From: Laspinema palackyanum D2b | GTDB lineage: Bacteria; Cyanobacteriota; Cyanobacteriia; Cyanobacteriales; Laspinemataceae | Strand: one strand, 5' to 3' | Length of the DNA stretch: 64,000 nucleotides | NCBI RefSeq assembly: GCF_025370835.1 | Contig: NZ_JAMXFE010000013.1 | Program-made: the position numbers and the translations under genes | Shown here: in pieces, positions 1 through 64,000 of the stretch | Layout: the number at the start of each line of letters is the position of its first letter | Numbering within the stretch: the stretch's first letter is position 1 | Notes under the pieces: model-generated | Told to the model about the DNA's origin: nothing | The model's database searches: none | What the model saw: the letters and a program-made list of their open reading frames with translations, nothing else

Positions 1-233
1 AAAATCAGGGTGGGCAAGGTCGCGATCCGATAGGTACTTGCAAGCTTTAAGGTTTGATCGGCATTAATTCCGACAATTTTCACCGTTTCGCCCCATTCGG
101 CCTCGAATCCCTTCAAAACCGGGTTAATCAGCAAACAAATACCGCACCACGGTGCCCAAAAATTCACGAGAACAGGAGTGGTAGCTTCTAAAACTTCTTG
201 TTTAAAGGACCTTTCATTAAGAGACAACACCAT
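1..233 (-). CDS. Thioredoxin-family protein, C-terminally truncated by the window edge (start codon complement at 231-233)
   Basis: Reverse translation gives MVLSLNERSFKQEVLEATTPVLVNFWAPWCGICLLINPVLKGFEAEWGETVKIVGINADQ..., with a WCGxC redox motif in the thioredoxin fold position. Confidence 0.8.
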   Translation of the reverse strand, partial: MVLSLNERSFKQEVLEATTPVLVNFWAPWCGICLLINPVLKGFEAEWGETVKIVGINADQTLKLASTYRIATLPTLI

Positions 234-469
234 GAGACCTCTTGATTGAATCGGTTTGGATATCAACACCGGGATCATGGTACATCGATTTGGGATCGTC
301 TGGCTATCCCCCTGAGTAATCAGTTTTCAGTTTTGCCTCCGACCCCGGGCGAAATTCGGCCCTTTTATAAGGTAAAACCCTTTACCCCCAAAGTTTTGAG
401 GGGTTTCATCGTCTAACCTAGGCTGAAAAAGTTACCACAGACCCGTTCAAGATTATCCCTATGCTATGG

Positions 470-960
470 CAAGAGTCATTGGTTGTTGGTGGTTGGTCAT
501 TGGTCATTGGTTGTTGGTCATTGGTTGTTTGTTGTTGGTCAGTAGTAATCTCCCCAATCTCCCCAATCTGACAACAGTAGGTTTTTTACGCTTAAGGGAA
601 CCTCTTGTCCCCTCCCCTTGGCAAGGGGAGGGTTAGGGTGGGGTCCTCTCTGACGTGGCGCAAGCCCCGTCAGGATGAATAAGTGGGTTAAAATGTCACG
701 CGCAAGCGCGATCGCCACGTCACGAAGAAAGAGGTTGAACCAACCTCCATACAGGTGCGGTAAGCGGAAGCTCTCCCGTAGGGAATCGCCTCCAAGAGTG
801 CATGACCTGGAGATCGCCCAAGAGGAACCCCACCCTAACCCTCCCCTTGTCAAGGGGAGGGGACCATCAGGTGCAGTGAAGCCTTAAAAACCTACTCTTG
901 TAAGATCTCCCCCATCTCCCCCATCTCCCTGATGTGAGATACCCACCCCACTCCACCTCT
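470..960. repeat. Composite repeat: TTGGTYR heptamer satellite (470-545), CTCCCCAAT/CTCCCCCAT short tandems (545-575, 905-940), and two inverted copies of a G/C hairpin CCCCTCCCCTTGGCAAGGGGAGGG (about 607-645 and 826-862) flanking a ~180 bp core
   Basis: Direct reading; each hairpin is self-complementary and the two copies are in inverted orientation. Confidence 0.6.
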
Positions 961-1538
961 CCCCACTTTCCCGGGTCAGAATTTTATAAAGAGCTAAAAA
1001 TAGAAGATTGTCCTCTGCTGAGATGATGAATTAGAGAAAAATCCCCTCCGTCCCATTCGGGGGAATTTTTCAGTGGATTTCCTCTGTGGAAACCGTATCA
1101 AGGCTATTAAGACCAAAACGGGTTAGGGATTCTGGTGAGGGGAGAGTTGGGTGGAATTAACGTGAATGAGGGAAGTGGCGACGGGATGGATTGAGCATAA
1201 CCTTCCTCCTGCTCGCCTATTTCAGCCCTTATCATAAATCCGGGCAATTTTATCAAGTTTTCTTTTTTCTGAAAGAGAAAGCTTTTAAGGGAGAGGAGGG
1301 AGTGAAGAATCTTTATGAGATGGAGTGACAAGGAGAAAGCCTCTGCTATATAGAGGAGTTACTGGTCTGTCACTGCAAAAATAGCGGTTCAAAGCAAAGG
1401 GCCACGACTTGATAAATTCCTTCGATCGCCCGATCGGCAATGTCCAGTCAAAGTAATTAAATTTTAAAAATAGGTGTTGTATTTTTTAGAAGTTCGTTTA
1501 TAATAATTCTTGTAAGAAGAGTTAGTAAGGAATTAATA

Positions 1539-1934
1539 ATGGCTGAAACAGCAACTGCCCTAAGAGGAAAAGCACTGCTCAAGAAGGCAAAAGAACTCGC
1601 CAACTTACCTCGGCGAGAGTTAGCAAAGGCTTGTGGTTACTATACCACCACAAAAGGTGGGGAAACTCGGGTCAATCTGACTGACTTTTATGATGCACTG
1701 CTCGAAGCCAGAGGCATCGCCTTGGATCCGGAAGCCAAAAAGAGCACTCGTGGCAGAGAAGCAAGCTATCGGGTTTCCGTCCACCAAAATGGTCAACTCG
1801 TGATTGGTTCAACCTACACCCAAGCAATGGGGTTGAAGCCCGGTGACGAGTTTGAAATTAAACTCGGTTACAAGCATATCCATTTAATTCAAGTGGACGA
1901 GTCAGAAAAAGACGGCGAAACCGAAGCGGCTTAA
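1539..1934 (+). CDS. AbrB-family transcriptional regulator (cyanobacterial cyAbrB-like) with a C-terminal SpoVT/AbrB swapped-hairpin domain
   Basis: C-terminal motif LVIGSTYTQAMGLKPGDEFEIKLGYKHIHL is typical of AbrB/MazE. About 130 aa with an N-terminal extension as in cyAbrB. AT-rich upstream region and GGA-rich RBS. Confidence 0.8.
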   Translation: MAETATALRGKALLKKAKELANLPRRELAKACGYYTTTKGGETRVNLTDFYDALLEARGIALDPEAKKSTRGREASYRVSVHQNGQLVIGSTYTQAMGLKPGDEFEIKLGYKHIHLIQVDESEKDGETEAA

Positions 1935-2606
1935 TTCAGAGCATCGGGGGGAGCGATCATTAATATAGAGTCCTTTTTGGGAGTTTCTACTTAAGAAAAT
2001 TAACAGGGTTTCTCTCTCTCAAGACAACCTGTAGAGAGAGAATAAACCTGGAAACAGCGCCAGGACAAGAGGTTCTGACCCGCTGTGCTCTTCAGTAAAA
2101 TCCCCAGGAAAACTTGTTTTTAGCATGGATTAGGGATGGATTTTTCCTGCGGCAAATACGCCAGAAAGGTGTGAAAGCCCTGGATTTTCGCTTAAATATT
2201 CTGAAATGGGTTTGCGAGGAAAGACCCTAACCGATGGGATGCCATCGTTTCCGTGGATGTAATGGAAAAGCCTTTCGCGATCGCGAAAGGCTTCTTTATT
2301 TAAACAGGCAGTTCATGGGGGAATATCCGAGGCGATCGCCGAGGTATCCTCAACCGAGAATCCGGTGGGTGATTTCAGGAAGGATTGACCCTTTGTGGCA
2401 ACATCAAACCCAACCCTTCTAAGAAAAAGAGGTCAAACGCGACTGGCCAAAATCCGGATTTGGTATCCCGTTTTACAGATAAATCTTCAGGGATTTTTAT
2501 CCCAATGGCAGCTCAAGTTACTCCATCCTCAAGAGACGAAAGATCTTCTGCGGTTTCCACAGTCTCAAACCCCACTTTCCCCGGACTCAGATCGGACTTT
2601 TATCGG

Positions 2607-3074
2607 TCAACTGTCGAGAGGATTGCAACGGATCTCGATGATAAACCCATCGGGATCGTAAAAGTAGATCCCGCGTCCCGTGGGACGGGTAACGGGACCG
2701 CTATCGATCGCCACCTGATGCGCTTTAAGTGCCTCAACTGCGCCGTCAAATAACTGCGGATCAATATCGAAGGCGAGATGATTAGCGCGGGTAAAGGCAC
2801 GTTTCGGGTCCGGGTCCGGGGGTAATAAATCCGGTTCGTAAAATAAATCGATAACCGTCCCATCTGGGGTAACAAAATTGGCAACTTTCCCCGTTGCGAC
2901 TAATTCCCGCAACGTGGTGGGAACGGACTCCCCAGTCAGTTCCTGTAACCCGAGGATCCGACCATAAAAATGGCGGGATGCTGCCAAATCCCTGACGTTA
3001 AATGCGATATGGTGAACTTGTCGCAAACTGCCAGGAGCGATCGCAAAAGTTGAAGATTCTAAATTGATTTGCAT
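2607..3074 (-). CDS. VOC/glyoxalase-bleomycin resistance family protein
   Basis: HHIAFNVRDLAASRHFYGRILGL...GIYFYDPDGFIIEI is the glyoxalase/VOC fold signature. Confidence 0.85.
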   Translation of the reverse strand: MQINLESSTFAIAPGSLRQVHHIAFNVRDLAASRHFYGRILGLQELTGESVPTTLRELVATGKVANFVTPDGTVIDLFYEPDLLPPDPDPKRAFTRANHLAFDIDPQLFDGAVEALKAHQVAIDSGPVTRPTGRGIYFYDPDGFIIEIRCNPLDS

Positions 3075-3243
3075 GATATGGACTCATTTGAGAGGGTAAT
3101 CCCGGTGGAAATTTCTCAGGACATTTTCGAGGAATCCCGGATGGATTGGAGTAGTTTATCGCGAGAATTTTTGCCAGAAGTGGTGCGATCGCCCCGGGGA
3201 TAAATGCGATCGCATCCGGGTCTGGATAGGCGATGAGATATCT

Positions 3244-4005
3244 CTACAAGTCGTCGGGATTAATTCCCATAGCGCGGAGGCGATCGGCGATCGCCTGGGA
3301 TTTCTGGCGTTCTCGTTCCAGTTCAGATTCCGCTTGTTGTGCCCGTTCTTCGGCCTGTCGCGCCCGTTCTTCTGCCTGTAGCGCCCGTTCCTCTAGTTCC
3401 AACGTGGTGAGAAACGGTTCGCCATCGGGACGGTACAGTTGCAATCCCGCCTCCGCCATTTGAAAGCGCACCCCGAGGCGAGGACTCACCCATCCGTCCA
3501 TTTCTTCGATTGGGTGTAAACTGTCTTCTGCCTTGCACCATCCCGCTAAATCCAGTAAATCGGGATGATAGAGATAGTATTCTTCAACGCCATAGTTCTG
3601 ATAAAACGCCAATTTCTTGGCCATTTCCGAGGGACGGTTCCCCGGAGACCAAATTTCAAACACCACTTGTGGGGGGATATTCTCTTCCTTCCACTGTTGG
3701 TAAGACCCCCGATAGCCTTTCGTTCGTCCGAATGCTACCATCACATCCGGCGCTTGTCTGAGCTTGTTATTGCCTTCAACGGGATACCACAATAAATCTC
3801 CGGCGACAAAGACATTCGGATCTTGAGCATAGACTCGTTCTAAATTTTCTTTAATCCAGACGATCAGCGCAAATTGTTGGGTATTGTCTGCCATCGGTTC
3901 ACCATCACTGTCGGGGTAGATCAGGGTTGCCTGGGGTTCAGGCGATCGCACTTCTATAACCATAGCCTTTTCTCCGTGGGATTGTGCTAGACTTAATTTT
4001 AGCAA
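3244..4005 (-). CDS. Uma2-family (DUF820) putative restriction-endonuclease-like protein. An alternative start at 3963 (MVIEV...) is possible.
   Basis: PDSDGEPMADNTQQF...VFVAGDLLWYP...PDVMVAF is typical of the cyanobacterial Uma2 family. The C-terminus is a coiled coil with ERA(R/Q)QAE repeats. Confidence 0.8.
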   Translation of the reverse strand: MLKLSLAQSHGEKAMVIEVRSPEPQATLIYPDSDGEPMADNTQQFALIVWIKENLERVYAQDPNVFVAGDLLWYPVEGNNKLRQAPDVMVAFGRTKGYRGSYQQWKEENIPPQVVFEIWSPGNRPSEMAKKLAFYQNYGVEEYYLYHPDLLDLAGWCKAEDSLHPIEEMDGWVSPRLGVRFQMAEAGLQLYRPDGEPFLTTLELEERALQAEERARQAEERAQQAESELERERQKSQAIADRLRAMGINPDDL

Positions 4006-4038
4006 GATAAACGTGCGATCGCCGGATGAACCCCCGCA

Positions 4039-5352
4039 TCACTTCCCGAGTTTTTGCCAGAGGGAGAGGGCTACAAAAGTGACTAAACTGGCAACCCCTC
4101 CGCAAATTAAACTTAATAATAAGACCCCACTCAAACCTGAATTTGTCCCCGGGTTCACGGAGGAAACAGGAGGATTCATCGAAGAAGCGACGGCTACTAT
4201 ACAACCTGTCGCCACACCGACTCCCGCGATCGCCACTGCGGTTTTAACGGTGCGATCGCGCTGGGCCTGACAAATTTCCACCTGACCCTGAATCATCTGG
4301 GTTAGATGTTGTATCCGTTCCAAATTTGAGCGGAATGCATTGATATCCCCTTGCACTCTAGGGAGGTAAGTTTGTTTGACGGAGGCGCTGAATTGTTTTA
4401 AAAAGGTGAGGTCTGTTAACCCTAAACCATCAGCATCTTGTTCTAACTGATGGCAGTATTGCTCATAATTTTCAAGATGGATTTCCATCCAATTGAAATA
4501 GCTCTCTAACGTCGTGAATCCGGTGATTAATCCCGAGAGAGCATCCCTAGTGGTTTTGAGGTGATAGAGACTTAGGTGAGAATAATCAGCGATCGCCTCA
4601 ATCTGGTGATATTTGTCGATTAGCTGTTGTTTGAGCCGTTGACTTTGGCCGTGGGCCCAAACAATTTGATGCCGAGATAATAAAACTTGTTGCCATTGTT
4701 CATAAAATCCCCATCCCGCTTGAAACATTTCGCGATCGGGATACAGAAGCAGGAGTAAATAACTATTGCCTTCAATCGTCGCCCCAGTGTTGTCCCCAGA
4801 TGTCCGCCAAAACTCATGCAGTTTCACCCCCACATAGTCTCCTGTTGCTCGATGATGCCATCCTTCCGGAGAGATTAAGGTTTTATAGCTCTCTTCGGCC
4901 AGCTTTTCGATTTGAGTGGAATTGCCATGTTCCCAAACTCCTGAAATTAGCCAAGTTTGTCCTAAATTATCGGGGGAATAGGGGTTAGGGGTTAGGGGTT
5001 TTAGGGTACTCAGCAGACTCTGAATTTGATGGGCGTTATATCTTTCCTGAACTGAACCATCAAAGATTAAGGCATAAGTCTGATGGAGACTACGCCGCAG
5101 ATAGCGTCCGAGGATGGTGTGGTTATGTAGGGTTCCTTTAAATTTTAAATCGGCGGTGGGTTGGGACTGGATCGCGAGGAAAGTTTCCTGACAATCCGGG
5201 GCGATCGCATCGGGGATTAATCGAGAAATATCCCCCACTATTTTTTCTAAAACTGAGTGATAATTCCGTTGACTGCTTTCTAGGCTGATGCCTAACCCTT
5301 CTTTGAGATGGTAACTAAATAAATATAAGTTAGGAGCGTTGATTTCTAGCAT
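4039..5352 (-). CDS. Hypothetical protein (437 aa) with two C-terminal transmembrane helices; no recognisable domain
   Basis: Long ORF with good codon structure. C-terminus AVAIAGVGVATGCIVAVA...LLLSLICGGVASLVTFVALSL is hydrophobic. Confidence 0.6.
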   Translation of the reverse strand: MLEINAPNLYLFSYHLKEGLGISLESSQRNYHSVLEKIVGDISRLIPDAIAPDCQETFLAIQSQPTADLKFKGTLHNHTILGRYLRRSLHQTYALIFDGSVQERYNAHQIQSLLSTLKPLTPNPYSPDNLGQTWLISGVWEHGNSTQIEKLAEESYKTLISPEGWHHRATGDYVGVKLHEFWRTSGDNTGATIEGNSYLLLLLYPDREMFQAGWGFYEQWQQVLLSRHQIVWAHGQSQRLKQQLIDKYHQIEAIADYSHLSLYHLKTTRDALSGLITGFTTLESYFNWMEIHLENYEQYCHQLEQDADGLGLTDLTFLKQFSASVKQTYLPRVQGDINAFRSNLERIQHLTQMIQGQVEICQAQRDRTVKTAVAIAGVGVATGCIVAVASSMNPPVSSVNPGTNSGLSGVLLLSLICGGVASLVTFVALSLWQKLGK

Positions 5353-5604
5353 GAATTTGGGGGCAGGTCAGATCTAATCGAAAAGACGCATTTAATTGTA
5401 CCGCATATTTGAGGGGTGCTTTAATATACCTTTAGGAAAATTAACAGAGATTAAGGTTTAAATCGGGTTTGGGTTGCAGGGCGATCGGTGTTAGGGAAGG
5501 GGGTAAAATATTTATTGTGAGATAGGGGTGCAGAGAAGAAATTTGGAGGGATAACGTAGTCGGGTTTGGAGTCACTTTGTATTGGAAACCGGATTAAATG
5601 GAAG

Positions 5605-5841
5605 AAACGACTGAAGTCGTTACTATGAACGGGGGATAACGACTGAAGTCGTTACTACGAACGGGGGATAACGACTGAAGTTGTTACTACGAACGGGGGA
5701 TAACGACTGAAGTCGTTACTACGAACGGGGGATAACGACTGAAGTCGTTACTACGAACACTCCCCATCTCCCCCATCTCCCCCATCTTCCCCATCTTCCC
5801 CATCTTCCCCATCTTCCCCATCTTCCCCATCTTCCCCATCC
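5605..5841. repeat. Five tandem 32-bp units containing the hairpin AACGACTGAAGTCGTT (GGGGGATAACGACTGAAGTCGTTACTACGAAC), followed by a CCCCATCT(T) satellite
   Basis: Direct reading. Same family as 28541-28932, 37214-37680 and 55313-55490. Confidence 0.85.
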
Positions 5842-6166
5842 ATGACAAAAATCGGGGCAGTTTCCGGACTCAGGGGGTTTGCGGTTGAAACAAGCGCACC
5901 AAGGTTCTGTTTAGGGGTTTTGCGGTGCTCATGAATTGATTGATAGGCTAGGGCAAGTCCCTCATCCCTGGAAAAAATTTCTAGCAAATTGTTGTCCAGC
6001 GATCGCCCGGGTGGGGTATCCGGTGTGGTATCCTAGCAAGATTCGTGGGGCAGCAGTTGGATTGCCCCGGGCAAAACTTGAAAGACTCTCATCGCGTTGA
6101 TTGATTTAAACTGAATTGTATTTTATTGTCGATGTCCTGTTCATTACAGCAGTTTGAGGTAATCCC

Positions 6167-7048
6167 ATGACCTTCATTGCCACAATCCTCACCAGTTTAC
6201 TCTCAATTCTGGTGGTTCTTGTCGGGCCGAAGTTTTCGGATGAGAAACATCGCAATACAGTGCGCGCTGTGGCCCTGTTAATCGGCATTTTGGCCGCGAC
6301 AGCTTCCTTGTTGAAAACCTTTACGATTATCCCATCGGGCAAGGTTGGGGTGATCGAGGTGTTTGGGAAGGTAGACCCCCAACCCTTGAATCCCGGGGTG
6401 CATTGGGTGAACCCATTTGGAAATGTTTTGAAGTTTTCCACGCGCTTGCGGGATATGCCGGAAAAAATGGCAGCGACCTCCCAAGAAGGGTTAAACTTGG
6501 TGGTAGAGGGGACAATCCAATATCGCTTAGACCCGAATAGTGCAGCGGATCTGTATCAAAATGTGGGGGTTAATGATGGAGAAATCGTGCGATCGCGGTT
6601 TCAAGCGATTATGCGGGAAATTACATCCAGTTATCCCGCTAGAGATATTTACACGGCTAAACGAGAGGAAATCACCCGGCGACTGCGGTTATCCATGCGG
6701 GAGTCTTTAACGCCTCTGGGTTTTATTGTCGAAGAAGCCTTTCTCAAGGATGTGGCGCTACCGGAGAAATTACAAGCTGCCATTGAACAGAAAATGGAGG
6801 TAGAACAGGACAATCAGCGCATGGAGTTGGTGCTAGAAAAAGAGCGCCAAGAAGCGGAAAGAAAGCGCATTGAAGCCTTGGGAATTGCAGAGTATCAACA
6901 AATTATTTCCCCGGGTTTAACGTCGCAATTCTTGCAATGGCGCAATATTGAAGCAACCGATCGCCTTGCTAATTCTAATAACAGTAAGGTGGTGATTATG
7001 GGCGGGTCCGGCAATAATGCGACGACGCCGGTGATTCTGCAACCCTAG
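6167..7048 (+). CDS. SPFH/band-7 (prohibitin-like) membrane protein
   Basis: N-terminal TM helix, then a PSGKVGVIEVFGKV...LNLVVEGTIQYRL SPFH core and a C-terminal coiled coil. Confidence 0.85.
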   Translation: MTFIATILTSLLSILVVLVGPKFSDEKHRNTVRAVALLIGILAATASLLKTFTIIPSGKVGVIEVFGKVDPQPLNPGVHWVNPFGNVLKFSTRLRDMPEKMAATSQEGLNLVVEGTIQYRLDPNSAADLYQNVGVNDGEIVRSRFQAIMREITSSYPARDIYTAKREEITRRLRLSMRESLTPLGFIVEEAFLKDVALPEKLQAAIEQKMEVEQDNQRMELVLEKERQEAERKRIEALGIAEYQQIISPGLTSQFLQWRNIEATDRLANSNNSKVVIMGGSGNNATTPVILQP

Positions 7049-7094
7049 GCGATCGCCCATCCTGCTCTAACCCCCTTTTTCTTAATCTAAACCG

Positions 7095-7283
7095 ATGGCT
7101 GAACCCTCCAAATACTATATTGTCAAGGGCAAAAACGGAACTTGTGAAATTCTCCCCAGCAGCAGCCTGGAAGGGCCGGACCCGCCGGAATTTGGGGAGA
7201 ACTGGGGACCCTTTGAGTCCCGAGAGGAGGCGATCGCCCGTCGGGTGGGTTTGATTCGCGCCGGAAAGTGCCAACCGTTATAA
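7095..7283 (+). CDS. Small hypothetical protein (62 aa)
   Basis: ORF in an intergenic gap with plausible composition; no domain recognised. Confidence 0.35.
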   Translation: MAEPSKYYIVKGKNGTCEILPSSSLEGPDPPEFGENWGPFESREEAIARRVGLIRAGKCQPL

Positions 7284-7350
7284 CCGGGACGGGAGAACCC
7301 ATCGGTGTCATACAGAAATAAGGCACCGATTGATTCCCCTGAATCGGTGA

Positions 7351-10300
7351 CTAGCGGCCCATCTTGACTAAAACCCAGTCACGAGACTCCTCTGCCAGAT
7401 AGAAATCCGGTTGAATTTCTAGGGCTTTTTCGTAGGAAGCTAGAGCCTCATCGTACCGTTCAATCGACTCCAGGGCGATTCCCCGTTGAGTCCAGACTAA
7501 GGCATCTTGGGTTTGAGCGGCGATCGCCTGATCAAACGATTCGATCGCCTCACTATAACGCCGGAGTTCATTGAGTGAGATCCCCCGATTCGCCCAGGAT
7601 CGGCCATCCCTTGGATCAAACTTCACCGCTTGATCAAACGAGGTAATTGCCTCTTCATAACGGCGTAGTTCCATTTGTGCCAAACCGCGATCGCGCCAAG
7701 CTAGATGAAAACTCTCCTCAATCGCCAAGGCGCGATCAAACGCCTCGACTGCCTCAAAGTGACGACCCAACCCCAGACTCAGCAAGACGCCGCGATTATG
7801 CCAGCCTTTATAAAACTCCGGTTCGATCGCCAGAGCCTGATCGTAAGCCGCTAACCCTTCCGCAAATTGACCCGCACTATACAACGTCGTTCCCTTAGCA
7901 TTCCAGGCGAGATAGAACTCTGGATTAATTTCCAAAGCGCGATCATACGACGCGATCGCCTCATCCAGACGCTGTAACTGATTGAGTAATCGACCCCGTT
8001 CCAACCAGGCATTCAAATCATCCGGGTTGCTTGCCAACTGGCTATCGTAAGCAGCCAGAGAGCGTTCAAAAGCGAGATCGGCCTCCTGGGGACGTTGCAA
8101 ATAGTCTAACACCAACGCCTTGCGTTCCCACCCTTGGGCGTCATTCGGCTCCTCTTCTAAGGCTTGGTCCAGGGCGGCTAGAGCCTCATCGTAGCGCTGT
8201 AAACTGAGTAATGCAAGGCCCCGACCCTTCAGGGCATTCACATCATTCCGACGAAGTTCTAAAGCGCGATCGTGAGCTGCGATCGCCTCCTCGTAGCGCT
8301 GTAATTGATACAAAGTTTCCCCGCGATTGTTCCAATAGCGGGCATTTTTGGGTTCTAAACGGCTGGCATTGTCATAAGCCACGAGAGCTGAATCATAGCG
8401 ATCGAGCAGATAAAGCGCATCCCCGCGACATTTCCAAGCTAAGGCATGATCCGCCTTAATCCCGATCGCCTGATCGCACTGATCCAGGGCTTCCAGGTAG
8501 TCCTGAGACTCCAAAAGCAGGCTGGCATTGTCGATAAATTGGTCCGAGTCTTGACGCGCTTGACGAGCTTGCTGAGAATTGCTCAGGGCGATCGCCACCC
8601 CTGCCGTTCCCATCAGGGCCACCACGGCCAGAATCGGCCAGGGTTTGGCAAAAGGTAACTTTTTGGAAACTTGGGTCACCCCTGGTACAGCCGCAGCACC
8701 GATGGGAGCCTTCGCTTTATTCGCTTTAACCGGGGCACTCGCCCCTAGGTCTGCCTGGGGCTGTTCTGGGGGGACCTGGGGAGAGACAAAACCCTCCGCC
8801 CCCATCGGCACCGGGACCGACTCTGGAAAAGGGGTCATCACCGGCTCTTGGAGGGCGCGCAAGTCCGCTAACACCTCTTGAGCCGATTCATAGCGCTCAC
8901 GGAAATAAGAGCGCACCATTTTATCCAGAATTGCCCCAAAGCGATCGCTCACCTGAACGTGCTTGCGCCAACTGATTTCTCCCGTATGGGGTTCCGTCCC
9001 CAGATAATCCGGACGCACCCCGGTTAACGCTTGCAGGGCCACTGTCCCCAGAGCGTAGATATCGCTATTCGGGCGGGGATTGCCCACCATTTGCTCCTTC
9101 GGCATATAGCCCGGGGTCCCGATCGCCGTCGAAGTCGTGAGCTGGCCCTGGTCAATGGTCAAGGTGCCAATTTGCTTCACCGCGCCAAAATTGGTCAACA
9201 TCAGCTTACCGTCGGACTGACGCCGGAAGATACTCCAGGGGGTTAAATCCAAATGAATGGCATGATGTTCATGAACGAAGGCCAGAGTTTCTAGGACCTC
9301 TTGTAATAAAGCCACGGCCTCCTTTTCCTCGTACTTTTTGCCCTGGAGTAATTCATGAGAAAGGGACTGTCCCTCAATCTGCTCCTGGACCAAATAAAAG
9401 GCTCCATTTTGCTCAAAATCTGCCAGCAACGTGGGGATGCGGTCATGAGTGCCTAAACGGTGTAACAGTTGCGCTTCTGCATCAAAAAAGCTTTTGGCTT
9501 CCCACCAGGGAAAAGTCTCTTGTTGAACGGGTTTAATTTGCTCCACCGTACACCAGGGCATTTCCTGGCGTTGTAAATCCTCCCCTAAAAAGGTTTTACT
9601 AAAGCGGCGTTCCGCTAACAGACTCACCAATTGATAGCGACCATCGAGCACATTGCCAATTTCATGTAAAGACCGTAAATCAGACAGCACCTCCGTCGCC
9701 TGTTGGTAGCGGTCTTGATAATCTGAGCGCACCATTTTATCCAGAATTTGCGCCAACTTCGGGTTGACCGGGGCCAAATGGTGCCAGATGGTTTGACCCG
9801 TTTTGGGGTCTCGCTCTAACTCCCGGGGGGGGACGCCGGTTAAGGCTTGAATGGCGGTCATACCGAGGGCATAAATATCGCTATTAAAGCGAGGTTTGCC
9901 CCCGAGTTGTTCGATGGGGACATAACCCGGAGTGCCGATCGCCGCTGTCCCAACTTGTCCTTGAGGATTGATAGCTAAGGTTTCGATTTCTTTAAAAGAC
10001 CCAAAATCCACCGGGATAATTTTGCGATCGCCCGTCCGTCGGATTAAATTAGAGGGTTTAATATTGCGATGAATTACCGAGTGCTGATGAATGAACGCTA
10101 ATACTTCCAGGACTTGATGCAATAGCGCCATCACCAAGCCTTCACTCCAGCGGTTGCCTCGGATAATTTCTTGACTGAGGTCTTGACCTGGGATAAATTC
10201 TTCAACAATATAAAATTTTTGCTCCTCCTCAAACCCATCCAAAATTCCCGGAATCAGGGGATGAGCGCTTAATTTTTGCATGACTTCGATTTCTCGTTGC

Positions 10301-10500
10301 AAGCGCCCACGGGCTTCGGTCAGCAGGGTGGGATTGGAAAGATTCGGCTGGAGTTGTTTAATGACACAGGGGCGGGGTTGGTCCGGCTGTTGTCGGTCTT
10401 CAGCCAGATAGAGTTTACCAAAAGCACCTCGTTTAAGGTCTTTGATCAGTTGATAGCGCCCTTGGATGAGCTGTCCGGTCATGGCGTTCATCAGTTGCAT
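7351..10500 (-). CDS. Tandem Ser/Thr protein-kinase-domain protein with a C-terminal TPR array; both kinase domains carry substitutions in catalytic motifs
   Basis: Domain 1 has VIK, HRNIKPSN (HRD Asp replaced by Asn), DFG and GTPGYxPxE. Domain 2 has HLDLTPWS and NFG (DFG Asp replaced by Asn). The TPR consensus (W-LG-Y---A---Y--AL-L-P) repeats about 12 times. Confidence 0.9.
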   Translation of the reverse strand: MQLMNAMTGQLIQGRYQLIKDLKRGAFGKLYLAEDRQQPDQPRPCVIKQLQPNLSNPTLLTEARGRLQREIEVMQKLSAHPLIPGILDGFEEEQKFYIVEEFIPGQDLSQEIIRGNRWSEGLVMALLHQVLEVLAFIHQHSVIHRNIKPSNLIRRTGDRKIIPVDFGSFKEIETLAINPQGQVGTAAIGTPGYVPIEQLGGKPRFNSDIYALGMTAIQALTGVPPRELERDPKTGQTIWHHLAPVNPKLAQILDKMVRSDYQDRYQQATEVLSDLRSLHEIGNVLDGRYQLVSLLAERRFSKTFLGEDLQRQEMPWCTVEQIKPVQQETFPWWEAKSFFDAEAQLLHRLGTHDRIPTLLADFEQNGAFYLVQEQIEGQSLSHELLQGKKYEEKEAVALLQEVLETLAFVHEHHAIHLDLTPWSIFRRQSDGKLMLTNFGAVKQIGTLTIDQGQLTTSTAIGTPGYMPKEQMVGNPRPNSDIYALGTVALQALTGVRPDYLGTEPHTGEISWRKHVQVSDRFGAILDKMVRSYFRERYESAQEVLADLRALQEPVMTPFPESVPVPMGAEGFVSPQVPPEQPQADLGASAPVKANKAKAPIGAAAVPGVTQVSKKLPFAKPWPILAVVALMGTAGVAIALSNSQQARQARQDSDQFIDNASLLLESQDYLEALDQCDQAIGIKADHALAWKCRGDALYLLDRYDSALVAYDNASRLEPKNARYWNNRGETLYQLQRYEEAIAAHDRALELRRNDVNALKGRGLALLSLQRYDEALAALDQALEEEPNDAQGWERKALVLDYLQRPQEADLAFERSLAAYDSQLASNPDDLNAWLERGRLLNQLQRLDEAIASYDRALEINPEFYLAWNAKGTTLYSAGQFAEGLAAYDQALAIEPEFYKGWHNRGVLLSLGLGRHFEAVEAFDRALAIEESFHLAWRDRGLAQMELRRYEEAITSFDQAVKFDPRDGRSWANRGISLNELRRYSEAIESFDQAIAAQTQDALVWTQRGIALESIERYDEALASYEKALEIQPDFYLAEESRDWVLVKMGR

Positions 10501-11258
10501 AGCTTTAGATCTGCGGCGGCGGTTGAGTGAATAGTTATCCGGGGCGAAAGGGCCCCTTGGTTATGGAGTTTTTGGGTGCGATCGCGAGGTTTAGGATGAT
10601 GATTTTAGACGGGTGGCACCCACGGGCGGGTTGAGAAAATCTGATAGGGGACAGGGAAAATCAAATCACCGATGCGATCGCCTCGGGGGGTTACGACCCC
10701 TGCAATGGGTTGAATAGGGGCCTTCGTTCGAGCGCTCCTGGCATTTTGAAGCACTTGCATTCAGGATAAACAGCTCTGGCTCTAACAACACATCGATTGA
10801 TTTCCATGCAAGCAATCCGTTGAACAACAAAGGTTTTTACAGCAAGAATCGCACCCTTTGAGAAACTAGCGTGGCGCGATCGCAAGCGATCGGACTTGCC
10901 ATCGGCGAAAATATCTTCCTATCTTATCGGTTTCTCGTCCTGTGTCATCAACCCAATCCAAAAATGTCGGGAATATTGGGTAAAACGAGGGCGCGTGACG
11001 GGAGGAGAGAATGCCTTAGTCTCAGGGTAAGGGCAGATTGAGGGAATTGAGGGAAGTTTTATCTCAGGATTTTCCGCCAAATTGACCCAATTTATGGCAA
11101 CCTGAAAAACAGAACCCAGACGAGAACACCCTGGCGCGTCCATTGGCTGATCAAGAAAACGGGGTACAAGCCCCAACCCTAGCAGCCTGAATGCGATCGC
11201 CCGGGTTTTAACCCAATCAACGACCCTGCACAGCAACTATCAGATTGCGATCGCCAGT

Positions 11259-12485
11259 ATGCAAACACTCCCGAACCCAACCACCCCCCAATCTACTGCC
11301 AATACCGCCCTGACGGACACCACCATCCACCGTCGCAAAACTCGCCCAGTTCCTGTGGGAAATATCACCATCGGAGGCGGTAATCCCGTGGTGGTGCAGT
11401 CCATGATTAACGAAGACACCTTAGATATCGAGGGGTCCGTAGCTGGAATTCGTCGCCTCCATGAAATCGGCTGCGAAATTGTCCGAGTCACCGTCCCCAG
11501 TATGGCCCATGCCAAAGCCTTGGCGGAAATTAAGCAAAGACTGGCGCGGACCTATCAACTCGTCCCCCTCGTCGCCGACGTCCATCACAATGGCATGAAA
11601 ATTGCCCTAGAAGTCGCCAAGCACGTCGATAAGGTTAGAATCAATCCCGGGCTTTATGTCTTTGAAAAACCCAACCCCAACCGCACCGAATACACCCCCA
11701 CCGAATTTGCAGAAATTGGGGAAAAAATCCGGGAAACCCTAGAACCCTTGGTCATTTCTCTACGAGACCAAGGTAAATCCATGCGAATTGGGGTCAATCA
11801 CGGGTCCCTCGCGGAACGGATGCTGTTTAGTTATGGGGATACCCCCGAAGGGATGGTGGAATCTGCCCTCGAATTTATCAGAATTTGTGAATCTTTAGAC
11901 TTCCGCAACCTAGTCATTTCTATGAAAGCATCCCGAGTTCCGGTGATGCTGGCAGCCTATCGCCTGATGGCGCAGCGCATGGATGAGTTAGGCATGGATT
12001 ATCCTCTGCACCTCGGGGTCACCGAAGCGGGAGATGGAGAATATGGACGCATTAAATCCACCGCAGGCATCGGCACCTTATTAGCCGAAGGCATCGGCGA
12101 CACCATCCGCGTGTCCCTGACTGAAGCCCCGGAAAAAGAAATTCCAGTCTGTTACAGTATCTTACAAGCCTTGGGTCTGCGAAAGACGATGGTGGAATAT
12201 GTGGCCTGTCCCTCTTGTGGTCGCACCCTCTTTAATTTAGAAGAGGTCCTCCATCAGGTCCGAGAAGCAACTAAACACCTGACGGGACTCGATATTGCTG
12301 TAATGGGTTGCATTGTCAATGGACCCGGAGAAATGGCGGATGCCGATTATGGTTATGTGGGTAAGCAACCGGGATATATTTCCCTCTATCGAGGTCGGGA
12401 TGAAATTAAAAAGGTCCCGGAATCTCAAGGGGTTGATGAGTTAATTAAGTTGATTCAAGCCGATGGGCGATGGGTTGATCCCTAG
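11259..12485 (+). CDS. ispG: 4-hydroxy-3-methylbut-2-enyl diphosphate synthase (flavodoxin)
   Basis: VQSMINEDT...[10 protein letters not shown]...three Cys ligands (CPSCGR...GC) and strong overall GcpE similarity. Confidence 0.95.
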
Positions 12486-12559
12486 GGGTGGAAAGGCTGG
12501 GATTGAATGAGCCCCGAAACCGGGTTTGTAGTTTAGGGGAGCATCTCAATTTATTCAAG

Positions 12560-12730
12560 AGACCTAACCCCCCGGCCCCTTCCCACCCCTCCTAAGGCCC
12601 TCCCCACCTCTCCTAAGGCCTTCTCCTCTTAGGAGAGGGAGAATAAGGAATTTTTTTCTATTGCTGGAAGGGGGAGAAAGACTTTTATTCCCCCTTCCCT
12701 TGCAGGGGAGGGGGGCAGGGGGGAGAGGTC
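12560..12730. repeat. G/C-rich nested palindromes (CTCCTAAGGCC / GGCCTTCTCCTCTTAGGAGAG; CCCCTTCCCTTGCAGGGGAGGGGGG) after ispG; probable terminator or structured repeat
   Basis: Direct reading of inverted repeats. The ORF 12564..12749 on the opposite strand is repeat-driven. Confidence 0.5.
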
Positions 12731-13072
12731 CGACTGATTTGTAGGCCAAATTGAACCGAATTAGGCCAGTCTGTTACCTCAGCAAAGCCTGTGTTATCGT
12801 AGGGCTAGGGACAAACCTTATCCCTACAATCCTGACAATCCTCTATTCCTTATTTGAGCTGTTCCCGGCCTAGTGGGGAAAATAAAATCAGGGCAGGCGC
12901 TTTCTCGTCGGGTTAGTCATCTATCGTTCACTATCAACCCGGTGCTTTCCCTTCATTAACCCCCATCCCTTCCCTGTCGATTGCTTCCATCGTACTACCT
13001 TCTTTGTCGAAAGATAGAAGAGTCAACCGGGGTCGTCCTTAATCGTAGTTTTTCCTTCCTGATTGAATATTT

Positions 13073-14380
13073 ATGGTGATTACAAAACGCGGACTTATAG
13101 TAGGTGCAACAGCAGTGGCCTTAACTGCTGTTACGGTCACGGGGGCGGGACTTCATCTGTCCCAAAGTCAAGCATTTTTTCAAGAGAGCCCCAAAGAACT
13201 GGTAGACGAAGTTTGGCAAATTATTAACCGCAATTATGTGGATGCCACGTTTAACCAAGTGGATTGGGAGACGGTTCGTCAAGAGTATCTGAACCGACCT
13301 TATACCAATAAGGAGGAAGCTTACACTGCGATTCAAGAAATGCTGGAACAACTGGGGGACCCTTACACCCGGTTTATGAATCCAGAAGAGTTCAAGAGTA
13401 TGCAGATTGATACCTCTGGAGAACTGACAGGGGTGGGGATTCAACTCTCCCAGGATGAAGAAACGAAGCAACTGATTGTGATTTCCCCGATTGAGGATAC
13501 CCCGGCTTTCTCAATGGGAATTCAAGCTAGAGATGCCATCCTCCAAATTGATGGACAAAGTACCGAGGGGATGGATATCAATGAGGCGGTGTCCCTGATT
13601 CGCGGTCCTGTTGGTACTGAGGTGACCCTGACGATTGAACGGGTGCTTGACGAAGAACGCGGGACGAAAGAGACGAAAGATTATACGATTCGGCGCGAAC
13701 GCATCGAACTCCATCCGGTCCGCTACAGCTATCAGGAAAGCCCGATGGGTGGGGTCGGTTACATCCGGCTGACGAATTTTAACGCGATCGCTGCTGAAGA
13801 AATGCGCGATGCCATCCAGGACCTGGAAGGCCAAAATGTCTCCGGCTATATTCTGGATCTGCGGTCCAATCCCGGGGGTCTACTCCATTCCAGCATTGAA
13901 ATTGCTCGGATGTGGCTCAATTCCGGCAGCATTGTCTCCACTGTGAACCGCGTCGGAGAGATGGACCTTCAGTCTGCCAATGGACGCGCCCTGACGAATA
14001 AACCGTTAGTGGTGTTAGTGGATGGGGGTTCCGCCAGTGCCAGTGAAATTCTCTCTGGGGCCTTGCGAGACAATGAGCGGGCGGTCCTCGTGGGATCCAA
14101 AACCTTTGGCAAGGGCTTAGTACAGTCGGTACGCGGATTGGGTGATGGATCGGGTCTGGCGGTGACGATCGCCAAGTATCTCACCCCCAATGGCACGGAT
14201 ATCAACCAGGAAGGGATTACGCCGGATGTGGCGATCGAACTCACCGAGGACCAACAAAAACTCTTACGGGGCGATCGCACCTTAATTGGTTCCACCCAAG
14301 ACCCTCAATACACGAAAGCGATGGAAGTCCTCCGCCAAGAAATTTCCACCGCCGGGGCGAGACGTATCCCCGCCAACTAA
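13073..14380 (+). CDS. ctp: Carboxyl-terminal processing protease (S41 family, Ctp)
   Basis: N-terminal TM/signal, PDZ region, and the S41 catalytic region LDLRSNPGGLL...LVDGGSASASE with TFGKG. Confidence 0.9.
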   Translation: MVITKRGLIVGATAVALTAVTVTGAGLHLSQSQAFFQESPKELVDEVWQIINRNYVDATFNQVDWETVRQEYLNRPYTNKEEAYTAIQEMLEQLGDPYTRFMNPEEFKSMQIDTSGELTGVGIQLSQDEETKQLIVISPIEDTPAFSMGIQARDAILQIDGQSTEGMDINEAVSLIRGPVGTEVTLTIERVLDEERGTKETKDYTIRRERIELHPVRYSYQESPMGGVGYIRLTNFNAIAAEEMRDAIQDLEGQNVSGYILDLRSNPGGLLHSSIEIARMWLNSGSIVSTVNRVGEMDLQSANGRALTNKPLVVLVDGGSASASEILSGALRDNERAVLVGSKTFGKGLVQSVRGLGDGSGLAVTIAKYLTPNGTDINQEGITPDVAIELTEDQQKLLRGDRTLIGSTQDPQYTKAMEVLRQEISTAGARRIPAN

Positions 14381-14469
14381 CATCAAATCGGTGAATTTGT
14401 AAGGGTTATAAGTTTCAAAACTTTGCTTGTTTTTACCTGTTCCCCTGAAATTACAACGATTTAGAATGG

Positions 14470-14512
14470 TTAAATAAGACCCCCATCCCGTAAGATGAAA
14501 GGGTCTTATTTT
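14470..14512 (+). terminator. Intrinsic terminator after ctp (AAGACCC...GGGTCTT hairpin followed by ATTTTTTTC)
   Basis: Stem-loop plus T-run read directly. Confidence 0.55.
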
Positions 14513-14560
14513 TTTCTTGTATCCCTCCAAGGGAACTCCAAAAAATAAAACCCCTAAACT

Positions 14561-14626
14561 GTTCGTAGTGACTCCTTCAGGAGTCCTCTTATTAAAGAAA
14601 CCCCTAAAGGGGTTACTACGAACGGT
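14561..14626. repeat. Diverged copy of the GTTCGTAGT...ACTACGAAC hairpin-repeat family (GACTCCTTCAGGAGTC and AACCCCTAAAGGGGTT hairpins)
   Basis: Flanked by GTTCGTAGTGA ... GTTACTACGAAC, the same terminal motifs as the ACGACT family. Confidence 0.5.
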
Positions 14627-14680
14627 TGGATGATTTATTTTTGCAATCCCCCAAGCAGTCTTTTTAGTTCTTGACGGGCG

Positions 14681-16945
14681 ATGAATCCTTCGCTGACAGC
14701 ATCAAGAGAGGGGACGGAAACGAATAATTATATTGCTCTTATGAATAACCACAAAACCGCACAAATTGCTCAGATTGTCGAAAAACGTCGCCCTTTAGCC
14801 GAAAAAATTACTCGGGTTGAGGACAATTTGAGGTCCCTAGCGCAGGCCCTTCGGACTTTGCAGGACCACCGCAGTCGCCTCTTGGATTCCGTGGAGGATG
14901 TGGCGATCGTCGGACATCTCCAAGACGTGGATTTTTGGAAAATTCAGGTGGAAATTGCCCGGGAATTAGAGGCAACGGCGAAACTGAAAGCGCGGTTTTC
15001 CCGGGATACCCTGAATATAGGCGTTGTCGGACGCGCTAGACAAGGGAAAAGTCGCCTCTTACAAAGTTTAACCGGACTGACGGCCTCGGAAATTCCCGAC
15101 GGCGATCGCCAACATTGTACCGGCGTCCTGAGTACCATTTACCACAATCCCACCCTGGAAACTCACGGGGAAGTGTTCTTTCATAGTGAGCGATCGTTTT
15201 TAGACGAGGCGATCGCCCCCTATTACGACCAACTCCAGCTAGGCCCCGCCCCCCATTCCCTCGATGACTTTGCCAAACAGTCTCTTCCACCCCTACCACG
15301 AGACCTCTACGGCGCACAAACCGGGGCAAAACATGAACATCTCCGCCGATATCACACCCACCTGGACCAGTACCGTACCCTCCTCCAACAGCCCTCTCCA
15401 CGGCGGATTTCTCAAGGGGAAATTCGCGAATATGTCGCACAAGATACTGCCGATGGTCAGCGCGTCTTTTTCAACTATCTCGCTGTGCGTCAAGTTAAAA
15501 TTGTCTGCACCTTTCCCAATGGGGATGTGGGAACCATTGCCTTAGTGGATATGCCCGGATTAGGGGATACCGGCATTGGCGACGAAGTGAGACTGATTGA
15601 AACCCTCGGTCATGAGGTGGATTTTGTTTTATTTGTGAGGATGCCTAAATCCTCGGGGGATTATTGGGCCGATGTGGATGTCAAGTTGTACGACACCGCA
15701 GCAGCAGCGTTAACGGAACTACCGATCGCCCTCTGGTCGATGATGATTCTCAACCAAACCAGTGCCGGTTCTGGCAATGGAGATAATGGCAAAAACTGCC
15801 AAGATTTAGCCGAAACAATGGCGGAAAAACATCTGGAAGTGGTCAAAACCCTCACGGTGAATTGCGCTGATTCTGTTGCGGTGAATCAGCAGATTTTAGA
15901 GGGTGTTTTAGAGTATTTGATGGCTAAAATTACCGAACTGGACCGCCAGTATGCAGCAGCCTGTCAAGACCGACTTTTGCACCTGCGCGATCGCATCGCT
16001 GCCGAACTGGTTAAAGCAAGGCAATCCCTGGGCCAAGCGGCCCAACGAGAGAGTGAATTTCCCCTATTCCTGCGGTTATTTGATGCCCTCTGGAATAACT
16101 TAACCAGTGGGTTAGAAGGATTTTTGCGGGGGCTGTCTCAGCAGCGAGAGGCGGAAGATTTGGAGTTTAAAAAACAAGTCCAAATTGCCATTACCAATTG
16201 TCACCAAGACCCGGGGATTCCTAGCTTAGAAGAGATAGAATCCAGGCGCGATCGCGTGGGAGGATATCCCAATGCGTACTATCAATATTTAAACGAAATT
16301 CGCGCCCATTTATCCCAACATTTTTTGACCTTAGATGATGGATTGAAGCAGGCGATCGAGCGCGTCAAGTCCCGAGTCGCTGATGTGCTAATCGAACAGG
16401 GACGATTAGGAAACCTCACCCCAGTTCGGGGAAGTGAATTTTTAGGCGTAATGGCGGAACTGTTACCGGAAGATTTACAGAAACTCAAACTGGGGTTTAG
16501 AATTTTAGATGAATTTAATTTATCCTATCGCGGACTGATTCAACATCGGATTCGTCAGCAGTTGGATGGATTAAATCCAGATAAGACGGAATTGAAATTA
16601 TCCCATCAAGGGGTTTCGGCGTCGGAAGTTTTAGGAAACTTAAAAACCCTTCATGCCGAAGCGGTTTATAATTGTGAAACTGCCCTGGAAGATTTGTTAA
16701 TTGAACCGAATCAGGCGGCATTTGCGATCGTGGAGGAATTTGTGGATCGGGTGTTGCGCGTGGAAGGAGTGAAAACCGAGTGGCAAATCTTTTTAGAACA
16801 AGTTCGGTCCGAGGTGTGGCAAGATGAATTTGACCGTTTAGGCAGTCGCGATCGGCTACGTCGAGAATGGTTAGCTACCGTGGATACGGTAGAAGCTGGA
16901 AATCAATTGGAATTAATGCAATTTCTGCCTGGGAATAGCCGTTAA
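14681..16945 (+). CDS. Large P-loop GTPase (754 aa), dynamin-superfamily-like: N-terminal coiled coil, GTPase domain, long helical C-terminus
   Basis: G1 GVVGRARQGKSRLLQSLTG, G3 LVDMPGLGD, and extended alpha-helical regions. Family assignment beyond P-loop GTPase is inference. Confidence 0.75.
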   Translation: MNPSLTASREGTETNNYIALMNNHKTAQIAQIVEKRRPLAEKITRVEDNLRSLAQALRTLQDHRSRLLDSVEDVAIVGHLQDVDFWKIQVEIARELEATAKLKARFSRDTLNIGVVGRARQGKSRLLQSLTGLTASEIPDGDRQHCTGVLSTIYHNPTLETHGEVFFHSERSFLDEAIAPYYDQLQLGPAPHSLDDFAKQSLPPLPRDLYGAQTGAKHEHLRRYHTHLDQYRTLLQQPSPRRISQGEIREYVAQDTADGQRVFFNYLAVRQVKIVCTFPNGDVGTIALVDMPGLGDTGIGDEVRLIETLGHEVDFVLFVRMPKSSGDYWADVDVKLYDTAAAALTELPIALWSMMILNQTSAGSGNGDNGKNCQDLAETMAEKHLEVVKTLTVNCADSVAVNQQILEGVLEYLMAKITELDRQYAAACQDRLLHLRDRIAAELVKARQSLGQAAQRESEFPLFLRLFDALWNNLTSGLEGFLRGLSQQREAEDLEFKKQVQIAITNCHQDPGIPSLEEIESRRDRVGGYPNAYYQYLNEIRAHLSQHFLTLDDGLKQAIERVKSRVADVLIEQGRLGNLTPVRGSEFLGVMAELLPEDLQKLKLGFRILDEFNLSYRGLIQHRIRQQLDGLNPDKTELKLSHQGVSASEVLGNLKTLHAEAVYNCETALEDLLIEPNQAAFAIVEEFVDRVLRVEGVKTEWQIFLEQVRSEVWQDEFDRLGSRDRLRREWLATVDTVEAGNQLELMQFLPGNSR

Positions 16946-17084
16946 AAAGGGTGAATGAGAGTTCGTCTTGATAAGTAGTAGGGAGCAAGATGCTCCCACT
17001 CTTTAATATTATAAACGCGGTTTTTAGATGCTATCATAACACGATTTAAAAGCATAAAAAGTATCATCATTTAATTGTTAAATC

Positions 17085-17573
17085 ATGATAGAGATTATTA
17101 TTTTTATCGGCTTGCAAGGGGCGGGGAAAAGCACCTTTTACCGAACCCATTTCGCCGAAACTCATGCTTTGGTGAGTAAAGATTTGATGCGAAATAATAA
17201 AAGACCCGCCCGCAGACAAGCTTTTTTAATCGCAGAACACCTGAAAGCGGGAACCTCCTTAGTGGTGGATAATACCAATCCCACCCGGGGCGATCGGCAA
17301 GATATTATTGAAATTGCACCAGACTATCAGGCAAAGATTATCGGCTATTATTTTGACTCCCAAATTGCCGATTGCCTCACCCGCAATCGACAACGAGAAG
17401 GAAAAGCCAGAGTACCAGACTATGCCCTCTATATGACTCGCAATAAATTAGTCCCCCCGGACTATTCCGAAGGATTTCATCAGTTATTTCAGGTCAAAAT
17501 AGCAGAAAATCCAGGAACCTTTGAAATTCATCCTTGGGTTCAAGAGGAAAAACTTGGACCCGAATCAATTTGA
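17085..17573 (+). CDS. P-loop nucleotide/polynucleotide kinase-like protein (AAA_33-type, 162 aa)
   Basis: Walker A GLQGAGKST at the N-terminus, a Walker-B-like VVDNTN, and a size and lid region typical of Pnk/zeta-like kinases. Confidence 0.75.
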   Translation: MIEIIIFIGLQGAGKSTFYRTHFAETHALVSKDLMRNNKRPARRQAFLIAEHLKAGTSLVVDNTNPTRGDRQDIIEIAPDYQAKIIGYYFDSQIADCLTRNRQREGKARVPDYALYMTRNKLVPPDYSEGFHQLFQVKIAENPGTFEIHPWVQEEKLGPESI

Positions 17574-17943
17574 CCGCAAAATAAGGCAACTGCACTATTT
17601 CCATAATCTATCCCAGGTGGTAGATTACTTTCGGTGGAGACAAGCCGATGCCACTCGTTATGAGATAAACTTAAATGAATTACCCTGATGGCAACGTCGC
17701 GGGACGGGGTTATATTGGGAAAATTACTCCAAAATCGGGTATAATCCGATTATAGGGCAAGAAGTCGTTGCCAGCCGACGGCGAATTAAAATTGATGAAT
17801 CCTTGCCGATGAAGGCCGCTTATAGCAAGTTTATCGCCGGATTATTAGAGATTCGGGAGAATTTAAAGGATAATTGCCTTTAATTCTCCTGACATAAACG
17901 TAACTAAAAAAACAATCAGGTCAACCCTCAACCCAAGAACATA

Positions 17944-18906
17944 ATGCAGGAATTAAAAGTCACCATGCTGGGACCCAGTGGCGTGGGTAAAACTAGCCTT
18001 TTGACTGCCATGTATGAGCAATTTGAACGCAGTATTGGACAAACCAATTTGCAACTAACGCCAGACTTAGAAAGTGCAGCCTTGCTACAAGAACGATTAG
18101 CTGAACTGAAAACCCTACCGGACAGTTTTGAAACAAAAGGATGGATGCAGAGTACAGAAGACCATAAATCTTTTATCTTTGAGTTGGGAAGAAGAGGCGC
18201 AATTCCCTCATTAGCGCTGCATTTTCAAGATTATCCCGGAGAATATCTCGCCGCCAAAAGTTCGCGGGAAGAAAAGGAACGAGTGGAGACATTTGTGCGG
18301 GAATCAGCAGCGGTGGCGATCGCAATTGATACCCCTGCCTTAATGGAAAAAAACGGCCAATGGCATGATGCGGTCAATAAACCCCAACAAATTGCCAATT
18401 TATTTCAACGAGTCTATCGCGAATTAGAGTCTCCCCGCTTGGTGATTTTTGCCCCAGTCCGCTGCGAAAAATACTTACAAGACGAGAAAAGCAGTGCGGA
18501 ATTAGTCAGGCAGGTGCAAGCGGGATATGCGAGGGTATTAGATTTATTGCGATCGGAATCTTTACTCTCAAAAGTCGTCGTGATTATCACCCCAGTTCAA
18601 ACCGTAGGAACTGTGGTGTTTTCTCGGATTGAAATGCTGGATGGAAAACCGCTATTTATTTTCCGAAAAACCAGTCACGATGCCCAATACAATCCCCAAG
18701 ACAGCGAACAGCCTTTGCGCTATTTGTTACGGTTTTTGCTCAGACTCCATTTAGATCGACGTAATTTAGGATTGTTTAATTTTATCCGAGATTGGTTAGG
18801 ATTGGATAATCACCTCAAAGATGCAGTCCGAGAATTTGCCAAGGGCTGTAAAAATACGGGGGCTTATGCGGTGTTGCAGGGTCAAAATTGGCTGAATATT
18901 GGATAG
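17944..18906 (+). CDS. Ras-like small GTPase domain protein (320 aa) with a C-terminal extension
   Basis: G1 KVTMLGPSGVGKTSLL; G3 DYPGEY in the DxxGQ position. Confidence 0.7.
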   Translation: MQELKVTMLGPSGVGKTSLLTAMYEQFERSIGQTNLQLTPDLESAALLQERLAELKTLPDSFETKGWMQSTEDHKSFIFELGRRGAIPSLALHFQDYPGEYLAAKSSREEKERVETFVRESAAVAIAIDTPALMEKNGQWHDAVNKPQQIANLFQRVYRELESPRLVIFAPVRCEKYLQDEKSSAELVRQVQAGYARVLDLLRSESLLSKVVVIITPVQTVGTVVFSRIEMLDGKPLFIFRKTSHDAQYNPQDSEQPLRYLLRFLLRLHLDRRNLGLFNFIRDWLGLDNHLKDAVREFAKGCKNTGAYAVLQGQNWLNIG

Positions 18907-18915
18907 GAGGATGTC

Positions 18916-19704
18916 ATGGAAATTTATGTAAAAAGTCGAGGATTTGCTCAGGAAGAAGGTTACTGTTGGCTACCCGAAACTCCTTCAATTCTCACCTTAA
19001 ATCGGGTTACAGACTGCATTCAAACCGAATCGCCCTCTCTGGTATTGGGGCGATATAGTGGACGGTTGCTATTGCTGATTACGGGGTTAGAGGCGCGGGG
19101 GCGGACCGATTTTCGCGATCGCACCATTCGCAATTCCATCGCCTGGGTTGCTGAAGATTCCGCCCCCCATGAACAACAGTTACGGGCCATAGCTGTCCGC
19201 GCCTTACGCACTTTTTTAGAGGAAAAAAAAGACGGATTAGATGCGGAAATTGACCAAGCAATTCCCGTGGGAGGAACGGACGGATTTACCGTCAATTGCG
19301 AACTGTTAAAGGGATTATCAGCGAGTGCAACTCTCCCCAATCACCCCCAAAAATCGGACCGAGAACGAGAAGAACATTCTACGGATAAACTCGCCAAAAA
19401 TTGCGATCGCACCAAAGAAACCCTCGCCACCCAACTCGAACAATATGGGTTACCCCAAAGAGAAGGTCCCCTGGTTGTCGTCACCGGAATTAAAAGCAAA
19501 GATGCCTTAATTCAGGCGCGAGTCTGGCGGGGTTTATCAAAAAGTGTAGAAGAGGAAGATTGGACCCCCATTCGGGAAAGACAAGATGCCCCAAATTTTC
19601 CTGGAGAAGCATTTCAACCCGAAAAAAAGTTTAATGAAACCGCCACCTTGGTGGCAGGAATTGTGGCGATCGGGATGTTGTTTTTAGGATTTTTGTGGTT
19701 TTAA
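18916..19704 (+). CDS. Hypothetical tail-anchored membrane protein (262 aa), probably co-transcribed with the small GTPase (10-bp gap)
   Basis: ORF ends in a single hydrophobic helix TLVAGIVAIGMLFLGFLWF; no recognisable domain. Confidence 0.6.
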   Translation: MEIYVKSRGFAQEEGYCWLPETPSILTLNRVTDCIQTESPSLVLGRYSGRLLLLITGLEARGRTDFRDRTIRNSIAWVAEDSAPHEQQLRAIAVRALRTFLEEKKDGLDAEIDQAIPVGGTDGFTVNCELLKGLSASATLPNHPQKSDREREEHSTDKLAKNCDRTKETLATQLEQYGLPQREGPLVVVTGIKSKDALIQARVWRGLSKSVEEEDWTPIRERQDAPNFPGEAFQPEKKFNETATLVAGIVAIGMLFLGFLWF

Positions 19705-19765
19705 ACAGCTATAAATTGACGAATGAGAATATCTTGTTTGTTATTATCATTAACTGCACCCTTCT

Positions 19766-19800
19766 AAAAAGCCCCCCTTCTTAAGGGGGGTTGGGGGGAT
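19766..19800. repeat. Hairpin AAAGCCCCCCTTCTTAAGGGGGGTTGGGGGGATC, copy 1 (terminator-like)
   Basis: Identical element recurs at 20808-20842. Confidence 0.5.
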
Positions 19801-19934
19801 CAATCCGAAATTGGGCAAGAAGTCTATTCTAGGAGTGCAAGGATGCTTCGACTCTAAAAGAATGGATATTATAACAATCGGAAAGGTTATGGATTACAAT
19901 TAGACCGAATCATTCCTTGAACAAATAGGATCCA

Positions 19935-20780
19935 TTGCCGATGAAACCCTTAACCCGCCGACAATTCATCAAAGTGAGTGCGATCGCCGCTGGATTTGCC
20001 CTTGCCGCCCATCCCATTTTCGCCCAACAAGTTATTACCACCGACAGCGAAGGATTAACCGCTGGTGAAGTGACTATCCCCGTTGCCGATGGAGAAATTC
20101 CCGCCTATCGCGCCATGCCTGCCAGGGGACAAAACTTCCCGATTGTGCTAGTTATTCAGGAAATTTTCGGGGTTCATGAACATATCCAGGATGTCTGCCG
20201 CAGATTTGCCAAACAGGGTTATCTGGCGATCGCCCCAGAAATGTTTGCCAGACAGGGGGATGTCTCCCAGATGGAAGACATCCAGCAAATCATCTCCGAA
20301 GTTGTATCTAAAGTACCCGATGAACAAGTGATGTCGGACCTCGATGCTACTGTTGCTTGGGCAGAAAACAGCAGTAACGGCAACCCTGAAAAGCTTGGCA
20401 TCACCGGATTTTGCTGGGGAGGACGAATTGTTTGGTTGTATAGCGCCCATAATCCCCAAGTCACCGCAGGAGTCGCCTGGTATGGGCGATTAGTCGGTGA
20501 ATCCACTCCCCTAACTCCCCAACATCCCATCGATATTGCCGAAGAATTAACCGTCCCCATCCTCGGATTATACGGCGGTGAGGATGACTTAATTCCCAAT
20601 GATACCGTCGAACAAATGCGCGATCGCCTCGCCTCCGGCAACACCAACTCCGAAATCATCCTCTATCCCGACACTCCCCACGGATTCTATGCCGACTACC
20701 GCCCCACCTACCGCCCAGACGAAGCAGCAGATGCCTGGAGTCGCCTTCTCACTTGGTTTGAACAGTACGGCGTTGCCTAA
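19935..20780 (+). CDS. Dienelactone hydrolase family protein with a Tat-type signal (RRQFIK)
   Basis: Twin-arginine motif plus hydrophobic region; DLH fold motifs (GFCWGG nucleophile elbow, HGF near the C-terminus). Confidence 0.85.
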
Positions 20781-20807
20781 AAAAATCTGATTTAATTCTC
20801 CCAAAAG

Positions 20808-20842
20808 CCCCCCTTCTTAAGGGGGTTTGGGGGGATCTCTCC
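20808..20842. repeat. Hairpin AAAGCCCCCCTTCTTAAGGGGGTTTGGGGGGATC, copy 2
   Basis: Near-identical to 19766-19800. Confidence 0.5.
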
Positions 20843-20907
20843 TAGAATATTTTATCTTTCGACTCCCCTAAAACCCCTTGTAATAAAACAAAAAATTAAT
20901 AACAATC

Positions 20908-21747
20908 ATGAATAATTCTCGGATTTTTAATGACTATAAACAACAAATTGCAGATTACTTTAATCGCCGGAACAACTATGACCAAGAAGGCGATTTTCAT
21001 CCCCTTGTTGCCCATCATCTCATCCAAGGCGCGGACATTCAAGCAGGACAGCATATCTTAGACATCGCCACGGGAACAGGTTTAGTCGCCATTGAAGCGG
21101 CCCAAATTGTGGGAAATAGCGGGTCAGTGGTGGGAGTCGATTTGTCCGAGGGAATGTTAAGGCGATCGCAGTCCAAAATCACTGCTGCGGGTTTAACCAA
21201 TATCGAACTCAAGCAAGAAGATATCGAAACCCTCGACTTTCCCTACAACCACTTTGACCGGATTTTTTGCTGTTGTGGCATTCCTTATATTCCCAATATT
21301 CCCACCAACTTGCGCCAGTGGCATAATTTTCTAAAACCCGGTGGCATCATCGCCCTAACTGGAATTGCTGAAACCGCTTCGCTTGTCAGCAATTTTTTAA
21401 TAAAAAATGCTAAAAACTACGGGTTTAAATTTCCCAGTTGGTCCGAAGAAACTGCCACGCCAGAAAAATCCCAAAACCTCCTACAAAACGCAGGGTTTGA
21501 AAAAATTCAAGTCACCGAGGAGCAATTTGGAGATTATATTAATTTTGAGTCGGCACAAAATTTATGGGAGATAATTTTACATAATCCTCTGACTCAGATG
21601 AATTTTGTCAAATACCTAAATTCCGACCAATTAAATGCTGCAAAAGCACAATATTTGGCGGAATTAGAAACCTTAGTCACCCCGCAAGGCATCTGGAACG
21701 ATTTGACATTATATTATATGGTTGGACGCAAACCCATCAGCAGATAA
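20908..21747 (+). CDS. Class I SAM-dependent methyltransferase
   Basis: Motif I ILDIATGTGLVAIEAA and motif II VVGVDLSEGML. Confidence 0.85.
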   Translation: MNNSRIFNDYKQQIADYFNRRNNYDQEGDFHPLVAHHLIQGADIQAGQHILDIATGTGLVAIEAAQIVGNSGSVVGVDLSEGMLRRSQSKITAAGLTNIELKQEDIETLDFPYNHFDRIFCCCGIPYIPNIPTNLRQWHNFLKPGGIIALTGIAETASLVSNFLIKNAKNYGFKFPSWSEETATPEKSQNLLQNAGFEKIQVTEEQFGDYINFESAQNLWEIILHNPLTQMNFVKYLNSDQLNAAKAQYLAELETLVTPQGIWNDLTLYYMVGRKPISR

Positions 21748-21892
21748 AAATCAATTCGAGAACCCCATCGTCCCGCATTGGTTGGACAATGGCATCCGCA
21801 GACTTGAAATTGCTCTTAACCGGAATAATAACTCTCGCCTCTATCCCGGATGCCACCATTGGCAGTAAACTGTAATACGATGTTTTTAACGA

Positions 21893-23134
21893 TTGACGAT
21901 GGCAACGATTAACGACAACTACCTCAAACTCAAAGCGGGTTACCTGTTTCCGGAAATTGCTCGTCGGGTGAATGCCTTTGCCGAGGCGAATCCGGACGCC
22001 AAAATCATTAAACTGGGGATTGGTGACGTGACAGAACCCCTCCCGGAAGCTTGCCGCAAAGCGATGGTAAAAGCGGTGGAAGACATGGGCGATCGCAGCC
22101 AATTCAAAGGGTATGGACCCGAACAAGGGTATGCCTGGTTGCGCGAGAAAATTGCCACCCACGACTTCCAATCCCGAGGATGCGCGATCGATGCCTCAGA
22201 AATCTTCATTTCCGATGGTTCTAAGTGCGATACCGGCAATATTCTCGACATTTTCGGCAACAACAACAAAATCGCCGTTACCGACCCGGTTTATCCCGTG
22301 TATGTTGATACAAACGTCATGGCAGGACATACCGGACCCGCCAATGACAAAGGAGAATATGAGGGATTAGTCTATCTTCCAATTAGTGCGGAAAATGATT
22401 TTATCGCCGAACTTCCCACGGAAAAAGTCGATTTAATTTACCTCTGTTTCCCCAATAATCCCACGGGTGCAACTGCCACTAAAGACTACCTTGAAAAATG
22501 GGTAGATTATGCCAAAGCCAATGGGTCGATCATCTTCTTTGATGCAGCCTACGAAGCCTTCATCACTGACCCGAACTTGCCTCATTCTATCTATGAAATA
22601 GAAGGCGCAAAAGATTGTGCGATCGAGTTTCGTTCTTTTTCCAAAAATGCGGGATTTACGGGCACTCGTTGCGCCTTGACGGTGGTTCCCAAAAACCTAA
22701 TGGCAAAAGCCTCTGATGGGTCCGATGTCGAAGTTTGGAAACTCTGGAATCGCCGCCAATCCACCAAATTTAATGGCGTTTCCTACATCGTCCAACGCGG
22801 CGCAGAAGCGGTGTACTCCGAAGAAGGACAAGCACAAGTCAAAGAATTGGTCAGTTTCTATTTAGAAAATGCCACAATTATCCGGGAAAAATTAACCGCT
22901 GCCGGATTGTCAGTTTACGGTGGCGTGAATGCACCTTACGTCTGGGTGAAAACCCCCAATGGATTATCCAGTTGGGATTTCTTTGATAAATTGCTGCAAG
23001 TGGTGAATGTAGTTGGAACTCCCGGTTCTGGTTTTGGCGCTGCTGGAGAAGGATACTTCCGCATTTCTGCTTTTAATAGCCGTAAAAATGTTGAGGAAGC
23101 GATGCAGCGGATTACGGAAAATCTGAAAGTCTAG
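21893..23134 (+). CDS. dapL: LL-diaminopimelate aminotransferase
   Basis: N-terminal [32 protein letters not shown] and a PLP-lysine region [10 protein letters not shown] are characteristic of DapL. Confidence 0.9.
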
Positions 23135-23149
23135 TCCGAGTTTACAGTC

Positions 23150-23225
23150 AAGGTTAGAAACCGGGTTTCTGAACAACGATTAGGGAGAGAACCTTAATCT
23201 GACTCAGAAACCCGGTTTCTTTTTG
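23150..23225 (+). terminator. Two AGAAACCGGGTTTCT palindromic hairpins, the second followed by TTTTT; terminator for dapL and a member of a dispersed hairpin family
   Basis: Direct reading. The same palindrome recurs at 51640-51720, 53030-53100 and 53860-53920. Confidence 0.5.
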
Positions 23226-23321
23226 GGAAACGGAATCCGCTCTAGGTTGAGCGCTATAATAGGGGGAAGTTGAAGGAGGCGATCGCCTACCCAACCCAAC
23301 TGATTTTGGAGGTCCCCCAAC

Positions 23322-23885
23322 ATGGTCCAAACCCCATCTAAATCGTTAACTTTAGAAGAATTTCTCCAACTCCCTGAAACCAAACCCGCCAGTGAATATA
23401 TTGAAGGCGAAATCATTCAAAAGCCAATGCCGAAAGGAAAACATAGTTCAATTCAAACTGAATTTGCGGCTAGAGTCAATGCCACTCTCAGAGGTCATAA
23501 AATTGCCCGAGCCTTTTCTGAACTGAGATGCAGTTTTGCTGGACAATCAATTGTCCCTGATGTATCAGTCTTTGTCTGGGCAAGAATTCCCCGGGATGAA
23601 AATGGCGAAATTGCTAATATTTTCACAGCACCCCCAAACTGGCTGATAGAGATTTTATCGCCTGAACAGAGTCAAACCAAGGTGACTAAAAAAATTCTGC
23701 ACGCGCTCAAACATGGGACTCAAATGGGTTGGCTCATTGACCCCCAAGAGAAGACCATTTTTGTGTATTCTCCTCAGCAACAAACTGAAGTTTTTGACGA
23801 ACTTGAGCAGCAAATTCCTGTTCCTGCTTTTGCTAGTGACTTGCGACTAACTGTGGCAGAGATATTTGGCTGGCTGTTAGAATAG
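23322..23885 (+). CDS. Uma2-family (DUF820) endonuclease-like protein
   Basis: LTLEEFLQLPETKPASEYIEGEIIQKPMP..H...D..VF is the Uma2 signature. Confidence 0.8.
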   Translation: MVQTPSKSLTLEEFLQLPETKPASEYIEGEIIQKPMPKGKHSSIQTEFAARVNATLRGHKIARAFSELRCSFAGQSIVPDVSVFVWARIPRDENGEIANIFTAPPNWLIEILSPEQSQTKVTKKILHALKHGTQMGWLIDPQEKTIFVYSPQQQTEVFDELEQQIPVPAFASDLRLTVAEIFGWLLE

Positions 23886-23910
23886 AGATGAATTCAGAAC
23901 TTTGGTTTAA

Positions 23911-24175
23911 AGTTGCGACACCCGGCGAGGGTTAAAACCCCCGCCTAACAGCTCAAGTCGGTTTAAACCGACTGAAAGCCTTGTGGAATGGTGTTTTGAG
24001 TCGGTTTTTAACCGACTTTAGCTATGAGGCGGGGGTTTTATCCCCCGCCGGTTGTTGCCACTGCTGATCGGGTTCAATTAATGGTGTTTTGAGTCGGTTT
24101 TTAACCGACTTTAGCTATGAGGCCGCCAATCGATTTATCCCCCGCCGGTTGTTGCAACTGGTGCTAGGGTTGAAT
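23911..24175. repeat. Complex palindromic repeat: GGGGGTTAAAACCCCCGCC and AGTCGGTTTAAACCGACT hairpins with GTGTTTTGAGTCGGTTTTTAACCGACTTTAGCTATGAGGC direct repeats
   Basis: Direct reading. The same family is at 63713-64000. Confidence 0.7.
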
Positions 24176-27100
24176 TACCCGACTGCGATCGCCTTGCCAA
24201 ATTTGGTCAGGTAGCGGAATGCTTTCACCACAAAACTGGCGCAAACATAAGGGGAAGTATTGTAAAATGACGGCCATGCTAAGGCTTTATCTTCATCGTA
24301 GCAGTCGCTGCGTTCCGGATGACTTTCAATCCAGGCTAATCGCACCGCATGACCAATTAATACATCCAGGACGATATATTCCTGAATCTGTAAATCCGGG
24401 TTGCGATCGCAAATTTCCGCGAGTTCCATCAAGGTTTCAATATTCACCTGTCGATATTCCGGGGCCTGAATTTTATTGAGCAAATGTTCCACCCGTAGGG
24501 CAAAATTTTTCTCCCCTGGGGTCATTTCCGCTAAAATCAACTCGCTATCTAAGCGGTTGCGGCGCTCTAATTTATCCCCAATCACTAACCCTTTACAATG
24601 TTGCATGACTTGCCACACCCGAGGATAAAACTCTTTGGGGACTCGTCCTGCTGCGCCATCTAACTGTCGCCGTCGATGCCAATTTCCCGATATTTCCTCG
24701 GTTTCGTTGGGGGAAGGAAGCACTACCCAGTCAATCTCCTGTTCCTGCTGTTGGACGTGCAGGGATTCTTGTTTTTTCAATAGTTTATTCATCCCTGCAT
24801 ATCCTTTCAAAACTTCCCGCAAGCGATTATTAATTTCAAAGGGGCTTAATTCCATCACCCGTTCATAAGCTTCATCTTGGGTGAGGTTTAATTCTTTGGC
24901 GAGTTCACTGGTAATCAGCAAGATTAAGTAACTAACGCGCAGGGTGAGCAATCCATCAAATAAGTCCGGTTCGGCTTTGATTAATAACCCCAAATAGAGT
25001 AAAATCTCCTGAGTTAAGACGCGATCGCGAATGTCCTCACCGCAAAATAACCGAATTTTGTCCACAATTTCTGTATAGGACATCGGGCGAGAAATCAGGG
25101 ATGCCTCACTGTAAGCTTTCCCGACGGTAATCTGCTTTTGTCGGACCAGGATATCCGTCACCGCATCGGATAACCCAATATCTACTTTATTCAACAACCC
25201 GGCGGCGCGACGGACAACGGACCAATGAATCTGCTTTTGTGCAGCATTTTCTGTGCTATTCCCCTCGGTTCTCGAAGTCTTTCCTTTGGTACTTCCGGCG
25301 ATCGCACAATCCCCGATCGCCTTCCCGGTTCCCGCCTTAAAATAGACTTCATTCAGCAAATCTGCCACCGTCACTCGGCGTCCCGGTCCTGCCAGTCCCG
25401 TCTCAAACTCTAATCCCTGCAAGCGACTCAGGGTATGCAACAGTTCGATTTGCTCATACAAATTACAAGAGGCGCGCAAACTATCCAGCAACAATCCCGG
25501 ATCCGTTTCACTCTCTAGCATGAACTCCTGGGTATGACTCAAAGGCCCATTTTTATCGGCATCGTAAGCCAAAAAATAACAAGCGGGGGCCGCATTTTGT
25601 ACCGGATTCTCACTAAACTGAAATTCATGGAGAAAATCAATCCGCTCAATGCTGCCGGTGAGCATCAATTGATTCAGTCGTCCCAACTTCACCGGCGTCC
25701 CCTCACAGTCCCCGTCCCGCAATTCTTCCATCAGTTCCAGCAATGCCGGCAGAAATCCCTCACTACTCCCATCGGTTTCTAACATCGCATGAGTCAGTAG
25801 CAAGGTAACTGTCGGGCGTCCTACCCCATGACCCCCAATTTGAGGATAGCGCCACCAATGACGATGGATATAGGCCAGTTCACCCTTGATATTTGACACT
25901 AAAAAGTGATAATCTAAAGTGAGATAAAACTCTTGCTGGTTTAAAAATGACGGCAAGAAGACAATCGTTTCTCCGCGAATCCGAAAAATATTAGAACTTG
26001 TGAGACTCCGCAACCGGCGCACGGGTCGTCCGGTTAGCCCTAATTTATCATTTCGGCCAATTTGCCGATAGACTTGGGAGAGGTCTCGTGCTTGTCGCAC
26101 TTGGATCGGTTCGACTTCTGCGGGGGTTTGGGTGGCGATGCCATGATAGGCGAGTTCGGTTTGGAGGTCTTCATCTTCCGCCAGCAGGGCGATTTGCACC
26201 ACAGGTTGGCGGCGTCCGGCGAGGGTGCGGCGACGTCCTAATGGGTCGATATCCCCTCGGTCTAGCAATCCTTCATCAAGCATCAAACCCAGGAAATAGA
26301 GGCTTTGCGCCCAGACTAAGGGGAGATTTTCATTGGGGAGACGGGGTTGGGTCTGGGGATTGGCACGTTCGGCTTCTACCTTGTCTGCGGAAACGTAATA
26401 TAATTCGGGAAGCAGTTGCAATCCGTAGGATTCGACAACCAAGGAGTTGAGGCGCTCTTTATACTCTTCCGTTTGGGTGCGATCGCCTCTAAAAATCCCA
26501 TCCAGGAATAAGTAAGTGAAAAACAACGGCCACTCACATTCAATATTCTCAAACTTTTTCAGTTCCCAAGGTTCGTAATGCAAGCGCCAAGGGTCTTCTA
26601 AAACCGTTTGATGTCCATCGCGCAAAAACCGCTTACAGCCGTATTTCCCTTGTAATTTTTTGATGACCTTCTGTTTAGTGCGATCGCATAACGGACCATC
26701 CTCGATCGCAAATGCGGGAAAAGTAATGATACTCAACAACGCTGCATCCACTTCCTTAGAACTCGATTCCCGAGGCAGAATCGATTCCAACGTCTGCCTT
26801 GCGCGGGCAATTTCATCGGCAAGGACATGAATCACCGAATTCTGAGACCCTTTCACCCCAAACAGATTCACCCCATTAATCGCTTCTAACGCCGCGAGGG
26901 CCATGCCAATGGAAGAAGCATTTAACTCCGGATTGCCTTTATTAATTTTATTTCCCCGTTCCCAGATGCCATAATCGGGAGTGCGATACGCTCGGCCAAT
27001 ATAATAGACCAAATTCTGAATAAAATTAACCTCATCCACCGTATAAATGATGGATAACCCGGAAACGGACATTTGAGCTAACATCAACAAAAAGATTGAA

Positions 27101-27591
27101 GTTGCATCAAGTTGGAGATGTCCCCATTCATTATCTCCAACGACTGTATCTCCCGTATGAGTATCAAATTTAGCGTGCAAACAATCCAACAGAGATTGGG
27201 TTTCTTTGAAGCGTTCAACCTTGTCTGCTTGCCGCATCATACAAAACAGCAATCCCCGCATCAACTTCACCACACTATGTTCCAACTCATAAGTGCGTCC
27301 TTGGGAATCATCCATTTTGCGATAGGCGAGGGCCAACCCCCAGACGGCGAGAATGCTATAAACATTGTCGCGCACCCAGGCATCCGTATAGTCGCCGTGG
27401 GCGTTAATGGCGGTAGAAGCCGGTAACAGTCCTGTAATCGGATTTTGGCGAACCAGAATGAGGGACTGGATCTGGTGATAGTAATAGTCTAATCGGGTTT
27501 GACGTTCGGTTGAGGTTAGGGTCATGAGGTTGTTGGGGGTTGAAGAAACAGTAAGATTGGACTCGGTAGGAGGTTTACCCCTAGGGTGCAA
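24175..27591 (-). CDS. Large GH15 (glucoamylase-like) domain protein resembling phosphorylase kinase alpha/beta regulatory subunits (1138 aa)
   Basis: N-terminal region with GH15-like helices (GLLPAS...AWVRDNVYSILAVWGLALAY...) and PHKA/B-like total length. Inference from recalled family features. Confidence 0.75.
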   Translation of the reverse strand: MHPRGKPPTESNLTVSSTPNNLMTLTSTERQTRLDYYYHQIQSLILVRQNPITGLLPASTAINAHGDYTDAWVRDNVYSILAVWGLALAYRKMDDSQGRTYELEHSVVKLMRGLLFCMMRQADKVERFKETQSLLDCLHAKFDTHTGDTVVGDNEWGHLQLDATSIFLLMLAQMSVSGLSIIYTVDEVNFIQNLVYYIGRAYRTPDYGIWERGNKINKGNPELNASSIGMALAALEAINGVNLFGVKGSQNSVIHVLADEIARARQTLESILPRESSSKEVDAALLSIITFPAFAIEDGPLCDRTKQKVIKKLQGKYGCKRFLRDGHQTVLEDPWRLHYEPWELKKFENIECEWPLFFTYLFLDGIFRGDRTQTEEYKERLNSLVVESYGLQLLPELYYVSADKVEAERANPQTQPRLPNENLPLVWAQSLYFLGLMLDEGLLDRGDIDPLGRRRTLAGRRQPVVQIALLAEDEDLQTELAYHGIATQTPAEVEPIQVRQARDLSQVYRQIGRNDKLGLTGRPVRRLRSLTSSNIFRIRGETIVFLPSFLNQQEFYLTLDYHFLVSNIKGELAYIHRHWWRYPQIGGHGVGRPTVTLLLTHAMLETDGSSEGFLPALLELMEELRDGDCEGTPVKLGRLNQLMLTGSIERIDFLHEFQFSENPVQNAAPACYFLAYDADKNGPLSHTQEFMLESETDPGLLLDSLRASCNLYEQIELLHTLSRLQGLEFETGLAGPGRRVTVADLLNEVYFKAGTGKAIGDCAIAGSTKGKTSRTEGNSTENAAQKQIHWSVVRRAAGLLNKVDIGLSDAVTDILVRQKQITVGKAYSEASLISRPMSYTEIVDKIRLFCGEDIRDRVLTQEILLYLGLLIKAEPDLFDGLLTLRVSYLILLITSELAKELNLTQDEAYERVMELSPFEINNRLREVLKGYAGMNKLLKKQESLHVQQQEQEIDWVVLPSPNETEEISGNWHRRRQLDGAAGRVPKEFYPRVWQVMQHCKGLVIGDKLERRNRLDSELILAEMTPGEKNFALRVEHLLNKIQAPEYRQVNIETLMELAEICDRNPDLQIQEYIVLDVLIGHAVRLAWIESHPERSDCYDEDKALAWPSFYNTSPYVCASFVVKAFRYLTKFGKAIAVG

Positions 27592-27789
27592 GGGGCTTTT
27601 ACCCCGCCTAGAGAATATCCTGGCGCTGTGATTCCAATTTTTATCAAGAAGAGGACACCGGATTATCGGTAATTTTTATAAAACTGAGGTTAATGGTAAC
27701 AAAATTAAAATATAATTAAACTCAAATTTAGTCAAGAATAAGCTGAGGCGTGAGCAAGCTGGAAGTAAGGGTCTAAAAACAAAAGGGTT

Positions 27790-28527
27790 ATGTTACAGGT
27801 GTTGCAAAAATTTTCTGTATTGGGACTGCCGGTTCATATTACAACTAACTATCGAGACTGGTTACAGTCACGGTTGCAGCAACGCCAGGGTACTCAGGTG
27901 GTGACGCTGAATGCGGAAATGGCGATGCAAGCGCTAGAAAATCTGGAACTCGCTGAAGTGATTCATCAGGCGGATTTGGTGATTCCCGATGGTGCCGGAG
28001 TGGTGTTTTACTTTCTCGTCAGAGGTCGAAAAATCCAACGCTGTCCCGGCATTGAACTGGCGGAGTCCTTGGTGCAGTTAGCGGGGGATTTGGGGGAGGA
28101 CTGTTCCACCTTTTTCTTTGGGGGGAAACCGGGAATTGCGGAGATAGCGGCGAAGCGATGGCAAACGGAGTTACCGGCATTGGCGATCGCGGGGACCCAA
28201 GATGGGTATCTGTCTCCAGAGGATGAACCGGCGTTCAAAGCAAGACTGCAACAATTGCAACCGCGATTGATTTTAGTCGGATTAGGCGTTCCTCGACAAG
28301 AGTTTTGGATTCGAGAAAATCGCCATTTATGTCCCGAAGCAATTTGGGTGGGAGTTGGCGGGAGTTTCGATATTTGGTCGGGTCAAAAAGAGCGAGCACC
28401 CGTGTGGTTACAACGCCTCCAGATGGAGTGGGCCTACCGTCTCTATCAAGAACCCTGGCGCTGGCGACGGATGTTAGCATTACCCCACTTCGCCTGGATT
28501 TCCATGAAAACCGCCCTCCGGCAGTAA
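27790..28527 (+). CDS. WecB/TagA/CpsF-family glycosyltransferase (N-acetylmannosaminyltransferase-like)
   Basis: TLNAEMAM...DLVIPDGAGVV...FFGGKPG...LILVGLGVPRQEFWI is the family signature. Confidence 0.85.
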   Translation: MLQVLQKFSVLGLPVHITTNYRDWLQSRLQQRQGTQVVTLNAEMAMQALENLELAEVIHQADLVIPDGAGVVFYFLVRGRKIQRCPGIELAESLVQLAGDLGEDCSTFFFGGKPGIAEIAAKRWQTELPALAIAGTQDGYLSPEDEPAFKARLQQLQPRLILVGLGVPRQEFWIRENRHLCPEAIWVGVGGSFDIWSGQKERAPVWLQRLQMEWAYRLYQEPWRWRRMLALPHFAWISMKTALRQ

Positions 28528-28540
28528 GAAGGGTTCCCCT

Positions 28541-28932
28541 TGTTCGTAGTAACGCCTTCAGTCGTTCTCTTAGTTTGTAGTAACGACTTCAGTCGTTCTC
28601 TTTCCCAGTTCGTAGTAACGACTTCAGTCGTTCTCTTTCCCAGTTCGTAGTAACGACTTCAGTCGTTCTCTTAAGTTCGTTAAACCTCGCATCTTAAAAA
28701 TACTAAAGATCCGAGTTACTTTTCAACTTCCTAACTAAGATAACGACTGAAGTCGTTACTACGAACGGGGAATAACGACTGAAGGCGTTACTACGAACGG
28801 GGAATAACGACTGAAGTCGTTACTACGAACGGGGAATAACGACTGAAGGCGTTACTACGAATGGGGAATAACGACTGAAGTCGTTACTACGAACGGGGAA
28901 TAACGACTGAAGTCGTTACTACGAACGGGGAA
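28541..28932. repeat. Inverted super-array: 4 reverse-orientation units (GTTCGTAGTAACGACTTCAGTCGTTCTCTT...), a ~55-bp centre, then 6 forward 32-bp units (GGGGAATAACGACTGAAGTCGTTACTACGAAC)
   Basis: Direct reading. Each unit carries the ACGACT-GA-AGTCGT hairpin, and the arrays have opposite polarity around the centre. Confidence 0.85.
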
Positions 28933-28951
28933 GATCTCCATCCTCCCCAAA

Positions 28952-30847
28952 CTACGCCGATACCTGCCGCTGTGCTTGTTGTTCTTGGATGCGATCGAGG
29001 GTGCCGGTGGGGATGGAGGCGATGAGCGATCGCGTGTAGTCTTTTTGAGGGTTGCTGTAGATGCTTTCTGCGGGACCGACTTCTTCCACTTTGCCTTTAT
29101 TCATCACCAGAATGCGATCGCTCATAAACTTAACCACACTCAAATCATGGGAGATAAAAATATAGGTAAGTTTAAACTCCTCCTGTAATTCTTTTAACAA
29201 ATTCAGCACCTGCGCTTGCACCGATACATCTAAGGCAGAAACCGATTCATCGCAAATAATAAACTTAGGATTAAGCGCTAATGCTCTAGCAATACAAATC
29301 CGTTGTCGTTGACCTCCGGAAAACTCGTGGGGATAGCGATTCATCAATTCCGCATTTAATCCCACTCGTTCTAATAAATAGGCCGATCGCTCTCGTCGGT
29401 GGCGGGAACTCTCACCCACTCCATGTATTTTCAACGGTTCCATGACTAAGTTCCCAATGCTCATCCGGGGATTCAGGGAACTAAACGGATTTTGGAAAAC
29501 AATTTGCATTTCGCGGCGTACTTGTCGCAACGCTCTCCCTTCCAGTTTGCCTACATCTTGCCCTTCAAATAAGACATTTCCGGCAGTGGGTTCGATTAAT
29601 CTTAATAAGGTGCGGGCGAGGGTGGTTTTACCACAACCAGATTCCCCCACTAATCCCAAGGTTTCTCCTGGATACACTTCAAAAGAAACCCCATTCACCG
29701 CCATAATATAACGTTGGGTTTCTCCAAAGATACCGCGCACGGGAAAAGCGACTTCTAGGTTCCGAACTTCTAGCAAGGGGGACTTTAGCTGTAAGTTGCT
29801 TAACCGGCGTTGTATGTCTGCCTCACTGACTTCTTGGATGTTTGTTACTCCGTCGGATTCGTGAGTTTCGCTGTGTTTTTCCCGAATCTCGCGATCGCCA
29901 CTGGCATTGGTGACCACTTCCATAAAATCCGAGACTGTCGGCAGATAAATTAACCGGCGATCGGGACGGGGACGACAAGCGAGTAAACCTTTTGTATAAG
30001 GATGTTGGGGATTAGAAAAAATTTGGAGAACCGAACCCTGTTCGACAATTTTACCTTGGTACATCACCGCCACTTGGTCGGCGATTTCCGCAATCACCCC
30101 GAGGTCATGGGTAATAAACATCATGGACATTCCTCGGCGATCGCGCAAATCCCGCATTAATTCCAGAATTCTCGCCTGGACTGTCACATCCAAGGCCGTT
30201 GTCGGTTCATCGGCAATCAGCAACGTAGGGTCGCAGGAAATCGCCATAGCAATCATCACCCGCTGAATTTGACCCCCAGACAATTCATGGGGAAAGCGCT
30301 TCAAAATCGCCAGCTTTTGCTGATTCACCTGTTGCATGATTTCCCGTTCCGTTGCCGTTTCAGGCAACTGCACCTGTTCGCGCAACTCTGCATCACTCGG
30401 CAACAACTTCACCTCTTGTAAAGCAGCGATCGCCCGTCTTCTCGCCTCAGATTCTGATACCTGATGATGCAACAAAATCGCTTCAGTCAGTTGAAATCCA
30501 ATATTATAAACCGGGTTCAGAGAACTCATGGGTTCCTGAAAAATCATCGAAATTTTGCCCCCGCGATACTGCTGTTTCGCTTGGGGAGGCAGCGCCAATA
30601 AATCGATAGGTTCTTCTTCCTGAGTTCCGCGAAACCAAATTTCGCCCCCGGAAATCCGTCCCGGAGTCGGAACTAATCCCATCACCGCCAGGGAGGTGAC
30701 GGATTTCCCGGAACCCGACTCCCCCACGATCCCCACGGTTTGACCGCGTTGGACCTTAAAGGAAATTTGGTCAACCGCTTTAACGGGTCTTCCTTCGGTG
30801 AAAAATTGGACTTGCAGGTTGCGAACATCAAGAACGGTGTCTGTCAT
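28952..30847 (-). CDS. ABC transporter ATP-binding protein with two fused ATPase domains (oligopeptide/nickel Dpp/Opp D-F type)
   Basis: Two Walker A motifs (GESGSGKS; GESGCGKT), two LSGGQ signatures, two Walker B motifs, and C-terminal oligopeptide-ABC motifs. Confidence 0.9.
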
Positions 30848-31123
30848 GGAGAATTAGGGGGAAAAGGTAGGAAGATTGTAACAGGGTCAGTTCGATCGAT
30901 ATTGTAGTGTAAGCGGTATTGTTTAGAAGAAAAACTGCATCAGTATGCTCTCAATAGTAACTCACTCCGGAGCGGGAGCGATCGCCGGGTACGCTCTCAA
31001 TCGGGGACCCGGACACTAAGAACCCAGTCAAAGCCTGGAAAAGCCCCCCACCGTCACAGACTAAGGTTGCTGAACCCTTATTTCCCTCGGAGAGAATATT
31101 AGTATCCAATAAAAATCGTCAAC

Positions 31124-31345
31124 TCATAAAATCACTTCTTGACCCGAGGATGAATCCCTCACCCCGTCAAAAACATCGGGTTCGATCCATATTCCTTCAG
31201 CATTCAGTTCTTGGCGAAAGGACTTAAGACGTTGCCAAAATTCTCCCCCGGTCTCAATGGATAAGCTAATTTCTTGGCCATCGGGAATATCTATGTTATC
31301 AAAAAGTTCGATATGTCGGCCTTTTTTAATTCCTTTAATTTGCAT
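31124..31345 (-). CDS. Small protein (73 aa) with an N-terminal DUF104-like (antitoxin-like) region; orphan
   Basis: MQIKGIKKGRHIELFDNIDIPDGQEISLSIE resembles the DUF104 consensus (IYENGV..L....LPEG.KV.VTIE). No toxin partner adjacent. Confidence 0.4.
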   Translation of the reverse strand: MQIKGIKKGRHIELFDNIDIPDGQEISLSIETGGEFWQRLKSFRQELNAEGIWIEPDVFDGVRDSSSGQEVIL

Positions 31346-31469
31346 AAAATATTATGTTTCCTCTCTCATGAATAACTCTCAAAAATTAGAGCATTCCCAC
31401 ATAAAAAATTCATCAATCAGACAGAATGGGAAGAGTTTAGCGTCAATCTAGCCCGGTCCCGCAGGGGTG

Positions 31470-31500
31470 AAGGGTTGAAAAGCAGAAAGAGGCGATCGAT
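31470..31500 (-). terminator. Perfect palindrome AGAAAGAGGCGATCGATCGCCTCTTTCT downstream of the Met-rich protein gene
   Basis: 28-bp perfect inverted repeat read directly. Confidence 0.5.
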
Positions 31501-31597
31501 CGCCTCTTTCTCCACAAAATCTTTTAATACTCTGACTCACCCAGGGGATGAACTTGATGGATTTACCTTTTCCCTGGAGGGCGATCGCTTCTGTTCG

Positions 31598-31948
31598 TTA
31601 CTGCGCGGTAGGGTTTTGATGGTTTTGTTGGTTCTGATGGGTGGAACCCTCTTCTCCACCGCCCATCATGCCACCATTCATTTTGGCTTTGCAGCGTTCT
31701 TTCATTTCTTGCATTCCCTGCATTTGCCCCCTCATTTCCTCCATCTGCGCTCTCATTTCCTCATGCTGTTGCTGCATCTGTTCAAGAGTCATGGGGGGAA
31801 CCTGTCCTTCGGGTCTTTGTGCGAATAAAGGACTTGCACTGACGACTAAGAGGGTCACACCTGCGGCGGCGGTTCCTAGGACGGTTTTGGTGAATAAACT
31901 TGCGTTCATTTCGACTTCTCCAGGGCTGAAATTTTTCCTGTTAAACAT
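31598..31948 (-). CDS. Secreted Met/Gln-rich small protein (possible periplasmic metal-binding or stress protein)
   Basis: Signal peptide (LFTKTVLGTAAAGVTLLVVSASPLFA) followed by MxxxM-rich low-complexity sequence (MQQQHEEMRAQMEEMRGQMQGMQEM). Confidence 0.5.
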   Translation of the reverse strand: MFNRKNFSPGEVEMNASLFTKTVLGTAAAGVTLLVVSASPLFAQRPEGQVPPMTLEQMQQQHEEMRAQMEEMRGQMQGMQEMKERCKAKMNGGMMGGGEEGSTHQNQQNHQNPTAQ

Positions 31949-32049
31949 AGGATAAACTCTCCCCCTAAGCGGAGAGTCTAGTGGTTTTTACAATTCTTTA
32001 CAAAGCGGTGGAAATAATGCGGGGGCGATCGCTTCCCGGGTCCTGTTAG

Positions 32050-32105
32050 GTCCCTAAGCAGAACTCGACACCGTAACAGAGAAATCGGGTTTCTGGGTCA
32101 CGGTG
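32050..32105 (-). terminator. 13-bp stem hairpin (AACTCGACACCGT...ACGGTGTCGAGTT) 3' of cysK
   Basis: Direct reading. No strong T-run, so confidence is modest. Confidence 0.4.
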
Positions 32106-32137
32106 TCGAGTTCAGGGGAAAAATCAATGCACAGAGA

Positions 32138-33100
32138 TTAACTAATTGCCGCTGCCTCTTGGAGTTCAGGGTCTTGGAACAGGGGAGTGCTCAGGTAACG
32201 TTCCCCAAAACTCGGCTGAATCATCACAATCAGTTTCCCTTGATTTTCTGGGCGTTGCGCGAGGCGGATAGCGGCGCATAAGGCAGCACCAGCAGAGATA
32301 CCCGAGAGGAGACCTTCTTCCCGGGCCAAACGGCGACTGTAGGCCATTGATTCATCATCGCTGACCACAATCACTTCATCAATGAGTTCTACCTTCAACA
32401 CATCGGGAATGAATCCCGCCCCGATGCCTTGAATTTTGTGGGGACCGGCAGATCCGCCAGAGAGGATGGGACTGGTGGTGGGTTCAACAGCGATCGCCTT
32501 AAAACCGGGTTTGCGCGCCTTGAGCACTTCTGCCACTCCTGTTAAAGTCCCACCCGTTCCGACCCCAGCCACCACAAAGTCTACCTCACCATCGGTATCT
32601 TCCCAAATTTCTTCGGCTGTCGTCTCCCGATGAACCTGTGGGTTAGCGGGGTTGCTAAACTGTTGCAACATATAGGCATTCGGGGTACTGTCCACAATTT
32701 CTTGGGCGCGAGAGATGGCCCCTTTCATGCCCATATTGCCCGGAGTCAATTCGACCTTAGCCCCATAAGCGCCTAACATCAATCGGCGCTCTTGACTCAT
32801 GGTTTCTGGCATGGTTAGAATCAGTTGATAGCCCTTAGCGGCAGCAGCCATTGCTAGAGCAATTCCGGTATTTCCCGAGGTCGGTTCAACTAAGATGGTT
32901 TTTCCGGGGATAATTCTCCCCTCCTCTTCCGCCACATTAATCATATTGACGCCGATGCGATCCTTAACGGAAGAGGCGGGGTTCATTCCTTCTAATTTCA
33001 CCACAATTCTAGCCACACAACCTTCGGCTTGAGGAATGCGGTTTAAATCGACTAAAGGAGTGCGACCGACGAGTTCGGTAATATTTCGAGCTATTTTCAT
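32138..33100 (-). CDS. cysK: Cysteine synthase A (O-acetylserine sulfhydrylase)
   Basis: PLP-lysine motif SSVKDRIG, the TSGNTG loop and GxGTGGT. Confidence 0.95.
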
Positions 33101-33722
33101 GAGTTCACTGAATGGATAGGTTTAGTGGGATGATTGACTGTTGAGAACGGTGCAGCGCCAGGTTGGACTGACCAATTGCCGTAGGCTTCCCTAGGGGAAT
33201 TTTGGGGGTTAACCCGACTCCAGTAAACGATTGAGAATGGGGGATGGTCAAGGTTGATGTAATAAAACTTTACTCATCAAACGTCCCAGTATGTGAGAGG
33301 CGATCGCGAAGTTTTGATAACTGAATCAATCCAAACCCTGTTTCTCTAAGATACATTGGAGTCGTCGTGAACCTGTAAAAATGGCAAGACATTATTATAG
33401 CGCGATTTGGAATGATTTTAGTTTGGGATTAGGGCGATAGTCACCCATTTTGATAGCTTTTGCCTAGAATTAAAGGAGCAATTACGGCCATTTCCATTAT
33501 TGCTTGATTGACTCCTTCATATTGAGGCGGGTATCCCCTATTTCACCGATTTGTGCCAAAGCAATTATGAGGATTCCCCCATAATTCTGTGATGAATCGC
33601 TGGGTTATCATATCAGGTTAGAATGGAAAGAGTAGAAATTCCTAAGAGGGAAGGGAAGCAAAGCTATCCCTTCAAATTACAATAAATTGATGTACCCAAT
33701 GCAATTTTAAGGAACAAGACCG

Positions 33723-34739
33723 ATGATCAATAGCTTTGAACTCAATAACTTTGGACCCATTCAGCAGTTTGTCTGTCCCAGGGCCAGCCATATAAATGTC
33801 ATTATTGGAGGGAATGGCACAGGAAAAACTATTTTCCTGAAAGCACTGTACACCGCCATGCGAACGATAGAAGACTATAAACGAGGTAACGAACCCCGTA
33901 GTGCTTCGGAAATTTTATCGGAAAAACTATATTGGACTTTTGAGGTAGACAAAATAGGCGATTTAGTCCGAAAAGGAGCCGAGGCCCCCCTGTCTTTCCA
34001 GCTAAGTTTTAATGGAAATTCGTTTTTTTATGAATTTGGCAAAGATACGACTAGAACCATTAATCACATAGAAAATCAGGTTTCACCTCGCGAAAGTAAC
34101 TCAATTTTTTTGCCCGCCAAAGAAATTCTTTCTCTTCAATCTTTGATTTTACAGTCCCGCGAGCAAAGTAAAACTTTTGGCTTTGATGATACCTATTTGG
34201 ATTTAGCCCGGGCGCTGCGACAAGCTAAAACAAGGGGGGGAGATTATGCTGAATTTGCTCAATCCAGAAAAAGCTTAAAAGATATTACGAGCGGCACTCT
34301 GGAATACGATAATCTATCAGAAAATTGGCAGTTTAAAAAAGGAAATCAAAAGTTTTCAATTGGCGTAACATCCGAAGGAATTAAAAAATTTTCTATTATC
34401 GATACTTTACTGGGAAATCGATATTTGGACCCTAATTCTATTATTTTCATTGACGGAATAGAAGGTGCTTTACATCCCACAGCAATTTCAAAATTTCTTG
34501 ATATCGTTGTAATGTTAGCAGAGAAAGGAATCCAATTTTTTATGGCAACTCACTCTTATTTCGTGATTAAAAAGCTGTTTTTAATTGCTCAACAAAAAGA
34601 TGACCTTTCCATTTCCATCTTTTCTGCAGCTGAAGACAATTGGAATACGGCTAATGTAAAAGAGGGTTTACCCGATAATCCGATTATTGATGAATCAATT
34701 CGGTTGTATCAAGAAGAGGTAAGGCTGGCACTGGAATGA
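33723..34739 (+). CDS. AAA_21/ABC-type ATPase (SMC-head-like), 338 aa, with a variant Walker B
   Basis: Walker A GGNGTGKT; signature-like SEGIKKFSIIDTLL; Walker B region IIFIDGIEGALHP (Gly where the catalytic Glu normally sits, with a Glu two residues later); H-loop ATHS. Locally low GC. Confidence 0.8.
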   Translation: MINSFELNNFGPIQQFVCPRASHINVIIGGNGTGKTIFLKALYTAMRTIEDYKRGNEPRSASEILSEKLYWTFEVDKIGDLVRKGAEAPLSFQLSFNGNSFFYEFGKDTTRTINHIENQVSPRESNSIFLPAKEILSLQSLILQSREQSKTFGFDDTYLDLARALRQAKTRGGDYAEFAQSRKSLKDITSGTLEYDNLSENWQFKKGNQKFSIGVTSEGIKKFSIIDTLLGNRYLDPNSIIFIDGIEGALHPTAISKFLDIVVMLAEKGIQFFMATHSYFVIKKLFLIAQQKDDLSISIFSAAEDNWNTANVKEGLPDNPIIDESIRLYQEEVRLALE

Positions 34740-35254
34740 CTTTAGACCCTATTATTGAGTCAGGCATGACTTTTGGACCTTATCCCAAAGGACATTGCTT
34801 TTATATTGAGAAGAGTAAAACCTATCAAGCCATTCAATCCGATGTAAAAATGGCAGAGTTTCTGCTGCTGCGTGATTCAAACCGATCGCTAGTCTGGATT
34901 GTTGAGGCAAAATCTAGCTCTCCACGTCCTGAAACTAAACCCAACTTTGATGAATTTATCCAAGAGATTTGTGACAAACTCACCAATGCTCTGAATTTAT
35001 GTATTGCAACTTGCCTCAAACGCCATACTTCTGCCTATGAAGAATTACCTGCTCCCTTTCAGTCTCTGGCGTTAGAAAAAATTGATTTTCGATTGATATT
35101 GGTTATCAAAGGACATCAGGATTCATGGCTTCCCCCACTCCAGGATGCACTCAAAAAAGCGCTCAAGCCTACCGTCAAAATTTGGAAATTATCTCCCACT
35201 TCTGTTGTTGTCATGAATGACCAGATGGCGCGGGAGACCGGATTAATTCAGTAA
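34736..35254 (+). CDS. Small protein (172 aa), predicted PD-(D/E)xK nuclease fold; translationally coupled to the upstream ATPase (ATGA overlap)
   Basis: LLLRD ... VWIVEAKSS matches the D-x(10)-ExK spacing after beta strands. No TOPRIM DxD or HNH motif seen. Confidence 0.55.
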   Translation: MTLDPIIESGMTFGPYPKGHCFYIEKSKTYQAIQSDVKMAEFLLLRDSNRSLVWIVEAKSSSPRPETKPNFDEFIQEICDKLTNALNLCIATCLKRHTSAYEELPAPFQSLALEKIDFRLILVIKGHQDSWLPPLQDALKKALKPTVKIWKLSPTSVVVMNDQMARETGLIQ

Positions 35255-35397
35255 AACGACTCCGGTGTAAAACCTCGGGTTAAAGTAGAGGTAATTTGAT
35301 GAATTACCCCTACTCAACTCCTGAACGAGTTATCCTCTGTTCAGGCAGCGTTACACCCTAGGACTGGGTATCAAACCCGGTCTAAATATTCCAAAAC

Positions 35398-36603
35398 TTA
35401 GGCTTCATCTAAGGCGGCAACTCCGGGGAGTTCCTTGCCTTCGAGTAATTCTAAGCTGGCACCGCCTCCGGTGGAAATGTGGCTCATTTTATCGGCTAAT
35501 CCAACTTTTTCCACGGCTGCTACGGAGTCGCCACCGCCGATGATGGTGGTGGTACCTTTGGGGGTGAGTTCGGATAACGTATGGGCGATCGCCTCGGTTC
35601 CTTTGGCGAATTTGTCGATTTCAAACACACCCATCGGTCCATTCCAAATCACCGTCTTGCAATCCGCAAGAGCGTCTTGGAAGGTTTTCACAGAATCGGG
35701 ACCAATATCCAATCCCATCCAACCATCAGGGATATTTTCCACGCTGACAATTTGCGTATTGGCATCAGCACCAAATTTGTCCGCAATTACCACATCCGTC
35801 GGCAATAACATCGCTACGCCGCGTTCTTTTGCCTTCGCTTCCAAGGATTTGGCTAACTCTAGTTTGTCATCTTCCACCAAGGAATTTCCCACGCTGATTC
35901 CCCGCGCTTTTAAGAAGGTGAAAATCATCCCACCACCGAGGAGTAGTTTGTCACACTTCTCTAACAAGGTTTCAATGACGCCAATTTTGCTAGAAACCTT
36001 AGAACCACCAATAATCGCTGCCAAAGGACGCTGAGGTTCTTCGATCGCCCCTTTCAGGTATTGCAGTTCTTTCTCCATCAAAGACCCGGCAACGGAAGGA
36101 CTCAGGTAATGAGTAACCCCTTCGGTAGAAGCATGGGCGCGGTGGGCCGTTCCAAAGGCATCATTCACATACAAATCGGCCACAGAAGCCAGCTTTTTGG
36201 CAAATTCTGGGTCGTTTTTCTCTTCTTCAGCATAGAACCGGACATTCTCCAGTAAGGCAACTTGGCCGTTTTCCATGCCTTGGACCTTGCTTGCCACCTC
36301 ATCGCCAATGCAGTCATCGCATTTGATAACTTCTTGACCCAATAATTCCGAGAGGCGCTTGGCAACCGGGGTGAGGCGCATTTTTTCATTCACCTGACCC
36401 TTGGGACGTCCAAAGTGGCTGGACAGAATCACCTTGGCCCCTTTACCCGTTAAATCTTGAATCGTCGGCAATGCGGCCCGAATCCGGGTATCATCGGTGA
36501 TGTTACCGGCATCATCTAGGGGTACATTGAAGTCAGCACGGACTAACACCCGTTTACCAGATAGGTCTGAGGCTGACAAATTTGCTACAGTTTTCTTGGG
36601 CAT
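35398..36603 (-). CDS. pgk: Phosphoglycerate kinase
   Basis: RADFNVP...[11 protein letters not shown] and overall PGK similarity. Confidence 0.95.
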
Positions 36604-36799
36604 GAAGATCCCTCCTAATTGCGTTTTTTGGTCTGTTTTTCGAGAAAATCGGCTTATAGCGCGTGGGATTTAACTCCTGCGCCGAGGCAGTACCCCAAAA
36701 CTGACGCCAGGAATGGCGCCCTTGATAGATCAATCTCTATCGATCTGGAAGGTTTGCCGTAAACATTTTATCGTTGAGTGCGTCCTAAACACGGCTGCT

Positions 36800-37213
36800 A
36801 TGTTTAAAACTGTTCTTTTTCCAATTGATGAAAGTCGCGAGTCCCGAGAAGCGGCGGATACGGTGGCCCAAATGGTCAAAACCTTCAACTCGCGCTTAAT
36901 TTTGCTGTCTGTGAATGAGGTTGAGGTGGAGGGAGAGGAACCCCCACCTCCAGAACGGGTGATGACCCCGGAGGCGATCGCAGAATTACTCAAAAATGCT
37001 CAGTCCATGTTTTCTAAGCTAGGTATCGAAGCGGAAACCATTGAACGGGAAGGAAAACCCGCCTTTATCATTTGCGATGTAGCGGACGAAATTAATGCGG
37101 ATCTCGTGATTATGGGCTGTCGCGGGATTGGGTTAACAGAAGAGGGTCTCGCCGATAGCGTCACCAACCGAGTGATTAATTTGGCCCCTTGTCCCGTGTT
37201 GATTGTACCGTAG
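36800..37213 (+). CDS. Universal stress protein (UspA family). Start placed at MFKTVLFPID; the ORF track's upstream ATG at 36713 is less likely.
   Basis: FPIDES...VIMGCRGIGL..G..SVT..V...PCPVLIV is the Usp signature. Confidence 0.85.
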   Translation: MFKTVLFPIDESRESREAADTVAQMVKTFNSRLILLSVNEVEVEGEEPPPPERVMTPEAIAELLKNAQSMFSKLGIEAETIEREGKPAFIICDVADEINADLVIMGCRGIGLTEEGLADSVTNRVINLAPCPVLIVP

Positions 37214-37680
37214 GGGAGATGGGGGGAGATGGGGGAGATGGGGGAGATGGGGAAGCGGTAGTAACAACTTCAGTCATTATCCCTCTTAGTTCGTAGTAAC
37301 GACTTCAGTCGTTCTCCCTCTTAGTTCGTAGTAACGACTTCAGTCGTTCTACCTCTTAGTTCGTAGTAACGACTTCAGTCGTTCTTACGGTACCTTAAAA
37401 TGTAGCATTTTAAGCTTTATGGTTTGAGCCCTAGACGTGGTTAATCCGTAAACGACTGAAGTCGTTACTACGAACAGGGGATCCGGAAACGACTGAAGTC
37501 GTTACTACGAACCGGGGATCCGGAAACGACTGAAGTCGTTACTACGAACCGGGGATCCGGAAACGACTGAAGTCGTCACTACGAACCGGGGATCCGGAAA
37601 CGACTGAAGTCGTTACTACGAACCGGGGAGAATGGTCTCTCCCCCAATCCTCCCCATCCTCCCCATCCCTCCATCCACAT
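37214..37680. repeat. ~470-bp super-palindrome: GGGGAGAT satellite, 4 reverse hairpin units, a ~60-bp centre, 5 forward 37-bp units (AAACGACTGAAGTCGTTACTACGAACCGGGGATCCGG), then CCCCATCC satellite
   Basis: Direct reading. Mirror-image organisation around 37390-37450. Lies between usp and ylqF. Confidence 0.85.
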
Positions 37681-37697
37681 TTATCAAGTATTTAACA

Positions 37698-38561
37698 ATG
37701 ACAACTCCTGACATTCAATGGTATCCCGGCCATATTTCTAAGGCGGAAAAACAACTGGCGGAACAATTGAAGCTGGTGGATGTGGTGTTGGAGGTCCGGG
37801 ATGCGCGGATTCCTTTGTCTACCCATCATCCCCAGGTGCCGCAGTGGGTGGGGAGTAAAAGCCGAGTTTTGATTATTAATCGGGTGGATACGATTTTGCC
37901 ACCCCTGCGCGATCGCTGGCATCTGTGGTTTCAACGTCAGGGAGAAACGCCTTATTTTACCAATGCTCAAGATGGGACGGGGATCAAGGCGATATCTAAG
38001 GCGGCGAAGGAGGCGGGGATTGCTCTAAATCAACGTCGTCTCGATCGCGGGATGCGCCCTCGCGCTGTTCGGGCGGTGGTGATTGGGTTTCCTAATGTGG
38101 GCAAATCGGCGTTGATTAATCGCTTAGTCGGGCGTCGTGTGGTGGAAAGCGCCCGACGTGCGGGGGTGACTAAGCAACTGCGTTGGGTGCGGATTTCTGA
38201 TGAACTGGAACTGTTGGATGCCCCTGGGGTGATTCCCAGTAAGTTAGAGGACCAAGATGCTGCTTTAAAATTAGCCATTTGTGATGATATTGGCGAGGCA
38301 GCTTATGATAATCAACGGGTGGCATCGGCATTTGTGGATATGGTGAAAGAGATTGAGGCAATGGGGACCGCATGGATGCCACCGGAGGCGTTGCGATCGC
38401 GCTATAAACTTGACCCTCTCCCCATGACGGGGGAAGATTATCTCCATAATTTTGCTGAATCCCGATATGAAGGCGATGTGGAACGGGCGGCAAGGCAAAT
38501 TCTCAATGATTTTCGCAAGGGATTGTTAGGTCAAATTCCCCTAGAATTGCCTCCGGAATAA
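37698..38561 (+). CDS. rbgA: Ribosome biogenesis GTPase A (YlqF/RbgA), circularly permuted GTPase
   Basis: WYPGHISKA..., the permuted motif order, and the G1 motif GFPNVGKSALIN. Confidence 0.9.
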   Translation: MTTPDIQWYPGHISKAEKQLAEQLKLVDVVLEVRDARIPLSTHHPQVPQWVGSKSRVLIINRVDTILPPLRDRWHLWFQRQGETPYFTNAQDGTGIKAISKAAKEAGIALNQRRLDRGMRPRAVRAVVIGFPNVGKSALINRLVGRRVVESARRAGVTKQLRWVRISDELELLDAPGVIPSKLEDQDAALKLAICDDIGEAAYDNQRVASAFVDMVKEIEAMGTAWMPPEALRSRYKLDPLPMTGEDYLHNFAESRYEGDVERAARQILNDFRKGLLGQIPLELPPE

Positions 38562-38588
38562 CGGGAAGAGGGCGATCGCCTATTCAAG

Positions 38589-39494
38589 TTACCCTAGGGC
38601 TAGAATCTCTGGCGGTACTGGGGTGATTGCCCTTCGCAGTTCGCTGTCGGTGGCATTGAGCACAACCGCTAACACTCTACCTGTGGACTCCTGTTGAATT
38701 AATGTCCCTTCTATCTGTCCATCATCATTCGGGTCCAGTTGACCTGGGGACAATTCACTTAACACCAAAACATCATCGGTGGTATAGGTTTGCAAAATAT
38801 CAAGTTCGGCTGGTAAATCCCGAGTAAAGGGTTGAAATACCAAATCATTGGCTGTTACGTCCCCGGTGAGTCCAATGCGATCGCTATTAAAATCCAAAAT
38901 AATATCCGCTTGTTCGGGATTGGTGGAGGCGGCATCGGTGCGAAGAACAAATAAATCCGTACCACTTCCCCCCACCATGCGATCGAGTCCGAAATCACCG
39001 ATGAGGGTATCATTTCCTTCCCCACCTATCAGCAAATCGTTGTCTTGACCCCCTCGCACGAGATCGTTTCCTCGACCTCCGAGGACTAAATCATCCCCGC
39101 GATTGCCATTGAGAATATCATCCCCTTCTTCTCCATAAACGGCATCATTATCCTGTCCACCGCGCAAGGTATCATTACCCCCTCGGCCAAATAAGAGATC
39201 GATGCCCAAATTGCCGTTGATCAGTTCATTTGATGTGGCACCGATGACCGTATCATCCCCGGCTAAAGCTCTGACTCCCCCTGGGCGTTCAGCGAGTTGT
39301 CCCGGACTCAGCCTAAAATCATCGGGACGCAGGGCGTCATCTTGGAGATCCAGAAAGTCCGCAGGGTTTAAGGCTTCACCCGGGGGAGCTCCTGGTGCTG
39401 TCGGTCCCGGAACCGCCCCAGGGTCGGGTTCTTCTGGGATCAGTGTACTCACGCAACCACAGGCTAAATCTCCGGGTAACATTCCAGGTATCAT
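38589..39494 (-). CDS. Calcium-binding RTX (hemolysin-type) repeat protein
   Basis: Tandem GGxGNDxLxG nonapeptides (GGQDNDAVYG, GNRGDDLVLG, GGRGNDLVRG, GGEGNDTLIG). Confidence 0.8.
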   Translation of the reverse strand: MIPGMLPGDLACGCVSTLIPEEPDPGAVPGPTAPGAPPGEALNPADFLDLQDDALRPDDFRLSPGQLAERPGGVRALAGDDTVIGATSNELINGNLGIDLLFGRGGNDTLRGGQDNDAVYGEEGDDILNGNRGDDLVLGGRGNDLVRGGQDNDLLIGGEGNDTLIGDFGLDRMVGGSGTDLFVLRTDAASTNPEQADIILDFNSDRIGLTGDVTANDLVFQPFTRDLPAELDILQTYTTDDVLVLSELSPGQLDPNDDGQIEGTLIQQESTGRVLAVVLNATDSELRRAITPVPPEILALG

Positions 39495-39625
39495 CTGTTT
39501 TCCTCGCTGTTGAAACTCACGTTATTGATTCTTTTTATTGTATGGCCTCATCCCCACTCCTCAACCCCACGGATGAACCGGAAGAACCGCAGGACAATGG
39601 GTTCCACGGAATTTGAGTGTTCCTC

Positions 39626-40840
39626 TCAGATTTTAAATCCCATGTCTTTTAAACTTTGGCGCAAGGCTGGACCCGCAGGGGATTTCCGTTGTTCATAGAG
39701 GGAAACAGCCCGTCGAAAGGCTTCTAATCCATCTAAAATATTCCCTCCTTTGAGTAAGGCAACGCCAAGATTTTGGTACGCTTCGGCATAGTTGGGATTG
39801 AGTTGAATGGCTTTGTAATAGGCGGCGATCGCCAGGGGAATTTGCTTTTTCTCTTTCAAGGCAATTCCCAGGTTAAAATAGGCTGAACTCAGGGAGGGGT
39901 CGATTTGTAGGACTTTTTGATAGGTGGCGATCGCCCCGGTGAGATTTCCGGTTTCGAGGAGGAGGTTCCCCAAGTTATTATACGCCCCCAATTTGATGGG
40001 TTCTAAAATCGGCAGGGCAACCGCTTTTTCATACTGCGCTTTCGCTTTGCTCAGTTTCTGCTTGCGCGTATAGGCTATCCCCAAATGATAATGCAGTTCA
40101 TACACAACCAGGGGTTCTAACCTTGTACTCGCGGCTAATCCGAGTTTTAATAACTGCATCCCCCGTTGAATCTCTCCGGTTTGCACATACAAGGCCCCGA
40201 GTTTGCTGCAAGTATAAGCATCGTTCGGATGGGCGGCGAGATAGGATTCCATTGATTCTCGGGCCCGGGTCAATTTATCTCGGGAGGCGATCGCTTCTGC
40301 TTGATACCCTTCATGTAAAATTGCCACCTCCATCAACGAACCCACCTGCCATTGATTGGATTGCTGCTGTAACATCCGCTGCACACTATCATCAATCATG
40401 GCATGATAGGGCCGCTCAAACTGAATCCCCGGTTGATTTCTAAACAACCGTGACACCAGGGAATAAGGGGATTGTTGCGCCCCCACTTCTTGGCGAATTA
40501 AGTTCATTAACAGATAGGGTTTCGGCGGGGAATTGCCACCTCCATTAATCAATTCTTTGATTTGGGGGACAACTTCCGGGGTTAACACTTCATCGGCATC
40601 TAATACGAGAATCCAGTCCCCGTGAGCATATTTAAGGGATTCATTTCTTGCTGCAGCAAAATCATTGCACCAGTCGAAGTGATGAACATCAGCCCCAAAC
40701 TCTTGGGCGATTTCTACGGTGCGATCGGTGGATCCGGTATCAAGAACCACCATTTCATCTACCAGATCCTTGATGCTGGCAAGACATTTGGGAAGGGTAG
40801 CTTCTTCGTTTTTGACAATGGTGCAAAGACTCAGCTTCAT
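39626..40840 (-). CDS. Family-2 glycosyltransferase fused to C-terminal TPR repeats
   Basis: GT-A N-terminus (LSLCTIVKNEE...VLDTGSTD...DADE) followed by AYxNLG-type TPR units. Confidence 0.85.
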   Translation of the reverse strand: MKLSLCTIVKNEEATLPKCLASIKDLVDEMVVLDTGSTDRTVEIAQEFGADVHHFDWCNDFAAARNESLKYAHGDWILVLDADEVLTPEVVPQIKELINGGGNSPPKPYLLMNLIRQEVGAQQSPYSLVSRLFRNQPGIQFERPYHAMIDDSVQRMLQQQSNQWQVGSLMEVAILHEGYQAEAIASRDKLTRARESMESYLAAHPNDAYTCSKLGALYVQTGEIQRGMQLLKLGLAASTRLEPLVVYELHYHLGIAYTRKQKLSKAKAQYEKAVALPILEPIKLGAYNNLGNLLLETGNLTGAIATYQKVLQIDPSLSSAYFNLGIALKEKKQIPLAIAAYYKAIQLNPNYAEAYQNLGVALLKGGNILDGLEAFRRAVSLYEQRKSPAGPALRQSLKDMGFKI

Positions 40841-41016
40841 CGGAAACCAGTTAACGGTAATGGGTCAGTTTTATTGTACTGGTAGAGACCCCGTAATGGT
40901 ATTCTGAGTTGAAGCCAGTGGCGATCGCGGCCTCCGCAGACCCCAGGCGGGAGTAGTCGTCTCAGGGAGGATCTATTGGTTTATACTGGAACAGCAGAGC
41001 ATGAAGAGGTAAGAAT

Positions 41017-41313
41017 GTGGCCGAAATTATTCTCAAAACGGATAATCCAGACCGAGTGACGGACTTAATAAAACGGGCGATCGCTGCTGAAATAGATCGC
41101 ATTGAAAAAAATCTGAAATTTACAAAAAAAAGACTTCAGGCGTTTGAAGATAAATATAATCAACCCTCCCATCAGTTGAAAAATAGACTGACGGCAGAAG
41201 ATATGGATGGGGGAGATTTAGAATATTTAGAATGGGCGGGAGAATATAAACTATTTTTAGAGTTAGAGGAACAAATTAAAGTCCTCAAAAGCTTAGAATA
41301 TGTCAATCCATAA
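41017..41313 (+). CDS. Hypothetical small protein (98 aa, coiled-coil-like)
   Basis: ORF with plausible composition; no domain recognised. Confidence 0.45.
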   Translation: MAEIILKTDNPDRVTDLIKRAIAAEIDRIEKNLKFTKKRLQAFEDKYNQPSHQLKNRLTAEDMDGGDLEYLEWAGEYKLFLELEEQIKVLKSLEYVNP

Positions 41314-41414
41314 TGCCAGTTTTTACCTTAAACTCAGATTGAGTGACAGTCGCCCAGATGGAGGGCGATCGGCACTCTTGTCATACCGTGAGACTCTGTT
41401 AGGAGATTATCCTC

Positions 41415-41984
41415 ATGACTCTAACCCTATATCCTGATTTACCAACCCTGGAAAGCGATCGCCTCATTCTTAGAAAAATGACCCTAGAGGATGCACCGGA
41501 TCTGTTTGAGTATGCCTCAGACCCTGAAGTCGCCCAATACACAACCTGGTACCCGCATCAATCCCTAGAAGACAGCCATATTTTTTTAAATTCTGTACTC
41601 GAAAACTATCAGACGCCTAAAGGTTTTAATTGGGGCATTATCCATAAAGACCATTCTAAATTAATCGGTACTTGTGGTCTCGTTGACTGGGTTCAATCTG
41701 ATCATTACGCTGAAATCGGCTATGCCTTAGCTAGACCCTACTGGGGTCAAGGATATATGCCCGAATCTGTAAAAGCTGTCGTCGCCTTTAGCTTTCAGGA
41801 AACTGACTTAAACCGGATTGAAGGGCGATGTAAACTCCCTAACCACGCCTCCGCAAGGGTTATGGAAAAAGTCGGCATGAAATTTGAGGGAATCCTCCGC
41901 CAACAGATGTTTATTAAAGGCAGCTTTCATGATATGAAACTCTATGCCATTTTGCGGGAAGATTGGGAAAAGTTATCCAAATAG
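41415..41984 (+). CDS. GNAT-family N-acetyltransferase (RimJ/RimL-like)
   Basis: LILRKMTLEDAPDLFEY...GTCGL...AEIGYALARPYWGQGY...A.RVMEKVGM is the RimL-like signature. Confidence 0.85.
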   Translation: MTLTLYPDLPTLESDRLILRKMTLEDAPDLFEYASDPEVAQYTTWYPHQSLEDSHIFLNSVLENYQTPKGFNWGIIHKDHSKLIGTCGLVDWVQSDHYAEIGYALARPYWGQGYMPESVKAVVAFSFQETDLNRIEGRCKLPNHASARVMEKVGMKFEGILRQQMFIKGSFHDMKLYAILREDWEKLSK

Positions 41985-42109
41985 AGGGTATCATTTCCGG
42001 GTAAAAAGGGAGTTTAGCTCTCTCATGGCGCAGCTAAACTCCCAACAAAATTGACTCAATCGTTGGGTTGTAATTTAGGAGATTGTCGCTACCTTCAGGG
42101 CCAATTTTT

Positions 42110-42715
42110 CTACATTTGAGGCGGTAGAATTACTTTATCAATCACATGAATCACGCCGTTACTTGCTTGGATATCGGCTTGAACCACGTTAGCACTATTG
42201 ACCATAACGCCATCGTCAGCAACGGTGACATTGATGGAACGTCCTTCAAAAAGGCTGGGAACTTCCGTCGTACTCAAATCCCCAGACATGACTGAACCCT
42301 GTACGACATGGTAGGTTAAAACTTGAACCAAAAGCTGGCGGTTTTCCGGCTGTAATAACTGCTCTAAAGTGCCTTCGGGTAAAGCGGCAAAAGCCTCATC
42401 GGTGGGTGCAAAAACGGTGAAGGGACCTTCACCGGAGAGGGTATCCGTTAAACCGGCAGCTTCTAAAGCGGTAGTGAGGGTGGAGAAGGATTCGCTACCC
42501 GCAGCAATGTCAGCAATTGTCTGTTGACTCGTTTCCATTGTGCTCGCGGGGGTTTGAGTCACAGATTCGGCGATCGCCTCATTAGAATCGGTCATGTTAT
42601 CTGCTGCGATGCTCACCCCTGCCACCACAGGCAATCCCATCATTAAACTCGTTCCTGCAACACCCAAAAAGATAGCAACCTTTTTGTTGAAACCGTTCCA
42701 AATTTTAGAGTTCAT
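42110..42715 (-). CDS. Fasciclin (FAS1) domain protein, secreted
   Basis: Signal peptide; FTVFAPTDEAF...LTYHVV...VIHVIDKVL FAS1 motifs. Confidence 0.85.
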   Translation of the reverse strand: MNSKIWNGFNKKVAIFLGVAGTSLMMGLPVVAGVSIAADNMTDSNEAIAESVTQTPASTMETSQQTIADIAAGSESFSTLTTALEAAGLTDTLSGEGPFTVFAPTDEAFAALPEGTLEQLLQPENRQLLVQVLTYHVVQGSVMSGDLSTTEVPSLFEGRSINVTVADDGVMVNSANVVQADIQASNGVIHVIDKVILPPQM

Positions 42716-43756
42716 CAGGTTTTCCTTAATATGTGAAGAATCGAAATTTTCGATGTATGAAGTAATGTTACACGATGGTTTCGGATTTGCCCACTCTATC
42801 GAAAAATTTTGTCAAAATTCCTGAAATAGCGGGGCCTAGCCCCTATTCATCAGGGTTCTAGCTGGGGGATTAATGGGCCTGGAATTGCCCGGATGAAGGG
42901 GGCGATCGGTCAAACTATCCTCACCCTAAAAACCTCTCAAATCTTTGTCCCTCAATAATTTTATGGATAAGTCTGGAAAGATTGGCTCGGGAGTCCCTCC
43001 CCAAAAAGTGGGGGATGGAAAACCCCCTTTTTTCAAGGTTGAGTTTATGAACTGAGAGGGGATGAGTCTTACTTAAATGTGAAAATACCGTGACCCTTGA
43101 GGGATTAATTTAGCCGTCAAAGCCAGTCTCTCTGGATTTTTTTAGCGTTAAATTAAGGGAAACTAGCATCTTTTCACTTAAGTTCTTTTTTAAGTGAACA
43201 TAAGAACTAATCAAATATCTATCCTAGGATAGAGAGAAAACAGGTCAAAATACTCTCTTTAATTCGGAGGATGTTTAGCGATCGCATCGCCTAGACTGAC
43301 TGCCTTTGATTCCGAGTCATATCAGGGGCGATCGATTGCTGCCTCACTGAAAATCCCGAAGCTCACCTGCATCCTAAAGGACAAGTCAAAATGGGTGAGT
43401 TATTGTCTTTAGCCGCAAGTAGTGGGGTGCAAGTGGTTGTATAAACTCATAGCGATCATGTTTTAAATGGGATTCGTCTTACGGTTCATGGCGGAAAACT
43501 AGCCCCCCAAGATGTGCAATTTCTGGACTCGAACTAAACAAGGGGTGACCGAGGTAATTTCTCCCCATATCGATCGCACTGGAAGAATTGACCAATGGCC
43601 CGATGGCTTCTTTAATGAATGGGAGAACAGTTTATATGCCTTGTTAGAACTAGCCGGAGAATAAGATATGATGGAGGCTATGCTGCCGATCGCGAGTTTA
43701 GCGGTTGTATGTTCAATGTTAATCTCTCAACCTGATTTCCTATTCCTGAGACTCCC

Positions 43757-44071
43757 ATGAATCAACAAGAATTGCTCGATCGCCTCAAACAAACAGTCCA
43801 CGAAGTCGAACCGGAAGCCGAAATCATCTTATTTGGTTCCCGTGCCCGTGGGGATGCCGCATCAGACTCGGATTGGGATTTTCTGATTCTTCTGAATGGT
43901 GAGGTTGACCCCGATCGCTCCTTAGCAGTCCGCGATCGCTTATATCATCTGGAATGGGACTGTGGCAAAGTCCTCACCTCCATTGTCCGCAGTCGTCAAG
44001 ACTGGCAAACTCCACTTTACCAGTCCACCAGATTATATCAATCAATTCAAGAACATGGCATCCTCCTATAA
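43757..44071 (+). CDS. Nucleotidyltransferase-domain protein (MNT-type, antitoxin-like); no HEPN partner adjacent
   Basis: LFGSRARGDA...SDWD is the minimal NTase GS...D.D motif. Confidence 0.8.
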   Translation: MNQQELLDRLKQTVHEVEPEAEIILFGSRARGDAASDSDWDFLILLNGEVDPDRSLAVRDRLYHLEWDCGKVLTSIVRSRQDWQTPLYQSTRLYQSIQEHGILL

Positions 44072-44088
44072 ACCCGATATCGCCTCCC

Positions 44089-44122
44089 CAAGAAAAAAGC
44101 CCGCTTGAATACGGGCTTTCTC
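44089..44122 (-). terminator. Intrinsic terminator for adhE (hairpin AAGCCCGTATTCAAGCGGGCTT followed by TTTTTT on the minus strand)
   Basis: Stem-loop plus T-run read on the reverse complement immediately 3' of the adhE stop. Confidence 0.6.
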
Positions 44123-44141
44123 CTTGTAGATTAGCTGGACA

Positions 44142-46844
44142 TTAAGAGTTACTTTCCACCATCAGCGGCTGGATGATAGAAGTTACAGCATCAGCGCCAT
44201 TGCCTTGTAACACCTCTTCCTGAGATTCTTGATGATACAAAGCCGAATCGATGCGGCAACCTCGGTAAGCTAGGACATACAACTCTTTAAGGTCGCGAAT
44301 CAGGGGATAGCGGGGATTGGCACCTGTACATTGGTCGTCAAATGCCTGATCCGCCATTTCTTCCACTTCTTCGTAGAAGGCTTTGTCATCCCCAGAGAGG
44401 GCTTCTTTCAGGGTCAGAGGAATGTCTAACTCTTTCTTGAGGTTCTCGATCGCCTCTACCAAGTTCTCGATTTTCTCTTGTTCAGTCTCCCCACCCAGTC
44501 CGAGATAGTCGGCAATCCGCGCATACCGCCATTTGGCATTGGGATATTTGTATTGCGGGAAGATCGCTTGCTTAAAGGGCGTGTCCGTGGCATTATACCG
44601 GATGACGTGAGAAATCATCAAGGCATTGGCTAACCCGTGGGGGACATGGAAGGTCGAACCCAGTTTGTGCGCCATTGAGTGACAGACTCCCAGGAAGGCG
44701 TTGGCAAATGCCATCCCGGCGATCGTCGCGGCATAATGCACTTTCTCCCGCGCTTTCGGGTCTTTGGCCCCATTTTTGTAGGAGGAAGGCAGATACTTAA
44801 ACAGCAGGCGAATCGCTTCTAAGGCCAATCCGTTGGTAAACTCAGAAGCACAGACGGAAACGTAGGCTTCTAAGGCATGGGTGAGGGCGTCGATGCCACC
44901 ATAAGCGGTGAGTTTCTTGGGCATATTCAGCACCAATTCCGGATCGACGATCGCCATGTTCGGAGTGAGTGCGTAATCTGCCAGGGGATACTTGATTCCT
45001 GTGCGATCGTCCGTGACGACGGCGAAGGGGGTGACTTCTGAACCCGTTCCCGAGGTGGTGGGAATGGCAACCATGATTGCTTTGACACCCAAGGGAGGGA
45101 GTTCATATACCCGTTTGCGGATGTCCATAAACCGGGTGGCGAGTCCTTCAAATTCAATTTCCGGATGTTCATACATCAACCACATGACTTTCGCCGCATC
45201 CATCGGGGAACCTCCCCCAAGGGCGATAATCACGTCGGGTTTGAAGGAGTTCATCCGCGCCAGTCCCTTATTGACCGTAGTCAGGGATGGATCGGGTTCC
45301 ACGTCGAAGAAGATGTCATATTTGACGCCAATTTCTTCGAGGACTTCTTCCACGGACTTGGTGAGACCCATGTCGTACAACGGTTTATCCGTGACGATAA
45401 AGGCGCGTTGTTTTCCGGCGAGTTCCCGTAGCGCGATCGGGAGAGAACCATATTTAAAGTACACTTTGGGCGGAATCCGGAACCAAAGCATATTTTCCCG
45501 GCGTTCCGAGATAGTTTTGATGTTGAGCAAATGTTGGGGACCAACGTTTTCGCTGATGGAGTTGCCTCCCCAGGTCCCGCAACCGAGAGTCAGGGAGGGG
45601 TCAAGGCGGAAGTTATACAGGTCGCCGATCGCCCCTTGAGAGGAGGGGGTATTAATCAGCACCCGCGCCGTTTGCATTTGCCCTTCAAATTCGTGGATAT
45701 TCTGGGTATTCGCCGGAGAGGTATAGAGTACAGCAGTATGTCCCCGTCCGCCAAACTGCACTAAGTCATGAGCTTTATGGACGGAATCGTGAAAATCTGT
45801 CGCCCGATACATGGCTAAGATAGCCGACAGTTTCTCGTATGCAAAGGGTTCAGCTTCGGAAATCTCTTCCACTTCGCCAATCAGCACCCGCGTCTCTTCG
45901 GGAACGGAAATTCCAGCAATTTCAGCCAGTTTTTGAATGGATTGTCCGACAATATCCGGATTTAAGCGTCCGTTGACAATGATTTTGCTGCCGAGTTTTT
46001 GCCGTTCTTCCGGATTCAGGAAATATGCGCCGCGATCGCTAAATTCCTGTTTGACCTCCTCATACACCTCATCCACCACAATCACCGATTGTTCTGAGGC
46101 GCAAATCATCCCATTGTCAAAGGTTTTGCTGAGAATAATCGAGGAAACCGCCATTTTAATATGAGCCGTTTCATCAATCACCGCAGGAGTATTCCCCGCA
46201 CCTACCCCTAAAGACGGATGTCCCGAAGAATAGGCCGCTTTGACCATACCCGGACCGCCAGTTGCCAGGATTAATTTAATCTCCGGATGCTGCATCAACT
46301 GCTGAGATAACGGCACTGTGGGCTCGTCAATCCAGCCGATCAGGTCTTCCGGTGCTCCGGCAGCTACGGCAGCTTCCAGGATGATTTTTGCCGCATCTCG
46401 GGTGCATTCTTTCGCCCGAGGGTGGGGAGAGAAAATAATCCCGTTCCGGGTTTTGAGGGCGAGGAGGGCCTTAAAAATAGCCGTGGAGGTGGGGTTGGTT
46501 GTGGGGACGATCCCCGCTAGAATGCCCACAGGTTCGGCGATTTTCTGGAAGCCAAAAGATTTGTCTTCTTCGATAATGCCGCAGGTCTTTTCGTGCTTAT
46601 ATTTGTTGTAGATAATTTCTGAGGCAAAGTGGTTTTTAATCACCTTGTCTTCCACGACTCCCATGCCGGTTTCGGCCACGGCTTTCTTAGCCAGGGGAAT
46701 GCGGGCTGAGTTGGCGGCGAGGGCTGCTTTTTTGAAAATTTCATCCACCTGTTGCTGACTGTAGGTGGCATATTTTTCTTGGGCGGCTTTGACGCGCTGA
46801 ATCAGTTCTTCGAGTTCTTGAGTGTTGGTGACTTTGCTGTTCAT
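44142..46844 (-). CDS. adhE: Bifunctional acetaldehyde-CoA / alcohol dehydrogenase
   Basis: 900 aa with an N-terminal aldehyde dehydrogenase and a C-terminal iron-containing ADH, including the GGGSPMD motif. Confidence 0.95.
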   Translation of the reverse strand: MNSKVTNTQELEELIQRVKAAQEKYATYSQQQVDEIFKKAALAANSARIPLAKKAVAETGMGVVEDKVIKNHFASEIIYNKYKHEKTCGIIEEDKSFGFQKIAEPVGILAGIVPTTNPTSTAIFKALLALKTRNGIIFSPHPRAKECTRDAAKIILEAAVAAGAPEDLIGWIDEPTVPLSQQLMQHPEIKLILATGGPGMVKAAYSSGHPSLGVGAGNTPAVIDETAHIKMAVSSIILSKTFDNGMICASEQSVIVVDEVYEEVKQEFSDRGAYFLNPEERQKLGSKIIVNGRLNPDIVGQSIQKLAEIAGISVPEETRVLIGEVEEISEAEPFAYEKLSAILAMYRATDFHDSVHKAHDLVQFGGRGHTAVLYTSPANTQNIHEFEGQMQTARVLINTPSSQGAIGDLYNFRLDPSLTLGCGTWGGNSISENVGPQHLLNIKTISERRENMLWFRIPPKVYFKYGSLPIALRELAGKQRAFIVTDKPLYDMGLTKSVEEVLEEIGVKYDIFFDVEPDPSLTTVNKGLARMNSFKPDVIIALGGGSPMDAAKVMWLMYEHPEIEFEGLATRFMDIRKRVYELPPLGVKAIMVAIPTTSGTGSEVTPFAVVTDDRTGIKYPLADYALTPNMAIVDPELVLNMPKKLTAYGGIDALTHALEAYVSVCASEFTNGLALEAIRLLFKYLPSSYKNGAKDPKAREKVHYAATIAGMAFANAFLGVCHSMAHKLGSTFHVPHGLANALMISHVIRYNATDTPFKQAIFPQYKYPNAKWRYARIADYLGLGGETEQEKIENLVEAIENLKKELDIPLTLKEALSGDDKAFYEEVEEMADQAFDDQCTGANPRYPLIRDLKELYVLAYRGCRIDSALYHQESQEEVLQGNGADAVTSIIQPLMVESNS

Positions 46845-47943
46845 GTTAATTCTTTTCCTATCTCTCTAGTACCACAACATTAACATTTAGATAGGCTCGT
46901 TATGGATAGAATCGCCGGTTTTTGATGAGTGGTCTGGGATAACGATTCCTGCTCGGGTTTGAGCGGGTCACTTGTAATCTAGGCTACCCATTTTCATCCA
47001 GAGGTTGAGCGGGCGGAATTCATGGCTCAGATCACGCTTTTGACGCTGATCCGAGGGGTGGATTCCAGAATCTTCCCTCGTTTCGCCATTTTTACGCCGT
47101 TCCTTCAACTTCTATACCTCTATCATAAACAATTTTTTGGATTTTAGGACAGCAAGGGTTAAAATATTTTTTGAAGGGTTTGTATCTAGGGAATCTCTTT
47201 ATTGTAACATTTTTTTCTGCTTTTGCCGAGGCTGAAATCTTAAATTTTTCTACAGTTTTAAAAAAATCCGTGGATCGATGGGAGTGACTCAGGAACAGAG
47301 CGTTGAACCGATGCCGAAGCTCAAGTCAGGATCTAAGTGGAAGATTACCCGGGGACATCGCCCAGGATTTTATTATATTTTAAGCTTTCTTTTGAGCTTG
47401 TGGATGCAGTTGATGCTACGGAGAACGAGTGGGAAACTGCCTCGGGTTGCCGAATCCTCTGCCACCACAGTCCCGGATGGTTCGGTGGGGAGCCCACCCC
47501 GTTGCTACATCCGAAAAATTGGGTCCTCCTCAATCGGTGATGTTGGTTTTGTCATGTTATATATAAATTCACCCACCTACCCCTGTCAAGGTGATAAATT
47601 TGATAACGAAAAAGAGTGATGGAATGTAGGGGCGCTTCGAGAAGCGCCTGTCCAAGAACTCAATTTGATAACGAACAAGAGTGAGGGAATGTAAGAGAAT
47701 TATATACAATAGTTTAATATTTGATTGGCTCAGGACTTACGCAATCTATAAAAATGAACCACCCCCAAATGTAGGGGCGATTCGCGAATCGCCTCTACAT
47801 TTGGGTTTCGCCCTCCAAAAATGCGTAATTTCTGTAATCGCATCTGTATCCCCTGAGCCCAGGAACCGCTCTATCTCAATTTCAATACATCAGCAGCTTA
47901 CTCACTCGCTACATTCACCCCAAAAAACCGGGTTCTGCCCACC

Positions 47944-49305
47944 CTAATGACTCAAATTCATAAGATAGTGTTGCATCACCGGGTCTAGGGTTAAAGCCGT
48001 AGATTTGTAGAGTAAATTTCGTTTTTTCAGGGATTGAATCGCCTTGAAAAAATCAGAATCTGATAAAAGTTCCGGGGGTTTATGGCTAATCTCCACAGGT
48101 TGTTCTTGGTTAGCTAACCACCGAATCAGGACTTGCTCCGATTCACAGAGGCGTTGATAATGTTGTTTGAGAATCGGTTCTATATTGCCTAAATAGAGGG
48201 GAGGATAGGAGAGGAATGTTTCCACACTCCCATCAAATAGCTCCAGGATAGCTGTAGCGATGATATTTAACCATAAAGGGTTGCCATTATAAAGTTGAAT
48301 CAGCCGTGACCATTGAGGTTGGTCCTGGAGTTTCCTAGCGGTGAGGAGTTGGCTGGCTGATTTTCCTAAACCGGCAAGTTGGAGAGTTTTGCAGGAGCAT
48401 TCTTCCGCTTCTAGGGTAGCAACTTCTAGGGGCTGTTCCCAACTGAGGAGCAACAAACAACTGCCATGAGAAAATCGCCCCATTTCTTCGAGGAAACGAC
48501 CATAGTTTTGGTATCCGGGGCAGTAATTTCCGACTAACTCCCCAGGGGTCAAAGTGTCTTGAAAATCGTCAAGGATGATTAAGCAGCGGTGGGTTCTGAG
48601 ATAGTCTAAAAAAGAGTTACGAGAGTTTAAATAGGTGATGAGTGATTGATTTTGGATGGGGGAAGTTGGGGCGATAAATTCGATGATATGGCTTTGCAGA
48701 GCGTTGAGGGTGGGGAATTTGCGATGACTGCGCCACAGGATGCGATCGAAGTTGTCTTTGATCTCTTCCACCAGTTGTCTAGCCAGGGCAGTTTTACCGA
48801 TACCGGAGAGTCCAGTGAGGGTGATAATCCGGCTTTGTTCGGTCAGAATCCATTGTTTGAGGGTCGCCAGTTCGTCCGTGCGGTTGTAGAAGCGGAGATT
48901 ATCAGGGGCTTGGCTGAGGTCGTGGCGAGGTTCTGGTTGGGTTTTGGGGGTGGAGGGCGATCGGTTTTTCTTTTTTTTGGAATTATTGTATGGTTCGCTA
49001 CAGATATTTATGTTATTTCCAATATGCACCACATCATTGTAATAAGAAAAGACCCCATTTTCGATAAGGGAGCGAACATTCTTTTTTTTCACATCCTCTC
49101 CCAACAGATCCGACAGGAGTTTCCATAATTCCGATGCTGACTTCCGGACATGATCGTTGCTGCAATGGTATTCCTCAGCGATCTCCTTATATTCCTTGTG
49201 TTCCCAGACCCCCTCCAAAATAGCCCGTTGCAGCGAGTCCAGATGCTTCCCAGTTTTCGCAAAAATCAACTCATCCGTCCACTGCAAGGCTTCTTGAATC
49301 TCCAT
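47944..49305 (-). CDS. STAND-class NB-ARC NTPase (453 aa) with an N-terminal LuxR/GerE-like HTH domain; no C-terminal repeat sensor
   Basis: HTH LDSLQRAILEGVWEHKEYKEIAEEYHCSNDHVRKSASELWKLL; P-loop GLSGIGKT; Walker B LIILDD; sensor-1-like GSCLLLLS; GxP-like GNPLWLNIIA. Confidence 0.8.
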   Translation of the reverse strand: MEIQEALQWTDELIFAKTGKHLDSLQRAILEGVWEHKEYKEIAEEYHCSNDHVRKSASELWKLLSDLLGEDVKKKNVRSLIENGVFSYYNDVVHIGNNINICSEPYNNSKKKKNRSPSTPKTQPEPRHDLSQAPDNLRFYNRTDELATLKQWILTEQSRIITLTGLSGIGKTALARQLVEEIKDNFDRILWRSHRKFPTLNALQSHIIEFIAPTSPIQNQSLITYLNSRNSFLDYLRTHRCLIILDDFQDTLTPGELVGNYCPGYQNYGRFLEEMGRFSHGSCLLLLSWEQPLEVATLEAEECSCKTLQLAGLGKSASQLLTARKLQDQPQWSRLIQLYNGNPLWLNIIATAILELFDGSVETFLSYPPLYLGNIEPILKQHYQRLCESEQVLIRWLANQEQPVEISHKPPELLSDSDFFKAIQSLKKRNLLYKSTALTLDPVMQHYLMNLSH

Positions 49306-49500
49306 AGCTCCTCAATTGGCTCCTAATTTTGGGTACTTTCACCCCCTATTATCCCCCTTTTGCTAACAAAATCCCACATTTCCCTCTTTTTGGATTTGTA
49401 AACCCCTCCGAGATCCAGCCCTAAATCCCACTTTCATGGGGTTGTAATATTTCCTTAAAATTGAGATAATTTAGAAAAATAATTAGTGGAGTTATTTATT

Positions 49501-49668
49501 ATGAGTCCAGAAAAGCCCCCTGATCGCGCTGGTAAAAAAGAACGGCAGATGACTAAGTGTACCAATCCCAGATGTAATGGTGGTAGAGTAACCTTTACTG
49601 ATAAGTCGGGTAAAACAGAAACTTCCCAATGCCCGACTTGCAAAGGAACAGGACGAGTACCTGGTTAA
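49501..49668 (+). CDS. Small zinc-ribbon protein (55 aa) with two CxxC pairs (CTNPRC...CPTCKGTG)
   Basis: DnaJ-type CxxCxGxG motif; GGAG 9 nt upstream of the ATG. Confidence 0.45.
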   Translation: MSPEKPPDRAGKKERQMTKCTNPRCNGGRVTFTDKSGKTETSQCPTCKGTGRVPG

Positions 49669-49675
49669 AACCTTA

Positions 49676-49874
49676 CGGTTCGCTCATTTTTAATTGAGTT
49701 TTTGAGATAGCCTAGGAGTATATGAGGGTTACAGACTTCATAGCTTGCTCTTGACAAAAGTCAGTTTATATGTATTTCATGCCGGAGTTACTGATTTATT
49801 CTCAGTATTCAAGTCAAAACGCTATATATAGTGTTTTACAATTCTCCGAACCCCTAAAAAAATGAGCGAACCGC
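49676..49874. repeat. ~200-bp AT-rich element bounded by perfect 15-bp inverted repeats GGTTCGCTCATTTTT / AAAAATGAGCGAACC (MITE-like)
   Basis: Termini read directly as exact reverse complements. The element abuts the truncation point of the gene fragment at 49923. Confidence 0.5.
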
Positions 49875-49922
49875 AAGTAAAACGTAGCTTAAATTCTTGA
49901 AAAATAAGCAGTAGTGGTATTC

Positions 49923-50054
49923 CTAGGCGATATCTTTATATTCTTTACCTTCCCATACACCCTCCAAAATAGCGGGTTGCAGGGAGTCCAGACGCTTCGC
50001 ACTTCTGGCAAAAATCAATTCATCAGTCCACTGCAAGGCTTCTTGAATTTCCAT
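49923..50054 (-). pseudogene. 5' fragment (about 44 codons) of a second copy of the STAND-HTH gene, with a duplicated promoter/leader
   Basis: MEIQEALQWTDELIFARSAKRLDSLQPAILEGVWEGKEYKDIA parallels the N-terminus of the 47944..49305 product. Upstream leader 50060-50200 resembles 49320-49450. Homology stops at KDIA followed by a stop. Confidence 0.6.
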
Positions 50055-50299
50055 AGCTGCTAAAGGGGATTGTAGTTTTGTATGGTTTTGTGTAGTTTGC
50101 CCCCCCTTATCCCACATTTTCCCCCTTTTTGCCACAAAATCCCTCCTTATCCCACTTTCTTACTTTTAATTCTTTCATAAATAACCCCCGAAATCTCACT
50201 TTTATGGTGTTGACTTACTGAAAATAAATTGAGACAATTATCGGCATCAATAAAAATTCTCCTAAATTGGTTAGTATAGTAGTCTTTGAGGAATAATTT

Positions 50300-50470
50300 A
50301 TGAGATACGAGTACAGTACCAAAGTCGTTGACTTAGAAAAAGTTAATGTTGAATGCAATTCAATGGGTCAACAAGGCTGGGAGCTTGCGACAGCTTTACC
50401 ATATTCTAGATTAAATTGTTGCCAGCAATCTGTTCCGACGGTTGTATTAATTTTTAAGAAATCTGCATGA
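50300..50470 (+). CDS. DUF4177-like small protein (56 aa); stop overlaps the start of the downstream membrane protein
   Basis: MRYEYSTKVV...GQQGWELATAL matches DUF4177 (M.YEYK.V...L...G.EGWEL). GAGGA RBS. Not in the ORF track because it is under 60 aa. Confidence 0.5.
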   Translation: MRYEYSTKVVDLEKVNVECNSMGQQGWELATALPYSRLNCCQQSVPTVVLIFKKSA

Positions 50471-51138
50471 GTTGCTTTAATCACCAGCGCGATCAGATAA
50501 ATTATGGTCATCTAGAAACCCCCGCTTTTGTTAAATTTATCAACAACTTGGGCAGAATTCCTTTACTTGCTCATCATCCAGCCTGTACATATTACCACAA
50601 TCATATTATTTGGATTGGGAATTTACCCCTATGTTTAGGTTGTTTGATGATGAGTTGTGGAATAATCACGGGTTTTTTGCTGATTCCTCATTTAGGAGTT
50701 TTTAAAACTTTACCGTTTTTTGTATTACTTTCTCTAGGGGTTCTATTGTATCTTCCAGCGGTCCTTCAAATCTGGATCCAGAAAAAAATTTACAAAATTA
50801 TCGCTCGATTTTGCTTAGGTGTTTCGGTTGTGTTTCTTTGTTATGCAGGTTTGTGGTTAACGCCCAACTCAACTATAGGATGGATTTTAAAATTTGGATT
50901 TATCACTGTTTTCTATGGAGTTTGGTATCTGACTTTAAAAATGCGATCGCAATATTCAAAGTCTCCTTGCACAAGTTGCCCGGAAGGACGCTTTCCCCTT
51001 TGTTCCTATACAACTCATCGAATTCCTAAATTAGCACCACAATATTTCTCAGAATCTGATGGGAATAACCAAGAAGCGGATGAGTTTGTTACAGCATTAC
51101 AGTCCGTATATTCTCAACCCAAAAATGACACAATTTAA
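50467..51138 (+). CDS. Cys-rich integral membrane protein (about 4 TM helices; CLGCLMMSC and CTSCPEGRFPLC motifs)
   Basis: Hydrophobic segments and conserved-looking Cys clusters; low-GC context. Confidence 0.6.
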   Translation: MSCFNHQRDQINYGHLETPAFVKFINNLGRIPLLAHHPACTYYHNHIIWIGNLPLCLGCLMMSCGIITGFLLIPHLGVFKTLPFFVLLSLGVLLYLPAVLQIWIQKKIYKIIARFCLGVSVVFLCYAGLWLTPNSTIGWILKFGFITVFYGVWYLTLKMRSQYSKSPCTSCPEGRFPLCSYTTHRIPKLAPQYFSESDGNNQEADEFVTALQSVYSQPKNDTI

Positions 51139-51247
51139 AGATGGTTTTATCTGGTATGATGATTTTGTATAGATTAGCGAACTACCTCTAGCAACTGGAA
51201 TCTCTAGTCAGCCTAGTCAGTAGGGTTTCATACCCTCTCAACTCAAC

Positions 51248-51547
51248 CTACACAATCGTTTGCGTGTCTAATAACTCAGAGCATCGGATGATCAAGCGAT
51301 TCCCTGCAAGACGCTTTTCTCTTAAGATTTTGAGGTCTTCCTGAAACTCATCAATATCATAGTGGACGCAAATACCTCGCTCAGAAATCAGTTTTTGAAA
51401 CTGCATCCGATGCAGACCCAATAGCTCACTAGCTTTCCCTAAACTAATTTTATCTTGCTGAAACAACATCAGCACAATTTCCAACAATAGCTCATTTTCC
51501 GAAAGGCCACTCGCCTTTACTAAGTCATCGGCAATCACTAAACTCAT
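51248..51547 (-). CDS. UPF0175-family antitoxin-like protein (orphan)
   Basis: LLLEIVLMLFQQDKISLGKASELLGL...F..LL.ERGI is the UPF0175 consensus. Confidence 0.7.
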   Translation of the reverse strand: MSLVIADDLVKASGLSENELLLEIVLMLFQQDKISLGKASELLGLHRMQFQKLISERGICVHYDIDEFQEDLKILREKRLAGNRLIIRCSELLDTQTIV

Positions 51548-51727
51548 GGGGAACTCTCCTGGGCTGAAATCTCCTGCTTCAATCTTAGCTTAGCAGCCGG
51601 GAGAGCGATCTCGCCTGGTTGCAGATGCCATATTCCCTAGAATCAGAAACCGGGTTTCTCGGGTGGGTTTCTGCATCTTTGCTAAAACTTGACCAGAAAC
51701 CCGGTTTCTAAACACAGTTTTCTGCTC

Positions 51728-52141
51728 TTATCCTGGAATAACGTCAAAAGCATCTTTATCATAGAGTCGATAAACATAAAAATCACTATCTAAGGTAAAA
51801 ATCCGCTTAATCTTTTGACTTTCTGCCACAGCCACCAGAGAAGCATCGGCTAAATCCATAGGCAGATCTTGATATTTTTCCATCAAAACTTTCATGCGTT
51901 GACATTCGGCTTCATTAGCTGGATGAAGATACAAGGCTTTTCTATTGATGAACTCCCATAAGATGGCCTGTGCTGACCAACCTCGCAATTCTGATAAGAA
52001 GTACATCGCTTCAGTAAAACAAGGCCATGTTGTTAACATGGAACCTGTTAGAGTTTTGTAAGTTTGAACACATTTAACATGGGTATCTCCCTGGCCTTTA
52101 TCAATCAGAGCAATGAGAGGCCCAGTGTCCACTAAAATCAT
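51728..52141 (-). CDS. PIN-domain ribonuclease toxin (VapC-like)
   Basis: MILVDTGPLIAL...the acidic residue pattern including TLDSDF near the C-terminus. Confidence 0.8.
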   Translation of the reverse strand: MILVDTGPLIALIDKGQGDTHVKCVQTYKTLTGSMLTTWPCFTEAMYFLSELRGWSAQAILWEFINRKALYLHPANEAECQRMKVLMEKYQDLPMDLADASLVAVAESQKIKRIFTLDSDFYVYRLYDKDAFDVIPG

Positions 52142-61717: not shown

Positions 61718-61978
61718 CCCGATTAGGACGGATACCCAATCCGGTTTTCGGAGGTTGACAAACACCCCCACTCGCAACGGTGTGGGGTGTTTACTCTGAA
61801 ATCTGCGTCTCGATCGCCCGGTTGATGTCATCGATTCCTGGGAATTTTGGTCACTTTATTCCCCTGTTTTACTTCCTTCTGTTTTCAAGAAAACTAACGC
61901 CGGGTTAATTCTTCCTCAAATGGGATAAACTAATTGGAACCCTGAAATGAGGGGCGAGAATGGAGTGAGGGAACGTCA

Positions 61979-63712
61979 ATGAGTTATAGAATGGACCGCC
62001 GCGCTTATGCGGAAACTTATGGCCCAACGGTGGGCGATCGCATTCGGTTAGCCGATACAGAATTATTTATTGAAGTTGAACAAGACTTTACCACCTACGG
62101 TGATGAAGTGAAATTTGGTGGGGGGAAAGTCATCCGCGATGGCATGGGACAATCCCCCATTGCCAATGATAGCGGGGCGGTGGATTTAGTGATTACCAAT
62201 GCGGTGATTCTGGATTGGTGGGGAGTGGTGAAAGCCGATGTGGGAATCCGGGATGGCAAAATATTTAAAATTGGTAAGGCGGGAAATCCTTATATCCAAG
62301 ATCATGTTGATATTATTATCGGTCCGGGAACCGAGGCGATCGCCGGGGAAGGGATGATTCTCACAGCCGGGGGAATCGATGCCCATATACACTTTATTTG
62401 TCCCCAACAGATTGAGGTGGCGATCGCCTCGGGAATTACCACCATGTTAGGCGGGGGAACTGGACCCGCCACCGGGACAAATGCTACCACCTGTACCCCG
62501 GGCCCTTGGAACATTCACCGGATGTTACAAGCAGCCGATGCCTTCCCTGTGAATCTCGGATTTATGGGAAAAGGCAACAGCAGCAGACCCCGGGCCTTGG
62601 TGGAACAGGTTCTCGCGGGTGCAATGGGATTAAAATTACATGAAGACTGGGGAACCACTCCAGCGGCGATCGATACTTGTCTGACAGTTGCCGATGAGTA
62701 TGATGTGCAAGTTGCTATCCATACCGATACCCTGAATGAAGCGGGATTTGTGGAACAAACCATCGCCGCCTTTAAAGACCGCACCATTCATACTTACCAT
62801 ACCGAAGGGGCTGGTGGGGGACACGCCCCGGATATTATCAAGGTTTGCGGACAAAAAAATGTCCTCCCCTCTTCCACCAATCCCACCCGCCCTTATACCG
62901 TTAATACCTTAGAAGAACATCTGGATATGCTGATGGTTTGTCACCATCTCGATCGCAGTATTCCCGAAGATGTCGCCTTTGCTGAATCCCGCATCCGTCG
63001 GGAAACCATTGCTGCCGAGGATATTTTACATGACCTCGGGGCGTTTAGTATGATTTCCTCCGATTCTCAGGCAATGGGACGGGTGGGAGAAACCATCATT
63101 CGCACTTGGCAAACGGCCCATAAAATGAAGGTACAGCGCGGGTTTTTGTCCCCGGATGACCGGAAAGATGGGATTCCCAGTACCACAGAACATGATAATT
63201 TCCGGGCGCGACGTTATATTGCTAAATATACGATTAATCCCGCAATTGCTCATGGGATTTCTAATTATGTAGGGTCGATTGAAGAAGGCAAACTGGCGGA
63301 TTTATGTTTGTGGCGTCCGGCATTTTTTGGGGTGAAACCGGAACTGGTGATCAAAGGGGGGGCGATCGCCTATGCCCAAATGGGAGATGCCAATGCCAGT
63401 ATTCCCACTCCCCAACCGATCCATTCTCAGCCGATGTTTGCTAGTTTTGGAGGGTCTCGGACGGCGACATCTTTTACTTTTGTCTCCCAAGCGGCATTGG
63501 AGTTAGAAATACCAACTCAGTTAGGGTTGCGAAAACAGGCGATCGCGGTTTCAGACACGCGGAAGGTGGGGAAACGGGATATGAAATTAAATGAGACCCT
63601 GCCTTATATTGAAGTTGATCCAGAAACCTATCAAGTTTGGGCGGATGGTCAATTACTCACCTGTGAACCGGCACAAGTGTTGCCCTTGGCGCAGCGGTAT
63701 TTTCTGTTTTAA
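61979..63712 (+). CDS. ureC: Urease alpha subunit
   Basis: [29 protein letters not shown]...GIDAHIHF...MVCHHLD and the other active-site motifs. Confidence 0.95.
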
Positions 63713-64000
63713 GTTGCAACAACCGGCGGGTTTTAAGTTGCAACAACCGGCGGGGGTTAAAACCCCCGCCTAATAGCTAAAGTCGGTTGAAACCGACTGT
63801 GAAAGTCTTATTTAGTGGTGTTTTTAGTCGGTTGAAACCGACTGTGAAAATCTTATTTAGTGGTGTTTTTAGTCGGTTTTAACCGACTTTAGCTATTAGC
63901 TGGGGGTTTTAACCCCCAGCGGGCTGTGAAAATCTTATTTAGTGGTGTTTTTAGTCGGTTTTAACCGACTTTAGCTATTAGCTGGGGGTTTTAACCCCCA
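63713..64000. repeat. Palindromic repeat block of the same family as 23911-24175 (GGGGGTTAAAACCCCCGCC; AGTCGGTTGAAACCGACT; GTGGTGTTTTTAGTCGGTT(TT)AACCGACT direct repeats), running to the window end
   Basis: Direct reading; at least 3 tandem units. Confidence 0.7.

Follow-up and report, generated by a model that had tools for sequence, protein, structure and literature searches.

Three of the four consecutive genes at 14681–19704 bp of the window (the whole stretch of 64,000 nucleotides of Laspinema palackyanum D2b DNA that was analyzed) are co-inherited as a tight triad, which occurs in many cyanobacteria and in Nonomuraea as well as on plasmids of cyanobacteria and Streptomyces. The triad encodes a mitofusin-like large GTPase (P1), a small GTPase of the DO-GTPase2 family (P3), and a tail-anchored membrane protein (P4), while the remaining gene, coding for a Pnk-like kinase (P2), is a lineage-specific insertion outside the conserved core. 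On balance, we consider it probable that P1, P3, and P4 constitute a self-contained, membrane-associated GTPase module into which the kinase gene was inserted in this lineage, and in which P4 would act through P3 on P1, with envelope surveillance or conflict as the most likely, though least certain, role.

Results

Layout of the locus

The sequence-only reading had described a cluster of four same-strand ORFs enclosed by two hairpins, and this layout proved accurate. The coordinates of the ORFs (754, 162, 320, and 262 aa) were exact, the gaps given as 140, 370, and 10 bp measured 139, 370, and 9 bp, and the two hairpins were located upstream of P1 and downstream of P4. The upstream one (14542–14642 bp) is a long imperfect inverted repeat with 43-nt arms of 72% complementarity, preceded by the terminator-like hairpin of a ctpA-like gene (14472–14511 bp). 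The repeat is single-copy, with no dispersed copies within the window, and its sole Rfam match was a hairpin-shaped, sub-threshold one (28 bits vs. the cut-off of 100). P1 occupies 14681–16945 bp of the plus strand, and right after its stop codon a terminator-like hairpin (GGGAGCAAGATGCTCCC, then a T-rich tail) lies on the same strand at 16981–16997 bp, recognized by consensus match only. P2 (17085–17573 bp), P3 (17944–18906 bp), and P4 (18916–19704 bp) follow on the plus strand. The 370-bp gap between P2 and P3 contains an open frame (17704–17883 bp, plus strand) without a canonical start codon before 17803 bp, which matches the N-terminal extension of P3 of Phormidium CCY1219 (69% identity over 32 aa, E = 2e-10 by tblastx). 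Downstream of P4, the G/C-rich palindromic hairpin (19772–19790 bp) has arms CCCCCCTT and AAGGGGGG of 100% complementarity and is terminator-like only on the minus strand. The flanks of the module in the window are housekeeping genes (ispG, the ctpA-like gene, a dienelactone hydrolase gene, and DapL), and the module of Laspinema A4 likewise lies amid housekeeping genes.

Conservation of the triad

The P1–P3–P4 order recurs at 14 independent loci in two phyla. Adjacent same-strand ORFs of the three families were identified with profile HMMs in L001–L004, L006–L009, L011, L013, and L015–L017, and in L018 P1 and P3 are accompanied by a tail-anchored 290-aa protein in the P4 position. Where the ORF limits were clear, the genes were 9–50 bp apart or overlapped by 1 bp. 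The Nonomuraea triad was detected with scores of 1e-203 for P1, 4e-89 for P3, and 3e-17 for P4, and further copies are carried by plasmid3 of Nostoc carneum and by a linear plasmid of Streptomyces aurantiacus. The flanking genes differ in each lineage sampled, and neither a conserved fourth gene nor an enzymatic effector was found among the genes downstream of the triad. The cluster would have lost its meaning if its genes were never co-conserved; as it is, three of the four strongly are.

Several loci depart from the common pattern. In L005, a kinase-TPR module fused to P3 takes the place of P1, and a kinase-HSP70-DnaJ_C gene is also present. Calothrix PCC 7103 has a second P3 copy. Some copies appear to have decayed, as L006 has a split P1 and L003 a split P4. 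In the window, P1 is about 1 kb away from P3–P4 with the terminator-like hairpin between them, and in Phormidium CCY1219 it was found on a separate contig, indicating that strict co-transcription of the three genes is not required.

The kinase is an insertion

The assignment of P2 as a Pnk/AAA_33-type kinase was confirmed by AAA_33 (E = 9.6e-16), by the kinase domains of Pnkp and PNK-3′Pase (about 1e-12), and by the phage polynucleotide kinase family phrog_505 (6e-10). The kinase-domain portion of TIGR04075 also matched (1.3e-12), but with 46.8 bits vs. the cut-off of 750, thus P2 is not a full Pnkp but a standalone Pnk-like P-loop kinase. Of the loci compared, just two have a homologue of it, L011 with 82% and L012 with 68% identity; outside the window, P2 is confined to Laspinema A4 and Phormidium CCY1219, and it is missing from 13 of the 15 P3-bearing neighborhoods (L001–L009, L013, and L015–L018). 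The approximately 1-kb insertion bearing P2 parts P1 from P3–P4 in the window, while in Phormidium CCY1219 the kinase gene is just 20 bp from the P3 ORF. The proposed four-gene unit therefore gave way to a core of P1, P3, and P4, since most P3 neighborhoods lack the kinase, which in the Laspinema/Phormidium lineage is either an accessory or a hitch-hiker.

P1 is a mitofusin-like large GTPase

P1 has a mitofusin/BDLP-type fold of the dynamin superfamily. Helices at its N-terminus precede a large G domain, and the C-terminal half is entirely helical; the G domain is thereby flanked on both sides by helices forming a bundle or stalk, as is characteristic of the superfamily. As its orthologues are about 730 aa long and align from residues 21–25, translation probably starts at M21 (14741 bp), giving a protein of 734 aa. 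Both motifs read from the sequence, GRARQGKS (G1) and DMPGLGD (G3), are present, and together with HCTGV of switch I they are invariant, the G1 and G3 cores being so throughout the orthologue alignments. The suggested Dynamin_N check gave a sub-threshold result, however: P1 reached 20.3 bits with PF00350, below the gathering score of 27, and its orthologues also remained under the cut-off (17–25 bits) or were graded as weak or faint. No well-characterized housekeeping family was matched either. The G4 motif is LNRT, without the guanine-specifying Asp of N/TKxD, and the protein may therefore not be GTP-specific. The TM scan detected no TM segment in P1, and the conserved aromatic stripe WFPLFxxLFxxLW at the tip of a helical hairpin is only suggestive of membrane binding.

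P3 is a DO-GTPase2-family protein

P3 contains the expected GPSGVGKTSLL and DYPGEY motifs, and no variation was seen in its G1 and G3 cores when orthologues were aligned. It had been taken for a Ras/Roc-type protein, which was rejected: P3 is a TRAFAC GTPase belonging to the DO-GTPase2 family, as its match to PF19993 reached 41.0 bits vs. the gathering cut-off of 27 (E = 2.3e-10, model positions 3–190 of 226), and most P3 orthologues carry a precomputed match to the same model. At the C-terminus, some 125 aa form a conserved extension. The presumed Walker B motif reads DYPGE in the window protein; in 18 orthologues the residue following the G varies between E, G, K, and T, and only D96 and G99 are invariant. 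For the DO-GTPase2 family, a Walker B motif with a conserved Glu has been described (Kaur et al., 2020; PMC7159879). P3 homologues form 818 clusters, and no recognizable sequence relative was found among solved structures. P1 and P3 are indeed distinct GTPase families, as had been claimed, since hhalign gave a probability of 3% and aligned 21 P-loop columns alone.

P4 is a tail-anchored protein with a longin-like model

P4 spans the membrane once, in the N-in orientation, and its predicted tail anchor was found at residues 241–261 of the AF2 model (pLDDT 90.7) and at 239–262 by the hydropathy scan. In the window, a longin-topology domain (2–115) and an alpha/beta lobe (128–221) make up its cytoplasmic part, after which come the TM helix (241–261) and no ectodomain. 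The elements of the first domain (E2–8, E16–19, H24–34, E41–47, E50–64, E70–80, H83–99, and H108–115) follow the longin order beta-beta-alpha-beta-beta-beta-alpha-alpha. Longin/Roadblock/DENN-type GTPase regulators were its best structural matches, with marginal scores, and no sequence similarity to them was detectable; Pfam likewise gave no match for P4 or for three divergent proteins in the P4 position.

P4 proteins have a conserved cytoplasmic domain, whereas what lies past the TM helix ranges from nothing, as in the window, to WD40 propellers or unknown domains. Of 206 members, 179 retain the TM helix; the tails measure from 0 to >50 aa, and some of them are WD40 propellers. Three tandem P4 genes occur in Calothrix, and one protein has two tandem P4 domains. 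Identity was 27–47% for P4 where that of P1 and P3 was 57–78% across cyanobacterial orders; judged by these values, P4 evolves faster than its partners.

Discussion

Given the adjacency of their genes (9 bp apart in the window) and their co-conservation, P3 and P4 may be direct partners. According to the mechanism that we propose, P4 would anchor P3 at the membrane and would regulate it or provide its platform (as a GEF, a GAP, or a scaffold, possibly in the form of a longin/Roadblock-type dimer), and P3, through its nucleotide state, would recruit or activate the dynamin-like P1, and activated P1 could then remodel, tether, or reseal the membrane. Where an ectodomain is present, it may couple an extracytoplasmic cue to the P3 switch. 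The least certain step is the biological role, which by analogy with DO-GTPase conflict systems, DynA, IniA, and Eleos is most likely envelope surveillance or conflict, that is, a response to phage or membrane damage. As to a defense signal, PADLOC returned no significant match, no phage or viral copy of the module was found, and its neighbors in the window are housekeeping genes. The conservation of P1 and P3 across cyanobacterial orders is at levels like those of housekeeping genes, which counts against a conflict role.

This conservation, with P1 and P3 57–78% identical across Nostocales, Oscillatoriales, Pleurocapsales, Chroococcidiopsidales, and Leptolyngbyaceae, is one ground for a different view, which we hold to be possible, if on the unlikely side: the same anchor-switch-motor logic could operate constitutively in a mostly vertically inherited housekeeping machine of membrane dynamics (biogenesis, fusion, or repair of the thylakoid or plasma membrane) with no role in conflict. 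The housekeeping surroundings in the window and in Laspinema A4, the lack of signal for the module in PADLOC, PHROG, and viral searches, and the membrane-dynamics role widely proposed for cyanobacterial DLPs (PMC5827413) are consistent with it. However, the triad is also found in non-photosynthetic actinobacteria and on plasmids, its flanks change from lineage to lineage, and a census of cyanobacterial DLPs saw no universal one. Paralogous copies and tandem P4 expansions, the fast evolution of P4 with its variable ectodomains, and the apparent decay of some copies (the split P1 of L006 and P4 of L003) also argue against a housekeeping machine.

That the kinase acts with both GTPases and the membrane protein in a functional four-gene operon is very improbable. 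Two genera have the kinase gene (82% and 68% identity) directly 5′ of P3, at a distance of only 20 bp in Phormidium CCY1219, which would fit such an operon, and kinases are associated with some DO-GTPase systems and with L005, but those are Ser/Thr protein kinases, to which P2, being of the nucleic-acid-kinase type (Pnkp, phage Pnk), is unrelated. Moreover, the kinase is missing at all other triad loci examined, including the plasmid and actinobacterial ones, and in the window it is bounded by the terminator-like hairpin and by the 139- and 370-bp gaps. Hardly any credence can be given to a divergent form of a known dynamin system, such as Eleos (LeoA/LeoBC) or a paired-BDLP operon (DLP1/DLP2, DynA, IniA/IniC), which is already largely refuted. 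The fold of P1 does match IniA and DLP1/2, and residues 45–143 of P1 gave a weak LeoBC match (E = 1.6e-3, 15.6 bits), but this was not significant in PADLOC, where LeoA had no match; the other GTPase, P3, is not dynamin-like but belongs to DO-GTPase2, has 320 aa, and lacks a helical stalk, and none of these systems has a P4-type partner. Consequently, the paired dynamin-like GTPases suggested by the sequence-only reading (BDLP, DynA, Eleos) were not borne out, only P1 being dynamin-like. Its remark that the combination resembles no described system held, as PADLOC gave nothing significant, and no paper describing the P1–P3–P4 module was found in the literature searched.

The three-component membrane GTPase module remains our preferred reading. 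A bolder version of it, which we regard as speculative and unlikely, is a bacterial counterpart of the eukaryotic endomembrane logic that combines a small GTPase switch, a longin-type GEF/GAP platform, and a dynamin/mitofusin effector. Here a tail-anchored, longin/DENN-like P4 would set the nucleotide state of P3 at a particular membrane, P3-GTP would license the mitofusin-like P1 to fuse, tether, or seal this membrane, and the variable ectodomains would sense envelope attack or damage. If true, membrane immunity or repair by GTPase cascade would gain a new class of system, widespread among filamentous cyanobacteria and actinomycetes. In any case, the approximately 600–800 sequence clusters per component that are now annotated as “hypothetical protein” gain a testable functional hypothesis, and the annotation is to be corrected in that the kinase is not counted within the system.

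Among the closest known systems are the GTPase-centric conflict systems built on DO-GTPase and GAP1 (Kaur, Burroughs, Iyer, & Aravind, eLife 2020; PMC7159879), where GAP1 (GAP1-N1 or -N2, -M, and -C) sits downstream of, or is fused to, the DO-GTPase, a GASH-domain protein marks the N1 type and an FNIII-repeat protein the N2 type, and 38% of the systems contain two paralogous DO-GTPases (PMC7159879). The triad shares with them a GTPase matching the Pfam DO-GTPase2 model, a non-enzymatic partner gene directly 3′ of it, a second GTPase, a predicted action at the membrane (for the DO-GTPase family see PMC7159879; PMC11237479), and occurrence in filamentous actinobacteria and on plasmids. The C-terminal TM helix of P4 followed by variable domains is also frequent for GAP1 in N2-type systems, and the kinase and HSP70 variants of L005 echo themes of DO-GTPase systems, whose kinases are Ser/Thr protein kinases (PMC7159879). 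In contrast, the triad combines P3 with a mitofusin-like GTPase of 730 aa instead of a paralogous DO-GTPase, P3 has no zinc ribbon, and the residue that may correspond to the Walker-B Glu varies among P3 orthologues. Models of GAP1-N, -M, -C, GASH, and FNIII had no match in P1 or in the P4-position proteins scanned, the 25 most frequent families in each of two scans of 44 P4-family members did not include any GAP1 family, and neither GASH nor FNIII was found in P1–P4 or in the downstream genes of eight loci. Furthermore, the published systems are “nearly completely absent” from cyanobacteria (PMC7159879), whereas the triad is abundant there; if true, it would be a sister system in the one phylum reported to be nearly devoid of them.

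Like the bacterial DLPs (Nostoc BDLP, Campylobacter DLP1/DLP2, B. subtilis DynA, mycobacterial IniA/IniC, SynDLP, and LeoABC/Eleos), P1 shares its operon with a further GTPase, and a role in membrane remodeling or protection is plausible for it. Its partners, however, are a small DO-GTPase and a tail-anchored protein rather than a second DLP, and P1 differs by its sub-gathering Dynamin_N score, the lack of a TM segment, and the atypical G4 (LNRT). The 2018 census of cyanobacterial DLPs apparently misses the P1 family for two triad-bearing genomes. If true, control of a DLP by a small GTPase together with an adaptor anchored in the membrane, in place of a second DLP, would be a third architecture among the bacterial dynamins.

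Finally, if P4 is truly of longin/DENN type, bacteria would share the three-part logic that organizes eukaryotic membrane traffic, which bears on the origins of GTPase-regulator pairs. The comparison is with small GTPases paired to a longin/Roadblock/DENN-type regulator (MglA-MglB, Rag-Ragulator/FLCN-FNIP/GATOR1, Rab-Mon1/Ccz1, DENN-Rab, and also TagF of type VI secretion): P4 is encoded beside a small GTPase, its modeled N-terminal domain has the longin order of secondary structures, and its tandem or duplicated domains agree with the tendency of longin/Roadblock platforms to form dimers. Unlike in those pairs, P4 is itself anchored in the membrane, and its GTPase comes from the DO-GTPase family, not from the extended Ras family.

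Genes of the locus and their intergenic regions

The ORF listing of the window returned four consecutive plus-strand ORFs at positions identical to those of the sequence-only reading: P1, the large dynamin-superfamily GTPase (14681–16945, 754 aa as an ORF), P2, the Pnk-like kinase (17085–17573, 162 aa), P3, the small GTPase (17944–18906, 320 aa), and P4, the tail-anchored membrane protein (18916–19704, 262 aa). The distances between them were measured as 139 bp (P1/P2), 370 bp (P2/P3) and 9 bp (P3/P4), in agreement with the same reading. The G motifs quoted there were found and their cores are invariant among the orthologues, and the C-terminal TM helix of P4 was recovered as a hydrophobic helix at the end of the protein. 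Both hairpins could also be located, the upstream one as an imperfect inverted repeat (14542–14642) and the downstream one as a G/C palindrome (19772–19790). The upstream hairpin is present in a single copy within the window, where it thus does not behave as a dispersed repeat, and it matched no Rfam family at threshold.

The length of 754 aa proposed for P1 stood as an ORF length, while the start codon did not: because the orthologues are approximately 730 aa long and align from residues 21–25, and P1 is annotated as 734 aa in the close relative Laspinema sp. A4, its true start is probably M21, at 14741. The window P3 shares 98% identity with its counterpart in Laspinema sp. A4/D2d, and synteny extends over the neighbourhood. 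A terminator-like hairpin, GGGAGCAAGATGCTCCC, with a T-rich tail lies on the plus strand at 16981–16997, 36 bp past the stop codon of P1, so P1 may be transcribed separately from P3–P4 in the Laspinema lineage. The 370-bp gap between P2 and P3 contains a plus-strand open frame (17704–17883) ending in EVVASRRRIKIDESLPMKAAYSKFIAGLLEIRENLKDNCL and a stop codon, which is conserved at the protein level with Phormidium CCY1219, where its counterpart forms a 49-aa N-terminal extension in-frame with P3. The window frame has no ATG, GTG or TTG before 17803 and is separated from P3 by a stop codon; it may represent a remnant, a leader peptide or an alternative start. Approximately 4 kb upstream of the four genes, the opposite strand encodes a 1049-aa protein (7351–10500, minus strand) that combines a tandem pair of Ser/Thr kinase domains with a TM segment and an extended TPR array. 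Laspinema A4 has this kinase-TPR protein as well; nothing was seen to connect it with the triad.

P1, P3 and P4 are inherited together, the kinase is not

Conservation of the genes was followed with HMMs derived from the orthologue alignments, which were run against the ORFs of 18 fetched loci. Complete triads, with the genes adjacent, on the same strand and in the order P1-P3-P4, were present in L001–L004, L006–L009, L011, L013 and L015–L017, with a spacing of typically 9–50 bp and a 1-bp overlap in Streptomyces. On the Streptomyces plasmid L018, P1 (1e-68) and P3 (3e-17) are followed by a 290-aa protein that the P4 HMM missed, although it resembles P4 in its opening motif and in being tail-anchored. 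The cyanobacterial hosts belong to Nostocales, Oscillatoriales and Leptolyngbyaceae and include the colonial unicellular Aphanothece sacrum; the triad also occurs on Nostoc and Aulosira plasmids and in the actinomycetes Nonomuraea and Streptomyces. The three families are of similar size (818 P3 and 722 P1 clusters at 90% identity, 612 P4 clusters at 50%), and a scan of genome contigs with a generic P-loop pattern gave at least 8 loci. Phage records contained no match to the triad, and there was no viral contig among the matches listed.

P2 proved to be an AAA_33 P-loop kinase, akin to Pnkp and phage polynucleotide kinase domains, as the sequence-only reading had suggested. Among the 18 fetched loci, Laspinema A4 (82% identity) and Phormidium CCY1219 (68%) alone have it, in both cases just upstream of P3. 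In the window it lies within an insertion of approximately 1 kb between P1 and P3 and is preceded by the terminator-like hairpin, and in Phormidium CCY1219 it is followed by P3 and P4, while P1 is found on another contig. All four genes had been taken as one cluster, to be given up if they were never co-conserved; such a lack of co-conservation was found for the kinase and not for the three triad genes, thus the cluster holds for P1, P3 and P4 only.

No conserved fourth gene or effector was found downstream of the triad, where the genes are unrelated across loci, and no P3-P4 or P1-P4 gene fusion of the Rosetta stone type was found. Several loci deviate from the common arrangement. In L005 (8633–15221) P1 is missing, and a Ser/Thr kinase, TPR and DO-GTPase2 (P3) are fused in one 778-aa ORF, followed by P4 and a kinase-HSP70-DnaJ_C protein (1027 aa); this contig is labelled as the MAG ‘Rhizobium sp. 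Q54’, possibly by a binning error. Calothrix sp. PCC 7103 (L008, 4897–12265) carries P1, P3, three tandem P4 genes (292, 251 and 392 aa) and a second P3. In Phormidium willei (L006, 7752–9930) P1 is broken into two ORFs of 144 aa and 562 aa, and P4 is apparently split or frameshifted in L003 (11433–12078); either decay of these copies or errors in the sequence may be the cause. In five lineages, genes of the Uma2 family (PF05685, restriction-endonuclease-like) are no more than a few kb away from the triad (window 23322–23885; L009 6785–7480; L011 15369–16620; L012 10802–11455; L013 12396–13037), but given the great abundance of Uma2 in cyanobacteria this proximity may be due to chance. A HEPN and GmrSD_N pair and an IS605 TnpB are found in Aphanothece sacrum (L013, 936–2710), Peptidase_C14 and CHAT-TPR giants downstream in Nostoc sphaeroides and a Leptolyngbyaceae genome (L014/L015), and NERD genes in some loci. 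These conflict-type neighbours are inconsistent from locus to locus.

P1 is a mitofusin/BDLP-class protein and P3 a DO-GTPase

P1 and P3 are 57–78% identical across cyanobacterial orders. The dynamin-superfamily architecture proposed by the sequence-only reading applies to P1, which has the mitofusin/BDLP fold class, and not to its partner GTPase. P3 had been regarded as Ras-like (Ras/Roc), but it belongs to the DO-GTPase2 family, scoring above the Pfam gathering threshold (PF19993, 41 bits vs 27), and carries a conserved C-terminal extension of approximately 125 aa. The idea that P1 and P3 are paralogues forming a ‘double GTPase’ was discarded, as the two are unrelated past the P-loop (hhalign probability 3%). 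When the PDB was searched with sequence profiles, no match to P1, P3 or P4 fell below E 0.003, those obtained being P-loop only or spurious. At the G4 position of P1 (window 15725–15775, residues ~330–345 in the 734-aa numbering) the orthologues have LN(R/Q)T (LNRT here): the Asn is invariant, the Asp is lacking, and an NCA G5-like motif comes next, so that P1 need not be specific for guanine. At window 16040–16090 (residues ~438–451 in the same numbering) there is also a conserved stripe of aromatic residues, (W/E)FPLFxxLFxxLW, placed by the structural model immediately behind a loop of low confidence where the first long helical hairpin has its tip. This stripe may be a membrane-inserting paddle, and a place in the bundle core is equally possible.

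P4 combines a conserved cytoplasmic part with a variable membrane-spanning end

P4 had no match in the HMM libraries scanned (Pfam, PADLOC, NCBIfam and PHROG). Its AF2 model is confident (pLDDT 90.7, pTM 0.83) and shows residues 2–115 in a beta-beta-alpha-beta-beta-beta-alpha-alpha order, that is, the longin arrangement, followed by an alpha/beta lobe (128–221), a disordered linker and the TM helix (241–261). Foldseek gave no significant structural relative; the top entries were TagF (three entries), DENND10, FNIP2, CPLANE, FLCN and GATOR1, with a best E of 6.8e-3 and a TM score of ~0.25. The chances are about even that P4 is a longin/DENN-like GTPase regulator, which we regard as a lead rather than a result. 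A TagF-DENN link credited to Zhang et al. (2012) was dropped, as it is absent from that paper.

P4 is 27–47% identical across cyanobacterial orders, and its conserved portion is always the N-terminal ~215 aa. A TM segment starts near residue 235 in 179 of the 206 family members, and the tail past it is at most 10 aa long in 55 of them, 11–50 aa in 41 and longer than 50 aa in 83; some tails are WD40 propellers, and for most of them Pfam gave nothing. An NTPase core that is conserved, next to a membrane-spanning protein that diversifies fast, is the pattern expected of a sensor or adaptor. The family representative P0316 (515 aa) was considered as a fusion candidate and proved to be a tandem repeat of two P4 cytoplasmic domains without a TM segment. 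The P4 duplications, both the tandem genes and P0316, fit a domain acting as a dimer.

Possible function of the triad

Since no conserved enzymatic effector accompanies the triad, P1 itself is indicated as the output. P4 would tether the system to the membrane, and its longin-type cytoplasmic domain, probably dimeric, could serve as a platform, GEF or GAP for P3. The nucleotide state of P3 would then recruit or activate the anchorless P1, which would tether, fuse or reseal the membrane. That the whole works as a bacterial cascade of small GTPase, longin regulator and dynamin effector seems unlikely on present grounds.

This molecular model is common to two views of the biological role. A function in conflict or envelope stress has somewhat less than an even chance in our judgement, and one in housekeeping membrane dynamics is somewhat less likely. 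The latter would account for the housekeeping-level conservation of P1 and P3, the housekeeping genes next to the triad in the window, and the lack of any PADLOC, phage or viral signal (for viral contigs, among the matches listed). However, the plasmid-borne and cross-phylum copies, the non-conserved flanking genes, the paralogues and the tandem expansion of P4 speak for conflict or stress, as do the fast evolution of the P4 ectodomains and the occasional apparent decay of P1 in L006 and P4 in L003. The HEPN and GmrSD, CHAT/caspase and NERD neighbours in some loci point the same way and, by analogy, so may the published predictions for DO-GTPases.

Comparison with known systems

The sequence-only reading had drawn a parallel with paired dynamin-like GTPases (BDLP, DynA, Eleos-type). 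This could not be maintained: of the triad, only P1 fits BDLP tandem pairs, DLP1/2, DynA, IniA/C and LeoABC/Eleos, its partner GTPase is not dynamin-like, and the PADLOC Eleos models did not match the triad proteins. None of the core proteins had a significant match in PADLOC, NCBIfam or PHROG. For Anabaena cylindrica PCC 7122 and Microcoleus PCC 7113, the DLPs recorded in the 2018 cyanobacterial census are all of the tandem or KGK type. At least P3 is encoded in assemblies of the two species, and the full triad in that of A. cylindrica; the census seems to have missed the P1 family.

DO-GTPases were defined as the core of ‘GTPase-centric conflict systems’ (Kaur et al., PMC7159879), which contain one or two paralogous DO-GTPases, a downstream GAP1 protein and, in addition, a GASH or FNIII protein. 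GAP1 is made up of N, M and C domains, to which a TM segment at the C-terminus and variable extracellular domains are often added; these systems also include kinase or HSP70 themes. The triad shares with them the GTPase family, the membrane theme and the gene order of a GTPase followed by a TM-anchored variable partner, and the kinase fusion and the kinase-HSP70-DnaJ_C gene of L005 strengthen the link. However, the GAP1, GASH and FNIII models had no match in the four proteins of the locus or the divergent loci (in the P4-family scans, among the families listed), which led us to reject P4 or P1 as GAP1/GASH members at the hmmscan level, and the second GTPase of the triad is a dynamin-superfamily protein, not a paralogue. 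For these reasons the triad is a variant of its own, outside the published DO-GTPase systems. Its components belong to known superfamilies, some P1 orthologues being already named ‘dynamin family protein’ and P3 being tagged by Pfam. The conserved combination, in which a mitofusin-like GTPase and a DO-GTPase are joined by a tail-anchored longin-like protein, is abundant in cyanobacteria, and a description of it was found neither in the searchable literature nor in PADLOC.

What the first reader, a model, noticed from the sequence alone, without database searches (positions are those of the whole stretch)
28541..28932. ACGACTGAAGTCGT hairpin repeats organised as giant inverted arrays (super-palindromes) at several intergenic sites
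The unit (32 or 37 bp; core AACGACTGAAGTCGTTACTACGAAC) occurs as 4-6 tandem copies in one orientation. After a 55-60 bp centre it occurs as 4-6 copies in the opposite orientation (28541-28932 and 37214-37680). Each block is capped by GGGGAGAT/CCCCATCT-type satellites, so the whole 400-470-bp block is one long imperfect palindrome. Partial arrays occur at 5605-5841, 14561-14626 and 55313-55490. These blocks can extrude cruciforms, may act as bidirectional terminators or recombination hot spots, and the 55 kb copy truncates a gene duplicate, which implies mobility. The units abut directly without unique spacers, so this is not a CRISPR array.
Basis: seen in the sequence. Interest (0 to 1): 0.5.

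Follow-up and report, generated by a model that had tools for sequence, protein, structure and literature searches.

The report
Hairpin repeat arrays: REP-type selfish DNA
The giant inverted repeat blocks are real, but they are a cyanobacterial family of small GTAG-tagged palindromic repeats (REP/REPIN-like, like the REP/BIME elements of E. coli and Pseudomonas) whose two arms have been multiplied on the spot, so they are an unusually showy member of a known kind, not a new kind.

Summary
A 25-nt unit (tag GTTYGTAGT plus a 7-bp stem and 2-nt loop) occurs about 25 times in the window, against about 0.2 expected by chance. It forms two 390-470-bp imperfect palindromes (28542-28926 and 37254-37623), one one-sided array (5606-5758) and two small clusters (14561-14623 and 55314-55488).

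The unit has the anatomy of a GTAG-tagged REP:
- The stems co-vary.
- Head-to-head pairs with the GTAG tag outside are preferred.
- Orientation alternates, with two classes of gap, as in BIMEs.
- There are no target-site duplications.

The same family occurs in other Laspinema, Oscillatoria and Phormidium genomes and in Nostoc. The exact 25-mer also occurs in high-GC Anaerolineae, Chloroflexia and Planctomycetota contigs.

Orthologous sites in close relatives carry 4+5, 5+1, 2+1 or 0 units. Linkers are constant within an arm and can often be rebuilt from the arm's own two flanks. The arms therefore grow by local tandem duplication and turn over quickly.

No cognate RAYT transposase was found. 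Six RAYT lineages that I examined carry other REP types. There are no T-tract terminators, no Rfam family matches and there is no CRISPR anatomy. The claimed "gene duplicate" at 55 kb is a decayed repeat copy.

Verdict: new member of a known kind, of moderate to low interest.

The parts
5606..5758 (+). One-sided array of 5 REP units with a 32-bp period and linker GGGGGAT. It reads hairpin then ACTACGAAC on the + strand. It lies between divergent genes: 4039-5352 (-) and 6167-7048 (+, Band_7).
5761..5840 (.). 9-bp satellite (TCCCCATCT), about 9 copies, capping the outer end of the 5.6-kb array.
   Evidence: such satellites follow 38 of 202 outer array ends in related genomes
14561..14623 (.). 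Head-to-head REP pair with variant, fully compensated stems: GTTCGTAGT-GACTCCT-TC-AGGAGTC and AACCCCT-AA-AGGGGTT-ACTACGAAC. It folds as one long hairpin.
   Evidence: -39.3 kcal/mol, z = -7.3
28542..28667 (+). Left arm of the 28.5-kb block: 4 units reading GTTYGTAGT then hairpin on the + strand (28542, 28573, 28608, 28643), with linkers CTCTTAG or CTCTTTCCCA. It starts 14 nt after the stop codon of the WecG-family gene 27790-28527.
28668..28741 (.). Locus-specific, AT-rich centre. It begins with a truncated tag (GTTCGT) and holds an imperfect hairpin. It is homologous to the centre at the orthologous site in Oscillatoria sp. HE19RPO (L086).
28742..28926 (-). Right arm: 6 units with a 32-bp period and linker GGGGAAT. 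The GTAG tag is on the - strand, so the tags face outward. Units 2 and 4 carry the variant GGCGTT. The linker equals the 3' flank GGGGA plus the 5' flank AT.
28927..28950 (.). Vestigial satellite (GGGGAAGATCTCCATCCTCCCC) just before the stop codon of the convergent ABC-ATPase gene 28952-30847 (-).
37213..37252 (+). G-rich satellite (GGGGAGATG), about 4 copies, starting in the stop codon of the Usp gene. It is the mirror image of the satellite at 37639-37676.
37254..37383 (+). Left arm of the 37-kb block: one degenerate unit (37254-37278) plus 3 intact units (37289, 37324, 37359), with a 35-bp period and linker CTCCCTCTTA.
37384..37450 (.). Locus-specific centre. It is conserved in the orthologous spacer of L040 and L211 and is absent, together with the units, from L212.
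37451..37623 (-). Right arm: 5 units with a 37-bp period and linker CGGGGATCCGGA. The linker equals the 3' flank CGGGGA plus the 5' flank TCCGGA as kept in L040.
37639..37676 (-). C-rich satellite (CCCCATCCT), about 4 copies, upstream of the GTPase gene that starts at 37698.
55314..55488 (.). BIME-like cluster. In order: a unit (+) at 55314-55338; a 22-nt spacer; a unit (-) at 55361-55385; a 78-nt centre with two extra 12-bp hairpins (55389 and 55433); and a unit (+) at 55464-55488. The stretch 55361-55488 folds as a Y-shaped hairpin.
   Evidence: (-88 kcal/mol, z = -15.3)
55533..55575 (.). Decayed second copy of the spacer plus a unit (GCGGTAGCTTTCCTCGTGGTTTGTGGG...).
   Evidence: read directly

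Best explanation
**What it is**

These are members of a family of GTAG-tagged repetitive extragenic palindromes (REPs). The unit is 25 nt: an unpaired tag GTTYGTAGT followed by a 7-bp stem with a 2-nt loop. The usual loop is TC, so the apex reads CTTCAG.

**How it is arranged**

Units occur mostly as head-to-head pairs with the tags outside. These pairs are REPIN-like and fold into one long hairpin in single-stranded nucleic acid. Units also occur in BIME-like clusters of alternating orientation.

**How the blocks arose**

The giant blocks are head-to-head pairs in which each arm has been amplified in place. The unit is duplicated in tandem together with a few nucleotides of both flanks. This explains three things:
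- The linker is constant within an arm.
- The linker differs between arms and between sites.
- The linker can often be read as '3' flank + 5' flank'.

**Steps that are inferred, not shown**

- The founding pair is moved as single-stranded DNA by an HUH/Y1 tyrosine transposase of the RAYT type acting in trans.
- It prefers the tips of existing palindromes, such as the inverted GGGGAGATG/CATCTCCCC satellites.
- Arm growth is by replication slippage at hairpins, or by copying of an excised circle junction.

The blocks are selfish, fast-evolving DNA. They have side effects (cruciform potential, assembly breaks) rather than a dedicated cellular device.
For: **Anatomy**
- Tag plus hairpin in all about 25 window units.
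- It matches the published definition of GTAG REPs: stems of 6-13 bp, loops commonly TY, HH/TT dimers, clusters made 'by tandem reiteration with flanking DNA', and hosts in Cyanobacteria, Chloroflexi and the PVC group (PMC3733652).

**Hairpin under selection**
- The test used 70 distinct units chosen by tag alone.
  - 72.9% of cells are paired, against 56.1 +/- 1.5 in shuffles.
  - There are 69 double-sided changes, against 29.5 +/- 4.4 (0 of 500 shuffles reach this).
- Alternative stems seen: AACGACT, AACGCCT, AACCGCT, AACCGAT, AACGGCT, AAGGACT, GACTCCT and AACCCCT.

**Arrangement**
- 48 head-to-head pairs have gaps of mostly 55-125 bp.
- 20 tail-to-tail pairs have gaps of 15-25 bp.
- Alternating tandem clusters occur in L050, L026, L113 and L116.
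- Many centres carry two further conserved hairpins.

**Mobility and turnover**
- The Usp-GTPase spacer holds 4+5 units in the window, 5+1 in L211, 2+1 in L040 and none in L212, which keeps only the inverted satellites.
- The WecG/ABC site holds 4+6 units in the window and 5+8 in L086. The centre is homologous but the linkers differ.

**Arm growth**
- The linker can be rebuilt from the array's own flanks with at most 1 mismatch in 18 of 43 arrays, against 10% in controls.

**Insertion signature**
- No target-site duplication of 3 nt or more in 0 of 32 blocks.
- The flanks are more inverted-complementary than controls (3.5 of 8 positions, against 2.51 +/- 0.27).

**Spread**
They come from Laspinema, Oscillatoria and Phormidium, and from high-GC, HIP1-free Chloroflexota and Planctomycetota contigs.
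- The same family occurs in a Nostoc plasmid.
Against: **No cognate RAYT was found**
- There is none in the window or in the 120 repeat-bearing loci.
- All six RAYT lineages examined are flanked by other REP types:
  - GTAGGGGC...
  - GTAGGTYGGGT...
  - GTAGGATGCGTTA...
  - GTAGGGTGCGC...
  - GT[AG]G-GA-stem-CTCCGT-stem
  - an untagged CGGCTGACAGAGCAGCC hairpin with a 16-bp tandem repeat, beside the Chlorohelix gene (L217)
- The transposase step is therefore inference.

**Unusual features for a REP**
- Direct (head-to-tail) arrays are reported as rare for most REP families (PMC3733652).
- The conserved tag is 9 nt, not 4.
- A 25-mer identical across three phyla is unusual for REPs, which are normally species- or genus-specific.

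**Weak points in the data**
- The 'empty' site in L212 comes from a short-read assembly.
- The repeat census was seeded with the exact 25-mer, which biases it towards that stem.
Confidence: 0.72

Rival explanations
1. Functional RNA or DNA elements kept by the host. Arrays of identical hairpins would act as bidirectional terminators or 3'-end mRNA stabilisers. Alternatively they would act as multi-site decoys for a hairpin-binding protein (as CsrB does), or as gyrase/IHF-type topology sites (as E. coli BIMEs do).
For: - The hairpin is maintained by compensatory change.
- The 28.5-kb block lies exactly between convergent genes, 14 and 20 nt from their stop codons.
- The tag and loop are conserved across phyla.
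- Published REPs do have such secondary roles (PMC3733652).
Against: - No T run follows any hairpin, and there are no terminator-like hits on the units.
- The 5.6-kb array lies between divergent genes, and the Nostoc pair lies inside an operon.
- Wobble pairs show no strand preference (7 G-T against 7 A-C).
- No Rfam family matches.
- A close strain lacks the whole element at the same site.
- Unit numbers vary freely, from 0 to 16.
Confidence: 0.12
2. Plain satellite DNA. A palindromic minisatellite would expand by slippage and unequal crossing-over, with no transposition at all. Its dispersed copies would be ancient and vertically inherited.
For: - The arms clearly grow by local tandem duplication.
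- They lie next to other micro- and minisatellites: GGGGAGATG, and CAATGAC of the STRR type.
Against: - The same 25-nt unit sits at many unrelated sites, as singletons and as oriented pairs.
- It is nested at the centre of other palindromes, with presence/absence polymorphism.
- It occurs in three phyla.
- Slippage alone cannot seed new loci.
Confidence: 0.08
3. MITEs derived from a DDE-type insertion sequence. The GTTCGTAGTAAC... ends would be terminal inverted repeats, mobilised by a classical transposase.
For: - Head-to-head pairs look like terminal inverted repeats.
- In Anaerolineae the pair is embedded in a roughly 150-bp element with longer inverted ends (CTAGTGCTTAGTTAAG...).
Against: - No target-site duplication of 3 nt or more in 0 of 32 blocks.
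- Each end is itself a hairpin with co-varying stems and an unpaired GTAG tag, which is the hallmark of REPs rather than of terminal inverted repeats.
- Single units and direct arrays are common.
- No recurrent neighbouring gene appears in 22 non-cyanobacterial loci.
Confidence: 0.04
4. A degenerate or miniature CRISPR-like array, or an assembly artefact.
For: - The repeat length (25 nt) and partial dyad symmetry resemble CRISPR repeats.
- Short-read assemblies often break at these arrays. About 20 of the 120 loci have units within about 100 bp of a contig end.
Against: - The linkers are 6-12 nt long and identical within an arm.
- The arrays come in mirror-image pairs.
- The same architecture is found in several independent assemblies, including contigs of 0.36 to 1.36 Mb that read through the arrays.
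Confidence: 0.01

Closest known systems
GTAG-tagged REPs (Di Nocera et al. 2013, PMC3733652); REPs of E. coli, Pseudomonas and Stenotrophomonas (SMAG)
   Same: - An unpaired GTAG tag next to a short stem-loop.
- A 7-bp stem and a TY loop.
- Sub-families with complementary stem changes.
- Extragenic location.
- Singletons, HH and TT dimers, and clusters made by tandem reiteration with flanking DNA.
- Hosts that include Cyanobacteria, Chloroflexi and Planctomycetes.
   Different: - The conserved tag is 9 nt (GTTYGTAGT).
- Long direct arrays on both arms of a head-to-head pair, where head-to-tail arrangements are said to be rare.
- The exact 25-mer is shared across three phyla.
- I could not match the unit to any of the 24 published families, because their consensus sequences are in a figure that is not held.
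REPIN-RAYT systems (Nunvar 2010; Bertels & Rainey 2011, PMC3116915; Ton-Hoang 2012)
   Same: - Inverted REP doublets that fold into one long hairpin.
- No target duplication.
- Population-level presence/absence.
- The proposed model derives arrays from circular intermediates.
   Different: No cognate RAYT has been identified. The six RAYT lineages examined from Cyanobacteria, Chloroflexota and metagenomes carry other REP types.
BIMEs of E. coli
   Same: REPs alternate in orientation with two alternating spacer classes (about 15-25 bp and about 55-125 bp), and the whole motif is repeated in tandem (L050, L026, L113, L116).
   Different: - The window's large blocks are direct arrays within each arm, not strictly alternating units.
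- IHF, gyrase or Pol I binding is untested.
Cyanobacterial STRR satellites and small dispersed repeats
   Same: The caps (GGGGAGATG)n and the neighbouring (CAATGAC)n are short tandem repeats of the STRR style. The units are small dispersed elements that nest in palindromes.
   Different: The core unit is a tagged hairpin, not a heptamer satellite. The nonamer cap is not one of the STRR sequences I know of (from my own knowledge).

Membership tests
GTAG-tagged REP super-family | A short (20-40 bp) stem-loop with an unpaired GTAG (GTRG) motif at one end | tested here: met
   GTTYGTAGT plus a 7-bp stem and 2-nt loop in all units
GTAG-tagged REP super-family | Many dispersed copies in extragenic space | tested here: met
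   - Five intergenic sites in 64 kb.
GTAG-tagged REP super-family | Sub-families that differ by complementary stem changes | tested here: met
   At least 8 alternative fully paired stems; 69 double-sided changes against 29.5 +/- 4.4 in shuffles
GTAG-tagged REP super-family | Organisation as singletons, HH/TT dimers and clusters | tested here: met
   163 singletons; 48 HH pairs and 20 TT pairs; arrays of up to 16 units
REPIN-RAYT system | Inverted doublets that form a long hairpin | tested here: met
   Folds of 55361-55488 and 14555-14630, with z = -15.3 and -7.3
REPIN-RAYT system | A single-copy RAYT (HUH/Y1) gene flanked by the same REPs in the host genome | tested here: inconclusive
   - No RAYT in the window or in the 120 loci.
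- Six RAYT lineages carry other REPs.
REPIN-RAYT system | RAYT binds and cleaves the single-stranded REP at the tag | not testable with these tools
   Needs biochemistry
BIME | REPs of alternating orientation separated by alternating conserved linkers; binding of IHF and gyrase | tested here: inconclusive
   Alternation with two gap classes is seen. Protein binding is not testable.
CRISPR array | Repeats separated by unique spacers of similar length | tested here: not met
   Linkers are 6-12 nt and identical within an arm
MITE of a DDE transposon | Terminal inverted repeats flanked by a target-site duplication | tested here: not met
   0 of 32 blocks have a direct repeat of 3 nt or more at their ends
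Intrinsic (rho-independent) terminator | A GC-rich hairpin followed by a T run | tested here: not met
   The hairpins are followed by ACTACGAAC or CTC. There are no scan hits on the units.
Any Rfam RNA family | A score at or above the family's gathering threshold | tested here: not met
   Only sub-threshold miRNA-precursor models match the long hairpins

The most novel reading that the evidence does not exclude
This could be an orphan REP family whose 9-nt tag and loop are conserved from Cyanobacteria to Chloroflexota and Planctomycetota. It would be served either by a still unrecognised subclass of HUH/Y1 enzyme or by a non-RAYT mechanism. That enzyme would build direct arrays by copying 31-37-nt excised minicircles, with the linker being the circle junction, and would target the tips of G-quadruplex-type satellite palindromes.
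Probability: 0.12. Interest if true: 0.6.

Novelty: new member of a known kind. Interest (0 to 1): 0.3.

Why it matters
- It gives Laspinema-type cyanobacteria a defined REP family. The family explains many assembly breaks and false CRISPR-like or tandem-repeat calls.
- It provides a natural series (0, 2+1, 5+1, 4+5 units at one site) for studying how REP clusters are born and grow.
- The exact 25-mer is shared by three phyla and no matching transposase was found. The family is therefore a good handle for finding which HUH enzyme, if any, recognises it, and for testing horizontal spread of REP systems in microbial mats.
- It is not a new kind of system.

Tried and rejected
**CRISPR.** Rejected, because the linkers are constant.

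**Known RNA family.** The Rfam gathering and E-value modes gave nothing relevant.

**Terminators and promoters.** The consensus scans were empty on the units.

**Contamination as the cause of the Chloroflexi hits.** Rejected. Those contigs have 0.53-0.69 GC (all but one at 0.55 or above) and 0-1 HIP1 sites, against 0.475 GC and 97 HIP1 sites in the window.

**Hunt for a RAYT.**
- Regex and tblastn on the window and the 120 loci found nothing.
- Group-4 RAYT loci from metagenomes carry GTAGGGGC REPs.
- The 180-aa cyanobacterial/Anaerolineae RAYT carries GTAGGTYGGGT REPs.
- RAYTs on plasmids of Leptolinea, Chlorohelix, a Chloroflexota bacterium, Kovacikia and Gloeocapsa carry other REPs.
- The Chlorohelix RAYT clade carries GT[AG]G-GA-stem-CTCCGT REPs.
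- None has the GTAGTAAC type.

**Recurrent neighbouring genes.** None were found in the non-cyanobacterial loci.

**Plasmid and phage collections.** There was no array hit in plasmids and no 25-mer in viral contigs. One related pair was found on a Nostoc plasmid.

**Literature.**
- A sequence-string search found nothing relevant.
- The supplements of the REP and RAYT papers contain neither this unit (PMC3733652) nor any Oscillatoria entry (PMC6006769 and PMC5581495); a further search of the PMC3733652 supplements found only host-species lists and an alignment with no cyanobacterial RAYT.
- Searches on REPs with Oscillatoria, and on Laspinema with repeats, found nothing relevant.

**Strand test for an RNA-level role.** Wobble asymmetry was null.

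**Orthologous sites in other strains.** Look-ups with four window proteins failed, because no gene with exactly that product is on record.
Full report
**1. Observation**

The pattern is real and far beyond chance.
- The 14-mer ACGACTGAAGTCGT, with up to 2 mismatches, gives 50 matches on the two strands, against 0.22 expected.
- The tail GTTACTACGAAC gives 28 matches, against 0.12 expected.

Reading the sequence and running Tandem Repeats Finder give five sites.
- **28.5 kb.** The left arm (28542-28667) has 4 units and a 35-bp period. A 74-bp centre follows. The right arm (28742-28926) has 6 units and a 32-bp period, in the opposite orientation.
- **37 kb.** The left arm (37254-37383) has one degenerate and three intact units, with a 35-bp period. 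A 67-bp centre follows. The right arm (37451-37623) has 5 units and a 37-bp period. The block is flanked by (GGGGAGATG)n on the left and its complement on the right.
- **5.6 kb.** A one-sided array of 5 units (5606-5758) is followed by 9 copies of TCCCCATCT.
- **14.5 kb.** A pair with different stems (14561-14623).
- **55 kb.** Three single units in alternating orientation (55314-55488).

Within an arm the linker between cores is constant. Between arms it differs. A block is therefore a palindrome of cores only. As single-stranded DNA, 28530-28945 folds at -145 kcal/mol, z = -20.7.

**2. Anatomy of the unit**

On the strand that reads GTTCGTAGT-AACGACT-TC-AGTCGTT, the unit has two parts: a 9-nt unpaired tag that contains GTAG, and a 7-bp stem with a 2-nt loop.

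A scan for GTAGT followed by a perfect hairpin finds 24 sites in the window, against 2.3 in shuffles. Two of them have different, fully complementary stems: GACTCCT and AACCCCT.

All five sites are intergenic.
- The 28.5-kb block lies between a WecG-type glycosyltransferase gene and a convergent ABC ATPase gene.
- The 37-kb block lies between a Usp gene and a co-directional GTPase gene.
- The 5.6-kb array lies between divergent genes.
- The 55-kb cluster lies downstream of a major-vault-protein homologue.

No hairpin is followed by a T run, and the consensus scans find no terminators or promoters on the units. Rfam finds nothing at gathering scores. In E-value mode it finds only sub-threshold miRNA-precursor models, which match any long hairpin.

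**3. Relatives elsewhere**

The window is from a Laspinema cyanobacterium. Its PGK protein is identical to those of three Laspinema assemblies.

- Most are from Laspinema, Oscillatoria sp. HE19RPO and Phormidium, often as arrays.
- Twenty-two loci, about twenty of them labelled Anaerolineae, Chloroflexia, Chloroflexota or Planctomycetota, carry single copies or pairs.

The second group is not contamination. All but one of those contigs have 0.53-0.69 GC and essentially no HIP1 sites, whereas the window has 0.475 GC and 97 HIP1 sites. The exception is L018, an unclassified bacterial bin with 0.45 GC and 8 HIP1 sites.

In these contigs the unit is paired head-to-head with a partner. The partner keeps the tag and the loop but has another stem: AACCGCT, AACCGAT, AACGGCT, GGCGACT or GAGCGAT. 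The pair often sits at the centre of a longer inverted repeat.

A Nostoc edaphicum plasmid carries the same design between ctaE and ctaD: GGTTTGTAGT-GGGGACT-TT-AGTCCTC ... AAGGACT-GA-AGTCCTT-ACTACGAAC.

Seventy distinct units were selected by the tag alone.
- 72.9% of stem cells pair, against 56.1 +/- 1.5 in shuffles.
- There are 69 double-sided changes, against 29.5 +/- 4.4 (0 of 500 shuffles reach this).
- Slid controls all score lower.

Wobble pairs are symmetric (7 G-T, 7 A-C). There is therefore no sign that one transcribed strand is the selected form.

**4. Arrangement**

The census covered the window and the 120 loci.
- There are 163 singletons and 84 arrays of 2-16 units, with periods of 31-37 bp.
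- Head-to-head neighbours (tags outside) number 48, mostly with gaps of 55-125 bp.
- Tail-to-tail neighbours number 20, with gaps of 15-25 bp.
- Several loci repeat the alternating motif in tandem (L050, L026, L113, L116).

Many head-to-head centres share two further 12-bp-stem hairpins: CGTGACTTGGC-n4-GCCAAGTCACG and TGTCATGGC-n4-GCCATGACA. The window's 55-kb element is of this type and folds as a Y-shaped hairpin at -88 kcal/mol, z = -15.3.

Blocks have no target-site duplication: 0 of 32 have a direct repeat of 3 nt or more. Their outer flanks are more inverted-complementary than controls (3.5 of 8 positions, against 2.51 +/- 0.27). The palindrome therefore extends beyond the units.

Of 202 outer array ends, 38 are followed within 30 nt by a CCCCATC-type satellite.

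**5. Dynamics**

*The Usp-GTPase spacer*, in genomes of about 93% flank identity or closer, varies as follows.
- The window has satellite, 4 units, centre, 5 units, satellite.
- L211 has 5+1 units and no left satellite.
- L040 has 2+1 units and a longer right satellite.
- In L213 the contig ends inside the array.
- L212 has no units and no centre, only about 12 G-rich and about 14 C-rich satellite copies facing each other.

*The WecG/ABC site* in Oscillatoria sp. HE19RPO (L086, 94% flank identity) has 5+8 units. The centre is homologous but the linkers are completely different, and two units have a flipped loop.

*Origin of the linkers.* In the window's right arms the linker is the first bases of the 3' flank joined to the last bases of the 5' flank: GGGGA+AT at 28.7 kb and CGGGGA+TCCGGA at 37.5 kb. 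Across 43 arrays this reconstruction works with at most 1 mismatch in 42%, against 10% when flanks are taken from another array.

The arms therefore arise by tandem duplication of one unit together with a few flanking bases. They turn over faster than the surrounding genes diverge.

About 20 contigs of short-read assemblies end within these arrays.

**6. Mechanism**

*Shown.*
- The unit is a tagged hairpin whose stem is maintained by compensatory change.
- Oriented doublets and alternating clusters are the usual arrangement.
- Doublets nest in palindromes.
- There is no target duplication.
- Orthologous sites differ in presence/absence and in copy number.
- Linkers are derived from the flanks.

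*Inferred.* The founding doublet moves as single-stranded DNA through an HUH/Y1 (RAYT-type) enzyme acting in trans, as proposed for REPs and REPINs (PMC3116915, PMC3733652, PMC6006769). Arms then expand either by slippage at hairpins or by copying of an excised circle junction. Both routes would give the observed '3' flank + 5' flank' linker, so they cannot be told apart here.

*The weak point is the enzyme.*
- No RAYT lies in the window or in the 120 loci.
- Every RAYT lineage I could examine has a different REP.
  - Group-4 (subclass 2.4) RAYTs carry GTAGGGGC...GCCC, also inside the gene.
  - The 180-aa cyanobacterial/Anaerolineae RAYT carries GTAGGTYGGGT.
  - Leptolinea, Chloroflexota ZRK35, Kovacikia and Gloeocapsa carry GTAGGGGCGGAT, GTAGGGTGCGC and GTAGGATGCGTTA.
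  - Metagenomic relatives of the Chlorohelix RAYT carry GT[AG]G-GA-stem-CTCCGT-stem.
  - The Chlorohelix gene itself is flanked by an untagged hairpin and a 16-bp tandem repeat.

**7. Comparison with what is known, and verdict**

The elements meet every sequence-level criterion of the GTAG-tagged REP super-family. That super-family was already reported in Cyanobacteria, Chloroflexi and Planctomycetes, and tandem reiteration together with flanking DNA is described for it. They behave like REPINs and BIMEs.

Membership of a REPIN-RAYT system is unproven.

The following were tested and not met:
- CRISPR;
- a DDE-type MITE;
- an intrinsic terminator;
- any Rfam family.

The non-CRISPR call and the suspicion of mobility are also right. 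The 'gene duplicate' and 'terminator' readings are not supported.

Four features are somewhat unusual:
- long direct arrays on both arms;
- G-rich and C-rich satellite caps;
- a 9-nt tag;
- a 25-mer shared by three phyla.

I file it as a new member of a known kind, with interest 0.3. A 12% chance remains that an unrecognised enzyme or an array-building mechanism lies behind it.

Noticed in passing
window 55594-58242 (-): An 882-aa ORF has the full major vault protein architecture: Vault repeats, Vault_2/3/4 and MVP_shoulder, with E-values down to 1e-65. This is a eukaryote-typical protein encoded in a cyanobacterium.
   Followed up: partly
window 63706-64000: A different family of hairpin repeats runs to the end of the window. 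The hairpins are AGTCGGTTGAAACCGACT, AGTCGGTTTTAACCGACT and GGGGGTTTTAACCCCC, arranged in 24-, 45- and 82-bp tandem units.
   Followed up: no
window 47626-47798 and 35285-35313: Other GTAG-tagged REP types occur in the same genome: GTAGGGGCGCTTC-ga-GAAGCGCC and GTAGGGGCGATTC-gc-GAATCGCC (the type that flanks Group-4 RAYTs), and GTAG[AG]GGTAATT pairs. The host therefore carries several REP families.
   Followed up: partly
window 62130-62420 (-): Rfam hit to 5_ureB_sRNA (79.5 bits), antisense inside the urease alpha-subunit gene 61979-63712. It most likely reflects conservation of the coding sequence rather than a demonstrated sRNA.
   Followed up: partly
window 547-569, 905-929, 475-541: The same 9-bp satellite (ATCTCCCCC) also occurs on its own, away from REP units. 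STRR-like 7-bp repeats (TTGGTTG / GTCATTG) occur nearby.
   Followed up: no
L212 1638-1893 (Laspinema JAMXFC, Usp-GTPase spacer): A pure inverted satellite: about 12 G-rich nonamers face about 14 C-rich nonamers across 15 nt, with no REP. The G-rich side has a G-quadruplex-type pattern (G4-5 N4, repeated).
   Followed up: partly
L217 1590-1760 (Chlorohelix allophototropha plasmid): A RAYT-like gene is followed directly by about 10 tandem copies of a 16-bp unit (GGAGCAGCCTCTCACT) that begins with a hairpin also found upstream of the gene. This is another case of a direct array next to a Y1 transposase.
   Followed up: no
L121-L200 (metagenomic Group-4 RAYT loci): GTAGGGGC-type REPs sit inside the RAYT reading frame, at the segment encoding GAGPRACP...GQPQGVAPT. 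This agrees with the report of REP insertions within subclass-2.4 tnpA genes (PMC6006769).
   Followed up: partly
window 59793-60063: In-frame 15-, 6- and 12-bp tandem repeats lie at the start of a CHAT-domain protein gene (59669-61717). A NB-ARC/STAND NTPase gene lies at 47944-49305.
   Followed up: no

Follow-up and report, generated by a model that had tools for sequence, protein, structure and literature searches.

A predicted HEC-02 ATPase-nuclease gene pair with a glycine at the Walker B catalytic position in a filamentous cyanobacterium

Between the cysK and pgk genes of Laspinema palackyanum D2b, near the middle of the 64-kb stretch of DNA analysed here (hereafter, the window), lie two overlapping genes of atypical composition that were originally predicted, from the sequence alone, to encode an ATPase with an aberrant Walker B motif and a small nuclease, and possibly to represent an undescribed variant of a defence module. 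The locus raises the question of whether this pair is a defence system at all, and if so, whether it is a new one and what the loss of a catalytic residue might imply for its function.

The islet between cysK and pgk

The positions predicted for both open reading frames and for the ATGA overlap between them proved exact (Table 1), and the pair is lower in GC than its flanks, as had been noted. Its GC content is 0.390 against 0.475 +/- 0.035 for same-sized windows across the 64 kb (z = -2.45), which makes it one of only two such low-GC islets, and GC3 is 0.33 and 0.38 for genes 1 and 2 compared to 0.50 and 0.52 for cysK and pgk. The neighbours are housekeeping genes: no other defence genes were detected within 10 kb of the pair, and no mobile-element genes flank it.

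Table 1. Features of the gene pair and its surroundings (window coordinates; residue numbers refer to the respective protein)
Feature	Position	Strand	Remarks
cysK, flank	32138..33100	-	counterpart in a syntenic relative annotated PALP
Upstream region travelling with gene 1	33449..33722	+	conserved in the window, HE19RPO and Laspinema D2d
-10-like element TAGAAT	33619-33624	+	counterpart in Laspinema D2d is TATAAT
RBS of gene 1, AAGGA	33709-33713	+	read from the sequence
Gene 1, HEC-02A-type ABC ATPase (338 aa)	33723..34739	+	open reading frame
Walker A / P-loop, G29-GNGTGK35-T36	33807..33830	+	G29, N31, G34, K35 and T36 invariant in the family alignment
Signature-like loop, T216-S-E-G-I-K-K222	34368..34388	+	T216, E218, G219, K221 and K222 invariant; position 217 mostly A
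Walker B and start of D-loop, I240-IFIDGIE247	34440..34463	+	codon 245 is GGA (34455-34457) in place of the family GAA (catalytic Glu)
H-loop, H277-S278 (ATHS)	34551..34556	+	H277 and S278 invariant
ATGA stop/start overlap of genes 1 and 2 (translational coupling)	34736..34739	+	same 4-base overlap in 71 of 80 homologous loci
Gene 2, HEC-02B-type small PD-(D/E)xK-fold protein (172 aa), presumed nuclease effector	34736..35254	+	open reading frame, fold
E41, start of strand 42-47 (predicted model)	34856..34858	+	invariant in close homologues; E or D in the divergent family including Dickeya
E57-A58-K59, (D/E)xK motif, strand 52-60	34904..34912	+	E57 and K59 unchanged across all alignments, Dickeya HEC-02B among them
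pgk, flank	35398..36603	-	counterpart in a syntenic relative annotated PGK

The gap in front of gene 1, described originally as AT-rich and about 600 bp long, is real (622 bp), but its AT-richness is mild (GC 0.42) and the gap is heterogeneous. Positions 33101-33448 belong to a strongly conserved block upstream of cysK, and only the remainder, 33449-33722, accompanies gene 1. The equivalent of this latter segment has been replaced together with most of gene 1 in O. acuminata PCC 6304, an ATPase allele swap that fits a fast-evolving ATPase sensor combined with a constant nuclease effector. Judging from the sequence, the promoter of the operon probably lies within this segment; a consensus promoter scan upstream of gene 1 yielded no site on the plus strand, with site counts at chance expectation. 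No Rfam family matched in positions 30500-37800 (E<=1) or 33060-33480 (E<=10). For the cysK-upstream block, a two-anchor pattern scan returned 41 metagenome loci, which we dismissed as chance matches because none resembles the block by blastn, and RNAalifold applied to 4-5 copies of the block gave 0-1 compensatory pairs, so that no RNA structure is claimed for it.

Predicted properties of the two proteins

Gene 1 contains all the motifs that had been listed for it (GGNGTGKT, TSEGIKK, IIFIDGIEGALHP and ATHS) and combines the features of the ABC ATPase clade, namely Walker A, a signature-like loop, the Walker B aspartate, the H-loop and the ABC head fold. In the predicted structural model, for which a fold search identified PtuA, SMC, Rad50 and OLD as the nearest neighbours, the signature-like loop is located at the N-terminus of helix 217-231, and its spacing to Walker B suggests equivalence to LSGGQ. 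The protein has no coiled-coil insertion and ends at residue 338 without an additional domain. Sequence variability within the family clusters in blocks 11-20, 91-100, 171-200 and 291-310, apart from the nucleotide-binding motifs, a pattern that fits a variable sensing surface.

The Walker B motif reads hhhhDEPE in 76 of the 79 loci of the family, and position 245 is occupied by glutamate in all 74 other full-length members as well as in 118 of the 120 closest cluster representatives; glycine is found only in the window and in Oscillatoria sp. HE19RPO. The catalytic glutamate is also present in the experimentally tested Dickeya ATPase ('WDEPES'). The glycine reported in the original prediction is therefore real, but the glutamate two residues downstream cannot be read as a displaced catalytic one. 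Both glutamates are part of the family motif D-E-P-E, and a compensating role of E247 was rejected because members that possess E245 have E247 as well, without exception. By comparison with the family, the glycine is a lineage-specific E245G substitution in a DEPE-type motif. It is adjoined by a second radical change, P246I, and the near-invariant DEPES stretch has accumulated three substitutions stepwise (DEPEA -> DEIEG -> DGIEG). Altogether, the window ATPase deviates at 7 of 130 highly conserved positions, compared to a family median of 1; in view of these deviations and of the two radical changes, the window copy could be impaired. The protein retains Walker A, the H-loop and the second glutamate of DEPE, both open reading frames are intact in both E245G carriers, and the enzyme probably still binds ATP and hydrolyses it poorly. 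The missing glutamate does not affect the family assignment by homology and may affect function.

For the 172-aa product of gene 2, the predicted model displays the restriction-endonuclease fold that had been proposed for it: an alpha/beta core in which one strand begins with an acidic residue and the following strand carries the (D/E)xK motif. The protein, about 170 aa long, consists of this catalytic domain alone. Structurally, it comes closest to enzymes that cut DNA (Upx, FokI, N.BspD6I, NucS, SduA, McrC and HamA); a Foldseek search of the PDB produced no significant match (best E=0.018, TM 0.27), and the sole match of the family profile among PDB sequences was a chance ribosomal protein, with no solved relative. 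Pfam and NCBIfam include no family for gene 2, and the Pfam NERD domain (PF08378) matched neither the window protein nor any of 34 divergent members at E<=1. Searches for HNH, TOPRIM and DUF4435 domains found none in gene 2 and those with RNase families gave no significant sequence match; the profile searches and the PD-(D/E)xK fold agree with the earlier view that the effector is neither HNH nor obviously TOPRIM.

Of the active-site pattern first proposed for this protein, D-x(10)-ExK, the second half held: the motif is EAK in 118 of the 120 closest gene-2 cluster representatives. The first half did not: the spacing is D47-x9-E57, and D47, which lies in a variable hairpin loop, was rejected as the catalytic aspartate because it is variable. 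As first metal-binding acid, in the place of the 'D' of PD, E41 is the likely candidate, and a catalytic role can be tentatively ascribed to it. The invariant or near-invariant residues of the family are E8, E25, E41, E57, K59 and K81, and the window protein deviates at none of 37 conserved positions.

Assignment to HEC-02 and spread of the family

Both proteins match profiles of a named defence system along their entire lengths. Gene 1 is matched by the PADLOC HEC-02A model PDLC04214 (E=1.8e-153, 508.8 bits, 1-337 of 338) and by PDLC04213 (1e-59), and gene 2 by the HEC-02B model PDLC04221 (E=2.3e-73, 243.7 bits, 1-169 of 171) along with five more HEC-02B models. The full-length A and B matches in adjacent, co-directional genes conform to the PADLOC definition of HEC-02, and E57-A-K59 conforms to the (D/E/Q)xK phosphodiesterase motif of the B protein. 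Given this end-to-end match to a known system, the pair is not the undescribed variant that it had been taken for.

HEC-02 (Hma-embedded candidate 02; Payne, Hughes, Fineran & Jackson, 2024 preprint, bioRxiv 10.1101/2024.01.29.577857), which is included in PADLOC-DB v2, consists of an ABC ATPase and a PD-(D/E)xK protein labelled 'NERD-like' on the basis of a structural overlay. In the same study, the Dickeya HEC-02 was shown to reduce phage plaquing in E. coli, with both genes needed, and HEC cassettes were found to be widespread irrespective of Hma, so that embedding in Hma is not required of HEC-02. The proteins of the tested representative, from Dickeya dianthicola NCPPB 3534 (WP_024108366.1 and WP_024108365.1), cross-match the sub-models of the window pair (4.4e-60 and 8.9e-06); the two ATPases share 23% identity, and the nucleases are barely alignable (hhalign probability 47%). 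By these profile comparisons, the pair is a member of HEC-02 whose subfamily is far removed from that of the tested representative.

Neighbouring genes 1 and 2 are a constant feature of the 80 homologous loci, which span cyanobacteria, Desulfobacterota, Proteobacteria, Verrucomicrobia, Acidobacteria and others: the ATPase gene is located directly upstream, on the same strand, in all of them. About 19 of 78 such loci are embedded in other defence systems, approximately 10 within type I restriction-modification (R-M) systems (HsdM/HsdS ... HsdR) and approximately 9 within BREX (PglX ... PglZ, BrxL). The original interpretation of the locus as a translationally coupled module that joins a small PD-(D/E)xK-fold protein to an ABC-type ATPase is borne out by the folds, the profiles and the ATGA overlap, and its defence logic is supported by the HEC-02 profiles, the folds and the R-M and BREX embedding of homologues. 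The distribution of the pair is patchy across taxa, pointing to horizontal spread, with an unusually high cross-phylum identity of 55-70%, and the subfamily is very widespread (>1,000 nuclease clusters at 50% identity); homologues of the ATPase number at least 2,667. The position between cysK and pgk is stable in five related, diverged genomes.

Both genes evolve under purifying selection, gene 1 even with the E245G substitution. The dN/dS ratios are in the range of 0.19 to 0.29 for gene 1 and 0.23 to 0.52 for gene 2, and the two E245G carriers differ in gene 1 by 13 synonymous and 14 non-synonymous changes, a significant synonymous excess (P=0.002).

Possible mode of action, alternatives and related systems

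We consider it likely that the islet is a chromosomal, stand-alone HEC-02 two-gene anti-phage system of a distant subfamily, in which an ATPase sensor is coupled to a nuclease effector. The product of gene 1, an OLD/PtuA/SMC-head-type ABC ATPase, would serve as the infection sensor and regulator, and the product of gene 2, a minimal PD-(D/E)xK nuclease with the putative active site E41...E57-x-K59 supported by E8, E25 and K81, would be produced in a fixed proportion to it thanks to the ATGA overlap. Other ABC-ATPase defence systems lead us to expect that the ATPase keeps the nuclease inactive until a phage cue, read by the variable inserts of the ATPase, changes its nucleotide state or conformation. 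Through this presumed sequestration and release, the licensed nuclease would cut nucleic acid, most probably DNA, and thereby stop phage replication in this cyanobacterium, where the system is presumably active, possibly at the expense of the cell.

In the E245G lineage, the switch could operate by ATP binding alone, or else this copy could be functionally altered. It is possible, although we hold this view tentatively, that the Laspinema/Oscillatoria HEC-02A (E245G, P246I, S248G) is a natural hydrolysis-deficient ATPase that is maintained by purifying selection together with an intact nuclease and still defends through binding or dimerisation. Should the E245G pair prove to defend, it would follow that HEC-02 signals through ATP binding or dimerisation rather than hydrolysis, and this natural 'EQ-like' mutant would show how such ABC-ATPase immune sensors switch.

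The same substitutions could instead mark an inactivated or drifting HEC-02 remnant in which the ATPase is catalytically dead, defence is lost, and the pair is kept only because the ATPase still neutralises a potentially toxic nuclease. Such decay would account for the near-universal glutamate having been lost in these two carriers, for the stepwise erosion of the DEPES stretch and for the excess of deviations at conserved ATPase positions; it is unlikely, however, considering the intact reading frames in both carriers, the synonymous excess in gene 1, the unaltered conserved positions of the nuclease and the intact Walker A, H-loop and second glutamate of DEPE. Because selection on the ATPase would also be expected if it were antitoxin-like, selection alone leaves room for a loss of defence. 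A further proposal is that of a selfish toxin-antitoxin or addiction module, with a nuclease toxin and an ATPase antitoxin and no role in phage defence. The two small coupled genes in a low-GC islet, the patchy, horizontally spread distribution and the description that Pfam gives AAA_21 ('putative AbiEii toxin, Type IV TA system') are compatible with this proposal, which nevertheless appears very improbable: a homologous pair reduced phage plaquing, with both genes needed (bioRxiv 10.1101/2024.01.29.577857), homologues are repeatedly embedded in R-M and BREX operons, mobile-element genes do not flank the pair, and the stable position in five diverged genomes is not expected of a mobile addiction module.

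The other two alternatives concern the substrate and the pathway. The architecture could be the same but with an RNase or tRNase effector that causes abortive infection, as in PARIS, where AriA releases AriB, which cleaves host tRNA (PMC12839542), so that RNA-targeting effectors do occur in ABC-ATPase defence systems; furthermore, PD-(D/E)xK folds include RNA cutters, such as the arenavirus cap-snatching endonucleases (weak Foldseek matches), and one family member weakly resembles CdiA_C_tRNase (E=0.026, not significant). An RNase is nonetheless quite unlikely, given that the best structural neighbours cut DNA, that HEC-02B is grouped with NERD nucleases (bioRxiv 10.1101/2024.01.29.577857), and that no RNase family is significantly matched in sequence. 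A housekeeping pair for DNA repair or chromosome maintenance, with an SMC/Rad50/RecF-like ATPase and a nuclease as in SbcCD/Mre11-Rad50, would be in keeping with the Smc, Rad50 head and RecF/RecN structural neighbours, with the stable inheritance in the clade between housekeeping genes and with the high cross-phylum identity. Yet the ATPase is only 338 aa long without a coiled-coil insertion, its nearest relatives by HMM and fold are the defence ATPases HEC-02, AriA, PtuA, OLD and AbiL, the taxonomic distribution is patchy, the composition atypical, homologues reside inside R-M and BREX loci, and a homologue has a phage-defence phenotype (bioRxiv 10.1101/2024.01.29.577857), all of which renders a housekeeping role extremely improbable.

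The discovery value of the locus is small; PADLOC run on this genome would already label it HEC-02. What the analysis contributes, at a modest level, is the placement in filamentous cyanobacteria, a group whose defence systems have hardly been tested, of a widespread HEC-02 subfamily with unusually strong conservation between phyla, along with a corrected prediction of the active site of the small nuclease, (E/D)41...E57xK59 with invariant E8 and K81. The type I R-M and BREX contexts provide independent 'guilt by embedding' support for a defence role, and the natural loss of the Walker B glutamate offers a handle on whether ATP hydrolysis is needed in ABC-ATPase immune sensors.

Among the known systems, membership in Septu, PARIS or Gabija was rejected because the effector is of the wrong type. 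In PARIS, an ABC ATPase (AriA) is combined with a TOPRIM protein (AriB), whereas the window effector is PD-(D/E)xK and not TOPRIM/DUF4435, and the HEC-02 models far outscore AriA on gene 1; PARIS, OLD and Gabija have a TOPRIM nuclease as a partner or as a fused domain, and neither window protein gave a TOPRIM or DUF4435 match. Septu and retron-associated PtuAB pair the ABC ATPase PtuA with the HNH protein PtuB; the window partner is not HNH, and PtuA, at 450-550 aa, is longer and has larger inserts. The PADLOC models of PtuA give only partial matches here (E ~1e-13). Lamassu, consisting of the SMC-like ATPase LmuB and a Cap4-type LmuA, likewise couples an ABC/SMC-type ATPase to a PD-(D/E)xK nuclease. 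Such a nuclease is the executioner also in Hachiman (HamA), Shedu (SduA) and Upx (PMC13099982), all three structural neighbours of gene 2, but the window pair lacks the coiled-coil SMC arm, LmuC, a helicase partner and extra sensor domains on the nuclease. From the Dickeya HEC-02, the pair differs in its best-matching models (PDLC04214/04221 compared to PDLC04146/04145), in its stand-alone location between cysK and pgk rather than inside Hma or a multi-gene system, in the Walker B Glu to Gly substitution and in its host, a filamentous cyanobacterium. With HEC-02 it shares the order of overlapping genes, in which an ABC ATPase (about 340 aa) precedes a PD-(D/E)xK protein (about 170 aa), the ExK motif together with E or D at position 41, common to the window and Dickeya proteins, and the presence of homologues inside other defence systems, the very setting in which HEC-02 was discovered.

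Identity and layout of the two-gene locus

In PADLOC-DB, both proteins of the pair match HEC-02 (Hma-embedded candidate 02), a named anti-phage system, end to end: gene 1, the ATPase, matches the HEC-02A model PDLC04214 (E=1.8e-153, 1-337 of 338) and gene 2, the small protein, the HEC-02B model PDLC04221 (E=2.3e-73, 1-169 of 171), and the original prediction of an undescribed variant is not supported. HEC-02, a NERD-like PD-(D/E)xK protein combined with an ABC ATPase, was discovered inside Hma systems, and phage defence dependent on both genes has been shown for a distant homologue, the tested representative being from Dickeya dianthicola NCPPB 3534 (Payne, Hughes, Fineran and Jackson, bioRxiv 10.1101/2024.01.29.577857). 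In Pfam searches, gene 1 matched AAA_21 (E=1.9e-20) and AAA_15 (E=2.8e-14), and gene 2 matched no family; NERD was reached by no family member searched, hence 'NERD-like' is a structural label only.

The window ATPase is 23% identical to the Dickeya ATPase (E=4e-25), the small proteins align marginally (hhalign probability 47%, E=2e-4), and the Dickeya proteins have other HEC-02 sub-models, PDLC04146/04145, as their best matches while cross-matching the window's models at 4.4e-60 and 8.9e-06. Sequence comparison thus places the window pair in a distinct subfamily within the published HEC-02 definition. In PDLC04145 and PDLC04146, the two original HEC-02 models, the A and B labels are the reverse of those in the other sub-models: the model named 'HEC-02B', PDLC04146, represents the ATPase (it is the best match of the Dickeya ATPase and is also matched by window gene 1 at 1e-33), and the one named 'HEC-02A', PDLC04145, represents the small nuclease. 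The tested Dickeya HEC-02B nuclease (WP_024108365.1; preprint Table S2) carries the RefSeq name 'cysteinyl-tRNA synthetase', an evident mis-annotation that could propagate.

The two genes have the predicted coordinates, lengths, 4-base ATGA overlap and cysK/pgk flanks, the latter labelled PALP and PGK in the annotation of a syntenic relative. Their low GC was also predicted correctly: 0.390 compared to 0.475 +/- 0.035 for same-size windows of the 64-kb sequence (z = -2.45). GC at third positions is 0.33/0.38, compared with 0.50/0.52 for the neighbouring cysK and pgk. The window contains just one other islet of this kind (47944-52557; minimum GC 0.37 near 49.6 kb), which may be another defence or toxin-antitoxin cluster.

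Features of the cysK/pgk slot and of the second low-GC islet
Feature	Coordinates	Strand	Remark
cysK	32138..33100	-	flanking gene
Gene 1 (ATPase)	33723..34739	+	338 aa
Gene 2 (small protein)	34736..35254	+	172 aa
pgk	35398..36603	-	flanking gene
STAND/NB-ARC-type NTPase	47944-49305	-	453 aa; second islet
Truncated duplicate of the NTPase N-terminus	49923-50135	-	second islet
UPF0175 antitoxin-like gene	51248-51547	-	second islet
PIN-domain gene	51728-52141	-	second islet

Homologues and evolution of the cysK/pgk slot

Database searches yielded 1,055 homologues for gene 2 (E<=0.001) and, for gene 1, 2,667 (E<=1e-10). The nearest come from Oscillatoria sp. HE19RPO (ATPase 96% identical), Laspinema sp. 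A4/D2d (88%) and Phormidium pseudopriestleyi; more distant ones, at 55-70% identity, are spread over Desulfobacterota, Beta- and Gammaproteobacteria, Verrucomicrobia, Lentisphaeria, Acidobacteria and Bacteroidetes. When a profile of the small protein was searched against 1.84 billion representatives, 1,108 clusters at 50% identity were recovered, nearly all of them free-standing proteins of ~170 aa. The two genes are conserved as neighbours elsewhere: in all 80 genome loci found through the small protein, the ATPase gene lies directly 5' on the same strand, with the ATGA overlap in 71. Clustering of the neighbours followed by HMM annotation showed that about 10 of 78 homologous loci are located within type I restriction-modification operons (HsdM and HsdS upstream, HsdR downstream) and about 9 within BREX, between PglX and PglZ/BrxL; these surroundings independently support a role in defence. 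Within the clade of the window itself, the pair is solitary.

The same slot holds the pair in HE19RPO, Laspinema D2d, O. acuminata PCC 6304 and P. pseudopriestleyi; thus, the pair is an old, stably inherited insertion rather than a recent mobile arrival. P. pseudopriestleyi alone has an extra 161-aa ORF between the pair and pgk (4323-4808 of its locus, L006), indicating that the slot accepts further insertions. Between the window and HE19RPO (32138-36603), dS is 0.06 in the pair, far below the values for cysK (0.32) and pgk (0.26), which suggests recent exchange of the islet between strains through homologous recombination. The comparison with PCC 6304 is mosaic: gene 1 with its upstream region has dS of 0.73 (64-84% nucleotide identity, about 33401-34600) compared to 0.15-0.28 (90-97% identity) for gene 2 and the flanking genes, so recombination in PCC 6304 appears to have exchanged the ATPase ('sensor') gene and left the nuclease in place. 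The replaced upstream segment contains an extra 75-aa ORF (9717-9944 of the PCC 6304 locus, L003). About 9 kb downstream of the pair in the same genome, a GmrSD_N (DUF262) gene overlaps the AAA_15/AAA_21/DUF3696 ATPase gene that comes next (L003 19830-21017), an ABC-ATPase defence-like arrangement missing at the corresponding position in Laspinema-type genomes.

The predicted ~600-bp AT-rich gap 5' of gene 1 is real (622 bp), but its AT-richness is mild (GC 0.42) and not uniform; of its two parts, 33449-33722 alone co-varies with gene 1. The other part (33101-33448, 348 bp), which adjoins cysK on its upstream side, shows almost no variation among the window, HE19RPO, Laspinema D2d and PCC 6304 (89% identical in P. 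pseudopriestleyi), and its conservation exceeds that of synonymous sites in cysK and pgk (dS 0.19-0.44). With a TATAAT near 33395 on the minus strand, the cysK leader would be ~290 nt long. Rfam gave no match to this block at E<=10, covariation could not be demonstrated (0-1 pairs), and a pattern scan of metagenomes turned up no true copies. The block may be a cysK leader or a regulatory RNA specific to the clade.

Predicted catalytic motifs of the two proteins

Based on 24 homologues, AlphaFold2 modelled gene 2 with confidence (pLDDT 81, pTM 0.82); Foldseek found no significant match for the model, the best weak ones being PD-(D/E)xK nucleases. E57 and K59 are invariant among close homologues. 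They stay so, as do E8 and K81, when divergent members, among them the tested Dickeya protein, are aligned; positions 25 and 41 are E or D throughout that alignment. In the model, E41 opens strand 42-47 and E57xK59 lies in the next strand (52-60), a predicted placement that is the canonical geometry. Given this conservation and placement, and the variability of D47, the predicted motif is (E/D)41-x15-E57-x-K59. Of the D-x(10)-ExK pattern proposed originally, the ExK stands; D47 is not conserved, sits in a variable hairpin loop, and is separated from E57 by x9 rather than x10.

The ATPase motifs of the original prediction are present in gene 1, including Gly at the Walker B catalytic position. 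The family consensus of Walker B and the D-loop is FIDEPESALHP; of 79 loci with an identifiable motif, 76 read DEPE. All 74 other full-length members have Glu at position 245, as do 118 of the 120 closest cluster representatives; Gly is found in the window and HE19RPO, via a single GAA to GGA transition, and Laspinema D2d has DEIEG, an intermediate state. E247, proposed as a displaced catalytic Glu, was rejected as such: it corresponds to the second Glu in DEPE, which is invariant. Among the same 120 representatives, the metagenomic HEC-02A homologue P0214 (65% identical; VFIDAPESALH) represents a second, independent loss of the catalytic Glu; thus, rare hydrolysis-site variants recur in this family.

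The window ATPase breaks 7 of 130 highly conserved positions (family median 1) and the nuclease 0 of 37. Gene 1 of the window and of HE19RPO, both E245G carriers, differ by 13 synonymous and 14 non-synonymous substitutions, a significant synonymous excess (P=0.002), and overall dN/dS is 0.19-0.29; judging from this purifying selection, gene 1 is not decaying freely. Natural loss of the Walker B catalytic Glu under continued constraint is the only unusual point of the locus and could serve as an experimental tool. Family variability in the ATPase is concentrated at 11-20, 91-100, 171-200 and 291-310, apart from the nucleotide-binding motifs, and these blocks are candidate sensing surfaces.

Proposed function and relation to known systems

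The best-supported reading is a defence pair of the HEC-02 type whose ABC ATPase would sense infection and control the PD-(D/E)xK nuclease, kept in fixed proportion to it through translational coupling. The analysis itself shows family membership, gene adjacency, the folds, the conserved motifs, the defence surroundings of homologues and purifying selection. If the pair resembles PARIS, Septu and Gabija, the nuclease might be sequestered and released or activated upon a trigger, its substrate would be DNA, and the pair would be active in the present host. Because of E245G, the pair could instead be an impaired copy, which we consider unlikely; an RNA-targeting effector appears slightly less probable still. 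A pure toxin-antitoxin module is highly improbable, and a housekeeping repair pair is the least credible of these alternatives.

The locus lacks the HNH effector that defines Septu and the TOPRIM effector that defines PARIS, OLD and Gabija, whereas every testable defining feature of HEC-02 is present, namely the match to both HMMs, the synteny of adjacent genes and the ExK motif.
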